Of a stretch of DNA of 64,000 nt, positions 1 to 64,000 are shown piece by piece. Where the stretch lies: NCBI GenBank assembly GCA_026392515.1, contig JAPLBY010000034.1:300-64299 (forward strand), in the 5' to 3' direction. A program made the translations under genes and the position numbers. How positions within the stretch are numbered: the stretch's first letter is position 1; each line of letters opens with the position of its first letter. This DNA is from Actinomycetota bacterium (GTDB lineage Bacteria; Actinomycetota; Actinomycetes; S36-B12; UBA5976). The notes beneath the pieces are model-generated. The model was not told the origin of the DNA and did not search any database. It worked only from the letters and a program-made list of their open reading frames with translations.

Positions 1-460
1 CACTAGCTGGGCTTGGTCCGCTATAGGTTCTTGCCATTGGATCTGAAGCAACCCATTTAACTGGAAAGTTTCGATTTAGGTCAACGCCATTTGCATTGCG
101 GCGGGTAGCCAAATTTGAACCATCTGGATTTCCATCACGAATTAACCAAATATTGGTATCAGCTGGAGCCCCAGTTGAAGCTAGTTCATCAACAACTCTC
201 CTGCCATCAGGTTCATCACCATGAATTGTGCCAATTACTAAGAGGATGTTTTCCGCTTCAGGATTCGAGCCATTCAACTGGCATGCTTCAATTGCCATGC
301 CTTGAACTGAGGCCCCAATAGACATTGTCTGTTGGCAACCACCTTTAGGCTCTTGATTCAATACGTAGTTCGGGGTCTGCCAAATTCTAAATGCCAAAAC
401 GACAGCAAAAGCTGCAATGGCGAGCAAGGCGCCTTCGATGACAAATAGCCAAACCTTCAT
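1..460 (-). CDS. M14-family zinc carboxypeptidase-like protein (N-terminal part; gene runs off the window start)
   Basis: Absent from the ORF track because it is open at the window edge. Reverse translation from the ATG (complement of cat 458-460) gives MKVWLFVIEGALLAIAAFAVVLAF (membrane anchor or signal), then LLVIGTIHGDEPDG, IWLIRDGNPDG and RRNANGVDLNRNFP. These are the HxxE zinc motif and the NPDG and R-N-x-x-G-V-D-L-N-R-N-F motifs typical of M14 (MpaA-like) peptidases. Confidence 0.7.
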   Translation of the reverse strand, partial: MKVWLFVIEGALLAIAAFAVVLAFRIWQTPNYVLNQEPKGGCQQTMSIGASVQGMAIEACQLNGSNPEAENILLVIGTIHGDEPDGRRVVDELASTGAPADTNIWLIRDGNPDGSNLATRRNANGVDLNRNFPVKWVASDPMARTYSGPSPAS

Positions 461-489
461 TCGCACGAGATGAATCTACCTGATTCAAT

Positions 490-1827
490 TCACCAGCCTG
501 TGAAAGCCGCAATCATTTCATCAGTTACTAGGCCCGATTTAGCGTCTGCAATTGCTTGAGCGATGATACGGATGCCTTGCTCGATTTCATTTGCCTGCAC
601 CGTAAGCGGTGGCGTTACTTCCAATACATTCGCGCCAACGTAATAGACAACGACTCCAAGTTCCCAGGCGCGATACACCGTTTTCCGAGCTAGATCATGG
701 TTTCGATTATTAGTTTCCCGATCGGTGACTAGGTCAATTCCGATGGCAAGGCCGTGTCCACGGACATCGCCAACGACATCAGCAATATCAAATTCAGTTA
801 CAAGATCACTGAATAACTCTCGAAGTTTTTGCCCCGAATGTTTAGCAAGGCTTGCAAGGTCTTGCGAAATAATAACCTCCAGCGCAGCAATTCCCGCAGC
901 AACACAAATTGGGTTTCCCGCAGCAGTCATCAATGCCGAACCTGTTGGACCATCAAGAATTCTTGCTGGTCCAACTGCTGCCGATAACGGCAAACCGCCG
1001 CCAAGCATCTTGCCGAAAGTCACAATGTCAGGCACGACGTCATCGAGAAGGAAAGCGTGCAGTAGGCCAGTTCGACCAAGGCCCACTTTTACTTCATCGC
1101 AGATAAACAAAACGTCGTAAGTCTTACAAAGGGCTGCGACTGCCTTCATAAATCCAGGTGGTGGAACGATTAAGCCACCGTCAGATTGGATTGGCTCCAT
1201 GATTAAGCAGGCAACATCGCCAGCCTCAAATTCGCTTTGGATTCGCTGCAATGAATCTGCAACAGAATCTGCAATGCTTCCCAGATGTGGTCGGAAGGGA
1301 TCAGGATAAGGAATAAATGTCGCACCATCTGCGGCAGTGGTATTTGTTCCAACATGAACACCCGAAACCCCCATGGCAAATCCGACCCCACCGTGGTAAC
1401 TGTTTTCAAAAGTGATTACACGAGACTTTCCGGTGTTGAATTTGCAGGATCTCAGCACAACATCGTTTGCGTCAGAGCCAGTGTTTCCAATGTAAACCCG
1501 TCGATTTTCTTCACCAGGAACTATGGCCAACAAAAGTTCTGCAAACTTCACCAAGTCTGGGTGGATTGCTGAAATGCCTCCAAAGCCTGGTGGATTTGTG
1601 GCAGCTTCAACAATGGCTTTAGTGACTGTCGGGTTCCCATAACCAAGACCGCCTGCAGTCCAACTACTGGAAAAGTCCAGAAGTTCGCGACCCCCTGGTT
1701 CAACCAAAACTGTGCCGTTGCCAGACTCTGCAACTAGCGGAAAGAACCTTAACTTCTCAACCCCAGCAACGCTGGCTGCATCACGGGTAAGTAAATCTTG
1801 AACTAACGGATGAATAGTTGAGGCCAT
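490..1827 (-). CDS. class III PLP-dependent aminotransferase (omega-amino acid/GABA-type)
   Basis: 445-aa ORF. Motifs GNTGSDANDVVLR, SYHGG, CDEVKVGLGRTG and TFGKMLGGGLPLSA (PLP lysine context). Last gene of the co-directional operon 490-9694. Confidence 0.85.
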   Translation of the reverse strand: MASTIHPLVQDLLTRDAASVAGVEKLRFFPLVAESGNGTVLVEPGGRELLDFSSSWTAGGLGYGNPTVTKAIVEAATNPPGFGGISAIHPDLVKFAELLLAIVPGEENRRVYIGNTGSDANDVVLRSCKFNTGKSRVITFENSYHGGVGFAMGVSGVHVGTNTTAADGATFIPYPDPFRPHLGSIADSVADSLQRIQSEFEAGDVACLIMEPIQSDGGLIVPPPGFMKAVAALCKTYDVLFICDEVKVGLGRTGLLHAFLLDDVVPDIVTFGKMLGGGLPLSAAVGPARILDGPTGSALMTAAGNPICVAAGIAALEVIISQDLASLAKHSGQKLRELFSDLVTEFDIADVVGDVRGHGLAIGIDLVTDRETNNRNHDLARKTVYRAWELGVVVYYVGANVLEVTPPLTVQANEIEQGIRIIAQAIADAKSGLVTDEMIAAFTGW

Positions 1828-1836
1828 AAGTACTCC

Positions 1837-2976
1837 CTAGTTAAGTTCGTAAGCGAGTTTGGCATTTGCGTAACCGATGCTATCGGTTACGTGCTTTGCG
1901 TCAGCTAAACTCCAAAGCCCTTGGTCAACCCACTCTGCCAGAACTCTGCCGAAGCCATATCTAAACATTGCTGCGCCCATATACGTCAGCTCAGATAGAC
2001 CCCAAGCATCTGAGCTAAACAAAATTTTGTGAAAGGGTGCAAGTTCTAATGACTCAGCGATAATCGCTTCACTGCGAGCACCAGTGTAGTTGATTGCTAA
2101 TCCAACATCGAGATAGACATTTTCAAACATTTGGGCCAAGTAGCCTGCGTTGCGATGGAACGGGTACGTGTGCAACAACATAATTGGAACTTTTCGCGAC
2201 TCGGCATGCTTAATGAAATTTGTCATCAATAGTGGATCGCATAAATGTAGGTACAAGTCTGGATCACCGTAACCAATGTGAAATTGGATCGGAAGATTAA
2301 GTTCTAGCCCAGCAAAAATAAGGTGCCTTAACAAGATTGGATCATCGATTCTGGCTGGTGCCCCAGAATCCACTTGTCGAAGCACTGGTTCGATAGCTTT
2401 CTGCACCTCTTGTTGACTTGGAGGAGACGGTTCAAAATGTAATCCGTACCGATAAGCCACAATGCTTTTCAGGCCAACTGCACCTTTGGCGGCAATTGCA
2501 AGTTCACGCGCGAAATCAGTGACGAACGATTCGGAAGTCACCGTACCCGTATCTAACAGTTTCTCAGCTGTGGTCTCAAGGCGAATGACTTTATCGACTT
2601 TGTGCCCCGCTAACTTTGCCATTCCTTCTGGTCCATGAATTTCAGTGCCCCTAAAGCCAGTTTCGATTAACGAGTGGGTTACACCACACGCTGTTAGAAA
2701 TCGACGATTGACTTCGGAGGCGCCCAGTTCAATGCGCCTAGCGAAATAACTTTGTGGATCACAGTGAGTTGGCAAATCAAGTAATGGAGCACACCATTTT
2801 CTGGTTGCAAAACCGACTTGACTATTCATAGCAATATCTAAAGACTTTGGCTGCCGATCTGATTCAGTAATCATGTTTGAAAACTCATCTACGGTTGGAT
2901 TATTTTCATAAACCCCATGTACATGATGATCGACTAATCCAACATGATCTACATAATCTTGAATTTCTGAACTCAT
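1837..2976 (-). CDS. amidohydrolase_2-type metal-dependent hydrolase (TIM barrel)
   Basis: VDHHVHG near the N-terminus, FHIGYGDPD, and FSSDAWG near the C-terminus. I place the start at the internal ATG (MSSEIQDY, complement of 2974-2976) because the longer ORF (to 3012) overlaps the upstream gene by 28 nt. Confidence 0.75.
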   Translation of the reverse strand: MSSEIQDYVDHVGLVDHHVHGVYENNPTVDEFSNMITESDRQPKSLDIAMNSQVGFATRKWCAPLLDLPTHCDPQSYFARRIELGASEVNRRFLTACGVTHSLIETGFRGTEIHGPEGMAKLAGHKVDKVIRLETTAEKLLDTGTVTSESFVTDFARELAIAAKGAVGLKSIVAYRYGLHFEPSPPSQQEVQKAIEPVLRQVDSGAPARIDDPILLRHLIFAGLELNLPIQFHIGYGDPDLYLHLCDPLLMTNFIKHAESRKVPIMLLHTYPFHRNAGYLAQMFENVYLDVGLAINYTGARSEAIIAESLELAPFHKILFSSDAWGLSELTYMGAAMFRYGFGRVLAEWVDQGLWSLADAKHVTDSIGYANAKLAYELN

Positions 2977-2984
2977 CAAAGACC

Positions 2985-4277
2985 TTAATAAGCTTCGTTG
3001 TATCGAGCGCACTTTGCAGCACCATCAAGGCCAGCCAAAGTTTTTTCCTCGCTTGCTCGGATTCCCAAGTGGGTATCAATTAGATCTTTTGCAAACCAGG
3101 TTTGCATGACACTGTTGGCGTTAAATGCTGCAATTGCGTCATTTAAGGTCGCAGGTAATTGTGGAACATCGACGTTATCCACGTGATCATCCACGATTTG
3201 ATCAATCTTCAAATCTCGATCCAGGCCATCGGACATGGCATTGATGAGACAAGACATAACCAAATATGGGTTTGCGGTTGCGTCCGCAGCTCTATATTCA
3301 ACATTGAAAATCTTGTTAGGGTCTGAGCCACTTGGAATTGGGCAAATTCGAAGTAAGGCCTCACGATTTTGTCGCCCAATGCAAATTCCCCCAGCACTCC
3401 AGCGATGTGGAGTCAGGCGCAATGCAGAAATCTGACTTGGAGCAGTCCAAGCCAAAATTCCCTCAGCATGATCCAAAACTCCAGCAAAAGCCGACTCAGC
3501 GACACTCGATAGCCCAGCTTTTCCTTTCGGATCGTAAGTGAATGGCTTGCCATTTTTAGTCAAGGAGATATGAACGTGCACCCCGTTACCGACTGCATCA
3601 GGGTGTGGAATGGGCACAAATGTTGCGCGCAGCTTATTCTCACGTGCCACATGTCTGATTAATTCTTTGAGAATTACTGCGTGATCACATGCAGTAAGGG
3701 CGCCTTGCGGTGTCATAGTTACTTCAAATTGACCTGCACCATATTCTGGAAGCCAGTTTTCCAATTCAATTCCAGCAGCAACGCAAGCATCCCAAACTTC
3801 ACTACCGAATGGTTCTGAAGCCAACATGGAATCAAGACCAAACGGTGATCCTGGTAGCGAAGAGCCATCTTCGCGCTTTGTAACAAACTCATGTTCAAAA
3901 GATGCAACAACTTCTAGTCCATGGTCGTTGCGAAGTCGTTCGATAGCTATCTTCAAGTTACTTCTTGGGCAGCACTCCCAAGGCTTGCCGTCCATCGTGT
4001 ACTGATCAGCTAAATAGATCTCTACGTCACGACCATATTCCTTACCCCGAAATACCGCTTTCGTTGTTAAATCCGGAATCAGTCTCAAGTCACCTAATGC
4101 GCCAAATGGGTTTGGATCAGCAAGGGCACCAAAGGCATTAAGTGCTAGATCTGCTGGGACCCATCCCACGCCTGATGTTGGATTTAGTTCGGATTTAGGC
4201 AACGACCTGCCGCGCGTAATGGCAACTAAATCATTGACTGCAATGAATGCAAAAGGTTCGACGCTATCCGATTTCAT
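2985..4277 (-). CDS. glutamine synthetase-like ligase (probable gamma-glutamyl-amine synthetase, GlnA/PuuA family)
   Basis: 430 aa. GS catalytic-domain motifs FEHEF, EYGAGQFEVT, GNGVHVHISL, RLTPHRWSAG..GRQNREALLRI and VEYRAADATANPYL. The start overlaps the upstream gene's stop by 14 nt. Confidence 0.8.
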   Translation of the reverse strand: MKSDSVEPFAFIAVNDLVAITRGRSLPKSELNPTSGVGWVPADLALNAFGALADPNPFGALGDLRLIPDLTTKAVFRGKEYGRDVEIYLADQYTMDGKPWECCPRSNLKIAIERLRNDHGLEVVASFEHEFVTKREDGSSLPGSPFGLDSMLASEPFGSEVWDACVAAGIELENWLPEYGAGQFEVTMTPQGALTACDHAVILKELIRHVARENKLRATFVPIPHPDAVGNGVHVHISLTKNGKPFTYDPKGKAGLSSVAESAFAGVLDHAEGILAWTAPSQISALRLTPHRWSAGGICIGRQNREALLRICPIPSGSDPNKIFNVEYRAADATANPYLVMSCLINAMSDGLDRDLKIDQIVDDHVDNVDVPQLPATLNDAIAAFNANSVMQTWFAKDLIDTHLGIRASEEKTLAGLDGAAKCARYNEAY

Positions 4278-5022
4278 GAGTTGTTACATCTCCTGTGTTT
4301 CTGTTTATTCTCAGTAGTGATCCGTTCTTAAGTTCATTAAAGTTGTTAGGGTTCGGCCTAACACCGGATGACCAGGCAGAAGTTACACCTTCAACTGATT
4401 GCCAAAACAGATCGTAATAATCTGGCTGCAATTCTGGACTCCGATTTTCAGGCTTATGTTGGCACACAATAACAAGTTCGGTTTCCGTCAGGATTATGGC
4501 GTTAATCGACGTGTAATGTATCGGCGCAAAATCCTTTACAAGTGCCTGATAAGCCGCGACTAAATCTCCGTCAGATTTTCGCAACTGAGTTAGTAGCGCA
4601 GCAAAGTACCGTTCGCTATCAGTATCGCCTTCTAGTTCGGCCTGGTAATCAGCATCGATTAATGCATTTAAGGAATCACCTCTGGCAACTCCCCCATTGT
4701 GAATGAAAGCGATTTCTCCCATAGAGCTTTTCTTAACAAATGGATGGGTGTTTGGAATGCAAACCGCAAGTTCCTCGGTTGCCCACCGCAAATGTGCAAT
4801 GGCATCAGTCGATTTCATTTGCGTAACAAGATCTGAATAAACCTTGGAATTATGAGCTGGACTAGTGTCTCTCACTAATCTGATTTCATCGGCTTCGCCA
4901 TAGGCAATGCCCCAGCCATCGCGGTGGATCGTGCTGAGCTCTGTAAAGGCTGGAAGATCTGAACCAAGAGCCGCATCAACACTCAATGGGTTGGTGCTAT
5001 GCCAAGCAAACAATCGGCACAA
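4264..5022 (-). CDS. class II (Ntn, Cys2) glutamine amidotransferase-like protein (YafJ/EgtC-like)
   Basis: Begins MCRLFAWHS (Cys2 nucleophile signature). Also HRDGWG, HLRWAT, THPF and FIHNGG. Confidence 0.75.
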   Translation of the reverse strand: MCRLFAWHSTNPLSVDAALGSDLPAFTELSTIHRDGWGIAYGEADEIRLVRDTSPAHNSKVYSDLVTQMKSTDAIAHLRWATEELAVCIPNTHPFVKKSSMGEIAFIHNGGVARGDSLNALIDADYQAELEGDTDSERYFAALLTQLRKSDGDLVAAYQALVKDFAPIHYTSINAIILTETELVIVCQHKPENRSPELQPDYYDLFWQSVEGVTSAWSSGVRPNPNNFNELKNGSLLRINRNTGDVTTHEIG

Positions 5023-5024
5023 AG

Positions 5025-5912
5025 TTACACCTTTTCCTGAGTACGTTTCCCAAAAATACCATTGGGGAAAATTGACAAGATGATAACCACGATCGTGTAA
5101 GTGATCGCATCACGATAAGGCATTACATTCGGTGGCAACCAAGTCTGTAGCGCGATTTCAATTGCGCTCAATATGAATCCGCCTGCTACTGCTCCAGTTA
5201 GGCTTCCAAGGCCACCAATTACTGCCACAATAAATGCCGCTAACACTGGCTTGAATCCCATTAAGGGGTCAACTGAACCTCTTTGGATTACCCAAAGCAC
5301 GCCAGCGACACCAGCTAGTAATCCAGACAACAAAAAGGCAAACGAAATCAATCTAGATGCCTTAACGCCCATTAAGCCAACAATTTCAAAGTCATCAGCC
5401 GCAGCTCTAATTGCCCAACCCCAATAACTTCGGTCGAAAAAGAACTTAAGGGCTAACAGCGCAAGAACACCAACTGTGATCGACATGATTTGTACTTTTG
5501 AAATCTGAGAATTACCAATCGAAAGCGAAGTAGTTAACCAAGTTGGTACCGGGACTGCTTGACCTCTAGGTGAGATTCCATTTTGAAACAAAACTTGGAG
5601 CAACATCGAAACTGCGAAACTTGTCATAAGTAGAGTTGCGCCACTGGCATTCCGAACAGGTCTGAAAGCGGCAAATTCCATCAAGGCCGCAGAAATGCCA
5701 CCTGCAATTACAGCCACGAAAACCGCCAACCAGAACGGCTGTCCCGTCAAAATTCCAGCGAGAAGAACATAACCGGTTAGGGTCATTAATTCACCGTGTG
5801 CAAAGTTAATAAGTCCCAGCACGCTGAATATGACTGCCAAGCCAAGTGCTAATAGTGCATAAGTGCCACCTAGCGAGATGACATTTACAAGGTAGGAAAT
5901 TAGAGCATCCAC
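5025..5912 (-). CDS. Liv/HAAT-family ABC transporter permease (LivH-like)
   Basis: 295-aa polytopic membrane protein. INFAHGELMTLTGY resembles the LivH N-terminal motif. Sits next to a LivF-like ATPase. Confidence 0.8.
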   Translation of the reverse strand: MDALISYLVNVISLGGTYALLALGLAVIFSVLGLINFAHGELMTLTGYVLLAGILTGQPFWLAVFVAVIAGGISAALMEFAAFRPVRNASGATLLMTSFAVSMLLQVLFQNGISPRGQAVPVPTWLTTSLSIGNSQISKVQIMSITVGVLALLALKFFFDRSYWGWAIRAAADDFEIVGLMGVKASRLISFAFLLSGLLAGVAGVLWVIQRGSVDPLMGFKPVLAAFIVAVIGGLGSLTGAVAGGFILSAIEIALQTWLPPNVMPYRDAITYTIVVIILSIFPNGIFGKRTQEKV

Positions 5913-6622
5913 TACTCAGCACCTCCTAAGTAAACCTTTTTAACTTCATCAGAAGTTCTTAAGTCTGCAGCTAGGCCTTCAAGTGCAATCTCTCCAGTAG
6001 ACATTGCATATGCGCGATCGGCGAATTTTAAAACTCGCATTACTTCTTGTTCCACAATGACCATGGCAAGGCCGGTCTTGCGCAAGTCGGACAACAACTG
6101 ATAAACTGCATCAACAATTGTCGGGGCTAAGCCAAGAGATGGCTCATCAATTAATAAAAGTTTTGGTCGAGACATTAATGCTCGAGCGATTGCAACTTGC
6201 TGTTGTTCGCCACCAGACAAAGTTCCGGAAACTTGTTGAAGTCTTTCCCGAAGAATCGGAAGGCGATTTAATAAATCATCGAATAAGTCATCGGACTTGG
6301 CTTTACGTGGTGCACCTAGCATCAGATTTTCGCGCACTGTTAGATGAGGAAAAAGTCGACGCCCTTCGGGCACTAATGACAGTCCCAACGAAACAATTCG
6401 TTCAGTTGGCGCACCGGTGATATCTTGACCCGCGAAATTTACCGCGCCTTGGGATTTAATCAAACCCACAATTGCTCGCAAAGTCGAAGATTTGCCCGCA
6501 CCATTAGGGCCAAGGAGGGCGACTACTTCGCCCTCCTTGACCTCAAGGTTGCTGCCGCGCACAGCCTTAACCGCTCCATACGAAATGGAAAGGTCTGTGG
6601 TTGTCAGCAGGGTGTTACTCAT
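5912..6622 (-). CDS. Liv/HAAT-family ABC transporter ATP-binding protein (LivF-like)
   Basis: Walker A GPNGAGKSS, ABC signature LSGGEQQQVAIARAL, Walker B LLLIDEPSLGL. Confidence 0.9.
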   Translation of the reverse strand: MSNTLLTTTDLSISYGAVKAVRGSNLEVKEGEVVALLGPNGAGKSSTLRAIVGLIKSQGAVNFAGQDITGAPTERIVSLGLSLVPEGRRLFPHLTVRENLMLGAPRKAKSDDLFDDLLNRLPILRERLQQVSGTLSGGEQQQVAIARALMSRPKLLLIDEPSLGLAPTIVDAVYQLLSDLRKTGLAMVIVEQEVMRVLKFADRAYAMSTGEIALEGLAADLRTSDEVKKVYLGGAE

Positions 6623-6624
6623 TT

Positions 6625-7857
6625 CTACAACTGAGCCTTTGGCACGGTTGCAGGATCTGGAGAGAACGTTCCAACAAGTGAACGTTCGCTGTTCTTGATT
6701 TCAACCAAGGCAACTTCACGAATAGCCATGCGATCGCCACCCTTGTAGCTGATTGCTCCAGTTATGCCTTGAGCGCCTTCAAGATTTGACCATGCTTGCC
6801 AAATCGCATCTGCGTCACAGCTTTGTGCCTGCTTAACAACAGCGTCAAGGGTAAGTCCTAGTTCATAACCTGTTACCGCATAGATGGTCTCAGGATCTTT
6901 ACCGTACTTACCGTTGTAGTCAGTGAAGAAAGTGCTCATTGCGCCTTCATTCTTCAATACACCAGCAGTTGTGTAGGTAACACCTTCAGCAATATCTGCA
7001 AGCGCCAATGTTGTAGGTGAATCGATACCATCTGTTCCAAGAACAGCAGCAGTGATTCCTGCACCACGTAGTGCCTTAATGAAAGTTGGGAAATCAGGCT
7101 CATACGCAGGAGTCATGATGACATCTGGCGCTGGACTTAGTGCCTTGATTTCATCAACAATCACGCTGAAGCTTGCTTGTCCCATTGAGAAGGTGCCTTC
7201 TCCAACAACTTTGCCACCGTTAGCTTCAAATGCTTCTTTGAAATAGCCTGGCAACAAGTTTGTGTAAGCACTATCAGGTGATCCAAGTGTGTATGCATTC
7301 TTGTAACCCTTTTCGGTTGCGTGGTCTGCAAGAACCTTGGCTTGTGTGTTGTCACCAAATGCATTAGAGAACATGTGGTCGCCAACTGCAAGCGGCAAAA
7401 TTGGTGAGGAGCCAAACCAAGATACGGCCGCAATGCCCGCATCCTGAGCCAACTGACCGGCTGCGATTGATGGGTCAGCATCGCCAGGAGTGATCAGGAT
7501 ACTGATTTCCTCAGCTACCAATTCAGCTGCCACGGTTGCGGATTGTGCCGCATCCGAGCGAGTGTCCTTGACTACTGTTTCAATCGTAAACTTTCCGTCT
7601 ACTCCACCAGCGGCATTAACTTGCTCTGCCCATAGTTCAAATCCCTCAAGATTTGGTACGTCAATGTATGCAAGGCCACCAGTCTGGCTTCCCGCTACAC
7701 CAACTTTTACTGTGCAGGCCGCACCAGCTGCAGGAGCAGTTGCTTCGCCGCTCGCTGTGGCTTCTCCGTCACCACTAGCACAAGCAGACACAAGCATGAT
7801 TGCACTTAGGCTCACGGCCATCTTTGTGACCTTAGAAGGTCCAGACTTTCGTTGCAT
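6625..7857 (-). CDS. ABC transporter substrate-binding lipoprotein (Liv/amide/urea-type periplasmic binding fold)
   Basis: Lipobox LVSAC after a hydrophobic N-terminus, followed by a low-complexity linker and a type I binding-protein-like body. Start set at MQRKSG (ATG at 7857), 7 nt after the upstream stop and preceded by GAAAGG. The 7899 start would overlap the upstream gene by 35 nt. Confidence 0.75.
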   Translation of the reverse strand: MQRKSGPSKVTKMAVSLSAIMLVSACASGDGEATASGEATAPAAGAACTVKVGVAGSQTGGLAYIDVPNLEGFELWAEQVNAAGGVDGKFTIETVVKDTRSDAAQSATVAAELVAEEISILITPGDADPSIAAGQLAQDAGIAAVSWFGSSPILPLAVGDHMFSNAFGDNTQAKVLADHATEKGYKNAYTLGSPDSAYTNLLPGYFKEAFEANGGKVVGEGTFSMGQASFSVIVDEIKALSPAPDVIMTPAYEPDFPTFIKALRGAGITAAVLGTDGIDSPTTLALADIAEGVTYTTAGVLKNEGAMSTFFTDYNGKYGKDPETIYAVTGYELGLTLDAVVKQAQSCDADAIWQAWSNLEGAQGITGAISYKGGDRMAIREVALVEIKNSERSLVGTFSPDPATVPKAQL

Positions 7858-7864
7858 TAGTTCA

Positions 7865-9694
7865 CTACCTTTCGTTATTTGTTGTTGTTTTTTCATCAAC
7901 TGATGATTCTTCTCCCCAGCCTAAATATGCAGCGTGCACTTCGGGTAGAGATAAGACTGTTTCTGGATCTCCCTGGGCAATTACCCGGCCGTGATCCAAG
8001 ACGGTTAGCGAATCGCAGGCTGATCTAATCAACGTCACATCGTGATCGATCAGTAGCATGCCAGCGTTTGCTTGCTTCATGATTTGGCGAAATTGAGCCA
8101 AGAGTTCAGCTGATTCTGCTGGATTCATTCCAGCAGCTGGTTCATCTAAGAGAAGAACAGAGGGCTTTAAAGCAAGAGCTCTAGCAATTTCTACTCGCCG
8201 CTGATCGCCGAATGAAAGTTCGCCGGCGAATCGATACGCGTGATGCATAACGCCAACTTGGTTAAGTAGGGATAGTGCAGATTTATCAGAATCCTTAACT
8301 GATTCACCAGCAGAAATGCAAGCAACAACGACGTTGTCCAATACTGTCAACTCTTTAAACAGTCTGATGTTTTGGAAAGTACGACCAAGACCAGACCTAG
8401 CACGCTTCCAAGTTTTTTCCTTGCTGATCTTTAAGTCGCCAAGTTGAATTTCCGCAGAATCAGCCTTAGAAATGCCTGTGATGCAGTTGACCATAGTTGA
8501 CTTGCCTGAGCCATTTGGTCCAATCAATCCGGAGATTTTGCCGCGCTCGACAAACATGCTGGCATCATCAAGGGCGACTAAACCTGAGAATCGCTTGGTG
8601 ATGTTAGTTGCAGTTAAAACTGGCTGACAGGACGGGAGTTGTTCGGCAACTGGAATTGTTGCATCAAGATTCGGTGAGTCCCCACGATACGCAGAAATTT
8701 CTTCAGGTTCATGGAAGCCCATAATTCCCTTTGGCCTCAGATACAGAGTCAATAAAATAATGATTGCAAGGCCTGCATTGGTTAAACCAAACAAGCCAAT
8801 GCTGTCGCCAATCTTTCGCAAGTTTTCTATAACGGCCATTACAAGAACAACCCCAACGACTGCGCCGGCTACCGAACCTGAGCCACCCACAATCAGCATT
8901 GTTAAAAGTGTCAAAGTTAACGTGAAGTAGAAATCTTTTGGCGAAAATGCACCAAGAAGACCGGCATAACATGCACCCATTCCACCCGCGACAGCTGCTG
9001 AAAGCACCCAGGCTTTGAATTGACTTCGTTGGATGCGCACACCAGCGCTCGAAGCTGCAATAACGTCATCACGTGAAGCCCTGACATGGATTCCAGTTTT
9101 TGAATCTCTAAACCATCGAGCAATAATCAATGCGATTATTGCAACTGTTGCCGCAACCGGAACGCTGGTAAAGCGCTTAACGCCATAGAACGTCTGACTA
9201 CCTCTGGTGAAATCTTCAGCACCAACAAGCGTGCTGTGAATAATGATTAGAATTCCAACCGTCGCAATCGATGCAGAATCCCGAAGTCTGGCAATTACTA
9301 AACCTGATAGCGCACCCACAAGCGTTGCTGCTAGCACTCCGCACAACATGGCTATTGGAAAGATAAAAGTTGTATCTTGCAAGAACACTGGGAGCGTTGA
9401 AAGCGATGTCTGCTTAACAATTGGAGTCATGGACAAGATGCCAGTTGTATAAGCCGAAACGCCAACAAAACCGACGTGACCGAAACTTAGAATGCCACTA
9501 TTGCCGCTAAATATTTGAAGCGCTAACACACCAATTAAAAGCGTCAAAGCATTTGCCAAAAGTAGCTGAGGTGCCTTCGACATACCGTTTCCGAAGAAAC
9601 CCACCAAGGCAATCAAAAGTGACCAAAAAGCCATGGACGTATAGCGTCTGGACAATCGGGATTTAGTCAGGGCTTCAGGAATAAGTTGCAACAC
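7865..9694 (-). CDS. fused LivM-like permease / LivG-like ATPase
   Basis: 609 aa. The N-terminal ~330 aa are multi-TM. The C-terminal half has Walker A GPNGSGKST, signature LSFGDQRRVEIARAL and Walker B LLLDEPAAGM. Confidence 0.85.
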   Translation of the reverse strand: MLQLIPEALTKSRLSRRYTSMAFWSLLIALVGFFGNGMSKAPQLLLANALTLLIGVLALQIFSGNSGILSFGHVGFVGVSAYTTGILSMTPIVKQTSLSTLPVFLQDTTFIFPIAMLCGVLAATLVGALSGLVIARLRDSASIATVGILIIIHSTLVGAEDFTRGSQTFYGVKRFTSVPVAATVAIIALIIARWFRDSKTGIHVRASRDDVIAASSAGVRIQRSQFKAWVLSAAVAGGMGACYAGLLGAFSPKDFYFTLTLTLLTMLIVGGSGSVAGAVVGVVLVMAVIENLRKIGDSIGLFGLTNAGLAIIILLTLYLRPKGIMGFHEPEEISAYRGDSPNLDATIPVAEQLPSCQPVLTATNITKRFSGLVALDDASMFVERGKISGLIGPNGSGKSTMVNCITGISKADSAEIQLGDLKISKEKTWKRARSGLGRTFQNIRLFKELTVLDNVVVACISAGESVKDSDKSALSLLNQVGVMHHAYRFAGELSFGDQRRVEIARALALKPSVLLLDEPAAGMNPAESAELLAQFRQIMKQANAGMLLIDHDVTLIRSACDSLTVLDHGRVIAQGDPETVLSLPEVHAAYLGWGEESSVDEKTTTNNER

Positions 9695-9793
9695 CGCACC
9701 CCAATCCCCTCATACAGGCTTTCTTTGAATCAAAGCCTAGGAAGTAAGGGGCGTCAAGGGAAACGGGGAAACAGGTGCAATTCGTTACGTTCG

Positions 9794-10606
9794 CTATTCC
9801 TCGGTCTTTATGTAAGGGGTGCCGTTATCCCATAATTCGCAAGTTAACTTCAGGTTTGCAGCCAGATTTCGGATTATCCCTTCATGTGATGGGTTTATCA
9901 CAATAAAGACCCCTCCGGAGAATTCACTATCATCGCGTCTTAAAGAATCGGCAATTCGATCAAGTGGCTGGAAATGCATGCCCTCCCAGCCGATGCTTCG
10001 GTAGGTGTCGGCACAAATTGCAAGCTTGTTTTTGCCACCCTGGGCCCAGCCCATGATTCCGATGTAATGGCCTACATTCCAGTCGGCTGGTGGCTCTTGA
10101 ACCTTACGTCCAGAGAGGAATCCAAAAGCCGTTGCCGGTTCGGATTTGCCACCCCACAAGAAGCGTGTGGCACTATTTGCAATCAATAATGCAGGTTGAT
10201 TTAGGTCAACTAATGCTTCGAGGAGGTTTTCTATAATTTCTGCAGTCCACTCTCCTCGCAACGGTATTGCAACAAGTTTTGAATCAGCTAGTTCATTAGT
10301 TGCAACCACAAGACCTTCAGGTGAAGTACCAGTTATGTTGCTGTCATCAATCCGCGGCAATTCAAGAATGTAGTCAGCTCGCCCACCATCATTTGGTGGC
10401 AGTGATTCGCTGGTTTGAACCGTACTGAGGATTGAGCCCGCAGCGAGGCCAACGTGATCTTGTTGAACTTTTACTGAGGCCAGCGCACGAAGCGCTAACG
10501 TAATCCAAAATGCACCGCATAACTCATTTTTTTGCGGCATTTCACTTGCATGTTCAGCAAGTAAAAGTTCAGATCCGGGCAACATTTGGATTGTGTATTG
10601 ACTCAT
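9794..10606 (-). CDS. hypothetical protein, possible papain-fold (phytochelatin synthase-like) Cys-His-Asp enzyme
   Basis: 270 aa. Cys30 in QKNELCGAFWITLALRAL, His180 in NVGHYIGIMGW, Asp200 in LAICADTYRSIG. The order and the His-Asp spacing recall phytochelatin synthase-like proteins. Similarity judged by eye only. Confidence 0.35.
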   Translation of the reverse strand: MSQYTIQMLPGSELLLAEHASEMPQKNELCGAFWITLALRALASVKVQQDHVGLAAGSILSTVQTSESLPPNDGGRADYILELPRIDDSNITGTSPEGLVVATNELADSKLVAIPLRGEWTAEIIENLLEALVDLNQPALLIANSATRFLWGGKSEPATAFGFLSGRKVQEPPADWNVGHYIGIMGWAQGGKNKLAICADTYRSIGWEGMHFQPLDRIADSLRRDDSEFSGGVFIVINPSHEGIIRNLAANLKLTCELWDNGTPYIKTEE

Positions 10607-10662
10607 GTCGCCAAGGCTAACAGGATCACACCCAAAATTTGTCGGGGTATCTGAATGAATTT

Positions 10663-12270
10663 TTAGTCCACATTGTCCATTGAGTCAGAACCCATGCCAC
10701 CTGGAGCTTCAGGTGTGGTTTTCTGAACCTGCATCAAGAAGTCAAGGTTGCTCTTGGTTTCGCGAAGCTTAGTTAGCAACAGTTCAAGAGCTTGCTGGGA
10801 ATCAAGTGCGTGTAGTACGCGACGAAGCTTCCAGATGACCTTTAGTTCATCAGCAGCAAGCAGAATTTCTTCACGACGAGTTCCGGATGCTTCCACGTCA
10901 ACAGCTGGGAAAATACGACGATCTGCCAGGCGACGATCAAGCTTAAGTTCCATGTTGCCGGTTCCCTTGAATTCTTCGAAGATAACTTCGTCCATTCGAG
11001 ATCCGGTATCAACAAGAGCTGTTGCCAAAATTGTTAGTGAGCCACCTTCTTCGATGTTGCGAGCAGCACCGAAGAACTTCTTTGGTGGATACAACGCAGC
11101 TGAGTCAACACCACCGGAAAGAATACGGCCCGATGCTGGCGCAGAAAGGTTGTAAGCACGACCAAGACGAGTCATTGAGTCCAAAAGAACTACAACGTCA
11201 TGCCCCATTTCGACCAAACGCTTTGCGCGTTCAATTGCTAGTTCAGCAATTGTGGTGTGGTCTTCAGCTGGACGGTCGAAAGTTGAAGCAATAACTTCAC
11301 CCTTTACCGAACGCTGCATATCAGTAACTTCTTCAGGTCGTTCGTCTACTAAAACAACCATCAAGTGAACTTCCGGGTTGTTTTCAGCAATCGCATTTGC
11401 AATGTTCTGCAAAATCATGGTCTTGCCCGCCTTCGGAGGCGAAACAATCAGACCGCGCTGACCCTTACCAATTGGTGCAACCAAGTCAATTACACGAGTA
11501 ACTAAGTTGTTTGGCACAGTTTCAAGGCGCAAACGATCCTGTGGGTAAAGCGGAGTTAGCTTGCCAAAATCAACACGCTTAATTGCTTCGTCTGGTTCGA
11601 GTCCATTAATGGACTCGATGCGAACAAGTGGGTTGAACTTCTGTGGGCGATCGCCTTCGCGCGGCTGCTTAACCTGACCGGTTACTGCATCGCCCTTACG
11701 AAGTGAGAAACGCTTAACTAATCCCATTGAGACATAAACGTCGTTTGGACCTGGCAAGTAGCCAGAAGTACGAACGAATGCGTAATTGTCAAGAATGTCG
11801 ATGATTCCTGCGACAGGCAGTAATACATCATCTTCGGAAACTTCTAAGTCATAATCGCGATCTCCACCACGGGCGCCACGATTGTTGCGACCATTGCTGT
11901 TGCGATCATTGCGATCACGGCCACGGCGATTGCGTCCGTTGCGGTCGTTACGGTCATTTCGATCGCCACGATCGTTGCCTTCACTATCACCATCGTTGTT
12001 ACGTGGCGCACGTTCTTCACGGTCTTCACGAGGTGCGCGCTCTTCGCGTGGTGCGCGCTCTTCTTTTGCTGATTCGCTCTTTGCAGCGCCAGCTGGGCGG
12101 GATGCAGAACGAGTGCCGCTACCGCCACCTTGCTTGGCGCCAATGGCCTTAACAAGTTCGGCTTTACGCATACCTGATGCGCCATCGATTCCCAGTCCGG
12201 CAGCCATCGCCTTTAGTTCTGGAAGAAGTTTTGAGTTCAGCCCTTTGTCTTGGGCAGTTGTCTCGGTCAC
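10663..12270 (-). CDS. rho: transcription termination factor Rho with R/D/N/G-rich N-terminal insertion
   Basis: 535 aa. N-terminal [16 protein letters not shown]-like [15 protein letters not shown]-loop [11 protein letters not shown], and [14 protein letters not shown] ~100-aa low-complexity insertion (residues ~47-150) matches what is known for actinobacterial Rho. Confidence 0.97.
12032..12063 (-). repeat. 18-bp tandem repeat inside the rho insertion (encodes ERAPRE units)
   Basis: ggtgcgcgctcttc occurs at 12032-12045 and again at 12050-12063, with a degenerate third copy around 12004-12017. The protein reads [22 protein letters not shown]. Confidence 0.8.
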
Positions 12271-12431
12271 GTATGTGTCCTTTATGTTTTGAGTGGTTTT
12301 CTATCCAGCAAGTAATGCACGGAAATTTCGCGAGAATTTTTGCGGGATTTTCGGTGAAAGAGATTCAACCGATGTCATAAGACTAGCAGGTCAGGCACTT
12401 TGACGCGAAATTGCCTTGAAATCCTGAGGTT

Positions 12432-13346
12432 TTAATCCGCTTCTGGTTCAACGTCATTGTTGTCAGGAATCGCGCCTTCGTCCGCGACGCCCACTGGAGC
12501 TGCAGTAAACCCAGATTTAGCAATGATTTCCGAAGCCTGGGCAACCTGATCATTGGTACTTAAGGCAATCACAGTCGGTCCAGCCCCGCTGATGCAAGCA
12601 GCAATTTGAGCCTCACGCAGTTGGGCAACTAGTTCCATAGATTCTGGATAAGCCTGGGCGCGAAATGGCTGATGCAACTTATCTTCAGTTGCTTCTAGCA
12701 AGAAATCTGGATCACCGATCATGGCAGCAACTAGCAGTGCTGATCTACCGGCATTAAATGCTGCATCGACATGAGGGATTGATTCAGGAATTAAACCTCG
12801 TGCCTTGTGAGTATCTAACTCAGTCTGCGGAATACCCAGCACTGGAGAGATATCGGGATGAACATTCATTGAAACTGAGTTTGCTTTGCCATCATCTTCC
12901 AGCCAAGCAATGGTCATAGCGCCAAGTAAGCAGGCAGCAACATTGTCAGGATGGCCCTCGATGGCATTTGCCATTTGAAGCAACTCATCTTCACTTGCGC
13001 GAGCATAAGTTAGCTCGCTTGCTAGAACTAGCCCAGCAACAATTGCTGCTGCGCTTGAACCCAATCCCCGACCTTGCGGAATTGCGTTCTTGCATTCAAC
13101 ATGCAGCCCGGTGACATCCGTGCCGAATGCTTTGCAGGCATCAATGATTGTTTTGGCAATCAAGTGAGTGCCATCAGTTGGAAGTTTGCCAGCACCTTGG
13201 CCAGTTACTACAACAGTGATCTTGTTTTCGTCAGTAAATTGCGCAGTGACAAAGTCGCGAATTTCAAGGGCTAATCCAAGTGCGTCATAACCAGGTCCAA
13301 GATTGGCGCTGGTTGCCGGAACTGAAACCGAAACTATGCGTGACAT
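12432..13346 (-). CDS. thrB: homoserine kinase
   Basis: GHMP kinase motif PQGRGLGSSAAAIVAG and N-terminal PATSANLGPGYD. Synteny thrC-thrB-rho. Confidence 0.93.
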   Translation of the reverse strand: MSRIVSVSVPATSANLGPGYDALGLALEIRDFVTAQFTDENKITVVVTGQGAGKLPTDGTHLIAKTIIDACKAFGTDVTGLHVECKNAIPQGRGLGSSAAAIVAGLVLASELTYARASEDELLQMANAIEGHPDNVAACLLGAMTIAWLEDDGKANSVSMNVHPDISPVLGIPQTELDTHKARGLIPESIPHVDAAFNAGRSALLVAAMIGDPDFLLEATEDKLHQPFRAQAYPESMELVAQLREAQIAACISGAGPTVIALSTNDQVAQASEIIAKSGFTAAPVGVADEGAIPDNNDVEPEAD

Positions 13347-14404
13347 TAGGCAAGACCTAAGGCTGCTGCGGCGGCTTTAACGTCAACTGGAACTACGACT
13401 GGATCTTTGGCACTTTCCAAAGCCCACTGGGTATCTTTCAAACCATTGCCAGTAACGGTGCAAACAATTGTTGATCCCGCATCAACTAATCCACGTTGAG
13501 CTTGCTGGATCAAACCTGCTACTGATGCTGCACTTGATGGCTCAACAAAGAATCCTTCTTTATCCGCCAGCACTCGATAAGCATCCAAAATTTGATCATC
13601 AGTAACCGCGTCAATTAGGCCGCCGGAGTCATCACGTGCTTCAACTGCTAAATCCCATGACGCTGGCTTACCAATTCGAATTGCAGTTGCAATTGTTTCT
13701 GGCTTTTCAATTGGATGGCCCGCAACAAATGGCGCTGCGCCTGCTGCCTGGAACCCCCACATGACTGGAAGTTGAGTTGAAACTTTGTCGTGGTAGTACT
13801 CGGTAAATCCCATCCAATATGCAGAGATGTTTCCGGCATTGCCAACTGGCAAGCAGTGAATATCTGGGGCGTCACCTAGGGCATCAACAATTTCAAATGC
13901 CGCAGTCTTTTGGCCTTGTAGTCGAGTTGGGTTAACAGAGTTAACAAGTGCAATCGGATAGTTCTCAGCCAAGTCACGAGCAATGTCTAAGCAATCGTCG
14001 AAGTTGCCATCAACCTGCAAAATAGTTGCGCCATGAATTACGGCTTGAGCTAATTTGCCCATGGCAATTTTTCCTTGTGGAACTAGAACCGCACTTTTCA
14101 TTCCGGCTTTAGTTGCATATGCCGCGGCTGAGGCGCTGGTGTTTCCAGTTGACGCGCAAACCACAGCTTTGGCGCCATTTCGCGCAGCATCAGTAATGGC
14201 CATAGTCATGCCGCGATCTTTGAAAGATCCAGTCGGATTCATGCCTTCGACTTTTAAGTAAACCTTGGCGCCAGTTAGTTCGGAAAGAGTGCAGGCATAA
14301 ACAAGTGGAGTTCCACCTTCACCCAAAGAAATGACGATGTCATTCGGAGCTATTGGTAATCTGTCACGATATTCCTCAATGACACCGCGCCAAATATGGG
14401 CCAT
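13346..14404 (-). CDS. thrC: threonine synthase
   Basis: PLP lysine motif [11 protein letters not shown] and [12 protein letters not shown]. Synteny hom-thrC-thrB. Confidence 0.93.
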
Positions 14405-14406
14405 TA

Positions 14407-15696
14407 CTATGCGCCCGCACCTTCAACACGCATAACACCTAGAACTTCGCGAACTGCAGTCATACTTTCTAAGGCTTCAACAGTTGCCCGCAAGCGACTC
14501 TCTGGTGCTTCGTGAGTTCTGATAATCAAACTCGCGGCATCGCCTTCACCGTCTTGGCGAACTGCCTGGATTGAAACATCATGCTTGGCGAACTCATTTG
14601 AAATTGCAGCCAGCACGCCTGATTCATCCGAAACTTTGAGATTCAAATAGTAGGAAGTCTTGGCCTCGCCAATTGAGCGCACTTCAAGGTCGGCGTAAAT
14701 ACTTTGCGCCGGACCAACGGAACCGGTGATTCGGTGGCGAGCAGCGGCCACAACGTCACCGACGACGGAGCTTGCTGTTGGTGCGCCACCGGCGCCACGG
14801 CCATAGAACATAACTTGACCGGCAGCATCAGCTTCCACGAATACGGCATTGAATGCATCGCGAACACTTGCCAATGGATGCGTTACCGGAATCATTGCTG
14901 GATGAACGCGAACGATTACACCCTTGTCATCGTCAGTTAGTTCTGCAATAGCAAGCAACTTAATTACATAGCCAAGTGACTTAGCTGCTGCGATGTCATC
15001 GGCAGTAACTTTTGTCATGCCTTCGCGGTAAACGTCATCAGAAGTTACATTGGTGTGGAATGCCAAGCCGGCAAGAATTGCAGCTTTAGCCGCGCTATCG
15101 AAACCTTCAACGTCTGCAGTTGGATCAGCTTCGGCATAACCCAAGTCTTGGGCTTCTTTAAGCACAACTGAATAGTCTGCGCCATCGTTATACATTTTCG
15201 ACAAAATGAAGTTTGTGGTGCCATTAACGATTCCAAGAATCTTTGTAACTTTGTCCCCTGCTAAAGATTCACGCAATGGGCGAAGCAATGGGATCGCGCC
15301 AGCTACTGCAGCTTCGTAGTAAAGATCAACGCCAGCTTCTTCTGCCAATTTATGAAGGTGAGCGCCGTGGGCGGCAAGTAAAGCTTTGTTGGCAGTAACA
15401 ATGGATGAACCGTTTGCGATTGCAGATTCAATCAATGTTTTGGCAGGTTCAATTCCACCAATTACCTCGATCACAATGTCTGCGCCGGATGCCGCTAGGC
15501 CTGCTGCATCTTCGGTAAGAAGTTTGGAATCAACACCTGGGCGTGGTTTTGAAGCATCACGAACTGCGATTCCAGTTAATTTCAGTTCGCGACCAATTCG
15601 AGCCGTTAAATCGTCAGCGCTTTCGGAGATAAGTTGGGCAACCGATGCGCCCACGGTTCCGCCACCAAGTAATGCAACTGTTAGCGGGGAACTCAT
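14407..15696 (-). CDS. hom: homoserine dehydrogenase
   Basis: NAD fold [13 protein letters not shown], a catalytic region, and a C-terminal ACT-like domain. Start set at MSSPLTV (ATG at 15696), preceded by AAGGAGA. The ORF-track start at 15726 adds 10 aa. Confidence 0.92.
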
Positions 15697-15878
15697 CTTT
15701 TTCTCCTTATTAACTTCTGGTATCAATTGCTGTTATTAATACTGTGCAGAAACCAAGAAAATCCCGTACTCCTGCGTGCTCTAAGTCTGGCAGAAACCCT
15801 TGAAACAAGCCAAAAGAAGCAGTTTAGTGCGCATAATCGAATAGGGTTTAGTCAAGAATTCGAAAAACGGGGTAATAA

Positions 15879-16925
15879 ATGAGAAATACAAAGTCTTTAC
15901 GAGTGCTGTCCAAAGTCCTAATAGTTCTGGGCACTTTTGCCCTAACTCTCGGAGCTTTTGCTGGAATCGTAAACAATAACCTGCTCAATGGCCCGAAGTT
16001 GGCTGACCATATTGAGAGCATTCGACAGGACCCGGCAGTAATCGCCAAAATGAGTGTCCAGTTGACTGATGTGTTAATCGAGAAGGCGCCAAATGCCGCC
16101 CCGTTTCGCCCGGTCATCGAGAATGCTGCTGCCAAGATTCTTTCTAGCGATGCCCTTTCCGAACCAATTCGTGGCGCTGCCGGTCAATTGCGTGATGCAT
16201 TTGTAAAGGGTCAAGCGCTAAAACTTGAATTTACTGAGACTGCAAACGTTGCAATTGAAAAAGTAAACATGTTTGCGCCTCAGCTTGGGATTGAACCGAT
16301 TGCTGCGCTAAGTCTTGAACCACCAGCTGGAAGCATTTTGGCAACTATTAATACGCTGCAAAAGGTATTAAAGATTTCTGACACGTTATCTATGGCCTTG
16401 CCGATTGCTGCTGCAGTTATGTTCGTTGCAGTTATCTTGCTCGCACCATATCGTCGTCAAGGTGCGCAGCGGGTTGCTAAGTCAGTAATGATTTCAGGTG
16501 GCATCATTGCTGGAATCAGTGGTGCGATTTGGATTGCAACGAACATTTTCGGTCGCGATCCTGATATTGGAATCTACCTAATTGCTTCATGGAATCAATT
16601 TGATGCTGCTTTCTGGATTCCAGCTGCGATCTTGATCGTGGCAGGTGGCATGGCTTACACCTTGCTAGGTGGAGTTTTACCTGACGTTGATGTACCGAGC
16701 GAAGTTGCGAAAACTTGGAAAAAGATTTGGACTCGACCAGCAAATGTTTGGATTTCATTTGCTCGGGCCATCATTTTCGTAGCACTAGGTGCGTTCATAG
16801 TAATGAATACTCAAGTTGCGTTGCGTGGCTTGCTGTTCATAGCTTCGGCATTAATGATTGCAACTGCAATTTTCGAATTCAATCGACTACTAGTTAGGTC
16901 GATTGAAAAAGAAAAGGCTAGTTAA
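15879..16925 (+). CDS. hypothetical integral membrane protein
   Basis: 348 aa. N-terminal TM helix, a ~130-aa soluble region, then several TM helices. No motif I recognise. It interrupts the otherwise conserved lysA-hom adjacency on the opposite strand. Confidence 0.6.
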   Translation: MRNTKSLRVLSKVLIVLGTFALTLGAFAGIVNNNLLNGPKLADHIESIRQDPAVIAKMSVQLTDVLIEKAPNAAPFRPVIENAAAKILSSDALSEPIRGAAGQLRDAFVKGQALKLEFTETANVAIEKVNMFAPQLGIEPIAALSLEPPAGSILATINTLQKVLKISDTLSMALPIAAAVMFVAVILLAPYRRQGAQRVAKSVMISGGIIAGISGAIWIATNIFGRDPDIGIYLIASWNQFDAAFWIPAAILIVAGGMAYTLLGGVLPDVDVPSEVAKTWKKIWTRPANVWISFARAIIFVALGAFIVMNTQVALRGLLFIASALMIATAIFEFNRLLVRSIEKEKAS

Positions 16926-18258
16926 CTCCAGCATCGAAGATCAATAAATCTTCGATTGTTTCTCTGCGCAGAAGTACTTGGGATTTACCAGCGGCAACAC
17001 TTACGGCTGCTGGGCGCGGGATGTGGTTGTAATTGCTTGCCATCGATCGGCAATAAGCACCAGTAGCTGCGACAGCAATCAAGTCACCAGGTCGAGTGTC
17101 AGCTGGTAATTCAATGTCGCGGACAACGATGTCGCCGCTTTCGCAATGCTTGCCAACAACACGAGATAAAACGTTTTTGGCATCGGAATCACGATTTGCA
17201 ATAACAGCGGTGTACTCAGCGTCATAAAGAGCAGTTCGAATGTTGTCACTCATGCCACCATCTACGGAAACGTAATTGCGGGTTATTCCACTATCTAATT
17301 CAACTGGTTTTACCGTTCCAACTTCATAAAGCGTGATGCCAGGATTTCCAATGATTGCGCGACCTGGTTCAACGCTGATTTTTGGAACTGAAATCTTTAC
17401 TTGAGCACATTCCGTGCGAACGATGTCCAAAATCGATTTAGCCATTGTGGTTACATCAAGTGGGTCATCACCATCTACATATGCAATGCCCATGCCGCCG
17501 CCAACGTCTAACTCGCTTACCGAAATGCCATGGCGTTCTTTGATTTGAACTGCGAAGTCGACAACTCGATGAGTGGCTAATTCAAAACCTGTGGCATCGA
17601 ATATTTGAGATCCAATGTGTGAATGAAGTCCGGCAAGTGACAGCGCATCACATTCCAAAACGTTGTCCACCGCGGCCATTGCCATTCCGGAAGCAGTTGA
17701 GAGTCCAAACTTTTGATCTTCATGAGCGGTTGAGATTGCCTCATGCGTATGAGCCTCAACACCAACAGTTAGTCGAAGTAAGACCTGCTGAACAATTCCA
17801 GCAGCCGCGGCCACGGAATTCAAACGTTCAATTTCGATCAAGCTGTCAATGACTACTCGACCAACGCCGACTTCCACGGCTCGCTCTAAATCCTTAACAC
17901 TTTTGTTGTTGCCGTGCATAACTATCTGTGTTGGGTCAATGCCAGCGCGAAGTGCAACTTCTAATTCCCCAGCACTTGCGACATCAATTCCAAGGCCTTC
18001 TTGATTTACCCACTGGGCAACTTTTGTTGTTATGAAAGCTTTGCCGGCATAGTGAACGCTGGTTTCGATATCTGAAACAGTGAATGCAGCCACATAGTCT
18101 CGGGCACGTTTACGAACATCTGCTTCGTCAAAAACATAAAGCGGAGTTCCATATTTTTTTGCAAGGTCTGTAACCGTCACATCACCGATTGAGATTTCTC
18201 CCTGGCTATTTCGGGTCGCAGAAGCAGGCCATATCAATGGGTTTAAATCCGAAGCCAT
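16918..18258 (-). CDS. lysA: diaminopimelate decarboxylase
   Basis: Fold-III PLP decarboxylase. HYAGKAF (PLP lysine), LDVGGGMGI, GKHCESGD and ATGAYCRSM. Synteny argS-lysA. Confidence 0.93.
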   Translation of the reverse strand: MASDLNPLIWPASATRNSQGEISIGDVTVTDLAKKYGTPLYVFDEADVRKRARDYVAAFTVSDIETSVHYAGKAFITTKVAQWVNQEGLGIDVASAGELEVALRAGIDPTQIVMHGNNKSVKDLERAVEVGVGRVVIDSLIEIERLNSVAAAAGIVQQVLLRLTVGVEAHTHEAISTAHEDQKFGLSTASGMAMAAVDNVLECDALSLAGLHSHIGSQIFDATGFELATHRVVDFAVQIKERHGISVSELDVGGGMGIAYVDGDDPLDVTTMAKSILDIVRTECAQVKISVPKISVEPGRAIIGNPGITLYEVGTVKPVELDSGITRNYVSVDGGMSDNIRTALYDAEYTAVIANRDSDAKNVLSRVVGKHCESGDIVVRDIELPADTRPGDLIAVAATGAYCRSMASNYNHIPRPAAVSVAAGKSQVLLRRETIEDLLIFDAGVN

Positions 18259-18260
18259 GG

Positions 18261-19946
18261 TTACATCCTGTCGGGTGCGCTAACACCCAGCAATTCAAGA
18301 CCGTTGAAAATCACTTGACGCGTTGCAGCGCATAGCCAAAGCCGTGCGATGTTTAGCTCAGTAACTGGCTCGTCCCCTTGTGGCAGAACTCGGCAAGCAG
18401 CATAGAACGAGTGGTAGCTGGTTGCTACTTCCTCTATATAGCGAGCAATTCGGTGAGGCTCGCGAAGTTCGGCAGCTGATGCGACCACGCGTGGGTAATC
18501 AGCTAATAATCCAAGCAGGGCGCCTTCCCGATCATTGGTTAGCTGCGAAGGATCAAAAGTTGCTGGATCCCAATCGGAAGTGTTTGCCGGGATCAAACCA
18601 AGTTCAGCAGCATTTCTAACAACTGATGCAATGCGGGCATGTGCGTATTGCACGTAATAAACCGGATTGTCGTTTGTGCTGGACACCAATAGATCAAGAT
18701 CAAGAACCAACGGAGATTCCACTGGATATCGAATCAATGAATAACGCGCAGCATCCACGCCAACTTCATCGACAAGATCTTCAAGCGTGATGATATTGCC
18801 AGCGCGTTTTGATAAGCGAACTTCTTCACCATTCTTGAGCATCTTTACCATTTGCCCAATCAGGAGCTGAATGTTTTCATCTGGATTATCTCCAGCACAA
18901 GCTGCGACTGCGCGAAGTCGGTTCACGTATCCGTGGTGGTCAGCACCCAATAAATAGATACATAGGTCGTAGCCACGATTGCGCTTATCTACGTAGTAAG
19001 CAGTATCGGATGCGAAGTACGTTAATGCGCCATCCGCCTTGATTAGCACACGATCTTTGTCATCATCGAAATCACTGGTTCGAAGCCAAGTTGCGCCTTC
19101 TTCGACAAACATATGTCCCTGAGACTTTAACTTTTCAAACCCTCGATTAACGGCTCCTGAGGTGTGGAGTGATTTTTCAGAAGTCCAAACATCAAAATGC
19201 GTATTGAAGTTATCTAGAACTCGCTTTTGATCCGCAAGTTGTAATGCATATGCAGCATCGCGAAACGCATCGCCTCTTTGTGGTTCTGGCAATTCTTTAA
19301 TTCCTGGATTTTGTGAAACTACTTGCTTAGCAAGCTCTGGAATGTAAGCGCCGTGATAACCATCTTCTGGAATTGCTTCGCCTAATGCGGCTGCCTTAAC
19401 CGAAGTTCCAAATTTATCCATCTGAACGCCAAGATCATTGATGTAAAACTCGCGCGCAGATTCTGCGCCTTCGGCTTCAAGGACGCGAGCGATCGCATCT
19501 CCAACTGCTGCCCAACGAGTGTGACCTAAATGTAGCGGTCCAGTTGGGTTCGCAGAAATGAATTCCACATTGATCTTTTTGCCCACTAGCTGAGTGCCAC
19601 GACCAAAACTATTTCCTTTAGCAATGATGTCTCGCGCTAGCTCACCTTGACTTGCAGCATCCAGCCGGATGTTTATAAATCCTGGACCTGCAATTTCAAC
19701 ACCTTCTACGCCTGGGAGCTCATTCAGGATTGGTTGCAGAATTTCTGCTGCTGCACGCGGATTCAACCCAGCTTTTTTACCCACTTGCATAGCGACATTG
19801 GTTGCCCAATCGCCATGATCCAAATTTTTTGGCCGTTCAACCACAATTTCAGCAGGGATGTCATCGGCAGATAAATTCAATTGACCGCTGGAAATTGCAC
19901 TAAGCAAGGCGGCCCTAATGTGGCCAGCTAATTCCTGTGGGGTCAT
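18261..19946 (-). CDS. argS: arginine--tRNA ligase
   Basis: 561 aa. Class I HIGH-type motif ANPTGPLHLGHTR and a C-terminal DALR anticodon-binding region. Ends in RM as is typical for ArgRS. Confidence 0.95.
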   Translation of the reverse strand: MTPQELAGHIRAALLSAISSGQLNLSADDIPAEIVVERPKNLDHGDWATNVAMQVGKKAGLNPRAAAEILQPILNELPGVEGVEIAGPGFINIRLDAASQGELARDIIAKGNSFGRGTQLVGKKINVEFISANPTGPLHLGHTRWAAVGDAIARVLEAEGAESAREFYINDLGVQMDKFGTSVKAAALGEAIPEDGYHGAYIPELAKQVVSQNPGIKELPEPQRGDAFRDAAYALQLADQKRVLDNFNTHFDVWTSEKSLHTSGAVNRGFEKLKSQGHMFVEEGATWLRTSDFDDDKDRVLIKADGALTYFASDTAYYVDKRNRGYDLCIYLLGADHHGYVNRLRAVAACAGDNPDENIQLLIGQMVKMLKNGEEVRLSKRAGNIITLEDLVDEVGVDAARYSLIRYPVESPLVLDLDLLVSSTNDNPVYYVQYAHARIASVVRNAAELGLIPANTSDWDPATFDPSQLTNDREGALLGLLADYPRVVASAAELREPHRIARYIEEVATSYHSFYAACRVLPQGDEPVTELNIARLWLCAATRQVIFNGLELLGVSAPDRM

Positions 19947-20003
19947 ACAAAGTAAGACTAGCGAAAGCCTTGCAAATTAAGGAAATCCCCCACCAATGAA
20001 TGG

Positions 20004-20651
20004 CTAAGGTTTTTTGATTACCTGACTGACAACAGATACAGAATTCTCACGATGTGCTGCCTGAAGTGCAATGGATTTTTCCACGTCTCTGGCCTTAAGA
20101 GCTGCCACCATCGTCCGGTGTTCTTGATTCATGTGGGCAAGATTTGCAGGTGCTGCGAAGTAAACCCCGCGGTAGGCATCAGTTGCATCCCACTGGTTCT
20201 TAATGAGTCTGACCAGCCGAGGCATGTTACTCGCCTCGAACAATGCGAAGTGGAATCTGCGGTTCGCAGCAGTAACTGCTGATACGTCTTGAGACTTAGC
20301 CGCTGCTTCCACATCATTAAGGATGTCTTCGAGGTACTCAACGTCCTCGTCGGTCAGTAGCGGAACGCCAACTCGAATTGCTTCATCTTCTAGCAAGGAG
20401 CGAATTCGATACACCTCTACTAAATCTTCAACACTCAAGTCAGCGACAAAGTATCCGCGGTGTGGGTGATACGTGACTTGACCTTCACCTTCGAGAACTT
20501 TAAGGGCTTCCCGCAACGGAACTCGACTCACGCCAAGGCTGGCAGCTAATGAATCTTGAACCACTTGCTGACCCGGTTCAAGTTGCCCAGATGCAATTAG
20601 GACTCGAAGTTCGCGAAGAACTCCTTCTTGGGCGGTTACGTTCTCGCTCAT
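20004..20651 (-). CDS. GntR-family transcriptional regulator, FadR/FCD subfamily
   Basis: N-terminal wHTH (SLAASLGVSRVPLREALKVLEGEG) and an all-helical C-terminal FCD-like domain. Confidence 0.85.
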   Translation of the reverse strand: MSENVTAQEGVLRELRVLIASGQLEPGQQVVQDSLAASLGVSRVPLREALKVLEGEGQVTYHPHRGYFVADLSVEDLVEVYRIRSLLEDEAIRVGVPLLTDEDVEYLEDILNDVEAAAKSQDVSAVTAANRRFHFALFEASNMPRLVRLIKNQWDATDAYRGVYFAAPANLAHMNQEHRTMVAALKARDVEKSIALQAAHRENSVSVVSQVIKKP

Positions 20652-21799
20652 GCTTCATCCAAACTTGGTGGGGCTACCGCATATCGAACTGGCGTTAGAG
20701 AAAACATAATTGGGTTTGCAACTTGTTTTCGTTCTTCGCCTTCTTGATTAATTGTGATGATTGGATTTAACTCCAAAGATTCAGCTAGTTCGAAGGCTTC
20801 AGAGATTGAATTGATTGGCCCACACGGCACTCCAGCATCAGAAAGCAGCTTCCACCAATGGTCTGCGCCATGCTGCGCGAACTGCTTAACCAACAGATCA
20901 TTTAGTTCGACTCGATTAGCAACTCGATCTGGGTTGGTTGCAAATTTTGGATCACCGGCAATTGCTGGGATTCCAAGTTCTTGGCACAACTTTGCAAACT
21001 GCCCATCGTTTCCAACTGCAACAACAATTGGGCGATCTGAAGTTTGATAAACCTCGTATGGACTAATTGAAGGATGAGCATTTCCTAAAATTCCAGGAAC
21101 GACGCCCCCAGAAACATATGAGCTGGCTTGATTGACCATTGCTGAAAGCAACGATGATAAAAGGTTGACTTCAATTTCCTGACCTTCGCCCGTTACATTT
21201 CGATGATTCAACGCAGCCAGTAAACCGATCGTGGCATGCATTCCAGTGATTACATCGACAAGTGCAACACCAACTTTGGTTGGTTCGCCTGGCGCAGGAC
21301 CAGTAACGCTCATCAGGCCGCCCATGGCTTGAACCAACAAGTCATAACCTGGCATCGCTGCCCCAACGCCAGATCCAAATCCAGTAATTGAACAGTAGAT
21401 AACTTCAGGCTTTAACTTCTTTACCGCCTCGTAATCCAATCCAAACTTTTCACTATTGCTCGGTGGGAAGTTATGAATGACAATGTCAGAGCGCTTAATT
21501 AGTTCATGGGCTTCAGCTAAGCCAGCCGGGTTTGTCATATCTATTGCAACTGATGTCTTGTTTCGATTTACTGACTCAAAATATGTTGCTCGCCCGGCTG
21601 CGTCATAAGGCGGGCCCCAGTGGCGAGTATCGTCGCCAACTTCTGGACGCTCAACTTTAATTACTGTGGCGCCCATGTCACCAAGCAACATAGTTGCGTA
21701 GGGACCAGCCAAAACTCGAGTGAAGTCGGCAACAACGATTCCGTCTAATGGGCCCATATGAAGATTGTATCCAATCTTGTTGGGGAGATTTGATGGCAA
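20648..21799 (-). CDS. family III CoA-transferase (CaiB/BaiF/Frc-like)
   Basis: LDGIVVADFTRVLAGPYATMLLGDMGATVIKVERP is the hallmark N-terminal region. Alternative start at MGPLDG (21757). Overlaps the downstream regulator gene by 4 nt. Confidence 0.85.
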   Translation of the reverse strand: MPSNLPNKIGYNLHMGPLDGIVVADFTRVLAGPYATMLLGDMGATVIKVERPEVGDDTRHWGPPYDAAGRATYFESVNRNKTSVAIDMTNPAGLAEAHELIKRSDIVIHNFPPSNSEKFGLDYEAVKKLKPEVIYCSITGFGSGVGAAMPGYDLLVQAMGGLMSVTGPAPGEPTKVGVALVDVITGMHATIGLLAALNHRNVTGEGQEIEVNLLSSLLSAMVNQASSYVSGGVVPGILGNAHPSISPYEVYQTSDRPIVVAVGNDGQFAKLCQELGIPAIAGDPKFATNPDRVANRVELNDLLVKQFAQHGADHWWKLLSDAGVPCGPINSISEAFELAESLELNPIITINQEGEERKQVANPIMFSLTPVRYAVAPPSLDEA

Positions 21800-21808
21800 A
21801 ACTGCCAG

Positions 21809-22597
21809 TTAAAACTCTTTTAATTCAACCGTTCTGCCACGCTCGCCAGGTTGGTCTGGCGTCGCTGGTCGTCCCTTGGTGCGAACTGTGATTCGAGTTC
21901 GATCTCCACGAAAAAGATCATGTGAGTATTCAATCTTGCGACCTTTGGTATCCATAGTCGTTCGGGTGACGGCTAGCAGTGGTGCGCCAAGTGGAACTTC
22001 AAGGATTCTGGCTTCATCCAAAGTTGCATTCACTAAGTCGATCTGTTCAACCGCTTCATCTGGCGTTGTCTCGTAGTGCTTACTTAACAATTCATATAAA
22101 GAGTTACCCAACGGGCGCTCCAACAACCCAGGAAAAAACTCTGCTGGAAATCTTGCATGTTCCAACGAGATTGGAATGCTGTCCGCAAGACGGATTCGCA
22201 CTACATCAAAAATATGTTCGCCATCAGACAGCCCGAGAGCTTGCTGTGTCTTAGAACCGGCCGGCATAACGGATGCGCTAATCAATCGAGTGCCAGCGGT
22301 AAATCCTTGACCTCTGAGCAGTGATGGCACGCCCACAATCTGTGAAAGGTCGCGGTCGATTTTTTCTGGTGAAACAAAAGTTCCGCCACCACGTCCTGGT
22401 AAGCGGCGAACTACACCCGTCTCTTCGAGCGCAGTAAGTGCAATTCGCAAAGTTGAGCGACTGACTTGATATTCAATGGCTAAGTCGCGCTCGGCCCCAA
22501 GCTTTTTCCCGGCTCGCAATTGACCTGCGCTGATTTGCGCCAAGATTCGTTGCCGAACTTCTTCAGCAGTACGACCTAAGTCTTCGTTTGCGCTCAC
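21809..22597 (-). CDS. GntR-family transcriptional regulator, HutC/UTRA subfamily
   Basis: wHTH (ERDLAIEYQVSRSTLRIALTALEETGVVRRLPGRGGGTFV) followed by a UTRA-like effector domain. Directly downstream of the BMC enzyme genes. Confidence 0.85.
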   Translation of the reverse strand: MSANEDLGRTAEEVRQRILAQISAGQLRAGKKLGAERDLAIEYQVSRSTLRIALTALEETGVVRRLPGRGGGTFVSPEKIDRDLSQIVGVPSLLRGQGFTAGTRLISASVMPAGSKTQQALGLSDGEHIFDVVRIRLADSIPISLEHARFPAEFFPGLLERPLGNSLYELLSKHYETTPDEAVEQIDLVNATLDEARILEVPLGAPLLAVTRTTMDTKGRKIEYSHDLFRGDRTRITVRTKGRPATPDQPGERGRTVELKEF

Positions 22598-22621
22598 AAC
22601 TCAACAGTAACGAGATAGCAG

Positions 22622-23404
22622 TTACATTGCTTCCAAGGCAGCAAGTGATTCCGGAAGAATTTGGCCACCATCAATTACCAAGGCTTGCCCAGTTACGTAA
22701 GCAGCTTCTTTTGTTGCAAAAAACAACGCAGCATTACCAATGTCATCAACTTCGCCTAAGCGTCCTTGCGGAACCGAAGCTTCCATTGCTTTGCGGTACT
22801 CAGGTCCCATGTCTGCAAGACCTTCGGTTGCAATGTTTCCTGGAAGTACCGCATTAACAGTGATTCCCTTTGGTGCTAACTCGATTGCGGCTGTGCGCAT
22901 GAAACCAAGTTGTGCTGCTTTGCTTGCGCCGTAATGCGACCAGCCCGGAAAACCTGTTACCGGGCCTGTGATCGATGAAGTGAGAACGATTCGACCATGA
23001 CCTGACTTTTCTAAAGCAGGCAGACAAGCCTGCACTGAAAGCATGGTGCCTTTAACATTTGTTCCAAACACTAAGTCCATGTCTGCTTCAGACATGGTCG
23101 CAAGTTTGGAATCTGGGAAAATTCCCGCGTTTGCACAAAGTACATCGATGCCGCCATTGCGTTCGATTGCGGTTTTGGCAACCATTTCGCAAGCTGATTT
23201 GCTGCTAACTTCAGCGATGACATAAGTAACGGTGCCGCCACCTAGGGCAGTCAGTTCTGCGCAGGCAGACTTAGCGCTTGCTTCATCGCGTCCTGTAATA
23301 AGAACATTTGCTCCAGCTTTTGCAAAGACTCGGGCAATACCTTTACCGATGCCTTTTGTTCCGCCAGTAACAACAACGGAATATCCACTTACTGAAGTAA
23401 ACAT
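22622..23404 (-). CDS. short-chain dehydrogenase/reductase (candidate aminoacetone reductase / 1-amino-2-propanol dehydrogenase of the BMC locus)
   Basis: TGGTKGIGKGIA cofactor motif, NAGI, and YGASKAA (YxxxK). Start set at MFTSVSG (ATG at 23404) with AGGAGA upstream. The longer ORF (to 23488) would overlap the kinase gene. Substrate assigned by locus context. Confidence 0.8.
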   Translation of the reverse strand: MFTSVSGYSVVVTGGTKGIGKGIARVFAKAGANVLITGRDEASAKSACAELTALGGGTVTYVIAEVSSKSACEMVAKTAIERNGGIDVLCANAGIFPDSKLATMSEADMDLVFGTNVKGTMLSVQACLPALEKSGHGRIVLTSSITGPVTGFPGWSHYGASKAAQLGFMRTAAIELAPKGITVNAVLPGNIATEGLADMGPEYRKAMEASVPQGRLGEVDDIGNAALFFATKEAAYVTGQALVIDGGQILPESLAALEAM

Positions 23405-23448
23405 GTTCTCTCCTAGTTTCCTAACGAGTTGTCGAAGGTTTCTTACAA

Positions 23449-24438
23449 TTATGCAAACTTTGACAGGTAGTTTTCGGCCAATTCGCAACTTACTTTGGTG
23501 AAATTGGCTCCCATTTCCTTGCCAGTATCTGTATCTTGATGCGTTCCCACCCAGGCGACGAGCAAAAGGCGTCGAAACATGATGAAAGTTGGAAGCTCTG
23601 CCTCTTCTTCCTTACTCAAATCGGCGACGCTTCGGTAACCATCTACCCAAGATGCAGTCATATCTGGAATCAAAGGGTGGTCTTCAATAAATGAAACTGA
23701 TGAACCTAGGTCATACATAAACCAACTAAAGCCGCAATCATCAAAATCAATGACTGTCACGTCTTTGTCCGCAACGAGTAAATTTGCAAGTCGCATATCG
23801 GCATGCACTAAACCAAAACGATCTTTTGATTTTCCAAATCGTTCTAGTCGAGATCCCAAAGTGTCGGAAAGCCGGCCAAGGATTTCTAATTCACTTGGTC
23901 CCATTGCAAGACCATCACGCCAAGATCCCCAGTGACCATTAGGGCCAAGTGCGGTTTCAAAATCCCAAGTAAATCTAAAGAAGTTACTCGGACGCTGCCA
24001 CTGTTTTGATTGATCATGTAGCCGAGCTGTGATCGCACCTAAAGTTTTGAAGTCATCAACAAGGCGATCTTCAGTAGGCTCAACGCCTGGCATGAATTCA
24101 AACATGACCGCATGACGCTCTTCGCCAGTTGAATCTTGCGCAGAGATAATTTGCTCACCAGATCCCGCAGGCAAAATTGCGGGAGTTCTGACAAGTTGAA
24201 CTTCGCGCAATGCTTGCACCCAATCAAGCTCACTCTGGATTGCTTGCGCAGTGTGATAAAACGGCCGATGAATTCTCAGAATCGTGTCAGTGCCGGTATT
24301 GCTATCGACAACCTTAAAAGTGGCATTCTCAGAAATGTTTAGAAGTGAAACCTCGGACTCTGGTGAATATCCAAACTTCGCAACGGCATCCCTGGCAAAC
24401 TCATGAAGCTTTGCAGGTTCGTTCGAGTACCCACTCAT
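23449..24438 (-). CDS. APH-fold (aminoglycoside phosphotransferase family) kinase, candidate 1-amino-2-propanol kinase
   Basis: 329 aa. Catalytic loop LVHADMRLANLLV (HxDxxxxN) and metal-binding IDFDDCG. Position in an RMM-type BMC locus. Confidence 0.8.
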   Translation of the reverse strand: MSGYSNEPAKLHEFARDAVAKFGYSPESEVSLLNISENATFKVVDSNTGTDTILRIHRPFYHTAQAIQSELDWVQALREVQLVRTPAILPAGSGEQIISAQDSTGEERHAVMFEFMPGVEPTEDRLVDDFKTLGAITARLHDQSKQWQRPSNFFRFTWDFETALGPNGHWGSWRDGLAMGPSELEILGRLSDTLGSRLERFGKSKDRFGLVHADMRLANLLVADKDVTVIDFDDCGFSWFMYDLGSSVSFIEDHPLIPDMTASWVDGYRSVADLSKEEEAELPTFIMFRRLLLVAWVGTHQDTDTGKEMGANFTKVSCELAENYLSKFA

Positions 24439-24512
24439 TTATCTCTCCTACCGACATCTATATTTTGGCTTAGTTACCAATATGTTTTGTCACTTTTTGG
24501 GAAGAAAAATGA

Positions 24513-25169
24513 TTAGCCTTGATCGCGACCAACTACTGCTTCAAGAGCCTGCGTAATTGCATCACGGGCCTTTGTAACACTTTCTGTTGTTCCACTCATG
24601 TATACCCGACCAGCTGCGCCGATCATTTGTACATCAACCAGCGTCACATCAGGTGCAACTTTTTCAGCTTCGTTAGCTGCAACCGTTGCAAAAAGTGCTG
24701 GTGTCATTTCGTATACCAAGAGTGATTCACCGGGCATAACCATCGAAGCTTGACGATTTCGGTTCAGAATAATTGCATGCTGATCCGTGATGTTTTCGAT
24801 GATGTCGCTGTAAAGAATCCGCGGGCGAAGTTGATCAGCTGCTGATGCGTTAATGCCATCAAGAATTGCCTGACCAGCTCGCTTCACTAACTCGATGTCG
24901 GAAGCATGTACTTCCAGAACTCCGAATTGGCGTTCTACGAACAAAATGCCAGGTTCAACTTCAGGTACCGACTTCAGCGCCAAGTCAATTACTCGCTCGA
25001 TCGCAAGCCCGGGTGCCACCTCAATGATCAACGAGTGCTGACCACCGTAAGGCGGGTAACCACGGGCTCGCGTCGGCGTGCTCATGTAAGCAGCGAATTG
25101 CTGCTGGAGCTCTTCAACAAGCAAGTAGACGCGTAGTTCGGGCCCTGCTACGAGCGGGCCCGTACTCAC
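24513..25169 (-). CDS. BMC shell protein, tandem-domain (BMC-T)
   Basis: 218 aa with two BMC-like repeats (IIEVAPGLAIERVIDLALKSVPEV..VERQFGVLEVHA and YEMTPALFATVAANEAEKVAPDV..IGAAGRVYMSG). Paralogous to 26290-26889. Confidence 0.8.
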   Translation of the reverse strand: MSTGPLVAGPELRVYLLVEELQQQFAAYMSTPTRARGYPPYGGQHSLIIEVAPGLAIERVIDLALKSVPEVEPGILFVERQFGVLEVHASDIELVKRAGQAILDGINASAADQLRPRILYSDIIENITDQHAIILNRNRQASMVMPGESLLVYEMTPALFATVAANEAEKVAPDVTLVDVQMIGAAGRVYMSGTTESVTKARDAITQALEAVVGRDQG

Positions 25170-25450
25170 GCGGAATCGCCAACTTTGAAGAACTTGTTTA
25201 GTTCTGCGTGTGGACGTGGAATTACGTGCTGTGAAACTAGTTCGCCAACTTGGTTAACTGCTTCGGCACCTGCATCAGTTGCAGCCTTAACTGCACCGAC
25301 ATCTCCCACGATGACTACAGCTACAAGGCCGTCGCCAACTTCTTCACGCGCAACAATAGTTACATTGGCTGCCTTAACCATGGCATCTGCAGCAGCTACA
25401 GCAGCTACATATCCCTTGGTCTCGATCAAGCCCAGTGCGTTGCTTGACAT
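25166..25450 (-). CDS. BMC shell protein, hexamer type (BMC-H, PduA/CcmK-like)
   Basis: 94 aa. ALGLIETKGYVAAVAAADAMVKAANV....GDVGAVKAATDAG is the canonical single BMC-domain pattern. Strong AGGAGA Shine-Dalgarno upstream. Confidence 0.93.
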   Translation of the reverse strand: MSSNALGLIETKGYVAAVAAADAMVKAANVTIVAREEVGDGLVAVVIVGDVGAVKAATDAGAEAVNQVGELVSQHVIPRPHAELNKFFKVGDSA

Positions 25451-25532
25451 AACTTTCTCCTACTTTGTGATTGCGAACGGTTGTCCGCTTTCGGGTCTTG
25501 CATTTTCTTAACCTGATTTCTCAGGCGCTGTA

Positions 25533-25802
25533 CTAGGAAGCGCTGTGCTTCCCAGAACTCTTAGTGTTCTCATCAATCGAACCGATGATGAGAGCGTCAA
25601 TTGGCGGGGTTACGTCCGGGAACCACGAGGCTGCTACCGAGCCCGTTGAAACCAAAACGCTTTCCCCAATTCCAGAACCTAAAACGTCAAAGGCAACCAA
25701 GTGTGCGCCACCCTCAACTTCGAGTTCGAGAAAGGCCCCATTGGGAATCTCGGTTAGACGACGAGTCGCCCATACATTGCCGATAACACGCGCTTTTAAC
25801 AT
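25533..25802 (-). CDS. BMC vertex protein (BMC-P, EutN/CcmL family)
   Basis: 89 aa. MLKARVIGNVWATRR..VAFDVLGSGIGESVLVSTGSVA..IDALIIGSID matches the EutN/CcmL pattern. Confidence 0.9.
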   Translation of the reverse strand: MLKARVIGNVWATRRLTEIPNGAFLELEVEGGAHLVAFDVLGSGIGESVLVSTGSVAASWFPDVTPPIDALIIGSIDENTKSSGKHSAS

Positions 25803-26290
25803 CAGCGCATCACCGATCCCTTCTGATTATCTTGTTGACTTTCTCTAATAATCGTTACTCCCAAGTCGCGCGCTTTATCGCGTGCAAGTGATGTAACGAC
25901 TACCTTCCGAGCCACGATCAAAGTTGATCCTGACTCGGCAGCTTTTCTGATTGTTGATTCGGTGACGGCACCCTTTTCAATGCGAGTGGTACCAGAATCA
26001 TGATTGCTATGGCTCGAAGTTGCATTGCCTAGCTGAAATACAAGTTCGCCTTGGCGCATAGCGTTAAGAGTTTTTGAGTCTGACGCTAGGTCAAGTACGC
26101 GATTTACAAAATTGGACACATCTGAATTGCTGCTTAGCAAAACCACTTCTATTACTTGCGCAGTTTTCGTTGGTTGTTGAGTTTGACCCGAGAGTGCTTT
26201 TGCAGCATCGCGAATACCGTCGGCTCCCCCGAGGGCATCACGTAGTGCTTCGCGCACTAGCGAGCGCAGCATTTCATTATCAGTGGACAT
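25802..26290 (-). CDS. hypothetical BMC-locus protein with N-terminal encapsulation-peptide-like amphipathic helix
   Basis: 162 aa. Residues 6-20 (EMLRSLVREALRDAL) form an amphipathic helix, followed by a G/Q/T-rich linker and a ~110-aa domain I cannot assign. It shares 1-nt start/stop overlaps with the shell genes on both sides (25802 and 26290). Confidence 0.6.
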   Translation of the reverse strand: MSTDNEMLRSLVREALRDALGGADGIRDAAKALSGQTQQPTKTAQVIEVVLLSSNSDVSNFVNRVLDLASDSKTLNAMRQGELVFQLGNATSSHSNHDSGTTRIEKGAVTESTIRKAAESGSTLIVARKVVVTSLARDKARDLGVTIIRESQQDNQKGSVMR

Positions 26291-26889
26291 TAGCGTTCAC
26301 TCAAAACTTTTTCAGCAACTTCAGCGGCTGCTCGAACGTTAGCTTCTTTGCCGGAAAGATAGACGCGACCAGTTGCACCAATCATTCGATAGTCAACGAC
26401 TTTGATGTCGGTTGCTTTCTCAGCTTCGTTGGTTGCCAAGATCGCGTATGAAGCCGGCTGGACTTCCAGGATGTAAAGAGATTCGCCCGGCAAAATCATA
26501 GATCCAACTTTGTTCCTATTAATAAGGAATGCATGCTGCTGATCAACCGATGGCACTACGCGTGATGCCAAGATTTTTGGTTTCGTCGCTTCTGCTTCAG
26601 TGGCACCTAAAGCAGCAAGTACTGCCTGACCAGCGGCGCGAACTTCTTCAGTTGGACCATGAATCTCAAGGTAACCGAAAGTTCGTTCCACAAACAAAAT
26701 TCCAGCTTGAACGTTCGCATGCTTTAGTGCAACGTCGGTAAGTGCTTCGATGTCCAGACCAGGTGCTACTTCAATTACTTGAGCAGCCATGTTTGCGCGT
26801 GGCAAAGCACCCTTAACCCATGAACCTAGGTAGCACATGGTTTGAGGTTGCATTTGGTCGATGTAGATGAACGACCGTAGCTCTGCCAT
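26290..26889 (-). CDS. BMC shell protein, tandem-domain (BMC-T), second paralog
   Basis: 199 aa. Repeats VIEVAPGLDIEALTDVALKHANV..VERTFGYLEIHG and LEVQPASYAILATNEAEKATDIKV..IGATGRVYLSG. Confidence 0.8.
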   Translation of the reverse strand: MAELRSFIYIDQMQPQTMCYLGSWVKGALPRANMAAQVIEVAPGLDIEALTDVALKHANVQAGILFVERTFGYLEIHGPTEEVRAAGQAVLAALGATEAEATKPKILASRVVPSVDQQHAFLINRNKVGSMILPGESLYILEVQPASYAILATNEAEKATDIKVVDYRMIGATGRVYLSGKEANVRAAAEVAEKVLSER

Positions 26890-26906
26890 TTGTATCTCTT
26901 CTCTGA

Positions 26907-28478
26907 TTAGTTCTTGATCAATGCGTGAAGTTCTTCGACGATCAACTTGCGGATTTCGTCTCGTAACTCAGCAACGTCTTGGGTTATCGGCTCGCGATGG
27001 TGATAGGAGTTTCCAGTTCCATAGTTTTCTTCATTGGATGCAACTGGATATGAAGGAACCGGACCGCTTGGACTCATCCATGGATTCAGGCCTGCAAAAG
27101 ATGGCATCACTTCGCGCGCATCAGCGTTGTAGGCAAGGCGCGTGTAGTTGATCAAATGCTTTGGCTGCAAATTTTCACCGACCGAAGATCGACCGGCAAA
27201 ACCAGTTCCGATAGTCATGGTTGGAGCTAAGTTCGTTTGAATTCCAGAAGCGCCAAGGCTGTTGCCGACATTTACCGAAACGCGGAGTACCGGAACTGCT
27301 GCGCTAAACGTCATGATCAATTCAGGATTTGAACTATGGATTGCAGCTGAATGTCCAGCGCCTGTAATGCGCAAGATCGCTCGAGCAATGTCGATTCCCC
27401 GAGTTGCAGTTGGTACGCGGACGAAACCTAGGACTGGGCACAATTTTTCATGAGCTAGAGGTTCTTCAGGCACCACTAGATCAAATGGTGCAACTAAAAC
27501 TCTAGTTTTGGCTGGAACTTTAATGCCCGCTTTTTCAGCAATCCAGACCGCATCCTTGCCAACCATCTTGGTGTTGAAGTGACCCTCTGGAAAAACTGCA
27601 TTACGAACGGCATCGCGCTCGTCATCCTTCAATACATATGCACCTTCGCGAGCAAAAGCCGCTAGCAACTTATCTGCGATCGCTTCTTCAGCGATTACAA
27701 CGCTTTCGTTAGTGCAAAGAATTGAGTTGTCGAATGCCTTGCTTTCAATAATTCGTGCAGCAGTCTTGGCAAGATCTGCTGTGGCATCGACTAAAACTGG
27801 AACGTTTCCAGGTCCCACACCAATTGCCGGATTTCCGCTTCGGTATGCCGATCGCACAACTGGCGTGCCACCGGTTGCAACCACGACATCGGTTCGCTCA
27901 TCAGTCATCAAAGCATTGATTAATGGAATTGAAGGGTCCTCAACAATTTGGATGATGCCATCCGGAGCTCCGGCTGCAACTGCCGCTTCAGACATTGCCT
28001 TAGCTGCTGCAACACAGACTTTCTTTGCCATTGGGTGCGGGCTAATGATGATGGAGTTACGTGTCATCAAGGCCAAGATGATTTTGAAAGAAACGGTAGC
28101 GACTGGATTAGTTGACGGGGTCAGTGCCAAGATCACGCCAGCAGGACGAGGGATCGCAACAATTTTGTTAACTTCATCTATCTCTGGTGAAACAAAATCT
28201 TGACCACGGTAAGACTCGACGATTCCGGTTGAACACGCAATATTCTTAAGAACTTTATGTTCAGCAACGCCAAAGCCAGTTTCGGATACGGCATCTCGAG
28301 CAAACTCTTGTGCTCTGGTTGCCAAGGCGGAAGCAGCCGCGTCAACAATGCGATTCACCGTTGCGATGTCGTACTTTGCGTAGGCCCGGGCAGCCCAATC
28401 AGCACGTTCCACCATTGCGCGACCACGTGGAACACCGGCTGGTTCAACCATTAACGGCTCAAAAGTCATTTCGCTCAT
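26907..28478 (-). CDS. CoA-acylating aldehyde dehydrogenase (PduP/EutE family) with C-terminal extension
   Basis: 523 aa. Catalytic-cysteine context FDNSILCTNESVVIAEE, as in EutE/PduP/AdhE-N. After the catalytic core comes a ~60-aa tail ending VAELRDEIRKLIVEELHALIKN (amphipathic helix). Confidence 0.88.
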   Translation of the reverse strand: MSEMTFEPLMVEPAGVPRGRAMVERADWAARAYAKYDIATVNRIVDAAASALATRAQEFARDAVSETGFGVAEHKVLKNIACSTGIVESYRGQDFVSPEIDEVNKIVAIPRPAGVILALTPSTNPVATVSFKIILALMTRNSIIISPHPMAKKVCVAAAKAMSEAAVAAGAPDGIIQIVEDPSIPLINALMTDERTDVVVATGGTPVVRSAYRSGNPAIGVGPGNVPVLVDATADLAKTAARIIESKAFDNSILCTNESVVIAEEAIADKLLAAFAREGAYVLKDDERDAVRNAVFPEGHFNTKMVGKDAVWIAEKAGIKVPAKTRVLVAPFDLVVPEEPLAHEKLCPVLGFVRVPTATRGIDIARAILRITGAGHSAAIHSSNPELIMTFSAAVPVLRVSVNVGNSLGASGIQTNLAPTMTIGTGFAGRSSVGENLQPKHLINYTRLAYNADAREVMPSFAGLNPWMSPSGPVPSYPVASNEENYGTGNSYHHREPITQDVAELRDEIRKLIVEELHALIKN

Positions 28479-29785
28479 GCTGACCTGCGCTCATTGCGAA
28501 CTTCGGCATACGCTTTTCCGATTGCCAATTCCGTTCTATCTAGCAGTTCTTCAGCAACTTCAGGCTTCAACAAAATACCTGGTTTGTACTGAAGTACTCG
28601 AGGATCAAGAGTTGAGAAGATTGCCCAAACACCATTTTCGTAAAGGTGACGCATTACGTATTTGGCACCTTGTGGGTGAGCAAATTCCAAGCCAAGGATT
28701 ACACCGTTTTGGCGAATGCCAACAAACCAATCAGGGTAAGTTGCCTGTATTGCAGCTAGGCGCTGACCGACATAATCGGCAATGTAATGAACCATGGAAC
28801 GTGTCTCTTCACGGGAGCAGACTTCTAAAGTTTTAAGCGCTGCGATACAACCAAGTTCGGCACCACCAAAAGTTGAGATATGGCCAAAGCCATCTTCATT
28901 AAGCCAACCGGCTGCTTTCTCAGTAGCAAGAACTGCAGCGATTGGATAAAGGCCGCCAGAAATCCCCTTGCCGGTAACAAGGATGTCTGGAGTAATTCCA
29001 TGCTTGGTAATACCCCAAAGTTCGCCAGTGCGCATCAAACCGGTTTGCACTTCATCTGCGATGTAAAGAGCATCGTATTTTTCGCACAGTTTTTTAACAG
29101 CTTCTAAGTAGCCAGGATTTGGAAGTGGGAAACCATACGTTGCTGGAATGGTTTCCATAATTACGGCTGCGACATCTCGGTCACGAAGCGCGTCTTCCAT
29201 GGCTTCTAGGTCATTAAACGGAACATGTGGAAATTCTTCTGGACGATCTGAAAGAAACAGTTTTGAGAAACGATCATCGCCAGTTCCAACAGCTAGTCCA
29301 GTGTGACCGTGGTAGGCCTTAATGATGGAAACAATTTTGCGCTTTTGCGTGGCATGACGCGCAGTCTTTAGTGCGATGTCAATTGCTTCGCCACCACCAG
29401 AGCCGTAAATAACTTTAGATAGTCCAGCTGGTGCTGACTTGATTAGAGCTTCGGCTAACGCAGTTCGAGCTAACGATGGGAAGTGGTGATTTCCAATATC
29501 AAAATGTTGCATTGCCATTGTTACGGCCTGAACAACTTCCGGATTTCTATGACCAAGGTTGTAAGTTCCACCATTTAGATGCGCATCAATTAAACGCTTA
29601 CCCGACATGTCGTAAATGAAATACTCTTCGCGTCGGTCAATTACTAGTGGGACACCCGAGTCGATCCAGAATTGAGTTTTGCCTGGATTCCAAAATTCTT
29701 TTGACTTCTCCAGCATCTGCTCTTTCGAGTCGTATGAGAATAAGCCGTAGTCGAATTCAGGTGCAGCTGTGTCTTCTTGTGTCAT
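28475..29785 (-). CDS. class III aminotransferase-fold PLP enzyme (candidate O-phospho-1-amino-2-propanol phospho-lyase)
   Basis: 436 aa. SGGGEAIDIALKTAR, AYHGHTG, ADEVQTGLMRTGELWG and LVTGKGISGGLYP (PLP lysine). The fold is clear. Lyase versus transaminase chemistry is inferred only from RMM-locus context. Confidence 0.8.
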   Translation of the reverse strand: MTQEDTAAPEFDYGLFSYDSKEQMLEKSKEFWNPGKTQFWIDSGVPLVIDRREEYFIYDMSGKRLIDAHLNGGTYNLGHRNPEVVQAVTMAMQHFDIGNHHFPSLARTALAEALIKSAPAGLSKVIYGSGGGEAIDIALKTARHATQKRKIVSIIKAYHGHTGLAVGTGDDRFSKLFLSDRPEEFPHVPFNDLEAMEDALRDRDVAAVIMETIPATYGFPLPNPGYLEAVKKLCEKYDALYIADEVQTGLMRTGELWGITKHGITPDILVTGKGISGGLYPIAAVLATEKAAGWLNEDGFGHISTFGGAELGCIAALKTLEVCSREETRSMVHYIADYVGQRLAAIQATYPDWFVGIRQNGVILGLEFAHPQGAKYVMRHLYENGVWAIFSTLDPRVLQYKPGILLKPEVAEELLDRTELAIGKAYAEVRNERRSA

Positions 29786-30156
29786 CCCGAACCCTTTCTC
29801 AATCTTGTGCGCTATCCGCGCGATGCCTTGGTAAACAAATGATTACATAAAATTACACCAAATGACCATACCTTTTAGCAACTTTTGGTTGAACTTTGGT
29901 TTAACAGATAAATCCGCTTAAAAACGGGGATTTACTGGCAAGTATGTCCGATTTGCGTATTTAAATCGAGATTTTTAGACCAAAATTGAAGTTTTGTTAA
30001 CCAAAAAAGTTCGAGAAACTAGCCAAATCTCATTGTGCTTGGGTTCGTTATCTGGCAAGGTCGATCCAATCGTGTGACTCAGGTCACCCGCAACTGAGCA
30101 ATATCAAGTGAGCAATGTTGGGAACTTCCCGGCGTTACAACGAAAGGGTCGAATAC
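29786..30156. promoter_or_regulatory. AT-rich divergent control region between the BMC operon and the permease gene, with repeated TTGGT-containing motifs
   Basis: Forward copies: TTGGTAAAC 29828-29836, TTGGTTGAAC 29885-29894, TTGGTTTAAC 29896-29905. Reverse copies: CACCAAA 29856-29862, TAGACCAA 29976-29983, GTTAACCAA 29996-30004. Candidate GntR operator half-sites. No promoter was mapped. Confidence 0.35.
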
Positions 30157-31737
30157 ATGTCGACAAATAACGAAAGCCAAAAAGGCCTTCGCAAGGGTGC
30201 CATTGGCTTAACCGCTGTTCTGTTCATGGCCGTAGCTAACGCTGCACCAATCACTGCGATGAGCTTTAACGTTCCAATCGGCGCGGGTTACGGTAACGGA
30301 CTCGGCGTACCGGCTGGATTCTTATTCGCAACGATAGTTCTATCCATCTTCGCAATTGGTTTCTCGGCAATGGCCAAGCACATCACGACTGCTGGTGCCT
30401 TCTACGGTTTCATTTCACATGGCCTTGGACAAGTTTGGGGTATGGCAGCTGGCTTGCTCGCAACCATTGCCTACATTCTTTTTGAAGGCACCCTCATCGG
30501 TGGCTTCGCGTTTTTCGCGGCCAACACATTGAGTTCAATGGCCGGGATCGAAGTCAATTGGTTGATTATTGCAATCGGCGGAATGATCCTGATCTGGGTT
30601 CTGACTTACTTTGACATCACGGTTGCTGCAGCCGTACTCGGCGTAACTCTCGTTGCTGAAGTTTTGCTACTTCTAGCATTTGGTATCAGTGTTCTAACTA
30701 AGGGTGGTCCAGATGGGTTCATGTTTAGTGAAACCGTTTCACTTGCCAATGCCTTTACCGGATTAGAAGCTAATGCCTACGGCACAACAGTTGCCGCTGG
30801 TACTGCTGCTCTAGGTATCTTCTTCGCTTTCTGGTCATGGATTGGTTTTGAAACCACTGCTGCTTACGGCGAAGAGTCCAAAGATCCAAAGCGTGTTGTT
30901 CCTCGTGCAACCATGATCGCCGTTGTCGGACTTGGCTTGTTCTACACCTTTGTTTCCTGGATGGTAGTTGTTGCTAACGGTCGAAAGGCAACCGTCGAAG
31001 TATCTACATACTCGACTGGAAACCCAATCGACTTGTGGTTGATTCCAGTTACCGACAACTTAGGATCATTGACAACCAGCTTCTATCGCGTGCTGCTGGT
31101 AATCGGATCATTCGCATGTGCATTGGCGTTCCATAACGCTGCATCTCGATATGTATTTGCGCTTGGCCGCGAACTTCCATTCGCTGGAGTTCGTAACCGA
31201 CTATCGAGCACTCATCCAAAGCATCAGTCACCAGCTGTGGCATCAACTGTCGTTACAGTAATCAACATCGTGATGGTTCTGCTGTTCGCAACCTTCTCAA
31301 CTGCCTGGACATCCGATCCAGCTGAAGCTGGAGCGACATCAGATCCAAGTTTGATTCCATATGGCGTTATTTACACCGTGCCTTCACTGGTAGGAACTGC
31401 GTTTATCTTGGTGGTACAGGTAATCTGCTCATTTGCAGTTATCGGATACTTCTGGGGCAAGAAGAAGCACAAGGGCAATGTTCTAACTACCCTGGTTGCT
31501 CCACTTGTTGGTGCTGCAGGCATGATCTACGCCTTGACACTTCTATTCGGCGCTGTTGGCTCAGGCTTCGCAGCTGGGTACCAGTCAAACTCGTTGATGG
31601 TCAAGTACTTGCCATACGAAATTGCTGGCACCTTGATCTTCGGTTTGCTTTACGCCCTATGGGTTAAGTCAAAGCATCCAGAAATCTACGAAGAAATTGG
31701 TCGTACGACTATGGAAGAAGCTCACGAACGCGCTTAG
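30157..31737 (+). CDS. APC-superfamily amino acid/amine permease
   Basis: About 12 TM segments. Start set at MSTNNESQKG (ATG at 30157) after GAAAGGG. The ORF-track start at 30115 adds 14 aa. Divergent from the BMC operon, as in RMM loci. Confidence 0.85.
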   Translation: MSTNNESQKGLRKGAIGLTAVLFMAVANAAPITAMSFNVPIGAGYGNGLGVPAGFLFATIVLSIFAIGFSAMAKHITTAGAFYGFISHGLGQVWGMAAGLLATIAYILFEGTLIGGFAFFAANTLSSMAGIEVNWLIIAIGGMILIWVLTYFDITVAAAVLGVTLVAEVLLLLAFGISVLTKGGPDGFMFSETVSLANAFTGLEANAYGTTVAAGTAALGIFFAFWSWIGFETTAAYGEESKDPKRVVPRATMIAVVGLGLFYTFVSWMVVVANGRKATVEVSTYSTGNPIDLWLIPVTDNLGSLTTSFYRVLLVIGSFACALAFHNAASRYVFALGRELPFAGVRNRLSSTHPKHQSPAVASTVVTVINIVMVLLFATFSTAWTSDPAEAGATSDPSLIPYGVIYTVPSLVGTAFILVVQVICSFAVIGYFWGKKKHKGNVLTTLVAPLVGAAGMIYALTLLFGAVGSGFAAGYQSNSLMVKYLPYEIAGTLIFGLLYALWVKSKHPEIYEEIGRTTMEEAHERA

Positions 31738-31745
31738 CGTTCACC

Positions 31746-31785
31746 AAAAACTGGGTGTCAGCATTGCTGGCACCCAGTTTTTTTG
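31746..31785 (+). terminator. Rho-independent terminator
   Basis: aaaaactgggtg / cacccagttttt stem around a 13-nt loop, followed by a T-run (31778-31784), 8 nt after the permease stop. Confidence 0.8.
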
Positions 31786-31810
31786 ATCACATATTTGGGT
31801 TAAAACTTAA

Positions 31811-32887
31811 GTGTCAAAGCGGTTGATCCACAAGAATAAAGAGATGGCAACTGAAATTGAAGTTTGTAACTGGTCCCCTGACGAAGACGCCGATCCGGCA
31901 ACGCACACCTTTACTTTCGGCGGACGCAAACCAGTAATCAGTGTTAAGCCAGGAACCATAATTGACTCCTGGTCATTTGATTGCTTTGGTGGCCGCGTCA
32001 AGTCAGCAACCGACATGTCAACACAGGTTTGCGATCCACGATTCCTAAATCCACAAACTGGTCCGTTTTATGTTGAAGGCGCAGAGCCTGGTGACACGCT
32101 TGCTGTTCACTTTGTGTCGATTGAACCCCGAGAAGCTTGGGGCGTCAGCACAACTGTTCCATTTTTTGGGGCGCTGACTTCCACTCCGACAACTGCAACC
32201 TTGCAACCAGCACTTCTGGAGCGCACTTGGATCTATGAGTTGGATCTAAAAGATCGTCTTGTGCGTTATGCAGCTGCAGACACGAAATTTACTGCTGCAC
32301 TTCCGCTTGATCCAATGCATGGAACGGTTGGTGTGGCACCGGCTCTTGGTGAAGTTAGATCGTCACTGACACCAGGTAACTGGGGTGGAAATATGGATAC
32401 TCCAGAAATGCGAGCTGGCGTTACTTGTTATCTCGGCGTCAACGTTGAAGGTGCACTGTTTTCATTTGGTGACGGTCACGCCCGTCAAGGCGAAGGTGAA
32501 ACGTGTGGCGTGGCAGTTGAAACCGCAATGGATACTGTCTTGATTTTGGACCTTATTAAAGGCAGCCAAACTCCATGGCCGCGAATTGAATCCGATTATC
32601 ACATCATGACAACTGGATCAACCAAACCTCTTGAAGATGCGTTTCGAATTGCCCACTGTGAGATGGTGCATTGGGTCAGTGACTTAACTGGTCAATCAAC
32701 TTTGGATAGTTACCAGTTTGTCTCGCAAACTGCACTTACTCCAGTAGCAAACGTTGTTGATACGAACTACACCATGGTGGCTAAAGTCGCTAAAGATTAT
32801 TTGGGTAATGTGAACGTCATGCAGGGTATGCATCAAAAAATGCGAGCTCGCGCAGCGCAATGGCACGACTATCAGAAGGGTAAGTAA
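31811..32887 (+). CDS. acetamidase/formamidase-family amidohydrolase (FmdA/AmdA-like)
   Basis: 358 aa. TGPFYVEGAEPGDTLAVHF, GNWGGNMDT and FSFGDGHARQGEGE are family-typical. Start is uncertain (GTG at 31811 or ATG at 31844). Confidence 0.75.
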   Translation: MSKRLIHKNKEMATEIEVCNWSPDEDADPATHTFTFGGRKPVISVKPGTIIDSWSFDCFGGRVKSATDMSTQVCDPRFLNPQTGPFYVEGAEPGDTLAVHFVSIEPREAWGVSTTVPFFGALTSTPTTATLQPALLERTWIYELDLKDRLVRYAAADTKFTAALPLDPMHGTVGVAPALGEVRSSLTPGNWGGNMDTPEMRAGVTCYLGVNVEGALFSFGDGHARQGEGETCGVAVETAMDTVLILDLIKGSQTPWPRIESDYHIMTTGSTKPLEDAFRIAHCEMVHWVSDLTGQSTLDSYQFVSQTALTPVANVVDTNYTMVAKVAKDYLGNVNVMQGMHQKMRARAAQWHDYQKGK

Positions 32888-33321
32888 TGCCAAGAGTTGA
32901 ACGTATGGAAATCGATTTAGCACTAGCCATCGAAATGACCAACGCTGCAAAGGCTAAGGCGATTGAAATAAGTGCGCCTATGTCAATTGCAGTACTCGAT
33001 GCTGGCGCTAACTTGCTGAGCTTCCAAAGAATGGATGGCGCGGAATTAGCTGGACCGAATTTGGCGGTTGATAAGGCTTACACCTCGGTAACGAATCGAA
33101 TTGATACCGGTGACTTGCGAAGTCGCGTTGCTCCTGATGGTGACTTGCCTGGCATGAGTGCAAATGGCAATGGTCGTTACATCGCATTCACTGGTGGCAT
33201 TCCGTGCTGGGATGGCGATCGAGTAGTTGGAGCAATTGGCGTAAGTGGTGGTTCTTGGGAAGAGGATCAAATTTGTGCTGAAGCTGGAATTGAAGTCTTC
33301 AAGCGAGCTTGTAGCGCATGA
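32887..33321 (+). CDS. GlcG/DUF336 (PduO C-terminal domain-like) protein
   Basis: 144 aa. MSIAVLDAGANLLSFQRMDGA...AVDKAYTS...GGIPC..DGRVVGAIGVSGG fits the GlcG/HbpS-like family often encoded next to diol or glycerol dehydratases. ATGA overlap with the next gene. Confidence 0.75.
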   Translation: MPRVERMEIDLALAIEMTNAAKAKAIEISAPMSIAVLDAGANLLSFQRMDGAELAGPNLAVDKAYTSVTNRIDTGDLRSRVAPDGDLPGMSANGNGRYIAFTGGIPCWDGDRVVGAIGVSGGSWEEDQICAEAGIEVFKRACSA

Positions 33322-35552
33322 CTAACAAAGAACCGATTGGCCGCTTTCGGTTCATGAATGAACAGCGGGTCAATTTAGACGGCTTCGCTACACCGGCACC
33401 TGAACTCGGCTTAGTTGCATTTAACGGATTAAACGATCCAAAACCTTCCTTAATAATTCGTGATAACCGAATTATCGAAATGGATGGTCGTGCTGAATCT
33501 GAATTCGACTCAATTGATGAATTCATTGCCCGCCATGGTTTAGATCTAGGGGTTGCCCAAGAAGCAATGGCAATTGCAGACATTGACTTTGCTCGAAGAC
33601 TTGTGGATCCAAATCACTCTCGCGCAGACATTGTGCGACTTTCCTCAGGCATGACACCTGCGAAATTGGCAGCAGTTCTTTCGCTATTAAGTGCTGCAGA
33701 ACTTGTTATCGCAATGGCAAAAATGCGGGCACGACGAACGCCAAGTAACCAGGCACACGTCACAAATAGATCTGATGATCCACTCTTGCTTGCAGCTGAC
33801 GCTGCAACTGCCGCCGCTTTTGGTTTTCGCGAACTTGAGACTACGGTCCCGGTAGCAGCAGATGCACCATCTAATGCTGTTGCAGTTTCTATTGGCGCGG
33901 CAGTTGGGTCACCTGGCGTCTTAGTTCAATGTTCGGTTGAAGAATCAGCAGAGTTGGCATTAGGTATGCGTGGATTGGTTTCCTATGCCGAAACGGTTTC
34001 GCTTTATGGAACAGAGCAAATCTTTATTGATGGTGATGACACTCCTTGGTCAAAAGCATTCTTAACTAGCGCTTACGCAAGTCGCGGCATAAAGATGCGT
34101 GTAACTTCCGGTGGCGGATCTGAAGCCCTGATGGGTGGCGCTGAAATGTGCAGCATGTTTTACCTTGAAGCTCGATGCGTTGCACTAGCCCGAGCAATTG
34201 GCGCTCAAGGTGTGCAGAACGGTGGCATTGATTCTGCTGCGGTAGCCGGCGCCGTTCCTGGTGGCGTTCGTTCTCTGATGGCAGAAAACGTAATGGTTAT
34301 GATGCGAAACTTGGAAGCCTGTACTGGAAACGACGCTTTGATGAGTGAGTCAGATGTCAGGCGAACCTCTCGCACTCATCCAATCTTTATCGGTGGCTCT
34401 GACTTCATAAATAGCGGCTTTGGTTCGATTCAGCGCTACGACAATATGTTTGGTCCTAGTCAGTGGAACTCAGAGGACATAGATGATTTCTTAGCCATGC
34501 AACGTGACTGGGGTGTTGATGGCGGGCTTAGAACTGCGGACGAAGTAGAAGTTGAAAGACTTAGGCGCCGAGCTACTGAAGCAGTTACTGCGGTTTATTC
34601 CTGGCTTGGACTTGGAGACTTCTCGCAAGAGTGGGCCGAAGAAGCTATCGACGCAGCTGGATCAAAAGACATTTCTTCTGGCGACTTAATGCTTCCACTA
34701 ACTGCTGCCCGCACAATAATGGAAACTAACGTCACGATGCTCGACGTTATTGCCGCGCTTGCGGAAAATGGTTTTGATCTAGAAGCCCAAAGATGTCTCG
34801 ATATGCTTAAAGCTCGTGTGGCCGGTGACTATTTACAAACCTCAGCAATTTTTGATGAGCAAATGAATGTTCTATCGCTGGTCACTGATCCAAATGAATA
34901 TTCAGGACCAGGTACTGGTTACCAACCAAGCAGCGCTCGGCAAACGGAAATCGACACAATTCGCCAACAGCGTTCAGTTTCAGACTTGCGGACTGAGCAG
35001 CAAAGTTTTGCGAATAAAAATATTTTTGCATCTGGTGCTGCTGAGACAAGTTACGATCCTCGCGATGTTGTTATTGGAGTTTCGCCAGCAACTGGAAAAG
35101 ATATCTGGGTAACGCTCTCTGGATTAAGTCTTGCTGACGCAATATCAGAAGTCCTCGCAGGTTTAGAAGAAGAAGGATGCACTGGACGAATCGTCAGAAT
35201 TAACGACTCTCTCGATTTAGGAATGATTGGTCTTACTGCAGCCAGACTTTCTGGTTCAGGAGTCAGCGTTGGACTACAAGCAAAAGGTACGGCCTTGATT
35301 CATCGCAGAGATCTTGCGCCGTTAGCAAATCTAGAACTGTATTCAGTAGCACCAACTATCACCCGTGAGCTTTATCGCATGATGGGTATCAATGCTGGCC
35401 GTCATGCCAAGGGCGCCACTCCTGAGCCCGTTAGAAATCCTTACTCAGACGAGGCAATCGAAGCGCGCTATCACACCAAAGTAGTTTCGCTAGTTGCGAT
35501 TGAGCGTGAGTGCGTGAATAGTAACGGACCTGAAGTTATGGAGCTTAGATAG
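33318..35552 (+). CDS. pduCD: B12-dependent diol/glycerol dehydratase, fused large (PduC-like) and medium (PduD-like) subunits
   Basis: 744 aa. Residues 1-~560 align by eye with PduC (KMRARRTPSNQAHVTN, GFRELETTV, VQCSVEESAELALGMRG, YAETVSLYGTE, DDTPWSKAFLTSAYASRGIKMR, YDNMFGPSQ, GDYLQTSAIFD). Residues ~582-744 align with the PduD core (RLSGSGVSVGLQAKGTALIH..LANLELY). The N-terminal ~45 aa of free-standing PduD are absent. Confidence 0.92.
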   Translation: MTNKEPIGRFRFMNEQRVNLDGFATPAPELGLVAFNGLNDPKPSLIIRDNRIIEMDGRAESEFDSIDEFIARHGLDLGVAQEAMAIADIDFARRLVDPNHSRADIVRLSSGMTPAKLAAVLSLLSAAELVIAMAKMRARRTPSNQAHVTNRSDDPLLLAADAATAAAFGFRELETTVPVAADAPSNAVAVSIGAAVGSPGVLVQCSVEESAELALGMRGLVSYAETVSLYGTEQIFIDGDDTPWSKAFLTSAYASRGIKMRVTSGGGSEALMGGAEMCSMFYLEARCVALARAIGAQGVQNGGIDSAAVAGAVPGGVRSLMAENVMVMMRNLEACTGNDALMSESDVRRTSRTHPIFIGGSDFINSGFGSIQRYDNMFGPSQWNSEDIDDFLAMQRDWGVDGGLRTADEVEVERLRRRATEAVTAVYSWLGLGDFSQEWAEEAIDAAGSKDISSGDLMLPLTAARTIMETNVTMLDVIAALAENGFDLEAQRCLDMLKARVAGDYLQTSAIFDEQMNVLSLVTDPNEYSGPGTGYQPSSARQTEIDTIRQQRSVSDLRTEQQSFANKNIFASGAAETSYDPRDVVIGVSPATGKDIWVTLSGLSLADAISEVLAGLEEEGCTGRIVRINDSLDLGMIGLTAARLSGSGVSVGLQAKGTALIHRRDLAPLANLELYSVAPTITRELYRMMGINAGRHAKGATPEPVRNPYSDEAIEARYHTKVVSLVAIERECVNSNGPEVMELR

Positions 35553-35554
35553 TT

Positions 35555-35920
35555 ATGCGTGAACAAAAAGGTTTTTCTGGGAAAAACGTTTCTGAAGTAA
35601 CTGTTGAGTCAATTCGACGCGGCGACATTACTCTCGACGATGTCAGAATCCATCCTGAAACTTTGGCAAAGCAAGCCCAAGTAGCCAGAGACAATGGCAA
35701 TCCACAATTAGCTGAAAACTTTCTTCGCGCCGCAGAGCTAACTTCGTTATCAGACGAGTTAGTTATGGGTTACTACGATGCCTTGCGTCCGGGACGTTCA
35801 ACTCCCACACAGCTATTAGAAATTGCCGACGACTTATCAAAGCATGGTGCGGAAAAGAACGCAGAACTATTTAGGCAAGCGGCAGATGTCTATGCTCGTC
35901 GTGGTTTAGCAGCAAAATAG
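35555..35920 (+). CDS. pduE: diol dehydratase small subunit (PduE-like)
   Basis: 121 aa. DDVRIHPETL..QA..A...G...LA.NF.RAAELT...D.....YY.ALRPGRST...LL.IADDL matches the PduE core. Lacks the N-terminal extension of enterobacterial PduE. Confidence 0.88.
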   Translation: MREQKGFSGKNVSEVTVESIRRGDITLDDVRIHPETLAKQAQVARDNGNPQLAENFLRAAELTSLSDELVMGYYDALRPGRSTPTQLLEIADDLSKHGAEKNAELFRQAADVYARRGLAAK

Positions 35921-35925
35921 TTCTC

Positions 35926-37569
35926 ATGGGACTTGTTGCTGGAATCGACATTGGTAATTCCACGACTGAAATTGTGATCGCGTCTGGAAGTGAGCCAATT
36001 GCCTGGGATCGCAGACCCACTCGGGGCATTAAGGGTTCGGAAGCCTCAATAAAGGCGGCTGTTTCATTGCTACAGAGTTTGCAGCGTGAACACCAGATTG
36101 TGGTCGAAAAGGTAGTAGTGGCTCCGTGGCAACCAGTTGAGACATTAACTTCAACTATTCACGAACCATTGCCAGATACTGGTCGGTTGCAAATCCTAAA
36201 GACCGCTCATCAAAGTGTTGTTGGTGATGGCTGGGCAATTGGCAAACCCTGGTTGATGACCAAAGAAGTAGTTAATAACGGTCCCTTGATCGCAATCGTC
36301 CCAAGTGGTGTGGGATTCGAGTTTGCTGCCGCAGCTATCAATCGAGAGTTGGCAAATGGTTCAAACATAGTTGGCGCTGTAATCGCCGATGACGAAGCCG
36401 TACTGGTTGCTAAGCGCATAAGTGCAGAAATTCCTATCGCTGATGGTGTGGATGTAGAAGTAGCGCGTACCGCGCAGAGACTTTTTCTTGAAGTGAGGCC
36501 ACAAAACTCTTCACTTAAAATCGCCACTGATGTTTGGGCACTACGTTCAGCACTCGAGCTTTCCGAAATGGATGCAAGTCCGTTGAATGAAATTGTGCGT
36601 TGGGTTAAAAACGAACGGACTGCATTAATTGCACTTTTTTCAGAAACTCAAATCTCAATTCAAACCAAGAACGGTTTCATTGATTGGATTGATGGCACAT
36701 CAACTGAGCTATTTGAAGCAATTGCCAAAATCGAAAACTCCCTAATCGGCCATGTTTCTAGAGTTGTGATTACAGATCCAATCAACACTTCTGACATTTG
36801 GGCTTTTGACATTACAAAAGTTTTAGCGGATCGAGGTTTACGACAAGTAGGACACACTCGAGACTTAGCGCTAGCGCAACTTTCGCCACACGGCTTTAAC
36901 TCAGATGTTGACTTATCGGCGCTGTTTGGAGTTCCAGTCGAAATTGCGGAATCAGAAAGTTTCGCTGCGCGAATAGGTGCAACAAGTACACCTGGTGTTG
37001 GATCGGGCGCCGCAATCCTTGACATTGGGGGCGGCACCATCGACTTGATTTCGGAGATTGAATTATCCGCAGCAGGTGCTGGCGAACTGCTAACTGCCGC
37101 AGTTGCTTTTGCATTAGGAACATCTCGAGGAGCTGCAGATTGGATCAAACGCGGACCTGCTCAAAGACTTGAGTCGCCACAAGTGCTTCTTTCCGAAGAT
37201 GGCAGCAAAGCATTCGTTGCCGAATCTGCACCATATCCAGCTTCTGCCATGGGTTCCTTAGTCACGCCAGGTCCGGCAGGATTTCTAACTTTCGGACAGA
37301 ACTTGCAGCCTGCCGAATGGCGGATCATGCGCCAGGGCTTAAAGCAGGCTGCAATTGGGTTAAATGTGTCACGGTTGATTAGAAGCTTGGAAGCCCGAAC
37401 TGGAAATTCCAAAGAGCTAGATCTTGTCGTAGTCGGCGGACCTGTGGCCGATGATGAACTGCTCCCAGTTATCGGAGCCGTTCCAGGTATTAAAGGAATT
37501 GGCCGCGGAAATGTTGCAGGGAAACTTGGCCATAGATATGCCGTTGCCTATGGTCTTTCCCAAATTTAA
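35926..37569 (+). CDS. pduG: diol dehydratase reactivase large subunit (PduG/DdrA-like)
   Basis: 547 aa. Starts MGLVAGIDIGNSTTEIV (ASKHA/actin-fold phosphate-1 motif, as in DdrA). Second ATPase motif AAILDIGGGTIDL. No PduH/DdrB-like ORF follows. Confidence 0.85.
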   Translation: MGLVAGIDIGNSTTEIVIASGSEPIAWDRRPTRGIKGSEASIKAAVSLLQSLQREHQIVVEKVVVAPWQPVETLTSTIHEPLPDTGRLQILKTAHQSVVGDGWAIGKPWLMTKEVVNNGPLIAIVPSGVGFEFAAAAINRELANGSNIVGAVIADDEAVLVAKRISAEIPIADGVDVEVARTAQRLFLEVRPQNSSLKIATDVWALRSALELSEMDASPLNEIVRWVKNERTALIALFSETQISIQTKNGFIDWIDGTSTELFEAIAKIENSLIGHVSRVVITDPINTSDIWAFDITKVLADRGLRQVGHTRDLALAQLSPHGFNSDVDLSALFGVPVEIAESESFAARIGATSTPGVGSGAAILDIGGGTIDLISEIELSAAGAGELLTAAVAFALGTSRGAADWIKRGPAQRLESPQVLLSEDGSKAFVAESAPYPASAMGSLVTPGPAGFLTFGQNLQPAEWRIMRQGLKQAAIGLNVSRLIRSLEARTGNSKELDLVVVGGPVADDELLPVIGAVPGIKGIGRGNVAGKLGHRYAVAYGLSQI

Positions 37570-37653
37570 ATTTGTATTTGAATTCCTGCCCCGTATTTCA
37601 AAAAATCTGTAAAGGTATAAGTATTAATTTTTTGAAACGAATCTAGGGGAAAA

Positions 37654-39249
37654 ATGGCAACGACAGTTTGGCACAATGGCAAGGTTTGGATAAACGACAA
37701 CCAGACTTCGGACGCAATTGCAGCGTCTGAAGGAGTAATCGTTGCTCATGGTGCGGATGCGTTAGCCCTGCAAGCCGATGAAAAAATTGACCTTAAGGGT
37801 GCAACTTTGTTGCCGGGTTTTGGTGACGGACATGCTCATCCGGTTTTTGGTGGCACCGAGACATTATTCGCACCCGTTCGCGGACCTGAAAAACTTGAAC
37901 AACTACTCGAGGCTATTAAAACTTGGGCAGATGAAAATCCAGATGCACCTTGGGTTCGCGGCGAGGGCTACGACCCAAGTTTGGCACCACGTGGTGAATT
38001 TGATGCTAAGTGGCTAGACGATATTGTTCCGGATCGTCCAGTTGTACTTCGAGCTATGGATTACCACACTGCCTGGGTCAACACCAAGGCTTTAGAAATT
38101 GCTGGCATTACTCCAGAAACACCACAGCCTCATGATGGCGAAATACTTTTGCGCCCAGACGGTACCGTCCTTGGAACTTTGCGCGAGTGGGGCGCCTGGA
38201 ACATGGTTTACAAACTTTTACCAAAACTTGATGCCAAGCAAAGGGATCAAGTTGTGCGCGCTGCCTCCGATGCATATTCAGCATGTGGAGTTACTTGGGC
38301 ACAAGACGCTTGGGTTGAAGACGACACATTAGAGACTTGGCTACAGGGAGCAAAAGCCGGAGCTCTAAAATTTCGCGTGAACTTAGCTTGGCTAGCAGAA
38401 CCTGAAGGTGTTTGGCGCACAAAACTTGAAAGCAACTTAGCTCGTCGTGATCGCGTTGCAAAAGAAGCGCCGGAATGGATAACGGGAAATACCGTTAAGT
38501 TCTTCGCAGATGGGATTCTTGAGGGTGGCACCGCAGCAGTGCTGGAAGATTATTGCGACTGCCCAAGTAAAGGCATTCCAAATTGGCGTCGTGAAGAACT
38601 AATCGAAGCTGTCGCCGAAGTTGTAAAGGGTGGGTTCCAAGCACACATCCATGCAATTGGTGATGCTGGCATTCGTAACGCATTAGACGCATTTGAGCAT
38701 GCCCGCAATTTGCATGGCAATCTAATTAACCCAGTTATTGCTCACTCTCAATTAATTGATCCGGCTGATTTGCCACGTTTCAAAGAATTGGATGTGATTG
38801 CAAACTTTGAACCTTTGTGGGCACAACTTGCTAACGAACAGGTTGTGTTAACTGTTCCTCGACTTGGTCAAGAACGAGCCGATCGGCAATACCCAATGGC
38901 TACTTTGCTTCGTAGTGGTACAAAAATTTCTTTTGGCTCAGACTGGCCAGTTACCTCTCCAGTACCTATGGAAGGAATCGGTGTTGCAATTACTCGACAA
39001 ACTGACGAGGAATTTCCGCCAGAAGGTTGGGTTCCGCATGAGCGATTAACCCTTGATGAAGCACTTACGGCTTATACGATGGGTTCAGCAGTGCAAGCAA
39101 ATGAGTCACACCTTTGGGGCGATCTGTCTATCGGTAAGCGCGCCGACATCGCAGTACTTAATTCTGATATTCATGCCTTGGAACCAATGCAGGTGCGCCG
39201 AGCGAAAGTAGTTGGTACCTGGCTCGGTGGCGTAAGGGTATTTGGATAA
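37654..39249 (+). CDS. Amidohydro_3-type metal-dependent amidohydrolase (YtcJ/NfdA-like)
   Basis: 531 aa. LPGFGDGHAHP (HxH), AHIHAIGD and SFGSDWPV metal-ligand motifs. Confidence 0.8.
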   Translation: MATTVWHNGKVWINDNQTSDAIAASEGVIVAHGADALALQADEKIDLKGATLLPGFGDGHAHPVFGGTETLFAPVRGPEKLEQLLEAIKTWADENPDAPWVRGEGYDPSLAPRGEFDAKWLDDIVPDRPVVLRAMDYHTAWVNTKALEIAGITPETPQPHDGEILLRPDGTVLGTLREWGAWNMVYKLLPKLDAKQRDQVVRAASDAYSACGVTWAQDAWVEDDTLETWLQGAKAGALKFRVNLAWLAEPEGVWRTKLESNLARRDRVAKEAPEWITGNTVKFFADGILEGGTAAVLEDYCDCPSKGIPNWRREELIEAVAEVVKGGFQAHIHAIGDAGIRNALDAFEHARNLHGNLINPVIAHSQLIDPADLPRFKELDVIANFEPLWAQLANEQVVLTVPRLGQERADRQYPMATLLRSGTKISFGSDWPVTSPVPMEGIGVAITRQTDEEFPPEGWVPHERLTLDEALTAYTMGSAVQANESHLWGDLSIGKRADIAVLNSDIHALEPMQVRRAKVVGTWLGGVRVFG

Positions 39250-39292
39250 TTACTAGAGCCTGGTCAATAAAGGGTCAAGATAGGTTTATCCC

Positions 39293-39970
39293 GTGGAATT
39301 AACCCCTTCGGAACTAGATCGACTGTTGATCTTTAACGTTGCCCAACTTGCACAGTCCCGAAGGGCGCGCGGCGTAAAGCTGAATAAACCAGAAGCAGTT
39401 GCCTTAATTTCCCATGCAGTTATCGAAGCTGCGCGAGATGGCGCCAGCCATTCGCAAGCCCTGCAAGCTGGAATCAATGCCGTAACCGACGCTGACTTAT
39501 TGCCAGGTGTTGGACCGCTGTTAAGTGGGATCGCAGTTGAGGCAGTTTTCTCTGACGGTCGCAGACTAGTTGTAGTTGATTTTGAATCTAAAGATCTGGA
39601 TGTGCCAGGTAAAGTAACTCGCCTTGAGCCAATCGCAAGCATCCCAAATCCAAACGTGAACTCTGTTGTCGTCGTGAATAAATCTGAAATTCAAATTTCG
39701 GTGACGACTCACATGCATTTCTTTGAAGCTAATCCAAAACTTCAGTTTGATCGGGTTGCCACATATGGCAGACACCTGCACATTCCTGCTGGAGAACATG
39801 TTGACTTCCCACCAGGTGTGGAAGTTTCAGTGAACCTCGTTCCGATCTCCGGAAACCGAATCCTAATTGGGTTCGCCGGATTAGTGGATGGTCCATTAGA
39901 TGCTCCTGGGGAAAAAGAAAGTGCAATATCAAAAGCTCGCTCGCTCGGATATTTGGGATTTGAATCATGA
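39293..39970 (+). CDS. ureAB: urease gamma-beta fusion subunit
   Basis: GTG start. N-terminal MELTPSELDRLLIFNVAQLAQSRRARGVKLNKPEAVALIS..VEAVFSDG is UreA-like. The C-terminal half (PGKV...ISVTTHMHFFEANP.LQFDR....G.HL.IPAG..V.F.PG....V.LV..SG) is a divergent UreB. Confidence 0.85.
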   Translation: MELTPSELDRLLIFNVAQLAQSRRARGVKLNKPEAVALISHAVIEAARDGASHSQALQAGINAVTDADLLPGVGPLLSGIAVEAVFSDGRRLVVVDFESKDLDVPGKVTRLEPIASIPNPNVNSVVVVNKSEIQISVTTHMHFFEANPKLQFDRVATYGRHLHIPAGEHVDFPPGVEVSVNLVPISGNRILIGFAGLVDGPLDAPGEKESAISKARSLGYLGFES

Positions 39971-41658
39971 ACAGTCATGACTTAGCCGATAGCCAACAAG
40001 ACATTGCAATTCATGGCGCTCGCAAAGGAGACTTTGTTCGCCTAGGTGATACCCAACTTGTAGTTCGAGTTGAAGCAGATGATCGGGAACTTGGAAATGA
40101 AGTTCAAATTGGTTTTGGCAAGAACATGCGTGATGGCATTGGAATGCGATCAGTACCAAGTAGCGAATCTTGTGACGTTGTAATCACAAATGTTCTGATC
40201 ATTGACGCAATTCAAGGTATTCGGGTTAGTTCAATTGGAATTCGTGGTGGCCGAATTAGCGCTATCGGCAGAGCTGGAAATCCCGACACCATGGATAACG
40301 TCGATGTAATCATTGGCAGTGGCTCAATCGTGATTCCTGGCGAAGGGTTAATCGCAACTGCCGGTGGCATCGATACTCATGTTCATGCCATGTCACCACG
40401 AGTCTGTGATGCAGCGCTTGCCAGCGGTGTAACCACGATTATTGCCCAAGAATTCGGCCCGTTTTGGGGTGTGGGTGTTAGCTCAAAATGGGCACTTGAA
40501 CAAGCCCACAATATGTATGGTGCTTGGCCATTAAATGTTGGCATCTTGGGTCGCGCAGCCGGATCCACTAGAGCGCCACTTGAAGAGGCCCTTGCCGGTG
40601 GAGTTTGCGGATTTAAAATTCACGAAGATACCGGAGCTCATCCCCGCACGATTGATACCACGTTAACTTTCGCTGATGAATTTGATGTCGCAGTCGCACT
40701 ACACACTGATGGATTAAATGAGATGCTCAGCGTCGCTGACACTATTGACGTAGTTGATGGTCGTGCAGTTCATGCTTTCCATGTTGAAGGATGTGGTGGT
40801 GGTCACTCCCCTGATGTATTGACCATGGCCGGGCGCGAAAACATTTTGGCATCTTCGACAAATCCAACGCTTGCCTATGGTGTCAATGCTGCGGATGAAC
40901 ACGTGGCAATGATTATTTCTGCACACGGCATGAATCCAGAATTACCAAGCGACGTTCAAATGGCTCGTAATCGAGTTCGCAACGCAACTATGGCAGCGGA
41001 GAACCGTCTGCACGATATGGGTGTAATTCCAGTTACTTCTTCTGATGCCCTCGGCATGGGCAGAGTTGATGACACTTGGCGCAAAACTTTTGCTATGGCA
41101 AGTATGTTCGCAGATCACGCAATACTCGATGGTTCTGTCGCTGCTGATGATGTCGCTGTTAACAACGATCGAGTTTTAATGCATGTTGCAAAAATTACAA
41201 CTAACCCCGCTCTGGTGCATGGCTTGTCTCATGAAATTGGATCAATACAAATCGGACTGATGGCTGACATAGTGCTTTGGCCATATTCAACTTTTGCTTC
41301 AAAGCCAAACATGATTATCAAGAATGGTCTGCCAGCTTGGGGTGTAGTTGGTGACCCTGGGGCAACAGTTTCAAATGCTCAGCCGCTGCTAATTGGTCCA
41401 CAATTTGGAGCCTTTGGTGTTACCGCTGAAGATCTAGGTGTCCATTTCACCAACAGCAATTCAGACATTTCGTTGTCTCGCCGGCGAAGTGTTCCAGTGA
41501 AGAACACCAGAACCATTCGAAGTTCAGACATGATTCGGCATGGAATTCTTGGCGAAATCCATGTCGATCACACTGGAAATGTCGTAACGTTCAATGGTCA
41601 GCACATTACGAGTGATCCCCAAAACGCAGCGACACTCACCCGCACATTTTTGCTTTAG
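39967..41658 (+). CDS. ureC: urease alpha subunit (catalytic)
   Basis: 563 aa. GGIDTHVHAMSP (HxH), GFKIHEDTGA (carbamylated Lys plus His), VALHTDGLNE, HAFHVEGCGGGHSPD, IISAHGMN (catalytic His retained, flap Cys replaced by Ala) and TSSDALGMGR (Asp ligand). ATGA overlap with ureAB. Confidence 0.9.
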   Translation: MNSHDLADSQQDIAIHGARKGDFVRLGDTQLVVRVEADDRELGNEVQIGFGKNMRDGIGMRSVPSSESCDVVITNVLIIDAIQGIRVSSIGIRGGRISAIGRAGNPDTMDNVDVIIGSGSIVIPGEGLIATAGGIDTHVHAMSPRVCDAALASGVTTIIAQEFGPFWGVGVSSKWALEQAHNMYGAWPLNVGILGRAAGSTRAPLEEALAGGVCGFKIHEDTGAHPRTIDTTLTFADEFDVAVALHTDGLNEMLSVADTIDVVDGRAVHAFHVEGCGGGHSPDVLTMAGRENILASSTNPTLAYGVNAADEHVAMIISAHGMNPELPSDVQMARNRVRNATMAAENRLHDMGVIPVTSSDALGMGRVDDTWRKTFAMASMFADHAILDGSVAADDVAVNNDRVLMHVAKITTNPALVHGLSHEIGSIQIGLMADIVLWPYSTFASKPNMIIKNGLPAWGVVGDPGATVSNAQPLLIGPQFGAFGVTAEDLGVHFTNSNSDISLSRRRSVPVKNTRTIRSSDMIRHGILGEIHVDHTGNVVTFNGQHITSDPQNAATLTRTFLL

Positions 41659-41667
41659 GAGTTCGCG

Positions 41668-42666
41668 ATGGCGTTAAACCTAGTCACTGCATCTGGGTCA
41701 GGTGCGGAACGTGGCGCACAACTTGGTGAGCAACTGTCACAACTACTTGAAACTGCTTGGAATAGATGGGTACTTCACTTCAGCAAGAACGATGTTGACG
41801 CTGAAGATTTGGCGCAGCGATTGACTGAAGTAGGTGGTTGGGAAACTGCCGAGCGATACTGTCCAGACTTGGTTGCAGAACTCGAAGCAATGGCTGAAGC
41901 TGCGAACATGCCTTGGTATCAGGTGGCTGCGCTTTCAATGTTGGATGAATCTTGGGCACTTACGGGTGGCATGGGTTGCACTGCCATCGCCATAACTCGT
42001 GAGGATTCGCGAGCTGCGGGACAAAACATGGATTTACCCGATTGGACCAACGGGCTGCAAACCGTTTTGCGAGTTAAGGACCAGTCAGGTTTAGGTGTGA
42101 TTGCCGCAACTTATCCAGGCTCACTTGCCACAATGGGAATGAATTCCAACGGAGTTGTTGTGGTTGTTAACGCGCTTGATCTTGCAACAAACATGACTGG
42201 GATGCCCGTAGATTTCGTCACTCGTGGAGCTTTGCATCAGCCAACCGCTGCAGACGCGATTGCCTACATCCGCGAGATCCCACACGCTGTTGGGCAAAAC
42301 TACACAGTGTTAGATAGTAAAGATTTGTTTATGGTTGAAGCGGCCGCAGACAAAGTGATTGATGTACCAACTCATACTGAAGTATCTGGACACACCAACC
42401 ATGCATTCACGCGCGAATACACCGGGTCGGAGGGTTCTTACGCCCGCATGGCAGCAGTCGAAGATAACCGAGAGCACCTAAATACAGCCGAAGATATCAA
42501 GAATCTTCTGCTCGACAAGGATTCTGGCGTTTGCATAACTCTTGGTCGCTGGCGCGAAGACATGTACTCGTTTATGGGGCTGGTTGGCGATTGCGGTACC
42601 AAGCAAGCTTGGGTTAATGCTGCCCCAGCATATGGTGGCGCTTTCGAAGAAGTTGATTTTCTTTAA
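41668..42666 (+). CDS. peptidase C45 / acyl-CoA:6-APA acyltransferase-family Ntn hydrolase
   Basis: 332 aa. LTGGMG-CTAIAI with Cys104, at the position of the Gly-Cys autoprocessing site of this family. The overall ~330-aa size fits. Confidence 0.6.
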   Translation: MALNLVTASGSGAERGAQLGEQLSQLLETAWNRWVLHFSKNDVDAEDLAQRLTEVGGWETAERYCPDLVAELEAMAEAANMPWYQVAALSMLDESWALTGGMGCTAIAITREDSRAAGQNMDLPDWTNGLQTVLRVKDQSGLGVIAATYPGSLATMGMNSNGVVVVVNALDLATNMTGMPVDFVTRGALHQPTAADAIAYIREIPHAVGQNYTVLDSKDLFMVEAAADKVIDVPTHTEVSGHTNHAFTREYTGSEGSYARMAAVEDNREHLNTAEDIKNLLLDKDSGVCITLGRWREDMYSFMGLVGDCGTKQAWVNAAPAYGGAFEEVDFL

Positions 42667-42709
42667 GTCTGCACATGTGCGCACTCCCTAAAGTCCCTAG
42701 GCTAGGGAC

Positions 42710-43954
42710 ATGAGTTCACAAAACAATGTCACTGTAATTGGCGGCGGAATAGTCGGCCTTGCCTGCGCCTGGGAATTAGCAAAAGACGGTGCCTCGGTAA
42801 CAGTTGTTGAGACCGGTGGCTCAAGCTACGGCACGTCACTTGCAAATGCAGGTTGGATAAGTCCAAGTCATATCATTCCGTTTGCGGCTCCAGGCATGGT
42901 GCAAACCGGATTCAAAAATCTAATTGGACGCACCGGCGCATTTGCAATGACACCTGGTGCTGGTCCACTGCTTGCACCTTGGACTCTTAAATTTGCTCGC
43001 TCCTGCACCGATGCGCACGTTGAACATTGCGCGCCTGCTCTAAAAGAACTTCTCGATACCAGCATGGATGTCATTGAAGGCCTAACAGAAACAACGGACT
43101 TAACGCGAACTAATCAACCACAGTGGTACGTCTACACATCCGACAATGCCGAAGCTGATGCTGAACATGAAGTTGATCTAGTGACAAAGTACGGTGTGGA
43201 TGCAAAGCAGCTTGACCTTGCAACAAGTTTAGAAAAAGAGCCAATGCTCAAGGACACCGTTAAGGCAGTTGTTGAATTTAGTTCTGATTTTGGTTTGGAT
43301 CCAGGAAAGCTCGTGGAGGTCTATCGCAGAAATTGCGAAGCAATTGGCGTTGCTTTCCGCGATGAAAAAGTTACTGCAATGTCTTCAACAAGTCGTAACG
43401 TAACGGTTGTAACTGCAACTGACTCATGGATAAGTGACTACGTAGTTTTAGCAGCTGGCGTTTGGTCTCGCGAACTTGCCAAGACTCTTGGTGAAAACCT
43501 GCCAATCATGCCGGCAAAAGGTCAGTCCGTAACTCTTCCGGGCGTAACAAACATGCCGTCTCGAACTCTGATGTTGGCAGACCAAAGAATCGCAACGAAT
43601 CCGCTTGAATGGGGATTTCGAATGAGTACTGGCTTCGCGCTTACATCTTCAAGTGATATGTCGGTTAACTCAAAAGCAACAGAGAAATTGATCGCTACCG
43701 CTCGCCAAGCTTTGAACTTGCCAGACAAATTCGAAGTTAAGAATGAACTTGCTGGACTTCGGCCTGCCAGTCCAGACGGCATGCCATACATTGGTGCGCT
43801 TCCAAAGGCGCCCCGTGTAATTGCTGCTACTGGTCACGGAATGTTGGGCCTAATGATGGGTCCTGGCACTGGAAAGTTTGTATCCGATTTGGTTGCCGGA
43901 CGTCCGGTTTCTCGTGATGTCTTGAAATTCTCCCCCGCCAGACCCCGTCTTTAA
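42710..43954 (+). CDS. FAD-dependent oxidoreductase (DadA/DAO family amine or D-amino acid dehydrogenase/oxidase)
   Basis: N-terminal VTVIGGGIVGLACAWELAKDGASVTVVE dinucleotide fold. 414 aa, DAO-family length, and C-terminal ATGHGMLG. Confidence 0.8.
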   Translation: MSSQNNVTVIGGGIVGLACAWELAKDGASVTVVETGGSSYGTSLANAGWISPSHIIPFAAPGMVQTGFKNLIGRTGAFAMTPGAGPLLAPWTLKFARSCTDAHVEHCAPALKELLDTSMDVIEGLTETTDLTRTNQPQWYVYTSDNAEADAEHEVDLVTKYGVDAKQLDLATSLEKEPMLKDTVKAVVEFSSDFGLDPGKLVEVYRRNCEAIGVAFRDEKVTAMSSTSRNVTVVTATDSWISDYVVLAAGVWSRELAKTLGENLPIMPAKGQSVTLPGVTNMPSRTLMLADQRIATNPLEWGFRMSTGFALTSSSDMSVNSKATEKLIATARQALNLPDKFEVKNELAGLRPASPDGMPYIGALPKAPRVIAATGHGMLGLMMGPGTGKFVSDLVAGRPVSRDVLKFSPARPRL

Positions 43955-44084
43955 TTACCTTCTTCAGCGTTAGCAAACTGTTACTTTAAGTGAGTTGCCA
44001 TTATTCAATGCTATTTCGTTGTAAGTTTCACTTGAGAAAGCTTAGGTTTTCGTGGGTAAATCGGACATTTGAAAGTAGGCCGCA

Positions 44085-45152
44085 TTGAGCGAGAAGTATC
44101 TCGAGATTTGCAACATTACAAAGGTATTCCAAACTCCTGAAGGTGGCGAAGTTCGCGCACTGGATGATGTGACCCTGGATATTGCCAGTGGTGAATTCTT
44201 TATCTTGCTAGGTCCTTCTGGTTGTGGAAAAACGACCTTGCTTCGAAGTATTGCTGGTCTGGAATATCCAGATAGCGGTGAAATCATTTTGCAAGGTGAG
44301 CGTATCGACGATAAGCCACCATATGACCGCCCCGTAAACACCGTGTTCCAGTCTTACGCGCTGTTTCCACACATGACTGTTGGCGACAACATTGCATTTG
44401 GTTTAGAGATGGAAAATGTTGATAAAGATGAAGTTGCTAAGCGTGTAGAAGAGGCGCTAGAGCAAGTGCAGCTTGCTGGCTATGCAAAACGCATGCCGTC
44501 CCAACTTTCTGGTGGTCAGCAACAGCGCATTGCATTAGCTCGCGCACTTGCCAAAAAACCAAAGGTGCTTCTTCTTGATGAGCCACTTTCTGCGCTTGAC
44601 CTAAAGCTTCGCCGAGGAATGCAGGTTGAACTCAAGCGTCTGCAGCGTGAAACTGGAATCACTTTCGTCTTCGTTACCCATGACCAAGAAGAAGCTATGT
44701 CGATGGGTGATCGCATTGCAGTGTTTAGCCAAGGCAAGATCGTTCAGCTTGATACTCCAGTTGAGGTTTACCGACGTCCAGTAAATGCTTACGTTGCTGA
44801 CTTCATCGGTGAAACAAACTTGATAAAGGGAACTGTAGTTTCTGGCGGAATTTCATTACCTGGTGGCAATGTCCTTCCTACTGATCAATTAGCGGCCGAC
44901 TCTGTTATCCCAGCATCTGGTGATGTGACAGTTGCGATTCGTCCAGAAGATCTTGTGCTTGCCGCAAACGGAATGATTAGTGGAACCGTCAGAGACGTGA
45001 TCTTTACTGGCGATTCAGTTCGAGTACACGTAACTGTTGGTGACGTTGAAGTGATTGCATCACTAGCATCATACGGAACTGAGATTCCGGAACAAGGAAG
45101 TAAGGTCACGCTAAATCCAGAGCATCGCGCTGCTCGCACGGTGGCTTCATGA
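44085..45152 (+). CDS. potA: spermidine/putrescine-type ABC transporter ATP-binding protein
   Basis: TTG start after GAAAGTAGG. Walker [36 protein letters not shown], and a C-terminal TOBE-like regulatory domain. Confidence 0.88.
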
Positions 45153-46072
45153 CCGCAGTAACGACTCCGCCAAAGAAGCAAGCGCAACGCGGCCGACCAG
45201 GTCAGTCATCTCCAAAACTTGCTTATCTGCCAATCATTTTCTTGGCCTTTGCAATTGGGGTGCCGCTTCTCATAATTGTCGTTTACTCATTCCTTGAGAA
45301 GCCTTCGCAAGGAACCGGAGTTAAGTGGGTTTTCACGCTCGAAAACTACAAGGCATTGTTTATTCAAGAAAAGCTTGATGGCACAACTGCGCTTGATACC
45401 CGTTACATCAAGGTCTTGTGGACTTCGTTTTACTATTCGCTACTAACAACCGTTGTTACCTTGGCGCTTTCAATTCCAGTTGCAATGTGGATTGCAACAC
45501 GCGATGCCCGAAAGCGAAATCTTCTCGTTGCTTTAGTAACACTGCCTTTCTGGATCAGTATCTTGATTCGAACTTATGGCATGCGTCAGATCGTCGCGGA
45601 TGAAGGCCCAATTGGAAAGTTCCTCGGCATCTTCAATATTGAGTGGAGCATTCTGTATTCACCGCCTGCGACAATCCTTGGTCTGATTTATGTTTTCTTA
45701 CCATTTATGATTTTGCCGATTTACGCTTCGGCGGAGCGATTCGATTTCCGGCTTGCCGAAGCAGCTTATGACCTAGGTGCCAAGCGAATGACGGTAGTTC
45801 GCCGAGTCATTTTGCCTTCAATTAGACCTGGTGTGATTTCAGGTATTGCCTTGGTATTTATCCCAGCACTTGGATCGTTCTTACAATCCGACATGTTGGG
45901 TGGCGGTAAAACCAACATGGTTGCAAACGTAATCGCGAACAACTTTGGTCAGGCTCGAAATTGGCCATTTGGTAGCGCGCTTGCGGTATTGCTCATTGTG
46001 TTAACCCTGCTGTTTGTATTAATAATGCAAGGTGCAGCCCAGCGACGTGGAGACAAGGTGGAATTAGTATGA
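45149..46072 (+). CDS. potB: ABC transporter permease (PotB-like)
   Basis: 6-TM BPD-transport permease with EAA loop [28 protein letters not shown]. 4-nt overlaps with both neighbours. Confidence 0.88.
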
Positions 46073-46887
46073 GTCACACCCAAACTTCTTCGCGCAAACG
46101 CGGCAAGCTAGTTAATCTTCGCAACTTCCCTGGGTTTAAGCCGACTGCATGGTTTGTACTTTTCTTCTTGTACAGCCCTCTGTTATACGTCGTGATTTAT
46201 TCATTTAACTCAAGTCGTATTGGCGCCGTCTGGGAGAGCTTCTCAGTTAAGTGGTACTTCAGAGTCTTTGAGAACACAGATATCCAAAGAGCGCTAAAGA
46301 ACTCACTTCAGGTTGGACTTGTCGCAACAATTTTGTCCACAACACTTGCAGTAATGGCAGCACTTGGTTTGCTTCGAATGCAGCGCGCTGGAAAAGCAGT
46401 CGCTATGGCATTAATCGGAGCACCGCTTATCATCGCTGAAATTGTGTTGGCAGTTGGAACCCTTGGTTTGTTCATTGCAGTTGGAGTGCCGCTTGGAAAA
46501 GTGGGTCTAATGGTTGCGCATACGGCATTTTGTATTCCATTTGCGCTCTTGCCCATTCGCGCCCGTTTAAGTCAGCTCGATATGGCGCCGTTTGAAGCAG
46601 CTTCAGATCTTGGTGCTAACGAACGTCAGATCTTGCGTCGCATCACATTGCCATTGCTCGCACCGGCAATTTTCGCTGGAGCCTTACTGGCCTTCGCAAT
46701 ATCAATTGATGACTTCATTACATCGTTCTTTGTCGCAGGCCCTGGCGCTACGACATTGCCGGTCTACATTTTTGGCATGATTCGTTCAACAGTTACACCA
46801 GAGGTGAATGCAATTTCTACCTTGCTTCTGTTGTTCTCGGGCAGCGTGCTAATCGGATCGTATTTGATCCAACGAAAAAGGAGATAA
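46069..46887 (+). CDS. potC: ABC transporter permease (PotC-like)
   Basis: EAA loop FEAASDLGANERQILRRITLPLLAP. Polytopic. Confidence 0.88.
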   Translation: MSHTQTSSRKRGKLVNLRNFPGFKPTAWFVLFFLYSPLLYVVIYSFNSSRIGAVWESFSVKWYFRVFENTDIQRALKNSLQVGLVATILSTTLAVMAALGLLRMQRAGKAVAMALIGAPLIIAEIVLAVGTLGLFIAVGVPLGKVGLMVAHTAFCIPFALLPIRARLSQLDMAPFEAASDLGANERQILRRITLPLLAPAIFAGALLAFAISIDDFITSFFVAGPGATTLPVYIFGMIRSTVTPEVNAISTLLLLFSGSVLIGSYLIQRKRR

Positions 46888-46889
46888 GA

Positions 46890-48014
46890 ATGGCTAGCAA
46901 CAAGAAGCGTCGCGCTTCATATGTAGCTGCACTTGCCGCGGCAAGCGCACTACTGCTTTCTGCATGTGGCGGGGAAACTACTGCAGATTCAGGCGCAGGC
47001 GAAGCAACTGCAGCTGCAGGGGAATTCCCAACTACTGGCTCGGGCGTAGTTAATGTTTACAACTGGACCGATTACATCGATCCAGAAGAGTTAAAGCGCT
47101 TTACTGCCGAAACTGGCATTGAAGTTATCTTGGACACATACGACAGCAACGAAACATTGTTAGCTAAATTGCAGTCTGGTGCTACTGGCTACGATGTAAT
47201 CGTTCCTTCTGATTACATGGTGCAACAAATGATCGAACTTGATCTTCTGCAAAACGTTGGTGTAGCTAGCTTCCCTAACGGTGGCAACATCAAACCTGAT
47301 CTTGTAGATGTCTATTGGGATTCAGGACGTAATTACACCGCTCCTTGGAACTACGGAACCACAGGTATCGCATGTAACTTCGCTGCTGAACCAGGCTGTG
47401 CAAACATCAAATCTTGGAAGGACTACTTCACTGCAGATCTAGACAAGATGGATTCACTAAAGGATCAGGTTGAAGTTGTATCTGCTGCACTTCGCGCAAC
47501 CGGCGTTGGCAAAGATGACTTATGCACAACTGATAAGGCTAAGTACTTAGCTGCTGAAGAATTACTAGCTGGCTTCAAGCCAGACGTAATTGAATCAGAC
47601 GGTGGTATCGAGCGCGTAACAGCTGGCACATCAAACGTGCGTCACGCTTGGAACGGTTCAACTCACCGCATGACAGTTGAAAATCCAGATGTTCAGTACA
47701 TCTACCCAAGTGAAGGTTTAAACCTTTGGGCAGATAACTTGGCAATTCCAGTAGGTGCGCCTAACTTGGATAATGCCAAGATCTTCATCAACTGGATGAT
47801 GGGTGCAGAAGCTGCTGGCCGCCAGAGTAACTTCTCTGGCTACGACAATGGAATCACGGGTTCAGATGCGTTCATGGATGAAGCACTGAAGACAGATCCA
47901 GCCGTTGTAGTTCCAGCTGACAAGCAGGCACTACTTTCACCACTTCCTAACTGTGGTGAAGAAGCCCGCGAGTTGTACACCCAGGTATTTACTACTTGGA
48001 CAACTAGTCAATAA
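46890..48014 (+). CDS. potD: polyamine-type ABC substrate-binding lipoprotein (PotD/PotF-like)
   Basis: Lipobox LLLSAC, NVYNWTDYI and GYDVIVPSDYMV, which are typical PotD/F motifs. Confidence 0.88.
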   Translation: MASNKKRRASYVAALAAASALLLSACGGETTADSGAGEATAAAGEFPTTGSGVVNVYNWTDYIDPEELKRFTAETGIEVILDTYDSNETLLAKLQSGATGYDVIVPSDYMVQQMIELDLLQNVGVASFPNGGNIKPDLVDVYWDSGRNYTAPWNYGTTGIACNFAAEPGCANIKSWKDYFTADLDKMDSLKDQVEVVSAALRATGVGKDDLCTTDKAKYLAAEELLAGFKPDVIESDGGIERVTAGTSNVRHAWNGSTHRMTVENPDVQYIYPSEGLNLWADNLAIPVGAPNLDNAKIFINWMMGAEAAGRQSNFSGYDNGITGSDAFMDEALKTDPAVVVPADKQALLSPLPNCGEEARELYTQVFTTWTTSQ

Positions 48015-48031
48015 AACCTTCGGGTTATCAA

Positions 48032-48077
48032 GTAACGCCCGCCCTGTGAATTCCACAGAGCGGGCGTTACTTTTTTG
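48032..48077 (+). terminator. Rho-independent terminator
   Basis: gtaacgcccgc (48032-48042) pairs with gcgggcgttac (48060-48070), followed by tttttt (48071-48076). Confidence 0.85.
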
Positions 48078-48170
48078 TGATCATTTAAGGGGGGAATGCA
48101 CTCAAATGTCTTTCCGAATCAAGGTTCATCTGGCATCCTTTAAATACATTCCTATCTTTAAGGGAGATCC

Positions 48171-49298
48171 ATGAAGATTACGAATAAGCGCAAAGCAATA
48201 TATGTTGCAGCCCTCGCTGCTGCTGGTGCTTTACTCCTATCCGCTTGTGGTGGCGAATCCACTGCAACTGACGGAGCATCCGCTCCTGCTACTGCTGCAT
48301 CAGGAGAATTTCCAACTTCCGGCTCTGGCGTAGTTAATCTTTACAACTGGACTGACTACATTGATCCAGCGCTACTAGATAAGTTTGAAACTGAGACTGG
48401 CATCGAAGTCATCCTTGACACCTTTGATAGCAATGAAACTTTGCTTGCAAAACTTCAATCCGGCGCAACTGGCTAAGACATCATCATGCCGTCTGACTAT
48501 ATGGTTGAGCAGATGATTGGCTTGAATCTTCTTCAGGAAATTGATGTAGCTTCATTCCCAAATGGCAAGTACATTGCTCCTGAATTCATGGATGTTTACT
48601 TCGATCCAGGTCGCAAGTTCACTGGACCTTACATGTACGGCACAACTGGTATCGCATGTAACACCAAGCTTGAACCAGAATGTGCAAACATCAAGTCTTG
48701 GAAAGACTTATTCACTGGCAATTTTGACAAGGTCAACACACTAAAGGATCAAGTAGAAATTGTGTCTGCTGCGCTTCGTGCAACTGGCGTTCCTGCTTCC
48801 GATCTATGTACCACTGATAAAGAGAAGTACATTGCTGCAGAAGAAATACTGGCTGGATTCAAGCCTGATGTCATCGACAGCGATGGTGGCAATGAGCGCA
48901 TGATTACCGGACAGGCACATATCCGTACTTCCTGGAACGGTGACACTCACCGTATGAAGATGGAAAATCCAGACATCATCTTCATCTACCCAAGTGAAGG
49001 CCTGAACTTCTGGTCAGATCACATGGCTATTCCAGTCGGTGCCCCAAATCTTGATAACGCCAAGATCTTCATCAACTGGCTAATGGATCCAGCAAACATG
49101 GCTGCAGCAAGTAACTTCTCGGGTTACAACAATGCAATCACGGGATCTGATGCTCTTATGAATGACGAACTAAAGAATGATCCAGGTGTAATTGTTCCGG
49201 AAGAGAGCAAGGCACTACTTAGCCCAATCCCTAACTGTGGCGAAGAAGCTCGCGAGCTATACACCCAGGTGTTCACCACTTGGTTGGATAGCCAGTGA
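48171..49298 (+). pseudogene. second PotD/PotF-like binding lipoprotein, interrupted by one in-frame TAA
   Basis: ORFs 48171-48476 and 48486-49298 are in the same frame. The sequence reads LQSGATG-TAA-DIIMPSDYMV where the upstream paralog has LQSGATGYDVIVPSDYMV, so a Tyr codon is TAA at 48474-48476. It has its own AAGGGAGA Shine-Dalgarno, lipobox and terminator. Confidence 0.8.
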
Positions 49299-49311
49299 TA
49301 ATTCACTAGTT

Positions 49312-49350
49312 AAACAAAGCAGCCTCACCTTCGGGTGGGGCTGCTTTGTT
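49312..49350 (+). terminator. strong hairpin terminator (shared by convergent potD copy and lysR-type gene)
   Basis: aaacaaagcagcctcacc-ttcg-ggtggggctgctttgtt. Long GC-rich stem with a TTCG loop. Its 3' arm reaches the stop codon of the minus-strand LysR gene. Confidence 0.7.
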
Positions 49351-50254
49351 ATGCCCCAATAATTTGAATTAGCTTGGACGCTTCAAAAACAGCTGATGCT
49401 CGTCTGGTGAGTTTTTCTGGATCATTTACCAGCGCAACAAGTCTGGCAGGTGGAATTGGATCGCTGATTTCAAGAATCGCAAATTTCTTACCTTCAAGAG
49501 ACTGGTTGTGTGCCGGTCTTAGATTCAACAAAGCAACGCCGACTTCGCGAGCAACCATCGCCCGGACGAGTTCCGCACTTGTCGAGCGGTATGCAATCTC
49601 AAGCTCGAGACCCGCCTTGCTAAGGGCTTGTGCAAAATAATCGCGACTATGCGGCAGGTCCAGGAGAACCAACTTCTCCCCCGCTAATTGGCGAAGAGAG
49701 ATTTTTGCTAATTTCGCTAATCGATGATTTGCCGAAACTACTACGTGGGCTGGAACATCAACTAAGTGTTCAATCGTCACTTGCGAGGAATGTCCGAAGT
49801 CGTACCCAAAGCCAATTTCAAATTTTCCACTTAAGACGCCTTCATTCAATTCGACTAAATCGACTTCAGATATTCGGGCATCTATTTCAGGGTGATCTTT
49901 TGCCAGTCGGGAAACCAATTCCGGCACAAAGTAGGGAGCAATAACCGAAAAGATTCCGATTGAGATTGGTCCATTTGGCGCAGTACCTAAATCGTGTGCA
50001 ACCTGCTCGAGGCTTTGGGCATCTTCAATTAGGTTTCTAGCTTGAATCAGTAGTCGCTCGCCAGCATCAGTTAATGAAACTCCTTTAGCGTGATGGCGAA
50101 CTAGGAGTTGAAGATTCATGGCGCGCTCAAGTTCACTTATGCCACTGGAAAGTGAGGACTGCGAAACATGTAAGGAATTTGCCGCTCCAGTTACTGAACC
50201 ATTTTCGGCAACCGCCAGTAAGTATTCCAATTGGCGCAAGGTGTAAGCGGGCAA
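49349..50254 (-). CDS. LysR-family transcriptional regulator
   Basis: TTG start. N-terminal wHTH LRQLEYLLAVAENGSVTGAANSLHVSQSSLSSGISELE plus a LysR substrate-binding domain. Divergent from the 50388-58383 cluster. Confidence 0.9.
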   Translation of the reverse strand: MPAYTLRQLEYLLAVAENGSVTGAANSLHVSQSSLSSGISELERAMNLQLLVRHHAKGVSLTDAGERLLIQARNLIEDAQSLEQVAHDLGTAPNGPISIGIFSVIAPYFVPELVSRLAKDHPEIDARISEVDLVELNEGVLSGKFEIGFGYDFGHSSQVTIEHLVDVPAHVVVSANHRLAKLAKISLRQLAGEKLVLLDLPHSRDYFAQALSKAGLELEIAYRSTSAELVRAMVAREVGVALLNLRPAHNQSLEGKKFAILEISDPIPPARLVALVNDPEKLTRRASAVFEASKLIQIIGA

Positions 50255-50322
50255 TTTGATTCCTTTTAACTAAGTGCTTGTCGAATGATTGTATCGAATA
50301 AATCGAACTTAAAAAGTATCTA

Positions 50323-50339
50323 ATTCGGCTTGACCGAAT
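50323..50339. promoter_or_regulatory. candidate LysR box (T-N11-A palindrome)
   Basis: ATTCGG-CTTGA-CCGAAT is a perfect inverted repeat in the 133-bp divergent intergenic region. Nearby TCGAAT/ATCGAA repeats lie at 50281-50307. Confidence 0.4.
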
Positions 50340-50387
50340 CTAGATTTATCTCCATTCTTTAAACAGTTGCCCTTTTAGGAGAGATAA

Positions 50388-51656
50388 ATGTCATCCGAGG
50401 AATTTGAAGTAGTAGTGGTTGGAGCCGGCCAAGCTGGCGTTGCGATGAGTGAGCACCTAACTAATGCTGGAATTTCACATGTCGTTTTAGAGCGGGCTCG
50501 AATTGCAGAGCGCTGGCGCTCCGAACGTTGGGATTCATTAGTTGCTAACGGCCCAGCTTGGCATGACCGCTTTCCTGGATTGGAATTTGAAGGCTACGAT
50601 CCAGATGCATTCGTCCCTAAAGAAGCAGTTGCAGATTACTTTGTCGCGTACGCCAAGAAATTTAACGCGCCGATTAGAACTGGTGTTGAAGTTAAGTCAG
50701 TTACCAGAAATTCGACAAACGCTGGATTTAAGGTCGTAACATCTGACGGTGAGATTGAAGCGAAGTATGTAGTTGCTGCAACCGGTCCATTCCAGAAGCC
50801 AGCGATCCCACCAGTAGTTCCAGCAAACTCAAACATCAATCAACTTCACTCAAGTGATTACTTAAATCCGGCTCAACTTCCAGCCGGAGCTGTATTAGTT
50901 GTAGGTGCGGGATCATCTGGGGTACAGATCGCTGCAGATTTGAGAAGTGCTGGCCGAGAAGTGTATTTATCCGTAGGTGAACATGATCGACCACCAAGGA
51001 GATACCGAGGCCGAGACAATGTTTGGTGGTTGGGCGTATTAGGTAAGTGGGATCTGGCAACTCCTCCAGCTGGAGCCGAACATGTCACGATTGCTGTCAG
51101 TGGATTTGAAGGCGGTCGAACCGTAGATTTTCGAAATGTAGCTGGTAGCGGCATCACACTTCTTGGACTGACTACAACTTATGAAAATGGCGTGCTGAAA
51201 TTTGCAGATGACTTAGAGCGAAACATTGCACGCGGCGATGCAAACTACTTATCGGTTCTTACTGAAGCCGATGATTTCATCGCGCTGAATAACTTGGATC
51301 TACCATTGGAGCCCGAGGCTCACATATTGGGACCAATGCCTGAATCCGCAGTAAATCCAATTCGAGAGATTGATTTAGCGGCTTCGGGAATCACAACAAT
51401 TCTGTGGGCAACTGGATACTCAGTTGATTACGGTTGGCTACAGGTACCAAAAGCGCTAACTGAAGCTGGAAAGCCGCAACATCAACGCGGAGTTTCAAAT
51501 GCAAGTGGGGTCTACTTCCTCGGTCAAGCTTGGCTTTCAAGACGAGGTTCGGCATTTATCTGGGGTGTTTGGCATGATGCAAAATTCCTCGCGGATCAAA
51601 TTCAAATTCAACGTAGCTACAAGAGCTACTCCGGCTCAGCTCGAACGGTCCAATAA
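50388..51656 (+). CDS. FAD/NAD(P)-binding oxidoreductase (flavin monooxygenase / CzcO-like)
   Basis: Two dinucleotide motifs: VVVVGAGQAGVA near the N-terminus and VLVVGAGSSGVQIA mid-protein. 422 aa. Confidence 0.75.
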   Translation: MSSEEFEVVVVGAGQAGVAMSEHLTNAGISHVVLERARIAERWRSERWDSLVANGPAWHDRFPGLEFEGYDPDAFVPKEAVADYFVAYAKKFNAPIRTGVEVKSVTRNSTNAGFKVVTSDGEIEAKYVVAATGPFQKPAIPPVVPANSNINQLHSSDYLNPAQLPAGAVLVVGAGSSGVQIAADLRSAGREVYLSVGEHDRPPRRYRGRDNVWWLGVLGKWDLATPPAGAEHVTIAVSGFEGGRTVDFRNVAGSGITLLGLTTTYENGVLKFADDLERNIARGDANYLSVLTEADDFIALNNLDLPLEPEAHILGPMPESAVNPIREIDLAASGITTILWATGYSVDYGWLQVPKALTEAGKPQHQRGVSNASGVYFLGQAWLSRRGSAFIWGVWHDAKFLADQIQIQRSYKSYSGSARTVQ

Positions 51657-51724
51657 TTGAAATGACCATTAGCTAACCCCGGCTTTCGACTAACGTAAAA
51701 CTTGAACCTACTAAAAGGAAAACG

Positions 51725-52144
51725 ATGACTCACAAGAGAATCCGACCATTCAATACCAAGGTCACTTATCCTGAGCAGAATTTGGATAACGACTTGGCCC
51801 AGGCTGTCGTTGCAGGTAATACTGTCTATTTGCGCGGACAGATCGGTCAAGACCTGGATACTCGAGAGTCTGTTGGTATTGGCGATGTTGAAGCACAGGC
51901 TGAAAAGGCAATGGCAAACATCAAAATGTTGCTAGAAGAATGTGGGTCTGAACTCGGTGACATTACCAAAATTACAATTTACCTAGTCGACATTCGTTAC
52001 CGCGAACCGGTTTATCGCGTAATGGGCAAATGGCTAAAGGGTGTTCATTACGTTTCAACTGGATTGGTTGTATCAGCATTAGCTCGACCGGAATGGCTAG
52101 TTGAAATAGATGCAACTGCCGTTATTCCAGAAACCAGAGATTAA
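51725..52144 (+). CDS. RidA/YjgF/L-PSP family protein (enamine/imine deaminase-like)
   Basis: 139 aa. GNTVYLRGQIG...AQAEKAMANIKMLLEECGS...ITKITIYL....VEIDATAV matches the YjgF-family pattern. Confidence 0.8.
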   Translation: MTHKRIRPFNTKVTYPEQNLDNDLAQAVVAGNTVYLRGQIGQDLDTRESVGIGDVEAQAEKAMANIKMLLEECGSELGDITKITIYLVDIRYREPVYRVMGKWLKGVHYVSTGLVVSALARPEWLVEIDATAVIPETRD

Positions 52145-52818
52145 TGACAATTAGTATCGCTGCTCGCTGCGAGCGCACCGGAGCATTTGGAGTTGCAATT
52201 AGTAGCTCAAGTCCTGCGGTAGGTTCGCGTTGCCCAAATGTTCGGGCTGGTGTTGGCGCAGTATCAAGTCAAAACGTAACAGACCCAAGTTTGGGGCGAG
52301 CGCTTTTAGACGCCCTGCAATCTGGGCTGGGTGCACATGAGGCGTTGGCAAAGGTAAGTTCGGTTGCAACTCATCCGGAATTTAGGCAACTAACCGTTGT
52401 AGATAAGGACGGTGAATCAGCGGTTTACTCAGGCGAAAAGTCACTTGGCATTAACGCGGAAGTAACTGCAAAGAATGTTGCAGCCGCTGGAAACATGCTT
52501 GCCAATCCTGATGTGATTCAAGCGATGGTGGATTCGTTTAGTGCAACTTCCGATAACGAGCTTGCTGATCGTTTGATTCAAGCGTTGGAAGCGGGCGTTA
52601 AGGCTGGCGGCGAAGCTGGGCCGGTGCATTCAGCTGCAGTTATTGTTGCAACTGAAGTTTCCTGGCCTACTACTAATTTGCGAATTGATTGGGATGAAAA
52701 TCCGATTTCAAAACTTAGAGATCTCTACAAAGTTTGGGCTCCGCAGTCGCAGGATTATTTGACTCGAGCACTTAATCCCAACTCGGCACCTTCCTATGGT
52801 GTTCCAGGAGATGAGTAG
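52144..52818 (+). CDS. DUF1028-family protein (Ntn-hydrolase fold)
   Basis: MTISIAARCERTGAFGVAISSSSPAVGSRCPNVRAGVGAVSSQN matches the characteristic DUF1028 N-terminus (M-T-x-S-I...GVA..S...AVG......GAV.TQ). Confidence 0.7.
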   Translation: MTISIAARCERTGAFGVAISSSSPAVGSRCPNVRAGVGAVSSQNVTDPSLGRALLDALQSGLGAHEALAKVSSVATHPEFRQLTVVDKDGESAVYSGEKSLGINAEVTAKNVAAAGNMLANPDVIQAMVDSFSATSDNELADRLIQALEAGVKAGGEAGPVHSAAVIVATEVSWPTTNLRIDWDENPISKLRDLYKVWAPQSQDYLTRALNPNSAPSYGVPGDE

Positions 52819-52820
52819 CC

Positions 52821-53987
52821 ATGTCAGACCATAAACAAAATGTGATTAGTCGTGTAGACGAAGTAAGTAAAGAATTACTTTCATTAAGTCACAAAATTCA
52901 TGCCAATCCAGAAGTTGCTTGGAAAGAATTTGAAAGTTCTGCAGCCGTCATCAAGGCACTGAGTGATCATGGTTTTGATGTCGTTGAGCAAGTGTCTGCA
53001 CTTCCCACCGCGTTTCGAGCAGAGTTTGGCTCTGGCGATCTAACGGTTGCACTATGCGCTGAATACGACGCGCTACCTGGATTAGGTCATGCCTGTGGAC
53101 ATAACATAATCGCGTCCTCGTCGGTTGGCGCAGCCATAGCTTTAGCTTCAGTTGCTAAAGATTTGAACATAAGGGTTGTAGTTCTTGGTACTCCAGCCGA
53201 AGAAGGTGGCGGTGGAAAAATTGTAATGCTGGAACGTGGCGCTTTTGATGGCATCGACGTTGCAGCTTTAGTTCATCCTGGTCCAGTTGATGTTGCCTTC
53301 GCTGAACCATTTGCTGTTCGCCACATCGCAGTGAAGTTTTCTGGAAAAGCTGCACATGCTGCTGCTTACCCTGAACAAGGCGTCAATGCCGCGGACGCAT
53401 TCACGATTGCGCAAGTTGCAATTGGATTACTTCGTCAACAGCTTCCAAGTACTGTGCGAGTTCATGGCGTGATGACGCGTGGTGGCGAAGCCCCTAACGC
53501 AATTCCAGAAGTTACTGAAGGTCGCTGGTATGTCCGAGCAACTTCCACCAAGTTAATGGAAGAAGCCTTTGATCGCGTGGCAAAGTGTTTTGAAGCTGGA
53601 GCGCTTGCAACTGGCTGCGTCCTTGAAATCCACGATGAGAGCGAACCATATTCGGAGTTCACAAATCATCCGAACCTAAATGACATCTACAAGTTAAATG
53701 CGCAGGCAATCGGACGGGTGTTTGATGACAACGACCCTCGGATCAAGATGAATCGTGCTAGTACCGACCTTGGGAATATTTCAAAAGTCATTGCAAGTAT
53801 TCATCCATACATTGGTGTTAATAGCGGATCCGCCGTTAACCACCAGAAGGAGTTTGCGGCGGCCTGTATAACTGCTGATGCTGACCAAGCTGTGCTTGAT
53901 GCTTCGAAAGCTATGGCTATGACTTTGGTAGACATAGCCTCAGATCCAGCTCTTCGCGAGTATGTTAAGGGGTATTCAAGGCCATGA
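52821..53987 (+). CDS. M20-family amidohydrolase/peptidase (AbgB/hippurate hydrolase-like)
   Basis: 388 aa. HANPEVAWKEFES, ACGHNIIASS and GTPAEEGGGGK are typical M20D motifs. Confidence 0.8.
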   Translation: MSDHKQNVISRVDEVSKELLSLSHKIHANPEVAWKEFESSAAVIKALSDHGFDVVEQVSALPTAFRAEFGSGDLTVALCAEYDALPGLGHACGHNIIASSSVGAAIALASVAKDLNIRVVVLGTPAEEGGGGKIVMLERGAFDGIDVAALVHPGPVDVAFAEPFAVRHIAVKFSGKAAHAAAYPEQGVNAADAFTIAQVAIGLLRQQLPSTVRVHGVMTRGGEAPNAIPEVTEGRWYVRATSTKLMEEAFDRVAKCFEAGALATGCVLEIHDESEPYSEFTNHPNLNDIYKLNAQAIGRVFDDNDPRIKMNRASTDLGNISKVIASIHPYIGVNSGSAVNHQKEFAAACITADADQAVLDASKAMAMTLVDIASDPALREYVKGYSRP

Positions 53988-54018
53988 AATTGCGTCATAA
54001 GAATACGTGGGGTACGTA

Positions 54019-55497
54019 ATGAAAACTCGGGATGAATGGGAGAAGGCGGCATCGAGCCTTTCGTTCGATGGGCGTGCGGTAATTGGCGGGAAACGAGTCG
54101 CCACTGAAAAAACTTCAGAAGACATCAGTCCTGTTACTACCAAGTCACTGGCCGATGTTTCTGAGTGTGGACAGCATGAAGTTGATCAAGCTGTGGCAAG
54201 TTCCCGCGCAGCTTTTGAAAATGGCTGGTCTCGGATGTCCCCTGGTGCGCGCAAAGGTGCACTTCACAAACTTTCCGAATTGATTCTTGCCAATGCAGAC
54301 GAACTAGCTCTTCTTGATGTTCTAGATATGGGCAAACCAATCTCAGATGCAACCACGATTGATATTCCTGGGTCTGCTGCAATTCTGAATTTTTATGCCG
54401 AGGCAATAGACAAAGTCAGTGGCGAGATACCGGTTACTGACCCAGGCAATGTGGCACTAGTTAGACGCGTTCCGCTTGGCGTAGTTGGTGCGGTAGTTCC
54501 GTGGAACTATCCATTGGAAATGGCCATCTGGAAACTTGGCCCTGCCCTGGCAGCAGGTAACGCTGTCGTACTTAAGCCAGCTGAACAATCACCTCTTTCC
54601 TCGCTACGTCTTGCTGAATTAGCACTTGATGCCGGGCTGCCAGAGGGAACTTTAAACGTTGTTACCGGGCAAGGTGAAACAACTGGTGCTGCCGTTGGGT
54701 TACATCCAGACATTGACGTGCTTACCTTCACTGGATCAACGCAAGTTGGTAAGTACTTTATGAAGTATTCGGGTGAATCGAATATGAAACAAGTTTGGTT
54801 GGAGTGCGGCGGCAAGAGTCCGAACTTAGTTTTTGCTGACACTGCAAATCTTGAAGAGGCGGCAGAGTTTGCCGCCCGAGCAATTTTCTTCAATCAAGGT
54901 GAAGTTTGCTCAGCAAACTCACGTTTGCTTGTTGAAAAGAGTATCGTCGAGCAATTTACTGAACTAGTGATTAATCAAGCCAAGAAAATCAAGCTTGGTA
55001 ATCCTCTAGATCCAAACACCACAATGGGTCCCCTAGTTGATCGCAATCAGACTGGCCGCGTAGCTGAATTTATCTCAAGTGGTTCCAGTTCTGCCAAACT
55101 GGCTCACGGTGGCGAGCGAGTCACTATCGATGGATCCGATTGTTACATCGAGCCAACTGTGTTTACAAACGTTCCGCTACAAAGCTCGATCGCGGTAGAC
55201 GAAATTTTTGGACCAGTCCTCTCGATCCTGTCGTTTGAAACGGAAGCCGAAGCAATTTCTATTGCTAACAACAGCATTTACGGCTTGGCCGCTTCAGTTT
55301 GGACTTCTAACTTGAGTCGAGCACATCGAGTTTCTGACGCACTGCACGCTGGAACAGTTTCAGTTAATACCGTCGATGCACTTGGCATGAACATTCCATT
55401 TGGTGGCTTTAAGCAATCTGGATTTGGACGCGACTTGTCACTTCATGCTTTAGACAAATACACCGGGTTGAAAACAACTTGGATTAGATACGAATAG
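54019..55497 (+). CDS. NAD(P)-dependent aldehyde dehydrogenase (non-acylating; PuuC/aminobutyraldehyde DH-like)
   Basis: VVPWNYPL..WKLGPALAAGNAVVLKPAEQSPLS, ECGGKSPNLVF (catalytic Glu) and FNQGEVCSANSR (catalytic Cys). Start at ATG 54019; an alternative GTG lies at 54007. Confidence 0.88.
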   Translation: MKTRDEWEKAASSLSFDGRAVIGGKRVATEKTSEDISPVTTKSLADVSECGQHEVDQAVASSRAAFENGWSRMSPGARKGALHKLSELILANADELALLDVLDMGKPISDATTIDIPGSAAILNFYAEAIDKVSGEIPVTDPGNVALVRRVPLGVVGAVVPWNYPLEMAIWKLGPALAAGNAVVLKPAEQSPLSSLRLAELALDAGLPEGTLNVVTGQGETTGAAVGLHPDIDVLTFTGSTQVGKYFMKYSGESNMKQVWLECGGKSPNLVFADTANLEEAAEFAARAIFFNQGEVCSANSRLLVEKSIVEQFTELVINQAKKIKLGNPLDPNTTMGPLVDRNQTGRVAEFISSGSSSAKLAHGGERVTIDGSDCYIEPTVFTNVPLQSSIAVDEIFGPVLSILSFETEAEAISIANNSIYGLAASVWTSNLSRAHRVSDALHAGTVSVNTVDALGMNIPFGGFKQSGFGRDLSLHALDKYTGLKTTWIRYE

Positions 55498-55523
55498 AAC
55501 TTAGAACAAAACTAGGAGAAAAA

Positions 55524-56879
55524 ATGGCAACCAGTAAAAAGTCAACACAAGAACTAGCGGACATTGATCGCGCTCACATCATTCATCCATACCTGCCAAA
55601 GTCTACAACTGAGCGTGTAATCATGGCTCGTGGTCAAGACTGTGCGCTTTGGGATACCGATGGTAAGGAATACCTAGATGCAACCGGTGGCTTGTGGTTG
55701 GCACAGATTGGTCACGGTCGCGATGAAGTGGCTGCAGTTGCTGCGGAACAAATCTCAACTTTGGAATACTTCACCAGTTTCTGGGAGTTCAGCAATGAAC
55801 CAGCAATCCGATTGGCTGCAAAGCTAGTAGAGATTTCTCCAGAAAATATCAACCACGTGTACTTCACTAGCGGTGGATCCGAGGGTAACGAGGCCGCAAT
55901 CAAGATGGCTCGCTTTTACCATCACCGGAAAGGTGACACTGGGCGCAACTGGATTTTAGCTCGAGAGCGGGCTTACCACGGAGTTGGTTATGGCGGCGGA
56001 ACACTAACCGGCTTTGATGTTTATCACGACGGCTTTGGACCAAACATGCCAAATGCTGCGCATTTAACAACTCCTTGGCCATATCGTCAAGAACTTTACA
56101 ACGGGCAAGATCCAACTGACTTCTTGATCAATGAACTAGAAGAAACCATTGCTCGTATCGGCGCTGACAAAATCGCCGCCATGGTTGGTGAGCCAATCAT
56201 GGGTGTTGGTGGCATGTTGGTTCCACCTGATGATTACTGGCCACGAGTTGAAGCAGTACTACGTAAGCATGGAATCCTTTTGATCTTTGATGAAGTAGTA
56301 ACTGCATATGGTCGCGTCGGAGAATGGTTTGCTGCCCAGCACTTCAATGTCCAGCCAGACATCATCATTACTGCAAAGGGAATCACATCCGGCTACATCC
56401 CATTAGGTGCAGTGCTGACAACTGATGCAGTGGCTGCGGAGCTTGAAAAAGATTTCGGATTCCCAATGGGCTTCACTTACAACGGTCATCCAACCGCCGC
56501 TGCAGTAGCACTTAAGAATCTTGAAATTATTGAAGAAGAAGGACTGCTGGAAAAGGCTAAGAAGATGGGTCAATACCTGCACGAAGGTTTGCGCACTCTC
56601 TTGGATCTACCAATTGTCGGCGAGGTTCGCTTTGTTGGCATGATGCATGCGGTAGAACTTGTAACAGATAAGGAATCTCGTACTCCACTTCCGATGCTGC
56701 AACCAATGTTGCCGGATGTGATCCGACGAGAAGAAGGAGTTATTGTGCGTGACTGTGGACATAACTTAGTTCTTTCTCCACCGCTCATAATGACTGAGGC
56801 AGAAGCTGATCGCATGGTTGAAGCTATGCGAAAAGTTCTGGAACGGACTACTCCAGATGGGGTAATTCATGAGCAGTAA
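55524..56879 (+). CDS. class III aminotransferase (omega-transaminase, SpuC/putrescine- or beta-alanine-pyruvate type)
   Basis: 451 aa. FTSGGSEGNEAAIKMAR, AYHGVG, FDEVVTAYGRVGEWF and ITAKGITSGYIPLGA (PLP lysine). Confidence 0.85.
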   Translation: MATSKKSTQELADIDRAHIIHPYLPKSTTERVIMARGQDCALWDTDGKEYLDATGGLWLAQIGHGRDEVAAVAAEQISTLEYFTSFWEFSNEPAIRLAAKLVEISPENINHVYFTSGGSEGNEAAIKMARFYHHRKGDTGRNWILARERAYHGVGYGGGTLTGFDVYHDGFGPNMPNAAHLTTPWPYRQELYNGQDPTDFLINELEETIARIGADKIAAMVGEPIMGVGGMLVPPDDYWPRVEAVLRKHGILLIFDEVVTAYGRVGEWFAAQHFNVQPDIIITAKGITSGYIPLGAVLTTDAVAAELEKDFGFPMGFTYNGHPTAAAVALKNLEIIEEEGLLEKAKKMGQYLHEGLRTLLDLPIVGEVRFVGMMHAVELVTDKESRTPLPMLQPMLPDVIRREEGVIVRDCGHNLVLSPPLIMTEAEADRMVEAMRKVLERTTPDGVIHEQ

Positions 56880-56892
56880 GGAAAGGGTCAAT

Positions 56893-58383
56893 ATGTCTCA
56901 ATCGGTTAATCGGCAACAGACTGCACTAGCGGTCGAGCAAGAAAAGAAATTAGTTAAGTCGTTACGGCGCTCTGACATAGTTTTGTTTATTGTTGCCGCT
57001 GTTATTGCGCTAGACACTATTGGAACCATTGCATCGGGTGGACTTGAAAATCTATTCTGGGGCGCGTTTATGGTTTTAACTTTCATGATTCCATTTAGCA
57101 TGATTTTTGCCGAGACCGGTGGTGCCTTTCCGCAAGAAGGTGGGCCATACCAATGGGTTAAATTCGCTTATGGCCGGTTAACTGCTGGCATTACAAGTGT
57201 CTTGTACTGGATTACAAATCCAATTTGGCTGGGTGGAACTCTAGTCCTGGTTGCTAACGAAGCATTTAATGCCTACGTGTTTGATTTATCAACGAATGCT
57301 ACTTTGGACTGGATTTTTAAACTTGCATTTGTTTGGATCGCAATTTTACTTGCAATTGTGAGTCTGAAAACTGGAAAGATTTTCGTTAACGTAGGCGCAT
57401 GGGCAAAACTTATTGTCTTGATGTCACTAGTGGGTACCACTGTCATTTATGGCTTCAAAAATGGGTTCCAAGGTCTTGACCTTGGTGGCTTATCACCATC
57501 ACTCGGTGGATTCTTGGCGGTAGCACCAGTGCTTGCATTTGCATATGTTGGTTTTGAGGCACCTAATGCTGCCTCCGAAGAAATGTTTGATCCCGCAAAA
57601 GACACCGCACCGGCAATCCGTCGCGGCGCAACAATTGCAATGCTCGCTTACTTACTGCCAGTTCTTGCTATTTTGCTTGTAATTCCAGCAGACCAAGTAG
57701 CTGGTGTAGATAGCTTTATGGGAGCAGTCGCAACAGTATTTGCAGGCGTATTCGGGTCTGCAGCAAATACCTTGCTGTCAATTACTGCGCTACTTTTTGT
57801 TTACGCATTACTAAACCAAGGTAGTTCATGGATGATTGCTACTGATCGAATTCAAGCCATGGCAGCAGCTGATGGAACATTCTTCGGCGGATATTTTGGC
57901 GAGTTTAACGAAAAACTAGGCACACCACTTCGCGTTAACATACTTTCTGGAGTTATGTCTACCGTATTCGTGGTGGCTGCAACGCTATTGGTTGAAGGTG
58001 ACGCGGCAGTGCTCTTTAGTGTTGTGCTATTTTGCGCAATTTCCACGCTGCTAGTTTCTTACTTAGCAATCATTCCAGCCCTTATGAAGTTGAAGCGAAT
58101 ATATCCTGATGTTCCGCGGAATTACAAAGTTCCTGGTGGATCCAGAGGCTTCCACATTCTAGGAAGTTTGGTAATGGCCTACATAGTTATTGGATCTATT
58201 GTGGCGCTGTTCCCAGGTACTTTGGAAACAACATTGGGTATGGAATATGACTACGCCGATATTTGGGGAACAACGCAAGGCGCAGTTTTGGGCTTCACGC
58301 TTGGAACTTTCGTAATCGTTGTTTTGATCGGAGTTGCCGGCTACCTCGGTGCTGGAAAAGTTCGCAAGAATCTAGCTGACTAA
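56893..58383 (+). CDS. APC-superfamily amino acid/polyamine permease
   Basis: About 12 TM segments. Start set at MSQSVNRQ (ATG at 56893) after AAGGAAAGG. The ORF-track start at 56869 overlaps the aminotransferase stop. Confidence 0.85.
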   Translation: MSQSVNRQQTALAVEQEKKLVKSLRRSDIVLFIVAAVIALDTIGTIASGGLENLFWGAFMVLTFMIPFSMIFAETGGAFPQEGGPYQWVKFAYGRLTAGITSVLYWITNPIWLGGTLVLVANEAFNAYVFDLSTNATLDWIFKLAFVWIAILLAIVSLKTGKIFVNVGAWAKLIVLMSLVGTTVIYGFKNGFQGLDLGGLSPSLGGFLAVAPVLAFAYVGFEAPNAASEEMFDPAKDTAPAIRRGATIAMLAYLLPVLAILLVIPADQVAGVDSFMGAVATVFAGVFGSAANTLLSITALLFVYALLNQGSSWMIATDRIQAMAAADGTFFGGYFGEFNEKLGTPLRVNILSGVMSTVFVVAATLLVEGDAAVLFSVVLFCAISTLLVSYLAIIPALMKLKRIYPDVPRNYKVPGGSRGFHILGSLVMAYIVIGSIVALFPGTLETTLGMEYDYADIWGTTQGAVLGFTLGTFVIVVLIGVAGYLGAGKVRKNLAD

Positions 58384-58391
58384 TTACTAGG

Positions 58392-58423
58392 CGACCGGCA
58401 ATCCCCCTTGGGGTTGCCGGTCG
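58392..58423 (+). terminator. hairpin terminator after the permease gene
   Basis: cgaccggcaa (58392-58401) pairs with ttgccggtcg (58414-58423). The loop region cccccttgggg can extend the stem. Followed by ttgctatttc. Confidence 0.7.
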
Positions 58424-58553
58424 TTGCTATTTCAATTGGCCGATCAATACTGGAATGATTACACCAATTCCAAGTGCCATCATGACCACAGCCACAAGCA
58501 AAACTCTATCTGCTCGCTAAAACAATCTCGGTAGCCAAGTAGACTCATTAGTT

Positions 58554-59150
58554 ATGAAGGCCCCACGTTTGCTTGCTTCGATTGCGACCGTTGCTATTTC
58601 ATTAGCGCTCACCACTGTTCCGGCAAGTGCCAATGAAGCGCCTGTTATCGACTATTGCGCCAAGAAAACCACGGGGAAAGTCAGAGCGATAGCAGAAGGT
58701 GCGTGCACTAAAAAAGAAAGATCCCTTGGTGCCGGGCCGATAGTCCGTGGCGAAACTCACCCCAGCGCGCTAGTTCCACAATTCAAAGCTCGCTATGAAG
58801 CCGCAAAAGCAGCAGCAGCTAAAAAGGGTCACACCCTTGCAATAACCAGCGGTTATCGCAGTCTTGAACGACAAGAGATGTTGTATCAACGTGCGATTAA
58901 GCGACATGGATCTGCTGAGGAAGCGAGTAAGTGGGTCTTGCCACCGGAGAAATCCAATCACCCTTGGGGAATTGCAATCGACATTAACTACGGTGTTGGT
59001 GGAACTAAAGGAAAGAAAGCGGCAGCCTGGTTAGAAAAGAATGGTTACCTATATGGCCTGTGCCGTCGATATGAAAATGAGTGGTGGCATTTTGAACCAC
59101 TGGTAGCACCTGGACAACAATGTCCCGTGATGGAGCCTTACGCGTCTTAG
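58554..59150 (+). CDS. secreted M15B (VanY-like) D-alanyl-D-alanine carboxypeptidase
   Basis: Signal peptide ending PASA-NE. Motifs SGYRSLERQEMLY, SNHPWGIAIDI (HxxxxxxD zinc site) and EWWHFE. Confidence 0.85.
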   Translation: MKAPRLLASIATVAISLALTTVPASANEAPVIDYCAKKTTGKVRAIAEGACTKKERSLGAGPIVRGETHPSALVPQFKARYEAAKAAAAKKGHTLAITSGYRSLERQEMLYQRAIKRHGSAEEASKWVLPPEKSNHPWGIAIDINYGVGGTKGKKAAAWLEKNGYLYGLCRRYENEWWHFEPLVAPGQQCPVMEPYAS

Positions 59151-60079
59151 CGAACGCCTAAAGAAGTTGACAGTTGCTTGGTAACTGAGTTCCAAGCAGA
59201 AATTCCACGTTCTTGGGTGGTCCAAGTATTTGAGTAACCAGTGAAAATCCACCGTGGAGTTTTGTTCGGATCCCAGACATAACCCAAAGTATTAATGCGC
59301 CAAAGTCCAACTGGCGGGCGATCCCCTTCGACCGATAGGTACCAGCCATTCTTTACTGCGCCAGTCCAAAGCTCAGGAATGCCACCACTAGGTCCGGCTC
59401 CCCAGGCTTGTTCCGGATTAACTCTGGACATTAAGTCACGAAGAATTACCCGTTGCGCCTCAGGTAGTGGACTCGCTGCAGTGCCAACCACTTGATTCAA
59501 CAGCAGTGCTTGATCACTTGAGTTCGTCATGATTGTTCCCCAGGCACCACCCGTGGTTGTACTTGCTAAGTCATAACGACTTGCAATTGAAACCACCGCG
59601 TCATTCTTGCCAATGATTTTGAATAATCGATCCGCTGCACTGTTATCAGATTCGGTAATCATGAGTTCCATGTCTGAAGTAACAGTTGCGTAATCCAAGG
59701 TTCCCGCTGCAACTAGTTCCAGCACACCAGTTGCAACGATAATCTTTCCCGTCGAGGCAGTTGGAAAAGTTGCTGCGGTATCGCCTAGTGAATATGTGCA
59801 ACCTTCAACTAAATCAACAACAGTCACATTGAAACTTGTCGGCTGAAATTCGGTTGTCCAAGTATCGACAAAGCTTTGCGGTAGTGGCGAGTTGGCTTCA
59901 CAATCAAATGCTGGCGTGACGACCGGAACTGGAATTGGAGCAGAGGTTCCATCAACTGGCTGCGACGAGATCGCCCCTGAAACAAATCGTAAAATCAGAA
60001 TCAAACCCAATAGCGCTAATCCAAATACCAGGATGCGGCGAACCAGAAATGTGGCTCTAGTTGGACGTTGCTCACTCAC
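59147..60079 (-). CDS. membrane-anchored class A beta-lactamase-like serine hydrolase
   Basis: ASTGK (SxxK), ESDN (SDN) and KNGW (KTG-like) in the right order, with an N-terminal TM helix ILVFGLALLGLILIL. Start moved to GTG at 60079 (VSEQRPT) because the ORF-track N-terminus (to 60139) lies inside the tRNA gene. Confidence 0.7.
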   Translation of the reverse strand: MSEQRPTRATFLVRRILVFGLALLGLILILRFVSGAISSQPVDGTSAPIPVPVVTPAFDCEANSPLPQSFVDTWTTEFQPTSFNVTVVDLVEGCTYSLGDTAATFPTASTGKIIVATGVLELVAAGTLDYATVTSDMELMITESDNSAADRLFKIIGKNDAVVSIASRYDLASTTTGGAWGTIMTNSSDQALLLNQVVGTAASPLPEAQRVILRDLMSRVNPEQAWGAGPSGGIPELWTGAVKNGWYLSVEGDRPPVGLWRINTLGYVWDPNKTPRWIFTGYSNTWTTQERGISAWNSVTKQLSTSLGVR

Positions 60080-60080
60080 G

Positions 60081-60153
60081 TGCCCGCGAAAGGAATCGAA
60101 CCTTCGACCTTCTGCTCCGGAGGCAGACGCTCTATCCACTGAGCTACGCGGGC
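60081..60153 (-). tRNA. tRNA-Arg (anticodon CCG)
   Basis: The reverse complement folds as a cloverleaf: acceptor GCCCGCG/CGCGGGC, D stem GCTC/GAGC, anticodon stem TCTGC/GCAGA with loop CTCCGGA, T arm GAAGG-TTCGATT-CCTTT, discriminator A. CCA is not encoded. Confidence 0.93.
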
Positions 60154-60230
60154 AAAACTACCTGCCTGAGTGACTTTATCAGTGCTGCATTCAACCCCAC
60201 ATAAATAGCAGAGATGACATACAATGGTTG

Positions 60231-60335
60231 TAGCAAGACACGGGAGTCCACAACAAGGTGGGCTGAGAGGGTGTCCGATCTTTTGATCATCACACCGACC
60301 GTTTAACCAGTCCGGTAATGCGGATTGCAGGAGGA
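60231..60335 (+). promoter_or_regulatory. TPP (THI-box) riboswitch
   Basis: ACGGGAGTCC...GGCTGAGAGGGTGT(loop)ACACCGACCGTTTAACCAGTCCGGTAATGCGGATTGCAGGAGG. It has the conserved CTGAGA, a P3 stem GGTGT/ACACC, an ACC-N-TTTAACC junction, and a compensated pyrophosphate-sensing helix TCCG/CGGA. The GGAGG Shine-Dalgarno (60330-60334) sits at the 3' end. The downstream gene is a PnuC-family transporter. Confidence 0.7.
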
Positions 60336-60344
60336 ATGCAATCT

Positions 60345-60950
60345 ATGTTTTCAGAAATCAATGAATTTGTTTCAACTGTTCTATTTACAGTTTTGGGCTA
60401 TCAGGTAACCCTGCTGGAGTTAGTAGCAGTTATTGCTTCTGCCACAGGTGTTTGGTTAGGCACAACTGGTAAACGAATCATGTGGCCTTGGTATGGATTG
60501 AGCGGAGTGCTTTACGGCTGGCTTTTCCTGAACTATGACCTTTACGCCAGTGCTTCTTTGCAGCTTGTGTTTATAGCTGCTGCAGTTTGGGGCTGGTTCG
60601 GATGGGGTCCGCAAGGTGCAAGCTCGCGCAATTTATCTTGGACACTTCGCGTCAGTTTGATAAGTGCCGGAACTGTAATCTGGTTGCTGATTACGCCATT
60701 CCTAGTTTCACTTGGCGCAGCCGCAGCTCGTCCCGATTCTTTTGGTTTAGTTTTTAGCGTTATTGCACAAGTCCTTATGGTTTTGCAGTTTCGTGAGAAT
60801 TGGATTGCTTGGCTGGTGGTCAACATTGTCTTCGTAGGGCTCTACTGGTCACAAGATCTTAAGTTCACTTCGTTGCTATATGTAGCCTTTGCTGCGATCG
60901 CCCTGCGCGGTTGGATTAACTGGCAAAAACTTCAACGCACGGTTAGTTAG
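60345..60950 (+). CDS. pnuT: PnuC-family transporter (thiamine-type, PnuT, by riboswitch context)
   Basis: Polytopic. WPWYGLSGVLYGWLFLNYDLYASASLQLVFIAAAVWGWFGW resembles the PnuC signature (W..G....Y.....LYAD..LQ......YGW..W). Start set at ATG 60345, 10 nt after GGAGG. The ORF-track start at 60318 lies inside the riboswitch. Confidence 0.75.
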   Translation: MFSEINEFVSTVLFTVLGYQVTLLELVAVIASATGVWLGTTGKRIMWPWYGLSGVLYGWLFLNYDLYASASLQLVFIAAAVWGWFGWGPQGASSRNLSWTLRVSLISAGTVIWLLITPFLVSLGAAAARPDSFGLVFSVIAQVLMVLQFRENWIAWLVVNIVFVGLYWSQDLKFTSLLYVAFAAIALRGWINWQKLQRTVS

Positions 60951-60953
60951 CTC

Positions 60954-61319
60954 ATGACATTTTTTGAGCTGTCGAAAGTCAAGTCAGCCATTGCAAATAG
61001 TGATGCACTTTGTGGGGAAACCAAAATTGTCACGATAGACGGTCCGGCTGGATCGGGCAAAACTACCTTGGCTTCAGAACTTCCAGTCACGCCCATTGTG
61101 ATTATCGAAGGCGTTGGATCAGGACATACCTCGCTTCGCGAACAAGTGTCTCAAGCCATTTGGGTTGAGGCAGATGATCACATTCTGTTAGATCGAGTAG
61201 TTGAACGCGATGGTGAAGTGGTCCGAGATGAGATGTTGATTTGGAAAGCTCGAGAACGTGCCTACTTTGAGTTACATGAGGTAAAGAACGCGGCGCAGAT
61301 TCACCTGCGTGGACAGTAG
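60954..61319 (+). CDS. small P-loop NTPase/kinase-like protein
   Basis: 121 aa. Walker A IDGPAGSGKTTLA, then VIIEGVG and IWVEADD..LDRVVERDG, reminiscent of uridine kinase/NadR-RNK-type kinases but much shorter. Confidence 0.55.
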   Translation: MTFFELSKVKSAIANSDALCGETKIVTIDGPAGSGKTTLASELPVTPIVIIEGVGSGHTSLREQVSQAIWVEADDHILLDRVVERDGEVVRDEMLIWKARERAYFELHEVKNAAQIHLRGQ

Positions 61320-61325
61320 CCGCAA

Positions 61326-62081
61326 CTACCAAGGAACAATCTGACGATCTTCCCAAAGCAATCCAGTTAAAGTCTCCGAGTTATGTTCTCTGCTTGCCAG
61401 CCAAACAATTGTGTCGGCTGCTTCTTCTGGACTACGTGGAGCATCGGGACCACCCATGTCAGTGCGGGTGTGATTTGGACACATTGCATCCACTAGAACT
61501 CCCCGACTTCCATTACCAAGTTCTGCTGCCAAGTTTTTAGTTAATGCGTTGACTGCCGTTTTTGAAATCCGATACGGAGCCAATCCTCCAGCCAACCCTG
61601 GCCCACTAAATCTTCCAAGGCATGCCGAGACATTAATAATGCGACCTGATTTACGCTGGGCCATTTGAGGTCCGATTGCAGAAATCAAATTGAAGGTTCC
61701 ATCCAAATTGATGCCCATTACCCGCTGCCACTCTTGGTTGGAAGTCCGCAGGGTCTTCGCCATCTTTTCGCTCATTACCCCAGCGGAGTTGATCAAGATG
61801 TCAGCCTCCAGCGCCAACGAATGATTGCCTATTGCCTCTGAAACTTTTTCGCCATCAGCTACATCCACGCAAATGCTGTCAGCATCTACCCCAAGTGCGA
61901 TCAAATTTGAAACAGCCGAACTTAGATTTTCAGGACTTTGCCCGACCAGGACAACAGTGGCACCCAATGCGCCAAGCTCCCTTGCAGCCGCAAATCCGAT
62001 CCCTCTGGATCCGCCTGTAATCACTGCAACTTTGTCAGTTAGCGAAGATAAGGGGTTAGCAGCATCGGCTATCGAGGTCAT
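61326..62081 (-). CDS. short-chain dehydrogenase/reductase
   Basis: [14 protein letters not shown] cofactor motif, NSAGV, and YRISKTA (YxxxK). Confidence 0.85.
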
Positions 62082-62194
62082 GGCTCAAGCCTGCCCTAGG
62101 GCCAAGCCTTATGCACGTTGAAGCCCTCGCCAAATGGGCGATACGCTTTGTTTATAGAGCAGTTTCTATAGTTCAACAAGGAAGGCCCCAAGCC

Positions 62195-64000
62195 GTGTCC
62201 GGACCAACAAATAGTCCATTTGGTGCAAACGATTGGCTCGTTGATGAGTTGTATCAACAGTTCCTTGAGGACAAGCAATCCGTAGACCCAGCCTGGTGGG
62301 ATTTTTTCGCCGACTACTCCCCGAGTGAATACTCGCCACATGCAACGGCGACCAAGTCTGCTGTTACCGCGAAGCCGGCACCTGCAGCGCAACCCGTAGT
62401 TACGCCAACAGTTACTGCGCCAGCATCTGCAACCCCTACCGCTACTCCCACTGAACCGAGTGCAAAACCAGCACCAGCTTCACTGGCTGACGATGTCATT
62501 GAAAAACTTAAAGGGACTTCGGCCCGTGTTGTAACAAACATGGAAGCCAGTCTTGAAATTCCAACCGCAACGTCAGTTCGCGCGGTACCAGCAAAACTTA
62601 TGGTTGACAATCGCATTGTCATTAACAACCACTTAGCCCGCGGCCGTGGTGGCAAAGTTAGCTTCACTCACATAATTGGATTTGCAATCGTTCGTGCTTT
62701 GCGCGAAATGCCCGACATGAATGTTTCGTACACAACTATTGATGGCAAGCCAGCAATTGCACGACACCAACAAGTTGGCCTTGGCCTTGCTATTGACCTG
62801 GCAAAGGAAGATGGCTCACGCCAACTACTTGTTCCTTGCATTAAGTCCGCCGACACCATGGACTTTGCTGCTTTTTGGGCTGGGTACGAAGATGTAATTC
62901 GCAAGGCGCGTGCTGGAAAACTTGCTGTCGAAGACTTCCAAGGAACTACCGCTAGCCTGACAAACCCAGGAACTATTGGCACGGTTCACTCCGTTCCAAG
63001 ATTGATGCCAGGACAAGGTGTAATCATTGGCGTGGGTGCCATGGATTACCCAGCTGAATGGCAAGGCGCTTCCGATGATGCTTTAGCTAGAAATGCTGTT
63101 AGCAAAATCATGACATTCACCAGCACTTATGATCACCGAGTAATTCAAGGTGCGCAATCAGGTGATTTCTTACGTCGGGTTCATCAACTGCTTCTTGGCG
63201 CTGATGGTTTCTACGATGACATCTTCCGCGCGCTCCAAATTCCTTATGAGCCAATTCGCTGGGCACAAGATCTTGCAACATCTCATGATGCAGATCTAGA
63301 TAAAACTGCTCGAGTTCAAGAGATGATCCATGCTTTCCGAGTTCGTGGACATCTATTGGCTGACATCGATCCCCTTGAATACCATCAGCGATCCCACCCT
63401 GACCTGGACATTGCAAATCATGGAATGACACTTTGGGATCTAGATCGCGAATTTGCCACAGGTGGATTTGGTGGCCGACCTTTTGCTATGTTGCGCGATA
63501 TCTTGGGAACTCTGCGTGATGCTTACTGCCGCACCATCGGCATCGAATACATGCATTTGCAGGATCCTGAGCAACGTAAATGGATTCAGGATCGCCTAGA
63601 ACGCAAGCAAGACAAGGTCGATCGCGATGAACAACTTCGAATTCTGCGCAAACTAAATGAAGCGGAAGCCTTTGAAAGTTTCTTGCAGACAAAGTACGTA
63701 GGACAAAAGCGCTTCAGCCTTGAAGGTGGCGAAAGTGCGATTCCGTTTGTTGATCAGATTTTGATCGAAGCAGCTAAAGATGAGCTTGATGAAGTTTGCA
63801 TTGGTATGCCGCACCGTGGTCGCTTGAACGTTCTGGCCAACATTGCTGGCAAGGGTTACGGCCGAATCTTCAATGAATTCGAAGGTAACTACGGCGAAGA
63901 GTCAGTGCAAGGATCTGGTGACGTTAAGTATCACCTTGGAACCAAGAGCACTTACAAGGCTGCCGGTGGTGAAGAAGTCAAGGTTTATCTAGCTGCAAAC
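62195..64000 (+). CDS. kgd: multifunctional 2-oxoglutarate dehydrogenase/decarboxylase, actinobacterial Kgd/OdhA type (N-terminal 602 codons; runs off window end)
   Basis: Absent from the ORF track (open at the edge). GTG at 62195 after AAGGAAGG. Translation gives [37 protein letters not shown], an Ala/Pro/Thr linker, an E2-like acyltransferase domain ([23 protein letters not shown]), then E1o motifs ([26 protein letters not shown]). Confidence 0.93.

Follow-up and report, generated by a model that had tools for sequence, protein, structure and literature searches.

A probable RMM1-type metabolosome locus for aminoacetone and 1-amino-2-propanol, flanked by a diol dehydratase operon, in a freshwater 'Candidatus Nanopelagicales' genome

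Gene content and genomic setting

The window (the whole 64,000-nucleotide stretch of DNA that was analysed) contains a nine-gene operon, entirely co-directional on the minus strand (22622-29785), encoding a class-III aminotransferase-fold enzyme, a CoA-acylating aldehyde dehydrogenase, a BMC-T protein, a 162-aa protein, a BMC-P protein, a BMC-H protein, a second BMC-T protein, an APH-fold kinase and a short-chain dehydrogenase (SDR). The operon is flanked by a HutC regulator on one side and by a divergent APC permease on the other. All nine ORFs are intact, and the products that a preliminary description had assigned to them, as well as to both flanking genes, were confirmed by their domains (AA_permease_2 for the permease; GntR and UTRA for the regulator). 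Overlaps of 1-4 nt, attributed there to most junctions, occur at four of the eight; the remaining four are gaps of 17-82 nt. The argS-lysA-hom-thrC-thrB-rho block is present in the window as described, but the operon does not lie immediately upstream of it, as two genes intervene between HutC and argS:

20004-20651, minus strand: FCD-type GntR regulator (FCD and GntR domains)
20648-21799, minus strand: family-III CoA-transferase (PF02515, E 1e-117)

This pair (20004..21799) is restricted to Nanopelagicales-like loci, except for two weak FCD-GntR matches elsewhere (L042 and L083, 26-36% identity); these genes are lineage-specific neighbours, and a part for them in the handling of propionyl-CoA is speculative.

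Microcompartment loci are known from the literature to move horizontally, and 'Candidatus Nanopelagicales' are freshwater plankton with small genomes, which would be compatible with a locus that arrived recently as a genomic island or is now decaying, and that has no part in the working metabolism. We consider this extremely improbable: the GC content of the locus (0.479) matches that of the window (0.476; 0.46-0.49 along its length), every gene is intact, and the borders of the locus have no integrase, tRNA or repeat (the sole tRNA is at 60081). Moreover, the locus recurs in Nanopelagicales MAGs, its reading frames intact and its encoded proteins mostly 44-100% identical, and argS synteny is retained in 11 of them, namely those with contigs reaching that far. 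Relatives whose ArgS is as little as 75% identical still keep the gene order and the argS flank, and their shell proteins are 75-100% identical, which argues for vertical inheritance under purifying selection.

Shell proteins

Four genes encode shell proteins, each with its own M. smegmatis RMM counterpart:

24513..25169, minus strand: BMC-Tdp, 218 aa, MSM0271 orthologue (PDB 5SUH, MSM0271, 2.1e-95; CcmP profile 2e-59)
25166..25450, minus strand: BMC-H hexamer, 94 aa, MSM0272 orthologue (PF00936 6.8e-27; PDB 5L38, MSM0272, 6e-40)
25533..25802, minus strand: BMC-P vertex pentamer, 89 aa, MSM0273 orthologue (EutN_CcmL PF03319 9e-17; PDB 5L37, MSM0273, 5.4e-31)
26290..26889, minus strand: BMC-Tdp, 199 aa, MSM0275 orthologue (PDB 5L39 2.7e-92; CcmP profile 1.5e-63)

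The top solved-structure match of each is its M. smegmatis counterpart (MSM0271, 0272, 0273, 0275; the title of 5L39 is 'RMM microcompartment shell protein MSM0275'), except that the MSM0272 structure is slightly outscored, for BMC-H, by 6NER, an engineered tandem fusion. KAAN and PRPH interface motifs can be read from the BMC-H translation. Both T proteins belong to the double-stacking, permuted Tdp class. The BMC HMMs recovered the H, P and 199-aa T proteins (the last with PF00936 at E 5.4e-10), but PF00936 had no match in the 218-aa T protein at E <= 0.01; the CcmP profile and 5SUH matches nevertheless clearly indicate a shell protein, and PF27545 (CsoS1D_N) is among its precomputed hits. 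The inventory of one BMC-H, one BMC-P and two different BMC-Tdp equals the published RMM1/AAUM1 complement of one H, one P and two T (Sutter et al. 2021), and is therefore canonical: the count in the preliminary description was correct, whereas its emphasis on a minimal shell was misplaced.

Operon enzymes and proposed pathway

The remaining assigned genes of the operon encode four enzymes, one with a terminal peptide:

28475..29785, minus strand: class-III aminotransferase-fold PLP enzyme, 436 aa (PF00202, Aminotran_3, E 1.7e-73)
26907..28478, minus strand: CoA-acylating aldehyde dehydrogenase, 523 aa, metabolosome core enzyme (PF00171, Aldedh, E 2.5e-27)
26910..26978, minus strand: putative C-terminal encapsulation peptide of the aldehyde dehydrogenase, DVAELRDEIRKLIVEELHALIKN, behind a variable Pro/Gly-rich linker
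23449..24438, minus strand: APH-fold kinase, 329 aa (PF01636, APH, 3.6e-25; best PDB match 6EF6, 1.8e-90)
22622..23404, minus strand: SDR, 260 aa, predicted aminoacetone / 1-amino-2-propanol dehydrogenase (adh_short 2.6e-50; PDB 3PK0, 6CI8 and 6CI9, ~1e-97)

In the proposed pathway, the APC permease would import an amino alcohol or aminoacetone, the SDR would interconvert aminoacetone and (S)-1-amino-2-propanol, and the kinase would phosphorylate 1-amino-2-propanol; the PLP enzyme, as a proposed 1-amino-2-propanol O-phosphate phospho-lyase, would release propionaldehyde, ammonia and phosphate, and the aldehyde dehydrogenase would convert propionaldehyde to propionyl-CoA within the shell. The best PDB match of the kinase, which has HADMRLAN and DFDD catalytic motifs in its translation, is an entry that we take to be its orthologue, the M. 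smegmatis RMM (S)-1-amino-2-propanol kinase, and 6CI8 and 6CI9 are presumably the RMM aminopropanol dehydrogenase. Together, the shell proteins, kinase and SDR have M. smegmatis RMM structures as best or near-best matches (E 1e-31 to 1e-98). For the SDR, the most likely start codon is the ATG at 23404, not the TTG at 23488, judging from an upstream AGGAGAG ribosome-binding site and from the orthologues, which all start MFTS; the C-terminal tail of the enzyme (LPESLxALxxM) is conserved.

The aldehyde dehydrogenase groups with the acylating EutE/AdhE class, judging from EutE/AdhE-type NCBIfam profiles (E 1e-116 to 1e-131) and from its best PDB match, an acylating acetaldehyde dehydrogenase (5J78, 5e-94). 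The C-terminal amphipathic helix, which follows a variable linker, is conserved in practically every orthologue and would target the enzyme to the shell. The motif [LM]R.E[IL]RR[LV][IV][IV]EEL is carried by 64 stop-to-stop frames that were assigned as aldehyde dehydrogenase (66 dehydrogenase C-termini were listed), by four further frames that are fragments of aldehyde dehydrogenase genes (frameshifted or at a contig end), and by no other gene of the related loci. No encapsulation peptide was found in the PLP enzyme or the kinase.

Orthologues of the PLP enzyme occupy the same position in related loci (69-99% identical). Its nearest solved structures are putrescine and acetylornithine transaminases (E 5e-53); thus, the phospho-lyase chemistry leans on classical amino-alcohol biochemistry and on published M. 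smegmatis work, which reportedly proposed this chemistry for the RMM PLP enzyme. Almost every locus with a contig spanning that side of the operon has kinase-like sequence, and the kinase aligns to the N-terminal ~300 positions of NCBIfam PRK06149 and PRK06148 (profiles of ~1000 aa that carry the names 'aminotransferase' and 'hypothetical protein'), which we take to be kinase-aminotransferase fusion proteins. A different scheme was hypothesized for RMM by Axen 2014, in which a true aminotransferase converts aminoacetone to methylglyoxal, which is confined by the shell and converted to pyruvyl-CoA by the dehydrogenase. The transaminase structures closest to the PLP enzyme would accord with that scheme, but in it the strictly co-conserved kinase would have no function. 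The alignment to PRK06149 and PRK06148, as presumed fusions, would fit a kinase/phospho-lyase pair instead, and later reviews assign RMM to the conversion of 1-amino-2-propanol or aminoacetone to propionyl-CoA; we therefore regard the methylglyoxal scheme as very unlikely.

Counting against the proposed pathway, the RMM locus has no phosphotransacylase or alcohol dehydrogenase for cofactor recycling, like RMM1 of M. smegmatis and all RMM loci (Axen 2014).

The RMM-specific 162-aa protein

25802..26290, minus strand: RMM-specific 162-aa protein (no Pfam family; from alignment of family members)

An amphipathic helix at the N terminus of this protein (residues 5-19; window 26234-26278) resembles an encapsulation peptide, with R9, V12, R13 and L16 invariant in the family alignment. 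Behind it, a variable linker leads to two small alpha/beta modules, of which the C-terminal one bears the motif KGAVTE...VTSLARDKARDLGV. The family comprises 953 clusters (50% identity) at E <= 1e-3. Its AlphaFold2 model (pLDDT 64.5) had no fold match, and the sequence had no Pfam match. Weak profile matches to TIGR02536 (eut_hyp; 17 of 26 members, best 3e-5) and PduM (three of 26) come from the C-terminal module and score far under curated cut-offs (21.5 vs 152.6 bits); the 162-aa protein differs from those proteins in its shorter length and in bearing an amphipathic helix of its own at the N terminus, with a variable linker. It probably helps to organize cargo or has a structural role, and distantly resembles PduM and the TIGR02536 proteins of EUT operons.

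Regulator and control region

21809..22597, minus strand: HutC-subfamily GntR regulator, 262 aa (GntR and UTRA domains)
29786..30114, no strand: divergent control region (alignment of eight orthologous intergenic regions)

The HutC gene follows the SDR gene in most related loci, and its product probably controls both divergent promoters. Within the control region, blocks are conserved across lineages, namely an inverted repeat GTGACCTGAGTCAC at 30074-30087, half-sites TGGTCTA (29976-29982) and TGGTGTA (29854-29860), and a block AAACCAAAGTTCAACCAAAAG at about 29880-29902; these are candidate HutC operators and promoters.

The permease-led operon and B12-dependent diol dehydratase

The preliminary description ended the locus at 31737, which cuts a plus-strand operon that extends to 37569:

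30115..31737, plus strand: APC-family amino-acid/amine permease, first gene, position conserved (PF13520, AA_permease_2; PF00324)
31811..32887, plus strand: acetamidase/formamidase-family (FmdA-like) protein (PF03069 7e-24), start probably the ATG near 31844
32887..33321, plus strand: HbpS/GlcG-like (DUF336) protein (PF03928 1.2e-32), overlapping its neighbours by 1 and 4 nt
33318..35552, plus strand: fused large and medium subunits of a coenzyme-B12-dependent diol/glycerol dehydratase, 744 aa (PF02286 6e-228; PF02288 4e-24)
35555..35920, plus strand: diol dehydratase small subunit, 121 aa (PF02287 1.7e-35)
35926..37569, plus strand: diol dehydratase reactivase large-subunit homologue, 547 aa (PF08841, PF18427)

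The dehydratase operon beside the RMM locus had been overlooked in that description. Gaps within the array are operon-like (-4 to +73 nt); no reactivase small-subunit gene follows the reactivase, the next gene being 84 nt downstream. The acetamidase/formamidase gene co-occurs with the RMM locus in Nanopelagicales and Nocardioides-like loci. The fused dehydratase matches a fused glycerol dehydratase alpha-beta structure (9VI2, 2e-201) and 1DIO (9e-162).

We tentatively suggest, with somewhat less than even confidence, that the dehydratase makes propionaldehyde from 1,2-propanediol as well, so that the aldehyde dehydrogenase of the RMM operon would be supplied by two routes. There is about an even chance that it is a mere neighbour, acting on glycerol or 1,2-propanediol in the cytoplasm independently of a shell that handles amino alcohols alone. 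The latter would agree with its position on the opposite strand here and with the dehydratase subunits and reactivase, in which no terminal extension or encapsulation peptide-like motif was detectable; the alignment between the medium-subunit portion and diol dehydratase beta of Klebsiella does not begin until residue 53, so the N-terminal stretch that carries the targeting peptide in PduD is absent. Of 80 related loci, 42 have a dehydratase adjoining the RMM operon (divergent in 12, co-directional after HutC in 24 and convergent in six), and nine informative ones lack it (Pseudonocardia, Leucobacter, Dongiaceae and others), counts that are biased because the loci were picked by similarity to the 162-aa protein. 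Against mere proximity, the adjacency survives three rearrangements (Nanopelagicales-like, Streptosporangiaceae-like and Nocardioides-like loci), the dehydratase shares its array with the RMM permease, and, from pathway knowledge, both routes would meet at propionaldehyde, the substrate of the putatively encapsulated dehydrogenase.

Comparison with known microcompartments

As in the PDU system of Salmonella and Klebsiella (PduCDE, PduGH, PduP), a B12-dependent diol dehydratase and reactivase accompany a CoA-acylating propionaldehyde dehydrogenase with a terminal targeting helix, and propionaldehyde would be the confined intermediate. However, the dehydratase alpha and beta subunits in the window are fused and lack PduD- and PduE-type N-terminal targeting extensions; the dehydrogenase targeting peptide is C-terminal rather than N-terminal; PduH, PduL, PduQ, PduA/B/J/K/T/U and PduO are absent; and the shell proteins are those of the RMM type, with Tdp proteins that are missing from PDU1.

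The RMM/AAUM microcompartment is a known organelle with a protein shell, first found in Rhodococcus and Mycobacterium; that of Mycobacterium smegmatis mc2 155 was reportedly studied by Mallette and Kimber in 2017 and 2018. Its RMM1/AAUM1 locus (MSMEG_0269-0277) was catalogued by Sutter et al. 2021. The nine genes there have the same order as in the window, with T-H-P-unknown-T corresponding to locus tags 0271-0275, and the shell complement, kinase, SDR, HutC regulator and divergent permease are the same. With the structural matches, this bears out the RMM assignment of the preliminary description: the region is very probably a complete chromosomal RMM1/AAUM-type metabolosome locus for aminoacetone / 1-amino-2-propanol, another copy of the organelle. 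Compared with M. smegmatis, the window adds the amidase, HbpS-like protein, fused B12 dehydratase and reactivase behind the permease, and the family-III CoA-transferase and second GntR after HutC; the alpha/beta hydrolases of RMM1 as defined by Axen 2014 are missing.

The 'RMM2' of Axen 2014, with RMM genes, a diol dehydratase on the opposite strand and no hydrolases, has exactly the window layout, in which the dehydratase genes and the shell operon are transcribed divergently and Abhydrolase_3 is absent. RMM2 was redefined by a different gene order and proteobacterial/Marinimicrobia hosts (Sutter et al. 2021), and by that definition the window is RMM1. A kinase-and-SDR-first order, taken to be the redefined RMM2 order, was seen only in Dongiaceae-like loci without dehydratase (L033; and L044, L051 and L058 by matching core offset). 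The published host range covers 140 loci in Actinobacteria and Proteobacteria (Sutter et al. 2021); thus, the lower GC of the host, which the preliminary description singled out, is real in comparison with M. smegmatis (48%, in an uncultured freshwater 'Candidatus Nanopelagicales' lineage) but only mildly notable.

Gene organization of the microcompartment locus

Based on the ORF list and on Pfam and NCBIfam scans, the stretch 22622-29785 holds nine minus-strand genes, all in one direction, accompanied by a HutC-type GntR regulator and a divergent APC permease, as in the preliminary description.

Genes of the microcompartment locus, with matches from a PDB search (MSM numbers denote shell proteins of the Mycobacterium smegmatis microcompartment)
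28475-29785, minus strand: class-III aminotransferase-fold protein (PLP enzyme), first transcribed
26907-28478, minus strand: acylating aldehyde dehydrogenase, second
26290-26889, minus strand: BMC-T, 199 aa, third; MSM0275 (5L39), E 3e-92
25802-26290, minus strand: 162-aa protein without family, fourth
25533-25802, minus strand: BMC-P, fifth; MSM0273 (5L37), E 5e-31
25166-25450, minus strand: BMC-H, sixth; MSM0272 (5L38), E 6e-40
24513-25169, minus strand: BMC-T, 218 aa, seventh; MSM0271 (5SUH), E 2e-95
23449-24438, minus strand: APH-fold kinase, eighth; 6EF6, E 1.8e-90
from 22622, minus strand: SDR, ninth, start ATG at 23404; 3PK0, 6CI8 and 6CI9, E about 1e-97
21809-22597: HutC-type GntR regulator, after the SDR
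30115-31737: APC permease, divergent from the nine-gene operon

The SDR start at 23404 lies downstream of an AGGAGAG site and is the same in all orthologues. Most junctions had been described as overlapping by 1-4 nt; this holds for four of the eight internal junctions, whereas the other four are gaps of 17-82 nt. Nor does the locus lie immediately upstream of argS, as had been stated, since a family-III CoA-transferase and an FCD-type GntR regulator intervene between HutC and argS. This pair (20004-21799, minus strand) is kept in the Nanopelagicales-like loci with contigs long enough and is absent from other RMM (Rhodococcus/Mycobacterium microcompartment) loci, save for two weak FCD-GntR matches (loci L042 and L083); a link to propionyl-CoA handling is possible. 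Further along, a 348-aa ORF that matches no Pfam family (15879-16925, plus strand) sits between hom and lysA, on the strand opposite to the otherwise co-directional argS-lysA-hom-thrC-thrB-rho block.

Shell proteins and enzymes

Judged by these PDB matches, the matched window proteins correspond one-to-one to components of the M. smegmatis RMM microcompartment. For each shell protein the best natural PDB match is the M. smegmatis RMM protein, with E-values of 1e-31 to 1e-95 against 1e-5 to 1e-51 for the next, and the gene order T-H-P-x-T (x being the 162-aa protein) is that of locus tags 0271-0275, as taken from the PDB entry names. A tblastn search with the shell proteins as queries recovered only these four shell genes in the window, with no satellite shell genes, so that the shell set comprises a single BMC-H, a single BMC-P and two different BMC-Tdp (double-stacking, permuted BMC-T). 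Each T protein scores far higher against its own counterpart (1e-92 to 1e-95) than against the other paralogue (1e-42 to 1e-48), and the two T genes are thus old, distinct paralogues, as published. The 218-aa T protein did not match PF00936 at E <= 0.01, but it matches the CcmP profile (2e-59); the miss therefore stems from the HMM's limited reach for permuted domains, and the RMM reading of the shell ORFs stands.

The signature enzymes, namely the class-III aminotransferase-fold enzyme, the APH kinase and the SDR, are all present, the latter two being orthologous to the M. smegmatis enzymes by PDB match. The aldehyde dehydrogenase (PF00171) belongs to the acylating EutE/AdhE class, with 5J78 as its best PDB match (5e-94) and weaker matches to PduP-type entries. 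The domain of the PLP enzyme was found and its position is kept across related loci; because its nearest solved structures are transaminases, we can only infer that it would act as a phospho-lyase on 1-amino-2-propanol O-phosphate. RMM-type SDRs (22622-22660 in the window; orthologues in related loci L015-L080) all end in a conserved tail, GGQ[IV]LPESLxALxxM, past the usual end of the SDR fold, which might be an oligomerisation or targeting element.

Diol dehydratase operon and classification of the locus

The permease leads a tightly packed array on the plus strand (gaps -4 to +73 nt), which the preliminary description missed. Behind the permease come genes for an amidase of the FmdA/AmdA family, a protein resembling HbpS/GlcG, and a B12-dependent diol/glycerol dehydratase whose large and medium subunits are fused in one 744-aa protein (PF02286, 6e-228; PDB 9VI2, 2e-201); next are the dehydratase small subunit and a reactivase homologue whose gene ends at 37569. 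No small-subunit (PduH/DdrB-like) gene follows this 547-aa homologue (35926-37654 region), and the same applies to the related loci examined.

The name given to the locus depends on the catalogue used. In the earlier scheme, RMM1 has hydrolases and no dehydratase, and RMM2 has a diol dehydratase on the opposite strand and no hydrolases (Axen 2014). The window differs from RMM1 so defined in having the dehydratase at 33318-37569, and domain scans found no Abhydrolase gene between 20004 and 39970; an RMM set with an opposite-strand diol dehydratase and without hydrolases is RMM2 in that scheme. The later catalogue lists 140 RMM1/AAUM1 loci from Actinobacteria and Proteobacteria, with exactly one H, one P and two different Tdp, and redefines RMM2 through gene order (Sutter 2021). 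The window agrees with RMM1/AAUM1 in shell complement, shell affinities by best match, signature enzyme set and M. smegmatis gene order, and it has the PF00171 acylating aldehyde dehydrogenase with a predicted encapsulation peptide (EP). It does not agree with RMM2 of the same catalogue (Proteobacteria or Marinimicrobia), since its order is that of RMM1 and its closest genomes are labelled Candidatus Nanopelagicales or Actinomycetota; the alternative order was found in a Dongiaceae-like locus (L033). Thus, the window is 'RMM2' under the criteria of Axen 2014 and RMM1 under those of Sutter 2021. A PDU microcompartment would have PduCDE whose targeting peptides are N-terminal, the phosphotransacylase PduL, PduQ and a PduA/B/J-type shell; in contrast, the window has a dehydratase free of terminal extensions and shell proteins of RMM type, and domain scans detected no PduL or PduQ domains in the locus.

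Structure matches, gene order and shell complement all bear out the RMM assignment originally proposed. The shell inventory had been singled out as minimal, yet it is identical to the RMM1/AAUM1 complement and hence canonical (Sutter 2021). The locus is a known microcompartment type in a new, ecologically prominent host lineage and, the organelle type being already described, its main value lies in classification and ecology.

Targeting signals and the 162-aa protein

Of the 66 dehydrogenase C-termini listed, nearly all finish with ELR[DE]EIRR[LV][IV][IV]EEL behind a Pro/Gly-rich linker that varies in sequence and length, which by sequence is the classic anatomy of a putative EP. This motif was not found outside the dehydrogenase or its fragments by regular expression and peptide HMM in all reading frames of 81 loci. 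By inspection, the PLP enzyme, kinase, dehydratase subunits, reactivase, HbpS-like and FmdA-like proteins have no conserved N- or C-terminal extension, the short SDR tail being the exception. The medium-subunit part of the dehydratase aligns to Klebsiella diol dehydratase beta from residue 53 only, and so lacks the N-terminal stretch. It is in this stretch that the PduD targeting peptide sits.

At its N-terminus the 162-aa protein has an invariant amphipathic helix, EMLRSLVREALRDAL; then come a variable linker and a pair of small alpha/beta modules. Among 26 members of its family, Pfam gave no matching model, only scattered chance hits; TIGR02536 (an EUT-operon family) was matched weakly by 17 of the 26 and PduM by three, which offers a hint, and no more, of a structural or cargo-organising role. 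An AlphaFold2 model built on the family alignment is of low confidence (pLDDT 64.5, pTM 0.27), and Foldseek against the PDB returned no fold match at E <= 1e-3 (all TM-scores <0.3). The protein is now defined as a large uncharacterised family whose targeting-like helix is conserved, comprising 953 clusters at 50% identity (E <= 1e-3).

Association of the diol dehydratase with RMM loci

A tblastn census of the window's 20 proteins against fetched related loci showed that the nine-gene core is conserved across them. The dehydratase adjoins the RMM core in 42 loci and is absent from nine that have at least 4.4 kb of flank on each side, a ratio that is indicative only, because loci were picked by similarity to one protein and related genomes are included. 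Three architectures occur: divergent, beyond the permease (12 loci, including every informative Nanopelagicales-like locus); co-directional, starting right behind HutC (24 loci, for the most part Streptosporangiaceae-like and soil MAGs); and convergent, after HutC (six loci, including Nocardioides agariphilus and N. islandensis). The dehydratase-free loci include those of Pseudonocardia acaciae, Leucobacter ruminantium and four Dongiaceae-like loci. That adjacency outlasts rearrangement argues for functional coupling.

It is possible, if somewhat doubtful, that the RMM shell is a dual-input propionaldehyde metabolosome, with the B12 diol dehydratase as a selected functional partner in most actinobacterial RMM loci, the present one of an abundant planktonic freshwater lineage included. 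Amino alcohols would enter via the kinase and phospho-lyase, and 1,2-propanediol via the dehydratase, which could be recruited without a canonical EP, for example through the PduM-like 162-aa protein; alternatively, the dehydratase would work outside the shell and deliver the aldehyde to it. Whether the RMM organelle is bifunctional was left undecided by Axen 2014, and the PDU enzymes were judged probably unimportant by Sutter 2021. As the association is common and survives gene rearrangement, the question is reopened and is now testable; a dual-input shell would reverse the current catalogue view of PDU enzymes as incidental neighbours, and would give the Nanopelagicales a microcompartment-based route for scavenging carbon and nitrogen.

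Regulation

Within the divergent region (29786-30114, 329 nt), eight lineages share conserved blocks: an inverted repeat, GTGACCTGAGTCAC, at 30074-30087, and several TGGT(C/G)TA and AAACCAA elements, candidate sites which we take to resemble HutC-family half-sites. An Rfam scan at gathering thresholds found no riboswitch in the window and one tRNA only. In a promoter consensus scan, promoter-like sites were fewer than in shuffles, and terminators were at chance level.

Host lineage and distribution

Logan assemblies of sequencing runs were the only source in which the aldehyde dehydrogenase sequence was found, and a scan for the 162-aa family across one genome per GTDB species yielded 235 relatives. 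Among these, the six nearest loci (95-98% identity; including L006-L009 and L011) comprise five MAGs labelled Candidatus Nanopelagicales and one labelled Actinomycetota (L006). A further 16 lake or pond actinobacterial MAGs follow at 44-86% identity (among them L010, L012-L014 and L016-L027), and remoter relatives come from Nocardioides, Streptosporangiaceae, Pseudonocardia, Leucobacter, Janibacter and the alphaproteobacterial Dongiaceae. More than 120 metagenomic ArgS variants at 95-99% identity suggest a very abundant, uncultured host population. Three public MAG records titled 'Bifidobacterium breve' carry this RMM locus, L021 (CAMBGF010000007.1; 66-98% identical, argS synteny kept) and L048 and L078 (CAMAWO010000068.1 and CALPZT020000144.1; 34-84% identical); the label looks wrong.

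GC is 0.46-0.49 throughout the window (locus 0.479, overall 0.476), and relatives retain the argS flank down to an ArgS identity of 75%; on these two grounds, even GC and preserved synteny, a genomic island acquired by horizontal transfer is rejected and the locus is taken to be resident. Full-text literature searches found no paper linking a microcompartment with Nanopelagicales or Planktophila, and a search for acI with diol dehydratase found nothing relevant. The host range of RMM/AAUM is thus extended to uncultured freshwater Nanopelagicales, for which 1-amino-2-propanol, aminoacetone and perhaps 1,2-propanediol are possible substrates in the plankton.

Other nitrogen-related gene clusters

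Taken together, the gene clusters show that much of the window serves organic-nitrogen scavenging. The minus-strand cluster at 490-10606 encodes a class-III aminotransferase, Amidohydro_2, a glutamine-synthetase-like protein, GATase_4, a Liv-type ABC transporter and DUF6885, and resembles a module for amine catabolism of the gamma-glutamylation type. At 39293-41658 lie urease-like genes, one coding for fused gamma and beta subunits and one for the alpha subunit, with an Amidohydro_3 gene upstream (37654-39249) and no ureEFGD accessory genes nearby; the genes that follow, at 41668-48014, encode an acyltransferase-like protein of the AAT family, a DAO flavoprotein and an ABC transporter of the Pot type. 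Another array for amine/amino-acid catabolism lies on the plus strand at 51725-58383 and encodes RidA, DUF1028, an M20 peptidase, an aldehyde dehydrogenase of the non-acylating kind, a class-III aminotransferase and an APC permease. A 270-aa solute-binding-protein ORF (48486-49298, plus strand), whose match to the SBP_bac_8 profile starts only at position 50 and which sits 470 nt after a full-length 374-aa solute-binding protein, may be a truncated duplicate or pseudogene.

Follow-up and report, generated by a model that had tools for sequence, protein, structure and literature searches.

A conserved 162-aa protein encoded between RMM microcompartment shell genes is a candidate core-shell tether

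To our knowledge, Pdu and Eut are the only metabolosomes in which the physical coupling of core and shell is understood, and the linker proteins of the two have been regarded as unrelated. We also know of no assembly factor assigned to the RMM/AAUM (amino-alcohol/aminoacetone) compartment. For the RMM/AAUM compartment of Mycobacterium smegmatis, structures have been solved for all shell proteins (Sutter et al. 2021). In the Pdu system, GFP carrying residues 1-23 of PduM is directed to the MCP core. Without pduM, shell and core are partly separated, and the cytosolic PduM body disturbs shell formation (PMC12108088, PMC9132943). PduM has been treated as having no homologs outside Pdu (PMC12108088). 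[quoted passage not shown] Similarly, pull-down of EutM needs the N-terminal 100 residues of EutQ (PMC4827028). PduM is not mentioned in the EutQ study.

We analysed a window of 64,000 nucleotides from an Actinomycetota bacterium (assembly GCA_026392515.1, contig JAPLBY010000034.1, positions 300 to 64,299), in which a 162-aa protein is encoded between two shell genes. The ORF, its segments and the neighbouring features are listed below.

25533..25802, minus strand: downstream BMC-P (EutN/CcmL) vertex gene, whose own start overlaps the stop of the 162-aa ORF
25802..26290, minus strand: CDS of 162 aa, stop codon at 25802-25804, based on ORF and translation, dN/dS and cluster counts
26231..26284, minus strand: residues 3-20, putative N-terminal amphipathic, encapsulation-peptide (EP)-like helix (MLRSLVREALRDAL, pattern hh..hh..hh..hh)
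26156..26230, minus strand: residues 21-45, variable linker 1, with low pLDDT, high dN, and length and composition that vary across the family
26027..26155, minus strand: residues 46-88, predicted middle domain (beta-alpha-alpha-beta), based on modelled elements and conserved residues
25991..26026, minus strand: residues 89-100, variable linker 2, with pLDDT <50 at residues 90-99
25841..25990, minus strand: residues 101-150, predicted C-terminal beta-alpha-beta-alpha-beta domain (RIEKGAVTE...VVTSLARDKARDLGVTII), based on AlphaFold2 (AF2), conservation and HMM scores
25805..25840, minus strand: residues 151-162, clade-specific C-terminal tail (…NQKGSVMR), with low pLDDT
26290..26889, minus strand: upstream BMC-T (tandem, CsoS1D-like) shell gene, whose own stop overlaps the start of the 162-aa ORF
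26910..26972, minus strand: C-terminal EP-like helix of the aldehyde dehydrogenase, AldDH (AELRDEIRKLIVEELHALIKN), with a conserved motif and a hydrophobic moment of 0.62

The overlaps that the preliminary description had reported on both sides of the ORF were confirmed in the sequence, and each is a single nucleotide long. On the minus strand, the final A of the BMC-T stop TAA is the first base of the ATG at 26290 (TAATG; GAACGCTAATGTCC), and the final A of the ORF's own TGA is the first base of the BMC-P ATG at 25802 (TGATG; ATGCGCTGATGTTAAAA). An in-frame stop two codons before the ATG fixes the start codon. The Pfam scan identified the two neighbours as a BMC-domain protein and a EutN/CcmL protein. 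Orthologs of the 199-aa neighbour carry CsoS1D_N and BMC domains, indicating that this neighbour is a BMC-T(dp) protein.

We found that the 162-aa protein belongs to a large and invariably syntenic family, so the earlier label of an orphan had to be dropped. A search of 1.84 billion proteins yielded 988 clusters at 50% identity, and the family counts 133 clusters at 90% identity. The gene order BMC-T / family gene / BMC-P / BMC-H / BMC-T was present in 80/80 genome loci from several phyla. When metagenome loci were gathered with BMC-T alone as the search seed, the same BMC-T / family gene / BMC-P placement was found in 69 of the 70, and the lone exception was a truncated locus in which BMC-P and BMC-H were missing too. 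Conservation at the same position in RMM loci, which had been put forward as a check, therefore holds in both samples. Against seven orthologs the dN/dS of the 162-aa protein was 0.06-0.20, and dN by segment showed that both protein ends are constrained and the linkers free. That the ORF is not a real gene, or merely lies opposite a coding strand, was ruled out by dN/dS together with conservation. The gene is real and universally linked to RMM shell genes; the RefSeq name of its Rhodococcus jostii ortholog is 'hypothetical protein', and in M. smegmatis gene position points to msmeg_0274 as the ortholog.

Residues 6-20 (EMLRSLVREALRDAL) had been read by eye as an amphipathic helix followed by a flexible linker, and both parts of this reading were borne out. 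AF2 modelled a helix over residues 3-19. Nowhere else in the protein is the hydrophobic moment as high; here it reaches 0.71 over 14 residues and 0.84 over 11, values that are comparable to those of the signal helices in PduD, EutC and PduM. The moment is only modestly unusual, as 4.3% of shuffles of the same 15 residues reached it. In the family alignment R9, V12 and L16 show little or no variation, and dN across the helix is 0-0.15. The Salmonella PduD signal sequence LLRQIIEDVLRDM and the helix align in register; the alignment of the helix with that of PduM is collinear and not significant (E 0.12). In the segment that follows, pLDDT drops below 50 at residues 34-42, and AF2 places a low-confidence second helix at residues 23-34 in the clade of the window protein. 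Residues 21-45 and the second linker are the least constrained parts (dN up to 0.59, highest in linker 2), and in the wider family residues 21-45 are replaced by P/A/G-rich linkers of ~20-100 aa. The features of the EP class are thus present, namely a terminal position, an amphipathic helix of ~15-20 residues and a poorly conserved flexible linker. We propose that the N helix is of the encapsulation-peptide type, with a putative targeting function.

The AldDH of the locus also ends in an EP-like helix. Its motif ELR[DE]E[IL]R[KR]L[IV][IV]EEL, placed after a variable linker, was present in 20 of the 23 diverse RMM loci listed, and in the remaining three the AldDH match is split or truncated. 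An HMM of the N helix, run against all proteins of the locus in search of related EPs, matched only itself and revealed no sequence similarity to the AldDH EP. On physico-chemical grounds, the AldDH EP is the probable partner of the N helix in the cargo core.

Between the two linkers AF2 predicted a middle domain with the elements E47-50, H55-69, H72-79 and E84-87, in which V50, V62, G81, F85 and L87 are conserved. This domain is missing from short family forms of 100-116 aa, which consist only of a duplicated helix and the C domain and keep the same position in the locus. A ribbon-helix-helix (RHH) reading of the middle domain was set aside, with an E value of only 1 and no Pfam support. The C-terminal tail is conserved in Nanopelagicales-like members only.

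We further studied the C domain, for which AF2 gave a pLDDT of 78 when it was modelled alone (core 86-89). E111 and T133 are invariant, and dN is 0-0.075. The preliminary description could place this segment in no named family, and under curated models this stands: a Pfam scan of the 162-aa protein and 71 family members returned no family and only scattered chance-level matches, and no Pfam or NCBIfam model claimed the family above its curated cut-off. Searches of Pfam, NCBIfam and the PDB sequences gave no confident match to a housekeeping family unrelated to BMCs. At the remote level the segment is reproducibly related to PduM, the EutQ N-terminus and TIGR02536. TIGR02536 was matched by 44/71 family members (best E 5.7e-6) over profile positions ~142-206 only, and the window protein itself scored 21.5 bits against a cut-off of 152.6. 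The NCBIfam PduM models matched 6/71 members (best 2e-4, all far under cut-off) and PF15953 (PduM) matched 1/71 (3.5e-4); the window protein matched none of these PduM models. In hhalign, comparison of the family with the PduM family gave a probability of 82% and an E value of 1.1e-5 at the C-terminal motif …VTALAREAA…IQLIKQE, and global collinearity was weak (probability 25%). The family HMM scored 7.4-23.5 bits on PduM proteins, where the best of 2000 shuffles reached 8.1, and reciprocally the PduM HMM scored 14.5 bits on the window protein against a null maximum of 8.8.

For EutQ, positions 4-51 of model NF012001 were matched by 8/71 family members. The family HMM, at positions 109-149, aligned with EutQ residues 4-46 and scored 5.8-15.1 bits, with 5/6 sequences above the null of 8.1; these sequences, enterobacterial fragments that hardly differ from one another, could not yield a diverse profile. 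With a single EutQ sequence, hhalign gave the family a probability of only 24%, and the PduM HMM had no score above the null on EutQ. On the TIGR02536 profile, the EutQ N-terminus and the C domain fall at the same positions. The homology to PduM, EutQ and TIGR02536 spans only about 30-45 residues and misses every curated family cut-off. Judged by these sequence comparisons, the C domain is remotely but detectably homologous to the PduM C-terminus, the EutQ N-terminus (H1/H2) and the TIGR02536 C-terminus, with the EutQ link being the weakest.

Other searches with this protein were negative. A tblastn search of plasmids with the C-domain consensus, seeking a TIGR02536 member, retrieved only Rhodococcus RMM orthologs. 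PDB sequence searches with the single protein and the profile gave nothing below E = 0.3, and Foldseek against the PDB, using the full model and the C domain alone, gave no match at E <= 0.001. Foldseek superpositions on IF2/eIF5B domain III and on PLP-enzyme subdomains were judged uninformative, being generic local beta-alpha-beta-alpha-beta matches. No cupin domain was matched in the 162-aa protein, and the chain ends 12 residues past the C domain.

With moderate confidence, we suggest that the 162-aa protein is a small non-enzymatic assembly protein that tethers core to shell in the RMM/AAUM microcompartment. In this model, the N helix would bundle with other amphipathic helices in the cargo condensate, chiefly the C-terminal EP of AldDH, and the flexible linkers would bridge the N helix and the ~45-aa C domain. 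The C domain, the module that the protein has in common with the C-terminus of PduM and with EutQ's shell-associating helices H1/H2, would then bind the shell on its lumenal side. Which partners are bound, which way round the tether sits and what the middle domain does is what we infer from the data at hand. Among the three functions suggested earlier, the scaffold or tether is thus favoured; cofactor recycling and regulation found no support. Yang et al. reported that, in the absence of the PduB N-terminus, PduM did not associate significantly with assemblies of the shell (PMC9132943), so direct docking on the shell is only a proposed property of the C-domain module, in PduM as well. Moreover, the RMM shell has BMC-T(dp) proteins, whereas the EutL/PduB type has been implicated for EutQ.

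The tether might also have the opposite, CcmN-like polarity, with the N EP sitting in the inter-tile grooves of the shell and the C and/or middle domain bound to a cargo enzyme such as the aminotransferase. Binding of EPs to shell proteins has been reported: CcmK2 is recruited by the CcmN EP (PMC4594438), and tessellating tiles are reported to bind EPs between them (PMC11157265). The aminotransferase, kinase and SDR of the locus carry no obvious EPs, and therefore some recruiter would be needed if they are encapsulated. However, in a pduB mutant the PduM signal sequence localises to the core and not to the shell (PMC12108088), and EutQ H1/H2, the segment homologous to the C domain, is needed for association with the shell and not with the cargo (PMC12487888), which makes this polarity unlikely.

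A role as encapsulated cargo, for example as a small ligand-binding or cofactor-recycling subunit whose N EP served for packaging only, would fit the EP-plus-linker architecture that cargo enzymes use. Obvious NAD+/CoA recycling enzymes are missing from RMM loci (PMC4207490), and the C domain is half-Rossmann-like, with local superposition on IF2/eIF5B domain III. We nevertheless hold this role to be quite improbable: no catalytic or cofactor-binding family was matched in the Pfam, NCBIfam and PDB sequence searches, each structured part measures just 40-50 aa or so, G, A, T, V and L predominate among the conserved residues, which include a single invariant Glu and form no Cys/His/Asp constellation, and structural BMC proteins are the sole relatives detected. 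A role in regulation, or in assembly from outside the lumen, for example as a dimeric RHH-like DNA binder or as an external control on the number, size or vertex capping of compartments, has in its favour the weak likeness of the beta-alpha-alpha middle domain to the ParD RHH antitoxin (E = 1), the coupling to the BMC-P vertex gene and the enlarged or elongated compartments that follow PduM loss (PMC12108088, PMC9132943), but is very improbable given that the RHH match is not significant and RHH Pfam families were matched by 0/71 members, that the putative beta-strand has a conserved acidic, not basic, residue, that the short forms entirely lack the middle domain, and that GntR regulators are already encoded in the locus.

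Returning to the lumenal core-shell tether, we tentatively raise a wider reading, which we do not yet hold to be the probable one: the ~45-aa domain could be a shell-docking module of many metabolosomes, found in PduM (PDU), the EutQ N-terminus (EUT1/GRM), TIGR02536 (EUT2) and the RMM/AAUM family, and paired in each with amphipathic helices that join the cargo. The RMM family would then be the sequence bridge between PduM and EutQ. If this is true, one conserved two-part tether would explain core-shell coupling across functionally different metabolosomes. If the family is the RMM tether with the PduM/EutQ module, a missing core component of RMM biogenesis would have been identified, a unifying hypothesis of metabolosome assembly would become directly testable, a single small, transferable shell-docking domain and a helix tag would be available for engineered cargo loading, and the window would show that abundant freshwater actinobacteria of the Nanopelagicales type have the complete machinery.

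Among known systems, CcmN of the beta-carboxysome is an adaptor without enzymatic function as well, and joins the cargo matrix to the shell through a terminal EP and a second domain (PMC4594438). It differs in its hexapeptide-repeat domain and its C-terminal shell-binding EP, and has no sequence or domain kinship to the 162-aa protein. TIGR02536 'eut_hyp', a hypothetical protein of ethanolamine loci compared here through its profile, is the best and most consistent library match; the match covers the last ~50 positions, and the rest of the 207-position profile is unmatched by the family. EutQ residues 1-99, of the ethanolamine microcompartment, combine the same beta-alpha-beta-alpha-beta module with amphipathic helices and a flexible linker between them. 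The order is reversed relative to the 162-aa protein, with the shell module N-terminal and the cargo-binding helices H3/H4 after it, and EutQ (NF012001 / PF06249) has a C-terminal dimerising cupin/acetate-kinase domain that the 162-aa protein lacks. PduM of the 1,2-propanediol microcompartment of Salmonella, Klebsiella and Citrobacter (PF15953, TIGR04493, NF011957) belongs to a compartment with other shell proteins and another pathway, and its C-terminal module alone is statistically detectable, whereas the middle regions gave no confident alignment. At 163 aa against 162 aa, PduM also has an N-terminal amphipathic signal helix and no enzymatic domain. Its gene lies directly upstream of the BMC-P gene pduN, the same placement as that of the 162-aa family gene, and the two families share homologous C-terminal segments of ~30-40 residues (...LV(V/L)xRxxxVT(A/S/P)LAR(D/E)xA...I).

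The listed ORF and its translation were the same as in the preliminary description, which had accurately given a 162-aa product overlapping both shell genes by 1 nt. On the minus strand, the BMC-T gene ends in ...CGC TAA, its final A doubling as the first base of the ORF's ATG (TAATG, position 26290); the ORF in turn ends in ...CGC TGA, and the A of this stop belongs to the BMC-P ATG (TGATG, position 25802).

Genes of the shell locus and the diol dehydratase region (shell genes assigned by Pfam)
26290..26889, minus strand, BMC-domain protein, the upstream BMC-T
25802..26290, minus strand, 162-aa protein
25533..25802, minus strand, EutN/CcmL (BMC-P)
25166..25450, BMC-H
24513..25169, divergent second tandem BMC protein
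35555..35920, plus strand, diol dehydratase small subunit, after the 744-aa ORF
35926..37569, plus strand, diol dehydratase reactivase, after the small subunit

Upstream of the shell genes lie a class-III aminotransferase and an aldehyde dehydrogenase (AldDH), downstream an APH-family kinase, an SDR, GntR regulators and a family-III CoA-transferase, and on the other strand a permease, an amidase, a GlcG-like protein and a diol dehydratase with its reactivase. The locus is that of an RMM/AAUM amino-alcohol microcompartment; it corresponds to 'RMM2' in Axen et al. (PMC4207490) and is RMM1/AAUM1-like by the gene-order scheme of Sutter et al. The nearest genomic relatives are Candidatus Nanopelagicales MAGs, with protein identity of 95-98%, and the G+C of the window is 47.7%.

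The B12-type diol dehydratase region (33318-37569, plus strand) is on the strand opposite to the shell operon. Its 744-aa ORF matched large-subunit ORFs of related loci over the full length and resembles a fusion of large and medium subunits; no N-terminal extension resembling an encapsulation peptide (EP) was seen on the window diol dehydratase. The enzyme occurs in many but not all related loci, on either side of the locus. At the operon end (20004-21799, minus strand) we observed a 383-aa family-III CoA-transferase-like ORF and a second GntR gene, an arrangement found mainly in Nanopelagicales-type loci (about L002-L022 of the retrieved records); this could bear on how CoA is recycled in RMM compartments. 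The SDR ORF (22622-23488, minus strand) was listed as 288 aa with a TTG start and overlaps the end of the kinase gene; because its homologs begin at an internal ATG (MFTSVSG..., about position 23404), its true length is probably about 260 aa.

The protein had been considered an orphan, which proved wrong. We identified 133 family clusters at E <= 1e-3 in a 90%-clustered database, and a profile search of 1.84 billion representatives yielded 988 clusters at 50% identity, 618 of them with E <= 1e-10. The order BMC-T / family gene / BMC-P / BMC-H / BMC-T was kept in all 80 genome loci, the majority from Actinomycetota and the rest labelled Alphaproteobacteria, Verrucomicrobiia, Acidobacteriota and Gemmatimonadota. 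Because these loci were retrieved with the window protein itself and thus form a biased set, a metagenome scan was seeded by the BMC-T neighbour alone. Of the 70 loci in which 450 nt or more followed BMC-T, 69 carried a family member between BMC-T and BMC-P, indicating that the family gene is a core component of RMM/AAUM-type loci, conserved at the same position. The single exception was a truncated locus, also without BMC-P and BMC-H. Its contig (L108, Ga0207674_10012335) runs from AldDH and BMC-T straight into purine-biosynthesis-like genes of the opposite strand and represents an RMM locus that is truncated or rearranged, or a chimeric assembly.

Compared with seven Nanopelagicales orthologs, the window ORF had a dN/dS of 0.06-0.20. 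A non-gene reading was excluded; the gene's reality and linkage are established, and its product is an unannotated yet ubiquitous core component of RMM/AAUM loci. RefSeq labels the Rhodococcus jostii RHA1 ortholog WP_011600239.1 'hypothetical protein', and the HMM names tabulated in the BMC catalog include the M. smegmatis entries msmeg_0271, 0272, 0273, 0275 and 0276, with the gene between 0273 and 0275 missing. The linear plasmid pRHL2 of R. jostii RHA1 (L085) carries two identical BMC-T / family gene / BMC-P / BMC-H modules (5048-6644 and 8941-10537).

From family alignments, stop-to-stop translations of the 80 loci and AlphaFold2 (mean pLDDT 64 for the full protein and 78 for the C domain alone), the window protein is modular, with six parts.

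Parts of the window protein
residues 3-20, N-terminal helix, MLRSLVREALRDAL, hydrophobic pattern hh..hh..hh..hh; R9, V12 and L16 invariant or nearly so
residues 21-45, linker, P/A/G-rich and about 20-100 aa in the wider family
residues 46-88 (26027-26155, minus strand), middle domain, beta-alpha-alpha-beta; V50, V62, G81, F85 and L87 conserved
residues 89-100, short variable linker
residues 101-150, C domain, beta-alpha-beta-alpha-beta; E111 and T133 invariant; G107, T110, A117, G121, V131, L135, A136 and A140 near-invariant
residues 151-162 (25805-25840, minus strand), C-terminal tail, conserved within the Nanopelagicales-like clade only

Both the amphipathic helix and the linker of the preliminary description were borne out by AlphaFold2 and the alignments. 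The helix has the protein's top hydrophobic moment (0.71 over 14 residues, 0.84 over 11), resembling those of PduD, EutC and PduM, and 4.3% of shuffles of the same 15 residues attained the observed value. In the Salmonella PduD signal sequence, read from the annotated record, residues 7-19 (LLRQIIEDVLRDM) align residue for residue with residues 7-19 of the window protein (MLRSLVREALRDA). Values of dN were lowest in the helix (0-0.15) and the C domain (0-0.075), and the linkers, including residues 21-45, were least constrained; architecture and constraint pattern are established. Members of the Nanopelagicales-like clade strongly conserve the tail ...NQKGSV(M/N/S)R, which is absent elsewhere in the family, where the sequences stop at ...EKER.

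A short form of 100-116 aa (P0100-P0120) has two tandem helix copies (ELRALVREVLRD-ELRALVREALRDAL), a linker and the C domain, without the middle domain. Because it keeps only these modules at the equivalent position in an RMM1-like locus (L083, 8001-8324), the helix and the C domain are the indispensable modules. The beta-alpha-alpha core of the middle domain resembled the ParD ribbon-helix-helix antitoxin (PDB 7ycs_D) at a non-significant E = 1, and this domain may be a dimerisation module. Given this weak resemblance and the second helix copy that short forms carry instead, we speculate that valency is raised by dimerisation in one form and by helix duplication in the other, which would fit both.

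The C-terminal segment had earlier been left without a family, and no curated model in Pfam or NCBIfam claims the C domain. Its weak matches were all to microcompartment proteins and always involved the same segment: TIGR02536 ('eut_hyp', hypothetical proteins of ethanolamine loci) at positions about 142-206 of 207 (23 of 24 members, then 44 of 71; best E 5.7e-6), the EutQ model at positions 4-51 (8 of 71) and PduM models (6 of 71; best E 2e-4). PduM and EutQ sequences were taken from annotated records, and a PduM family alignment was made for profile tests. Profile-profile comparison matched the last ~40 residues of the family and PduM (probability 82%, E 1.1e-5); a global alignment paired the helices and the C-termini in collinear order, but weakly (probability 25%). 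The family HMM scored 7.4-23.5 bits on 16 PduM proteins, always pairing PduM ~129-162 with HMM 118-151, and 5.8-15.1 bits on six nearly identical EutQ sequences, always pairing EutQ 4-46 with HMM 109-149, against a top score of 8.1 bits among 2000 composition-matched shuffles. Conversely, the PduM HMM gave the window protein 14.5 bits (null maximum 8.8). Because the family HMM reaches both PduM and EutQ, whereas the PduM HMM fails to raise EutQ above null, the RMM family acts as the bridge between them. The EutQ N-terminus alone maps to TIGR02536 positions 162-196.

Judged by these profiles, the C domain has a homologue in the C-terminus of PduM and probably also in H1/H2 of EutQ and the C-terminal part of TIGR02536. 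The remote homology is shown by these comparisons; it is short and sub-threshold, and by curated definitions the window protein is outside the PduM, EutQ and TIGR02536 families. A PDB sequence search with the window protein and family found no match, and Foldseek gave only generic beta-alpha-beta-alpha-beta superpositions (E >= 0.1). Residues 1-102 of E. coli K-12 EutQ (L082, 19303-20004, minus strand) matched the first ~87 positions of the EutA subfamily model NF007991 (E 2.8e-10), so some genomes may carry the EutQ N-terminal module as a fusion with the EutA reactivase.

The window protein is most likely a bivalent tether of the RMM compartment, whose N-terminal helix would enter the cargo core through packing against other helices and whose C domain would attach to the shell, with the linkers supplying reach; we infer both binding partners and the polarity. 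The obvious partner of the helix would be AldDH (CDS 26907..28478), which ends, after a variable disordered linker, in an EP-like amphipathic helix:
26910-26972, minus strand, AELRDEIRKLIVEELHALIKN
The motif ELR[DE]E[IL]R[KR]L[IV][IV]EEL was present in 20 of the 23 diverse RMM loci printed, and the AldDH match was split or truncated in the other three. No comparable extension was seen on the aminotransferase, APH kinase or SDR of these loci, and the N-terminal helix has no sequence relationship to the AldDH EP. Among the three roles guessed at earlier, the evidence favours a scaffold. A tether of reversed polarity, of the CcmN type, is unlikely, an encapsulated accessory or cofactor-handling subunit is still less probable, and we give least credence to a regulator or an external size or vertex factor.

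The tether reading can be set beside PduM and EutQ. Residues 1-23 of PduM suffice to target GFP to the MCP core, even when a pduB mutation has separated core from shell; deletion of pduM, or of the signal sequence alone, leads to partial core/shell separation and oversized compartments, and the un-encapsulated PduM body disrupts shell formation (PMC12108088; PMC9132943). According to the authors of PMC12108088, PduM is not known to have homologs outside Pdu, and Yang et al. could not discern a clear association of PduM with the shell when the PduB N-terminus was absent (PMC9132943). The N-terminal 99 residues of EutQ are necessary and sufficient for compartment association; EutQ lacking 9-41 (H1/H2), the segment aligning with our C domain, remains with the cargo aggregate, and EutQ lacking 62-99 (H3/H4) remains with shells (PMC12487888). 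Encapsulation peptides of EutC and EutE are ligands of H3/H4, with a Kd of about 6-8 uM for EutC 1-20, and EutQ-EutM-EutL interactions were detected by MST (PMC12487888); EutM pull-down requires the first 100 EutQ residues (PMC4827028). EutL/PduB-type trimers are missing from RMM shells, which counts against the tether reading, as do the result of Yang et al., the shortness of the homology, the near-identity of the sequences behind the EutQ link and the lack of sequence relationship between the N-terminal helix and the AldDH EP. The most interesting reading, which is directly testable, is that one small docking module is common to PDU, EUT and RMM linkers, a prospect we consider evenly balanced at best. 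The best description of the window protein is a shell-cargo tether that resembles PduM and the EutQ N-terminus and has an architecture of its own.
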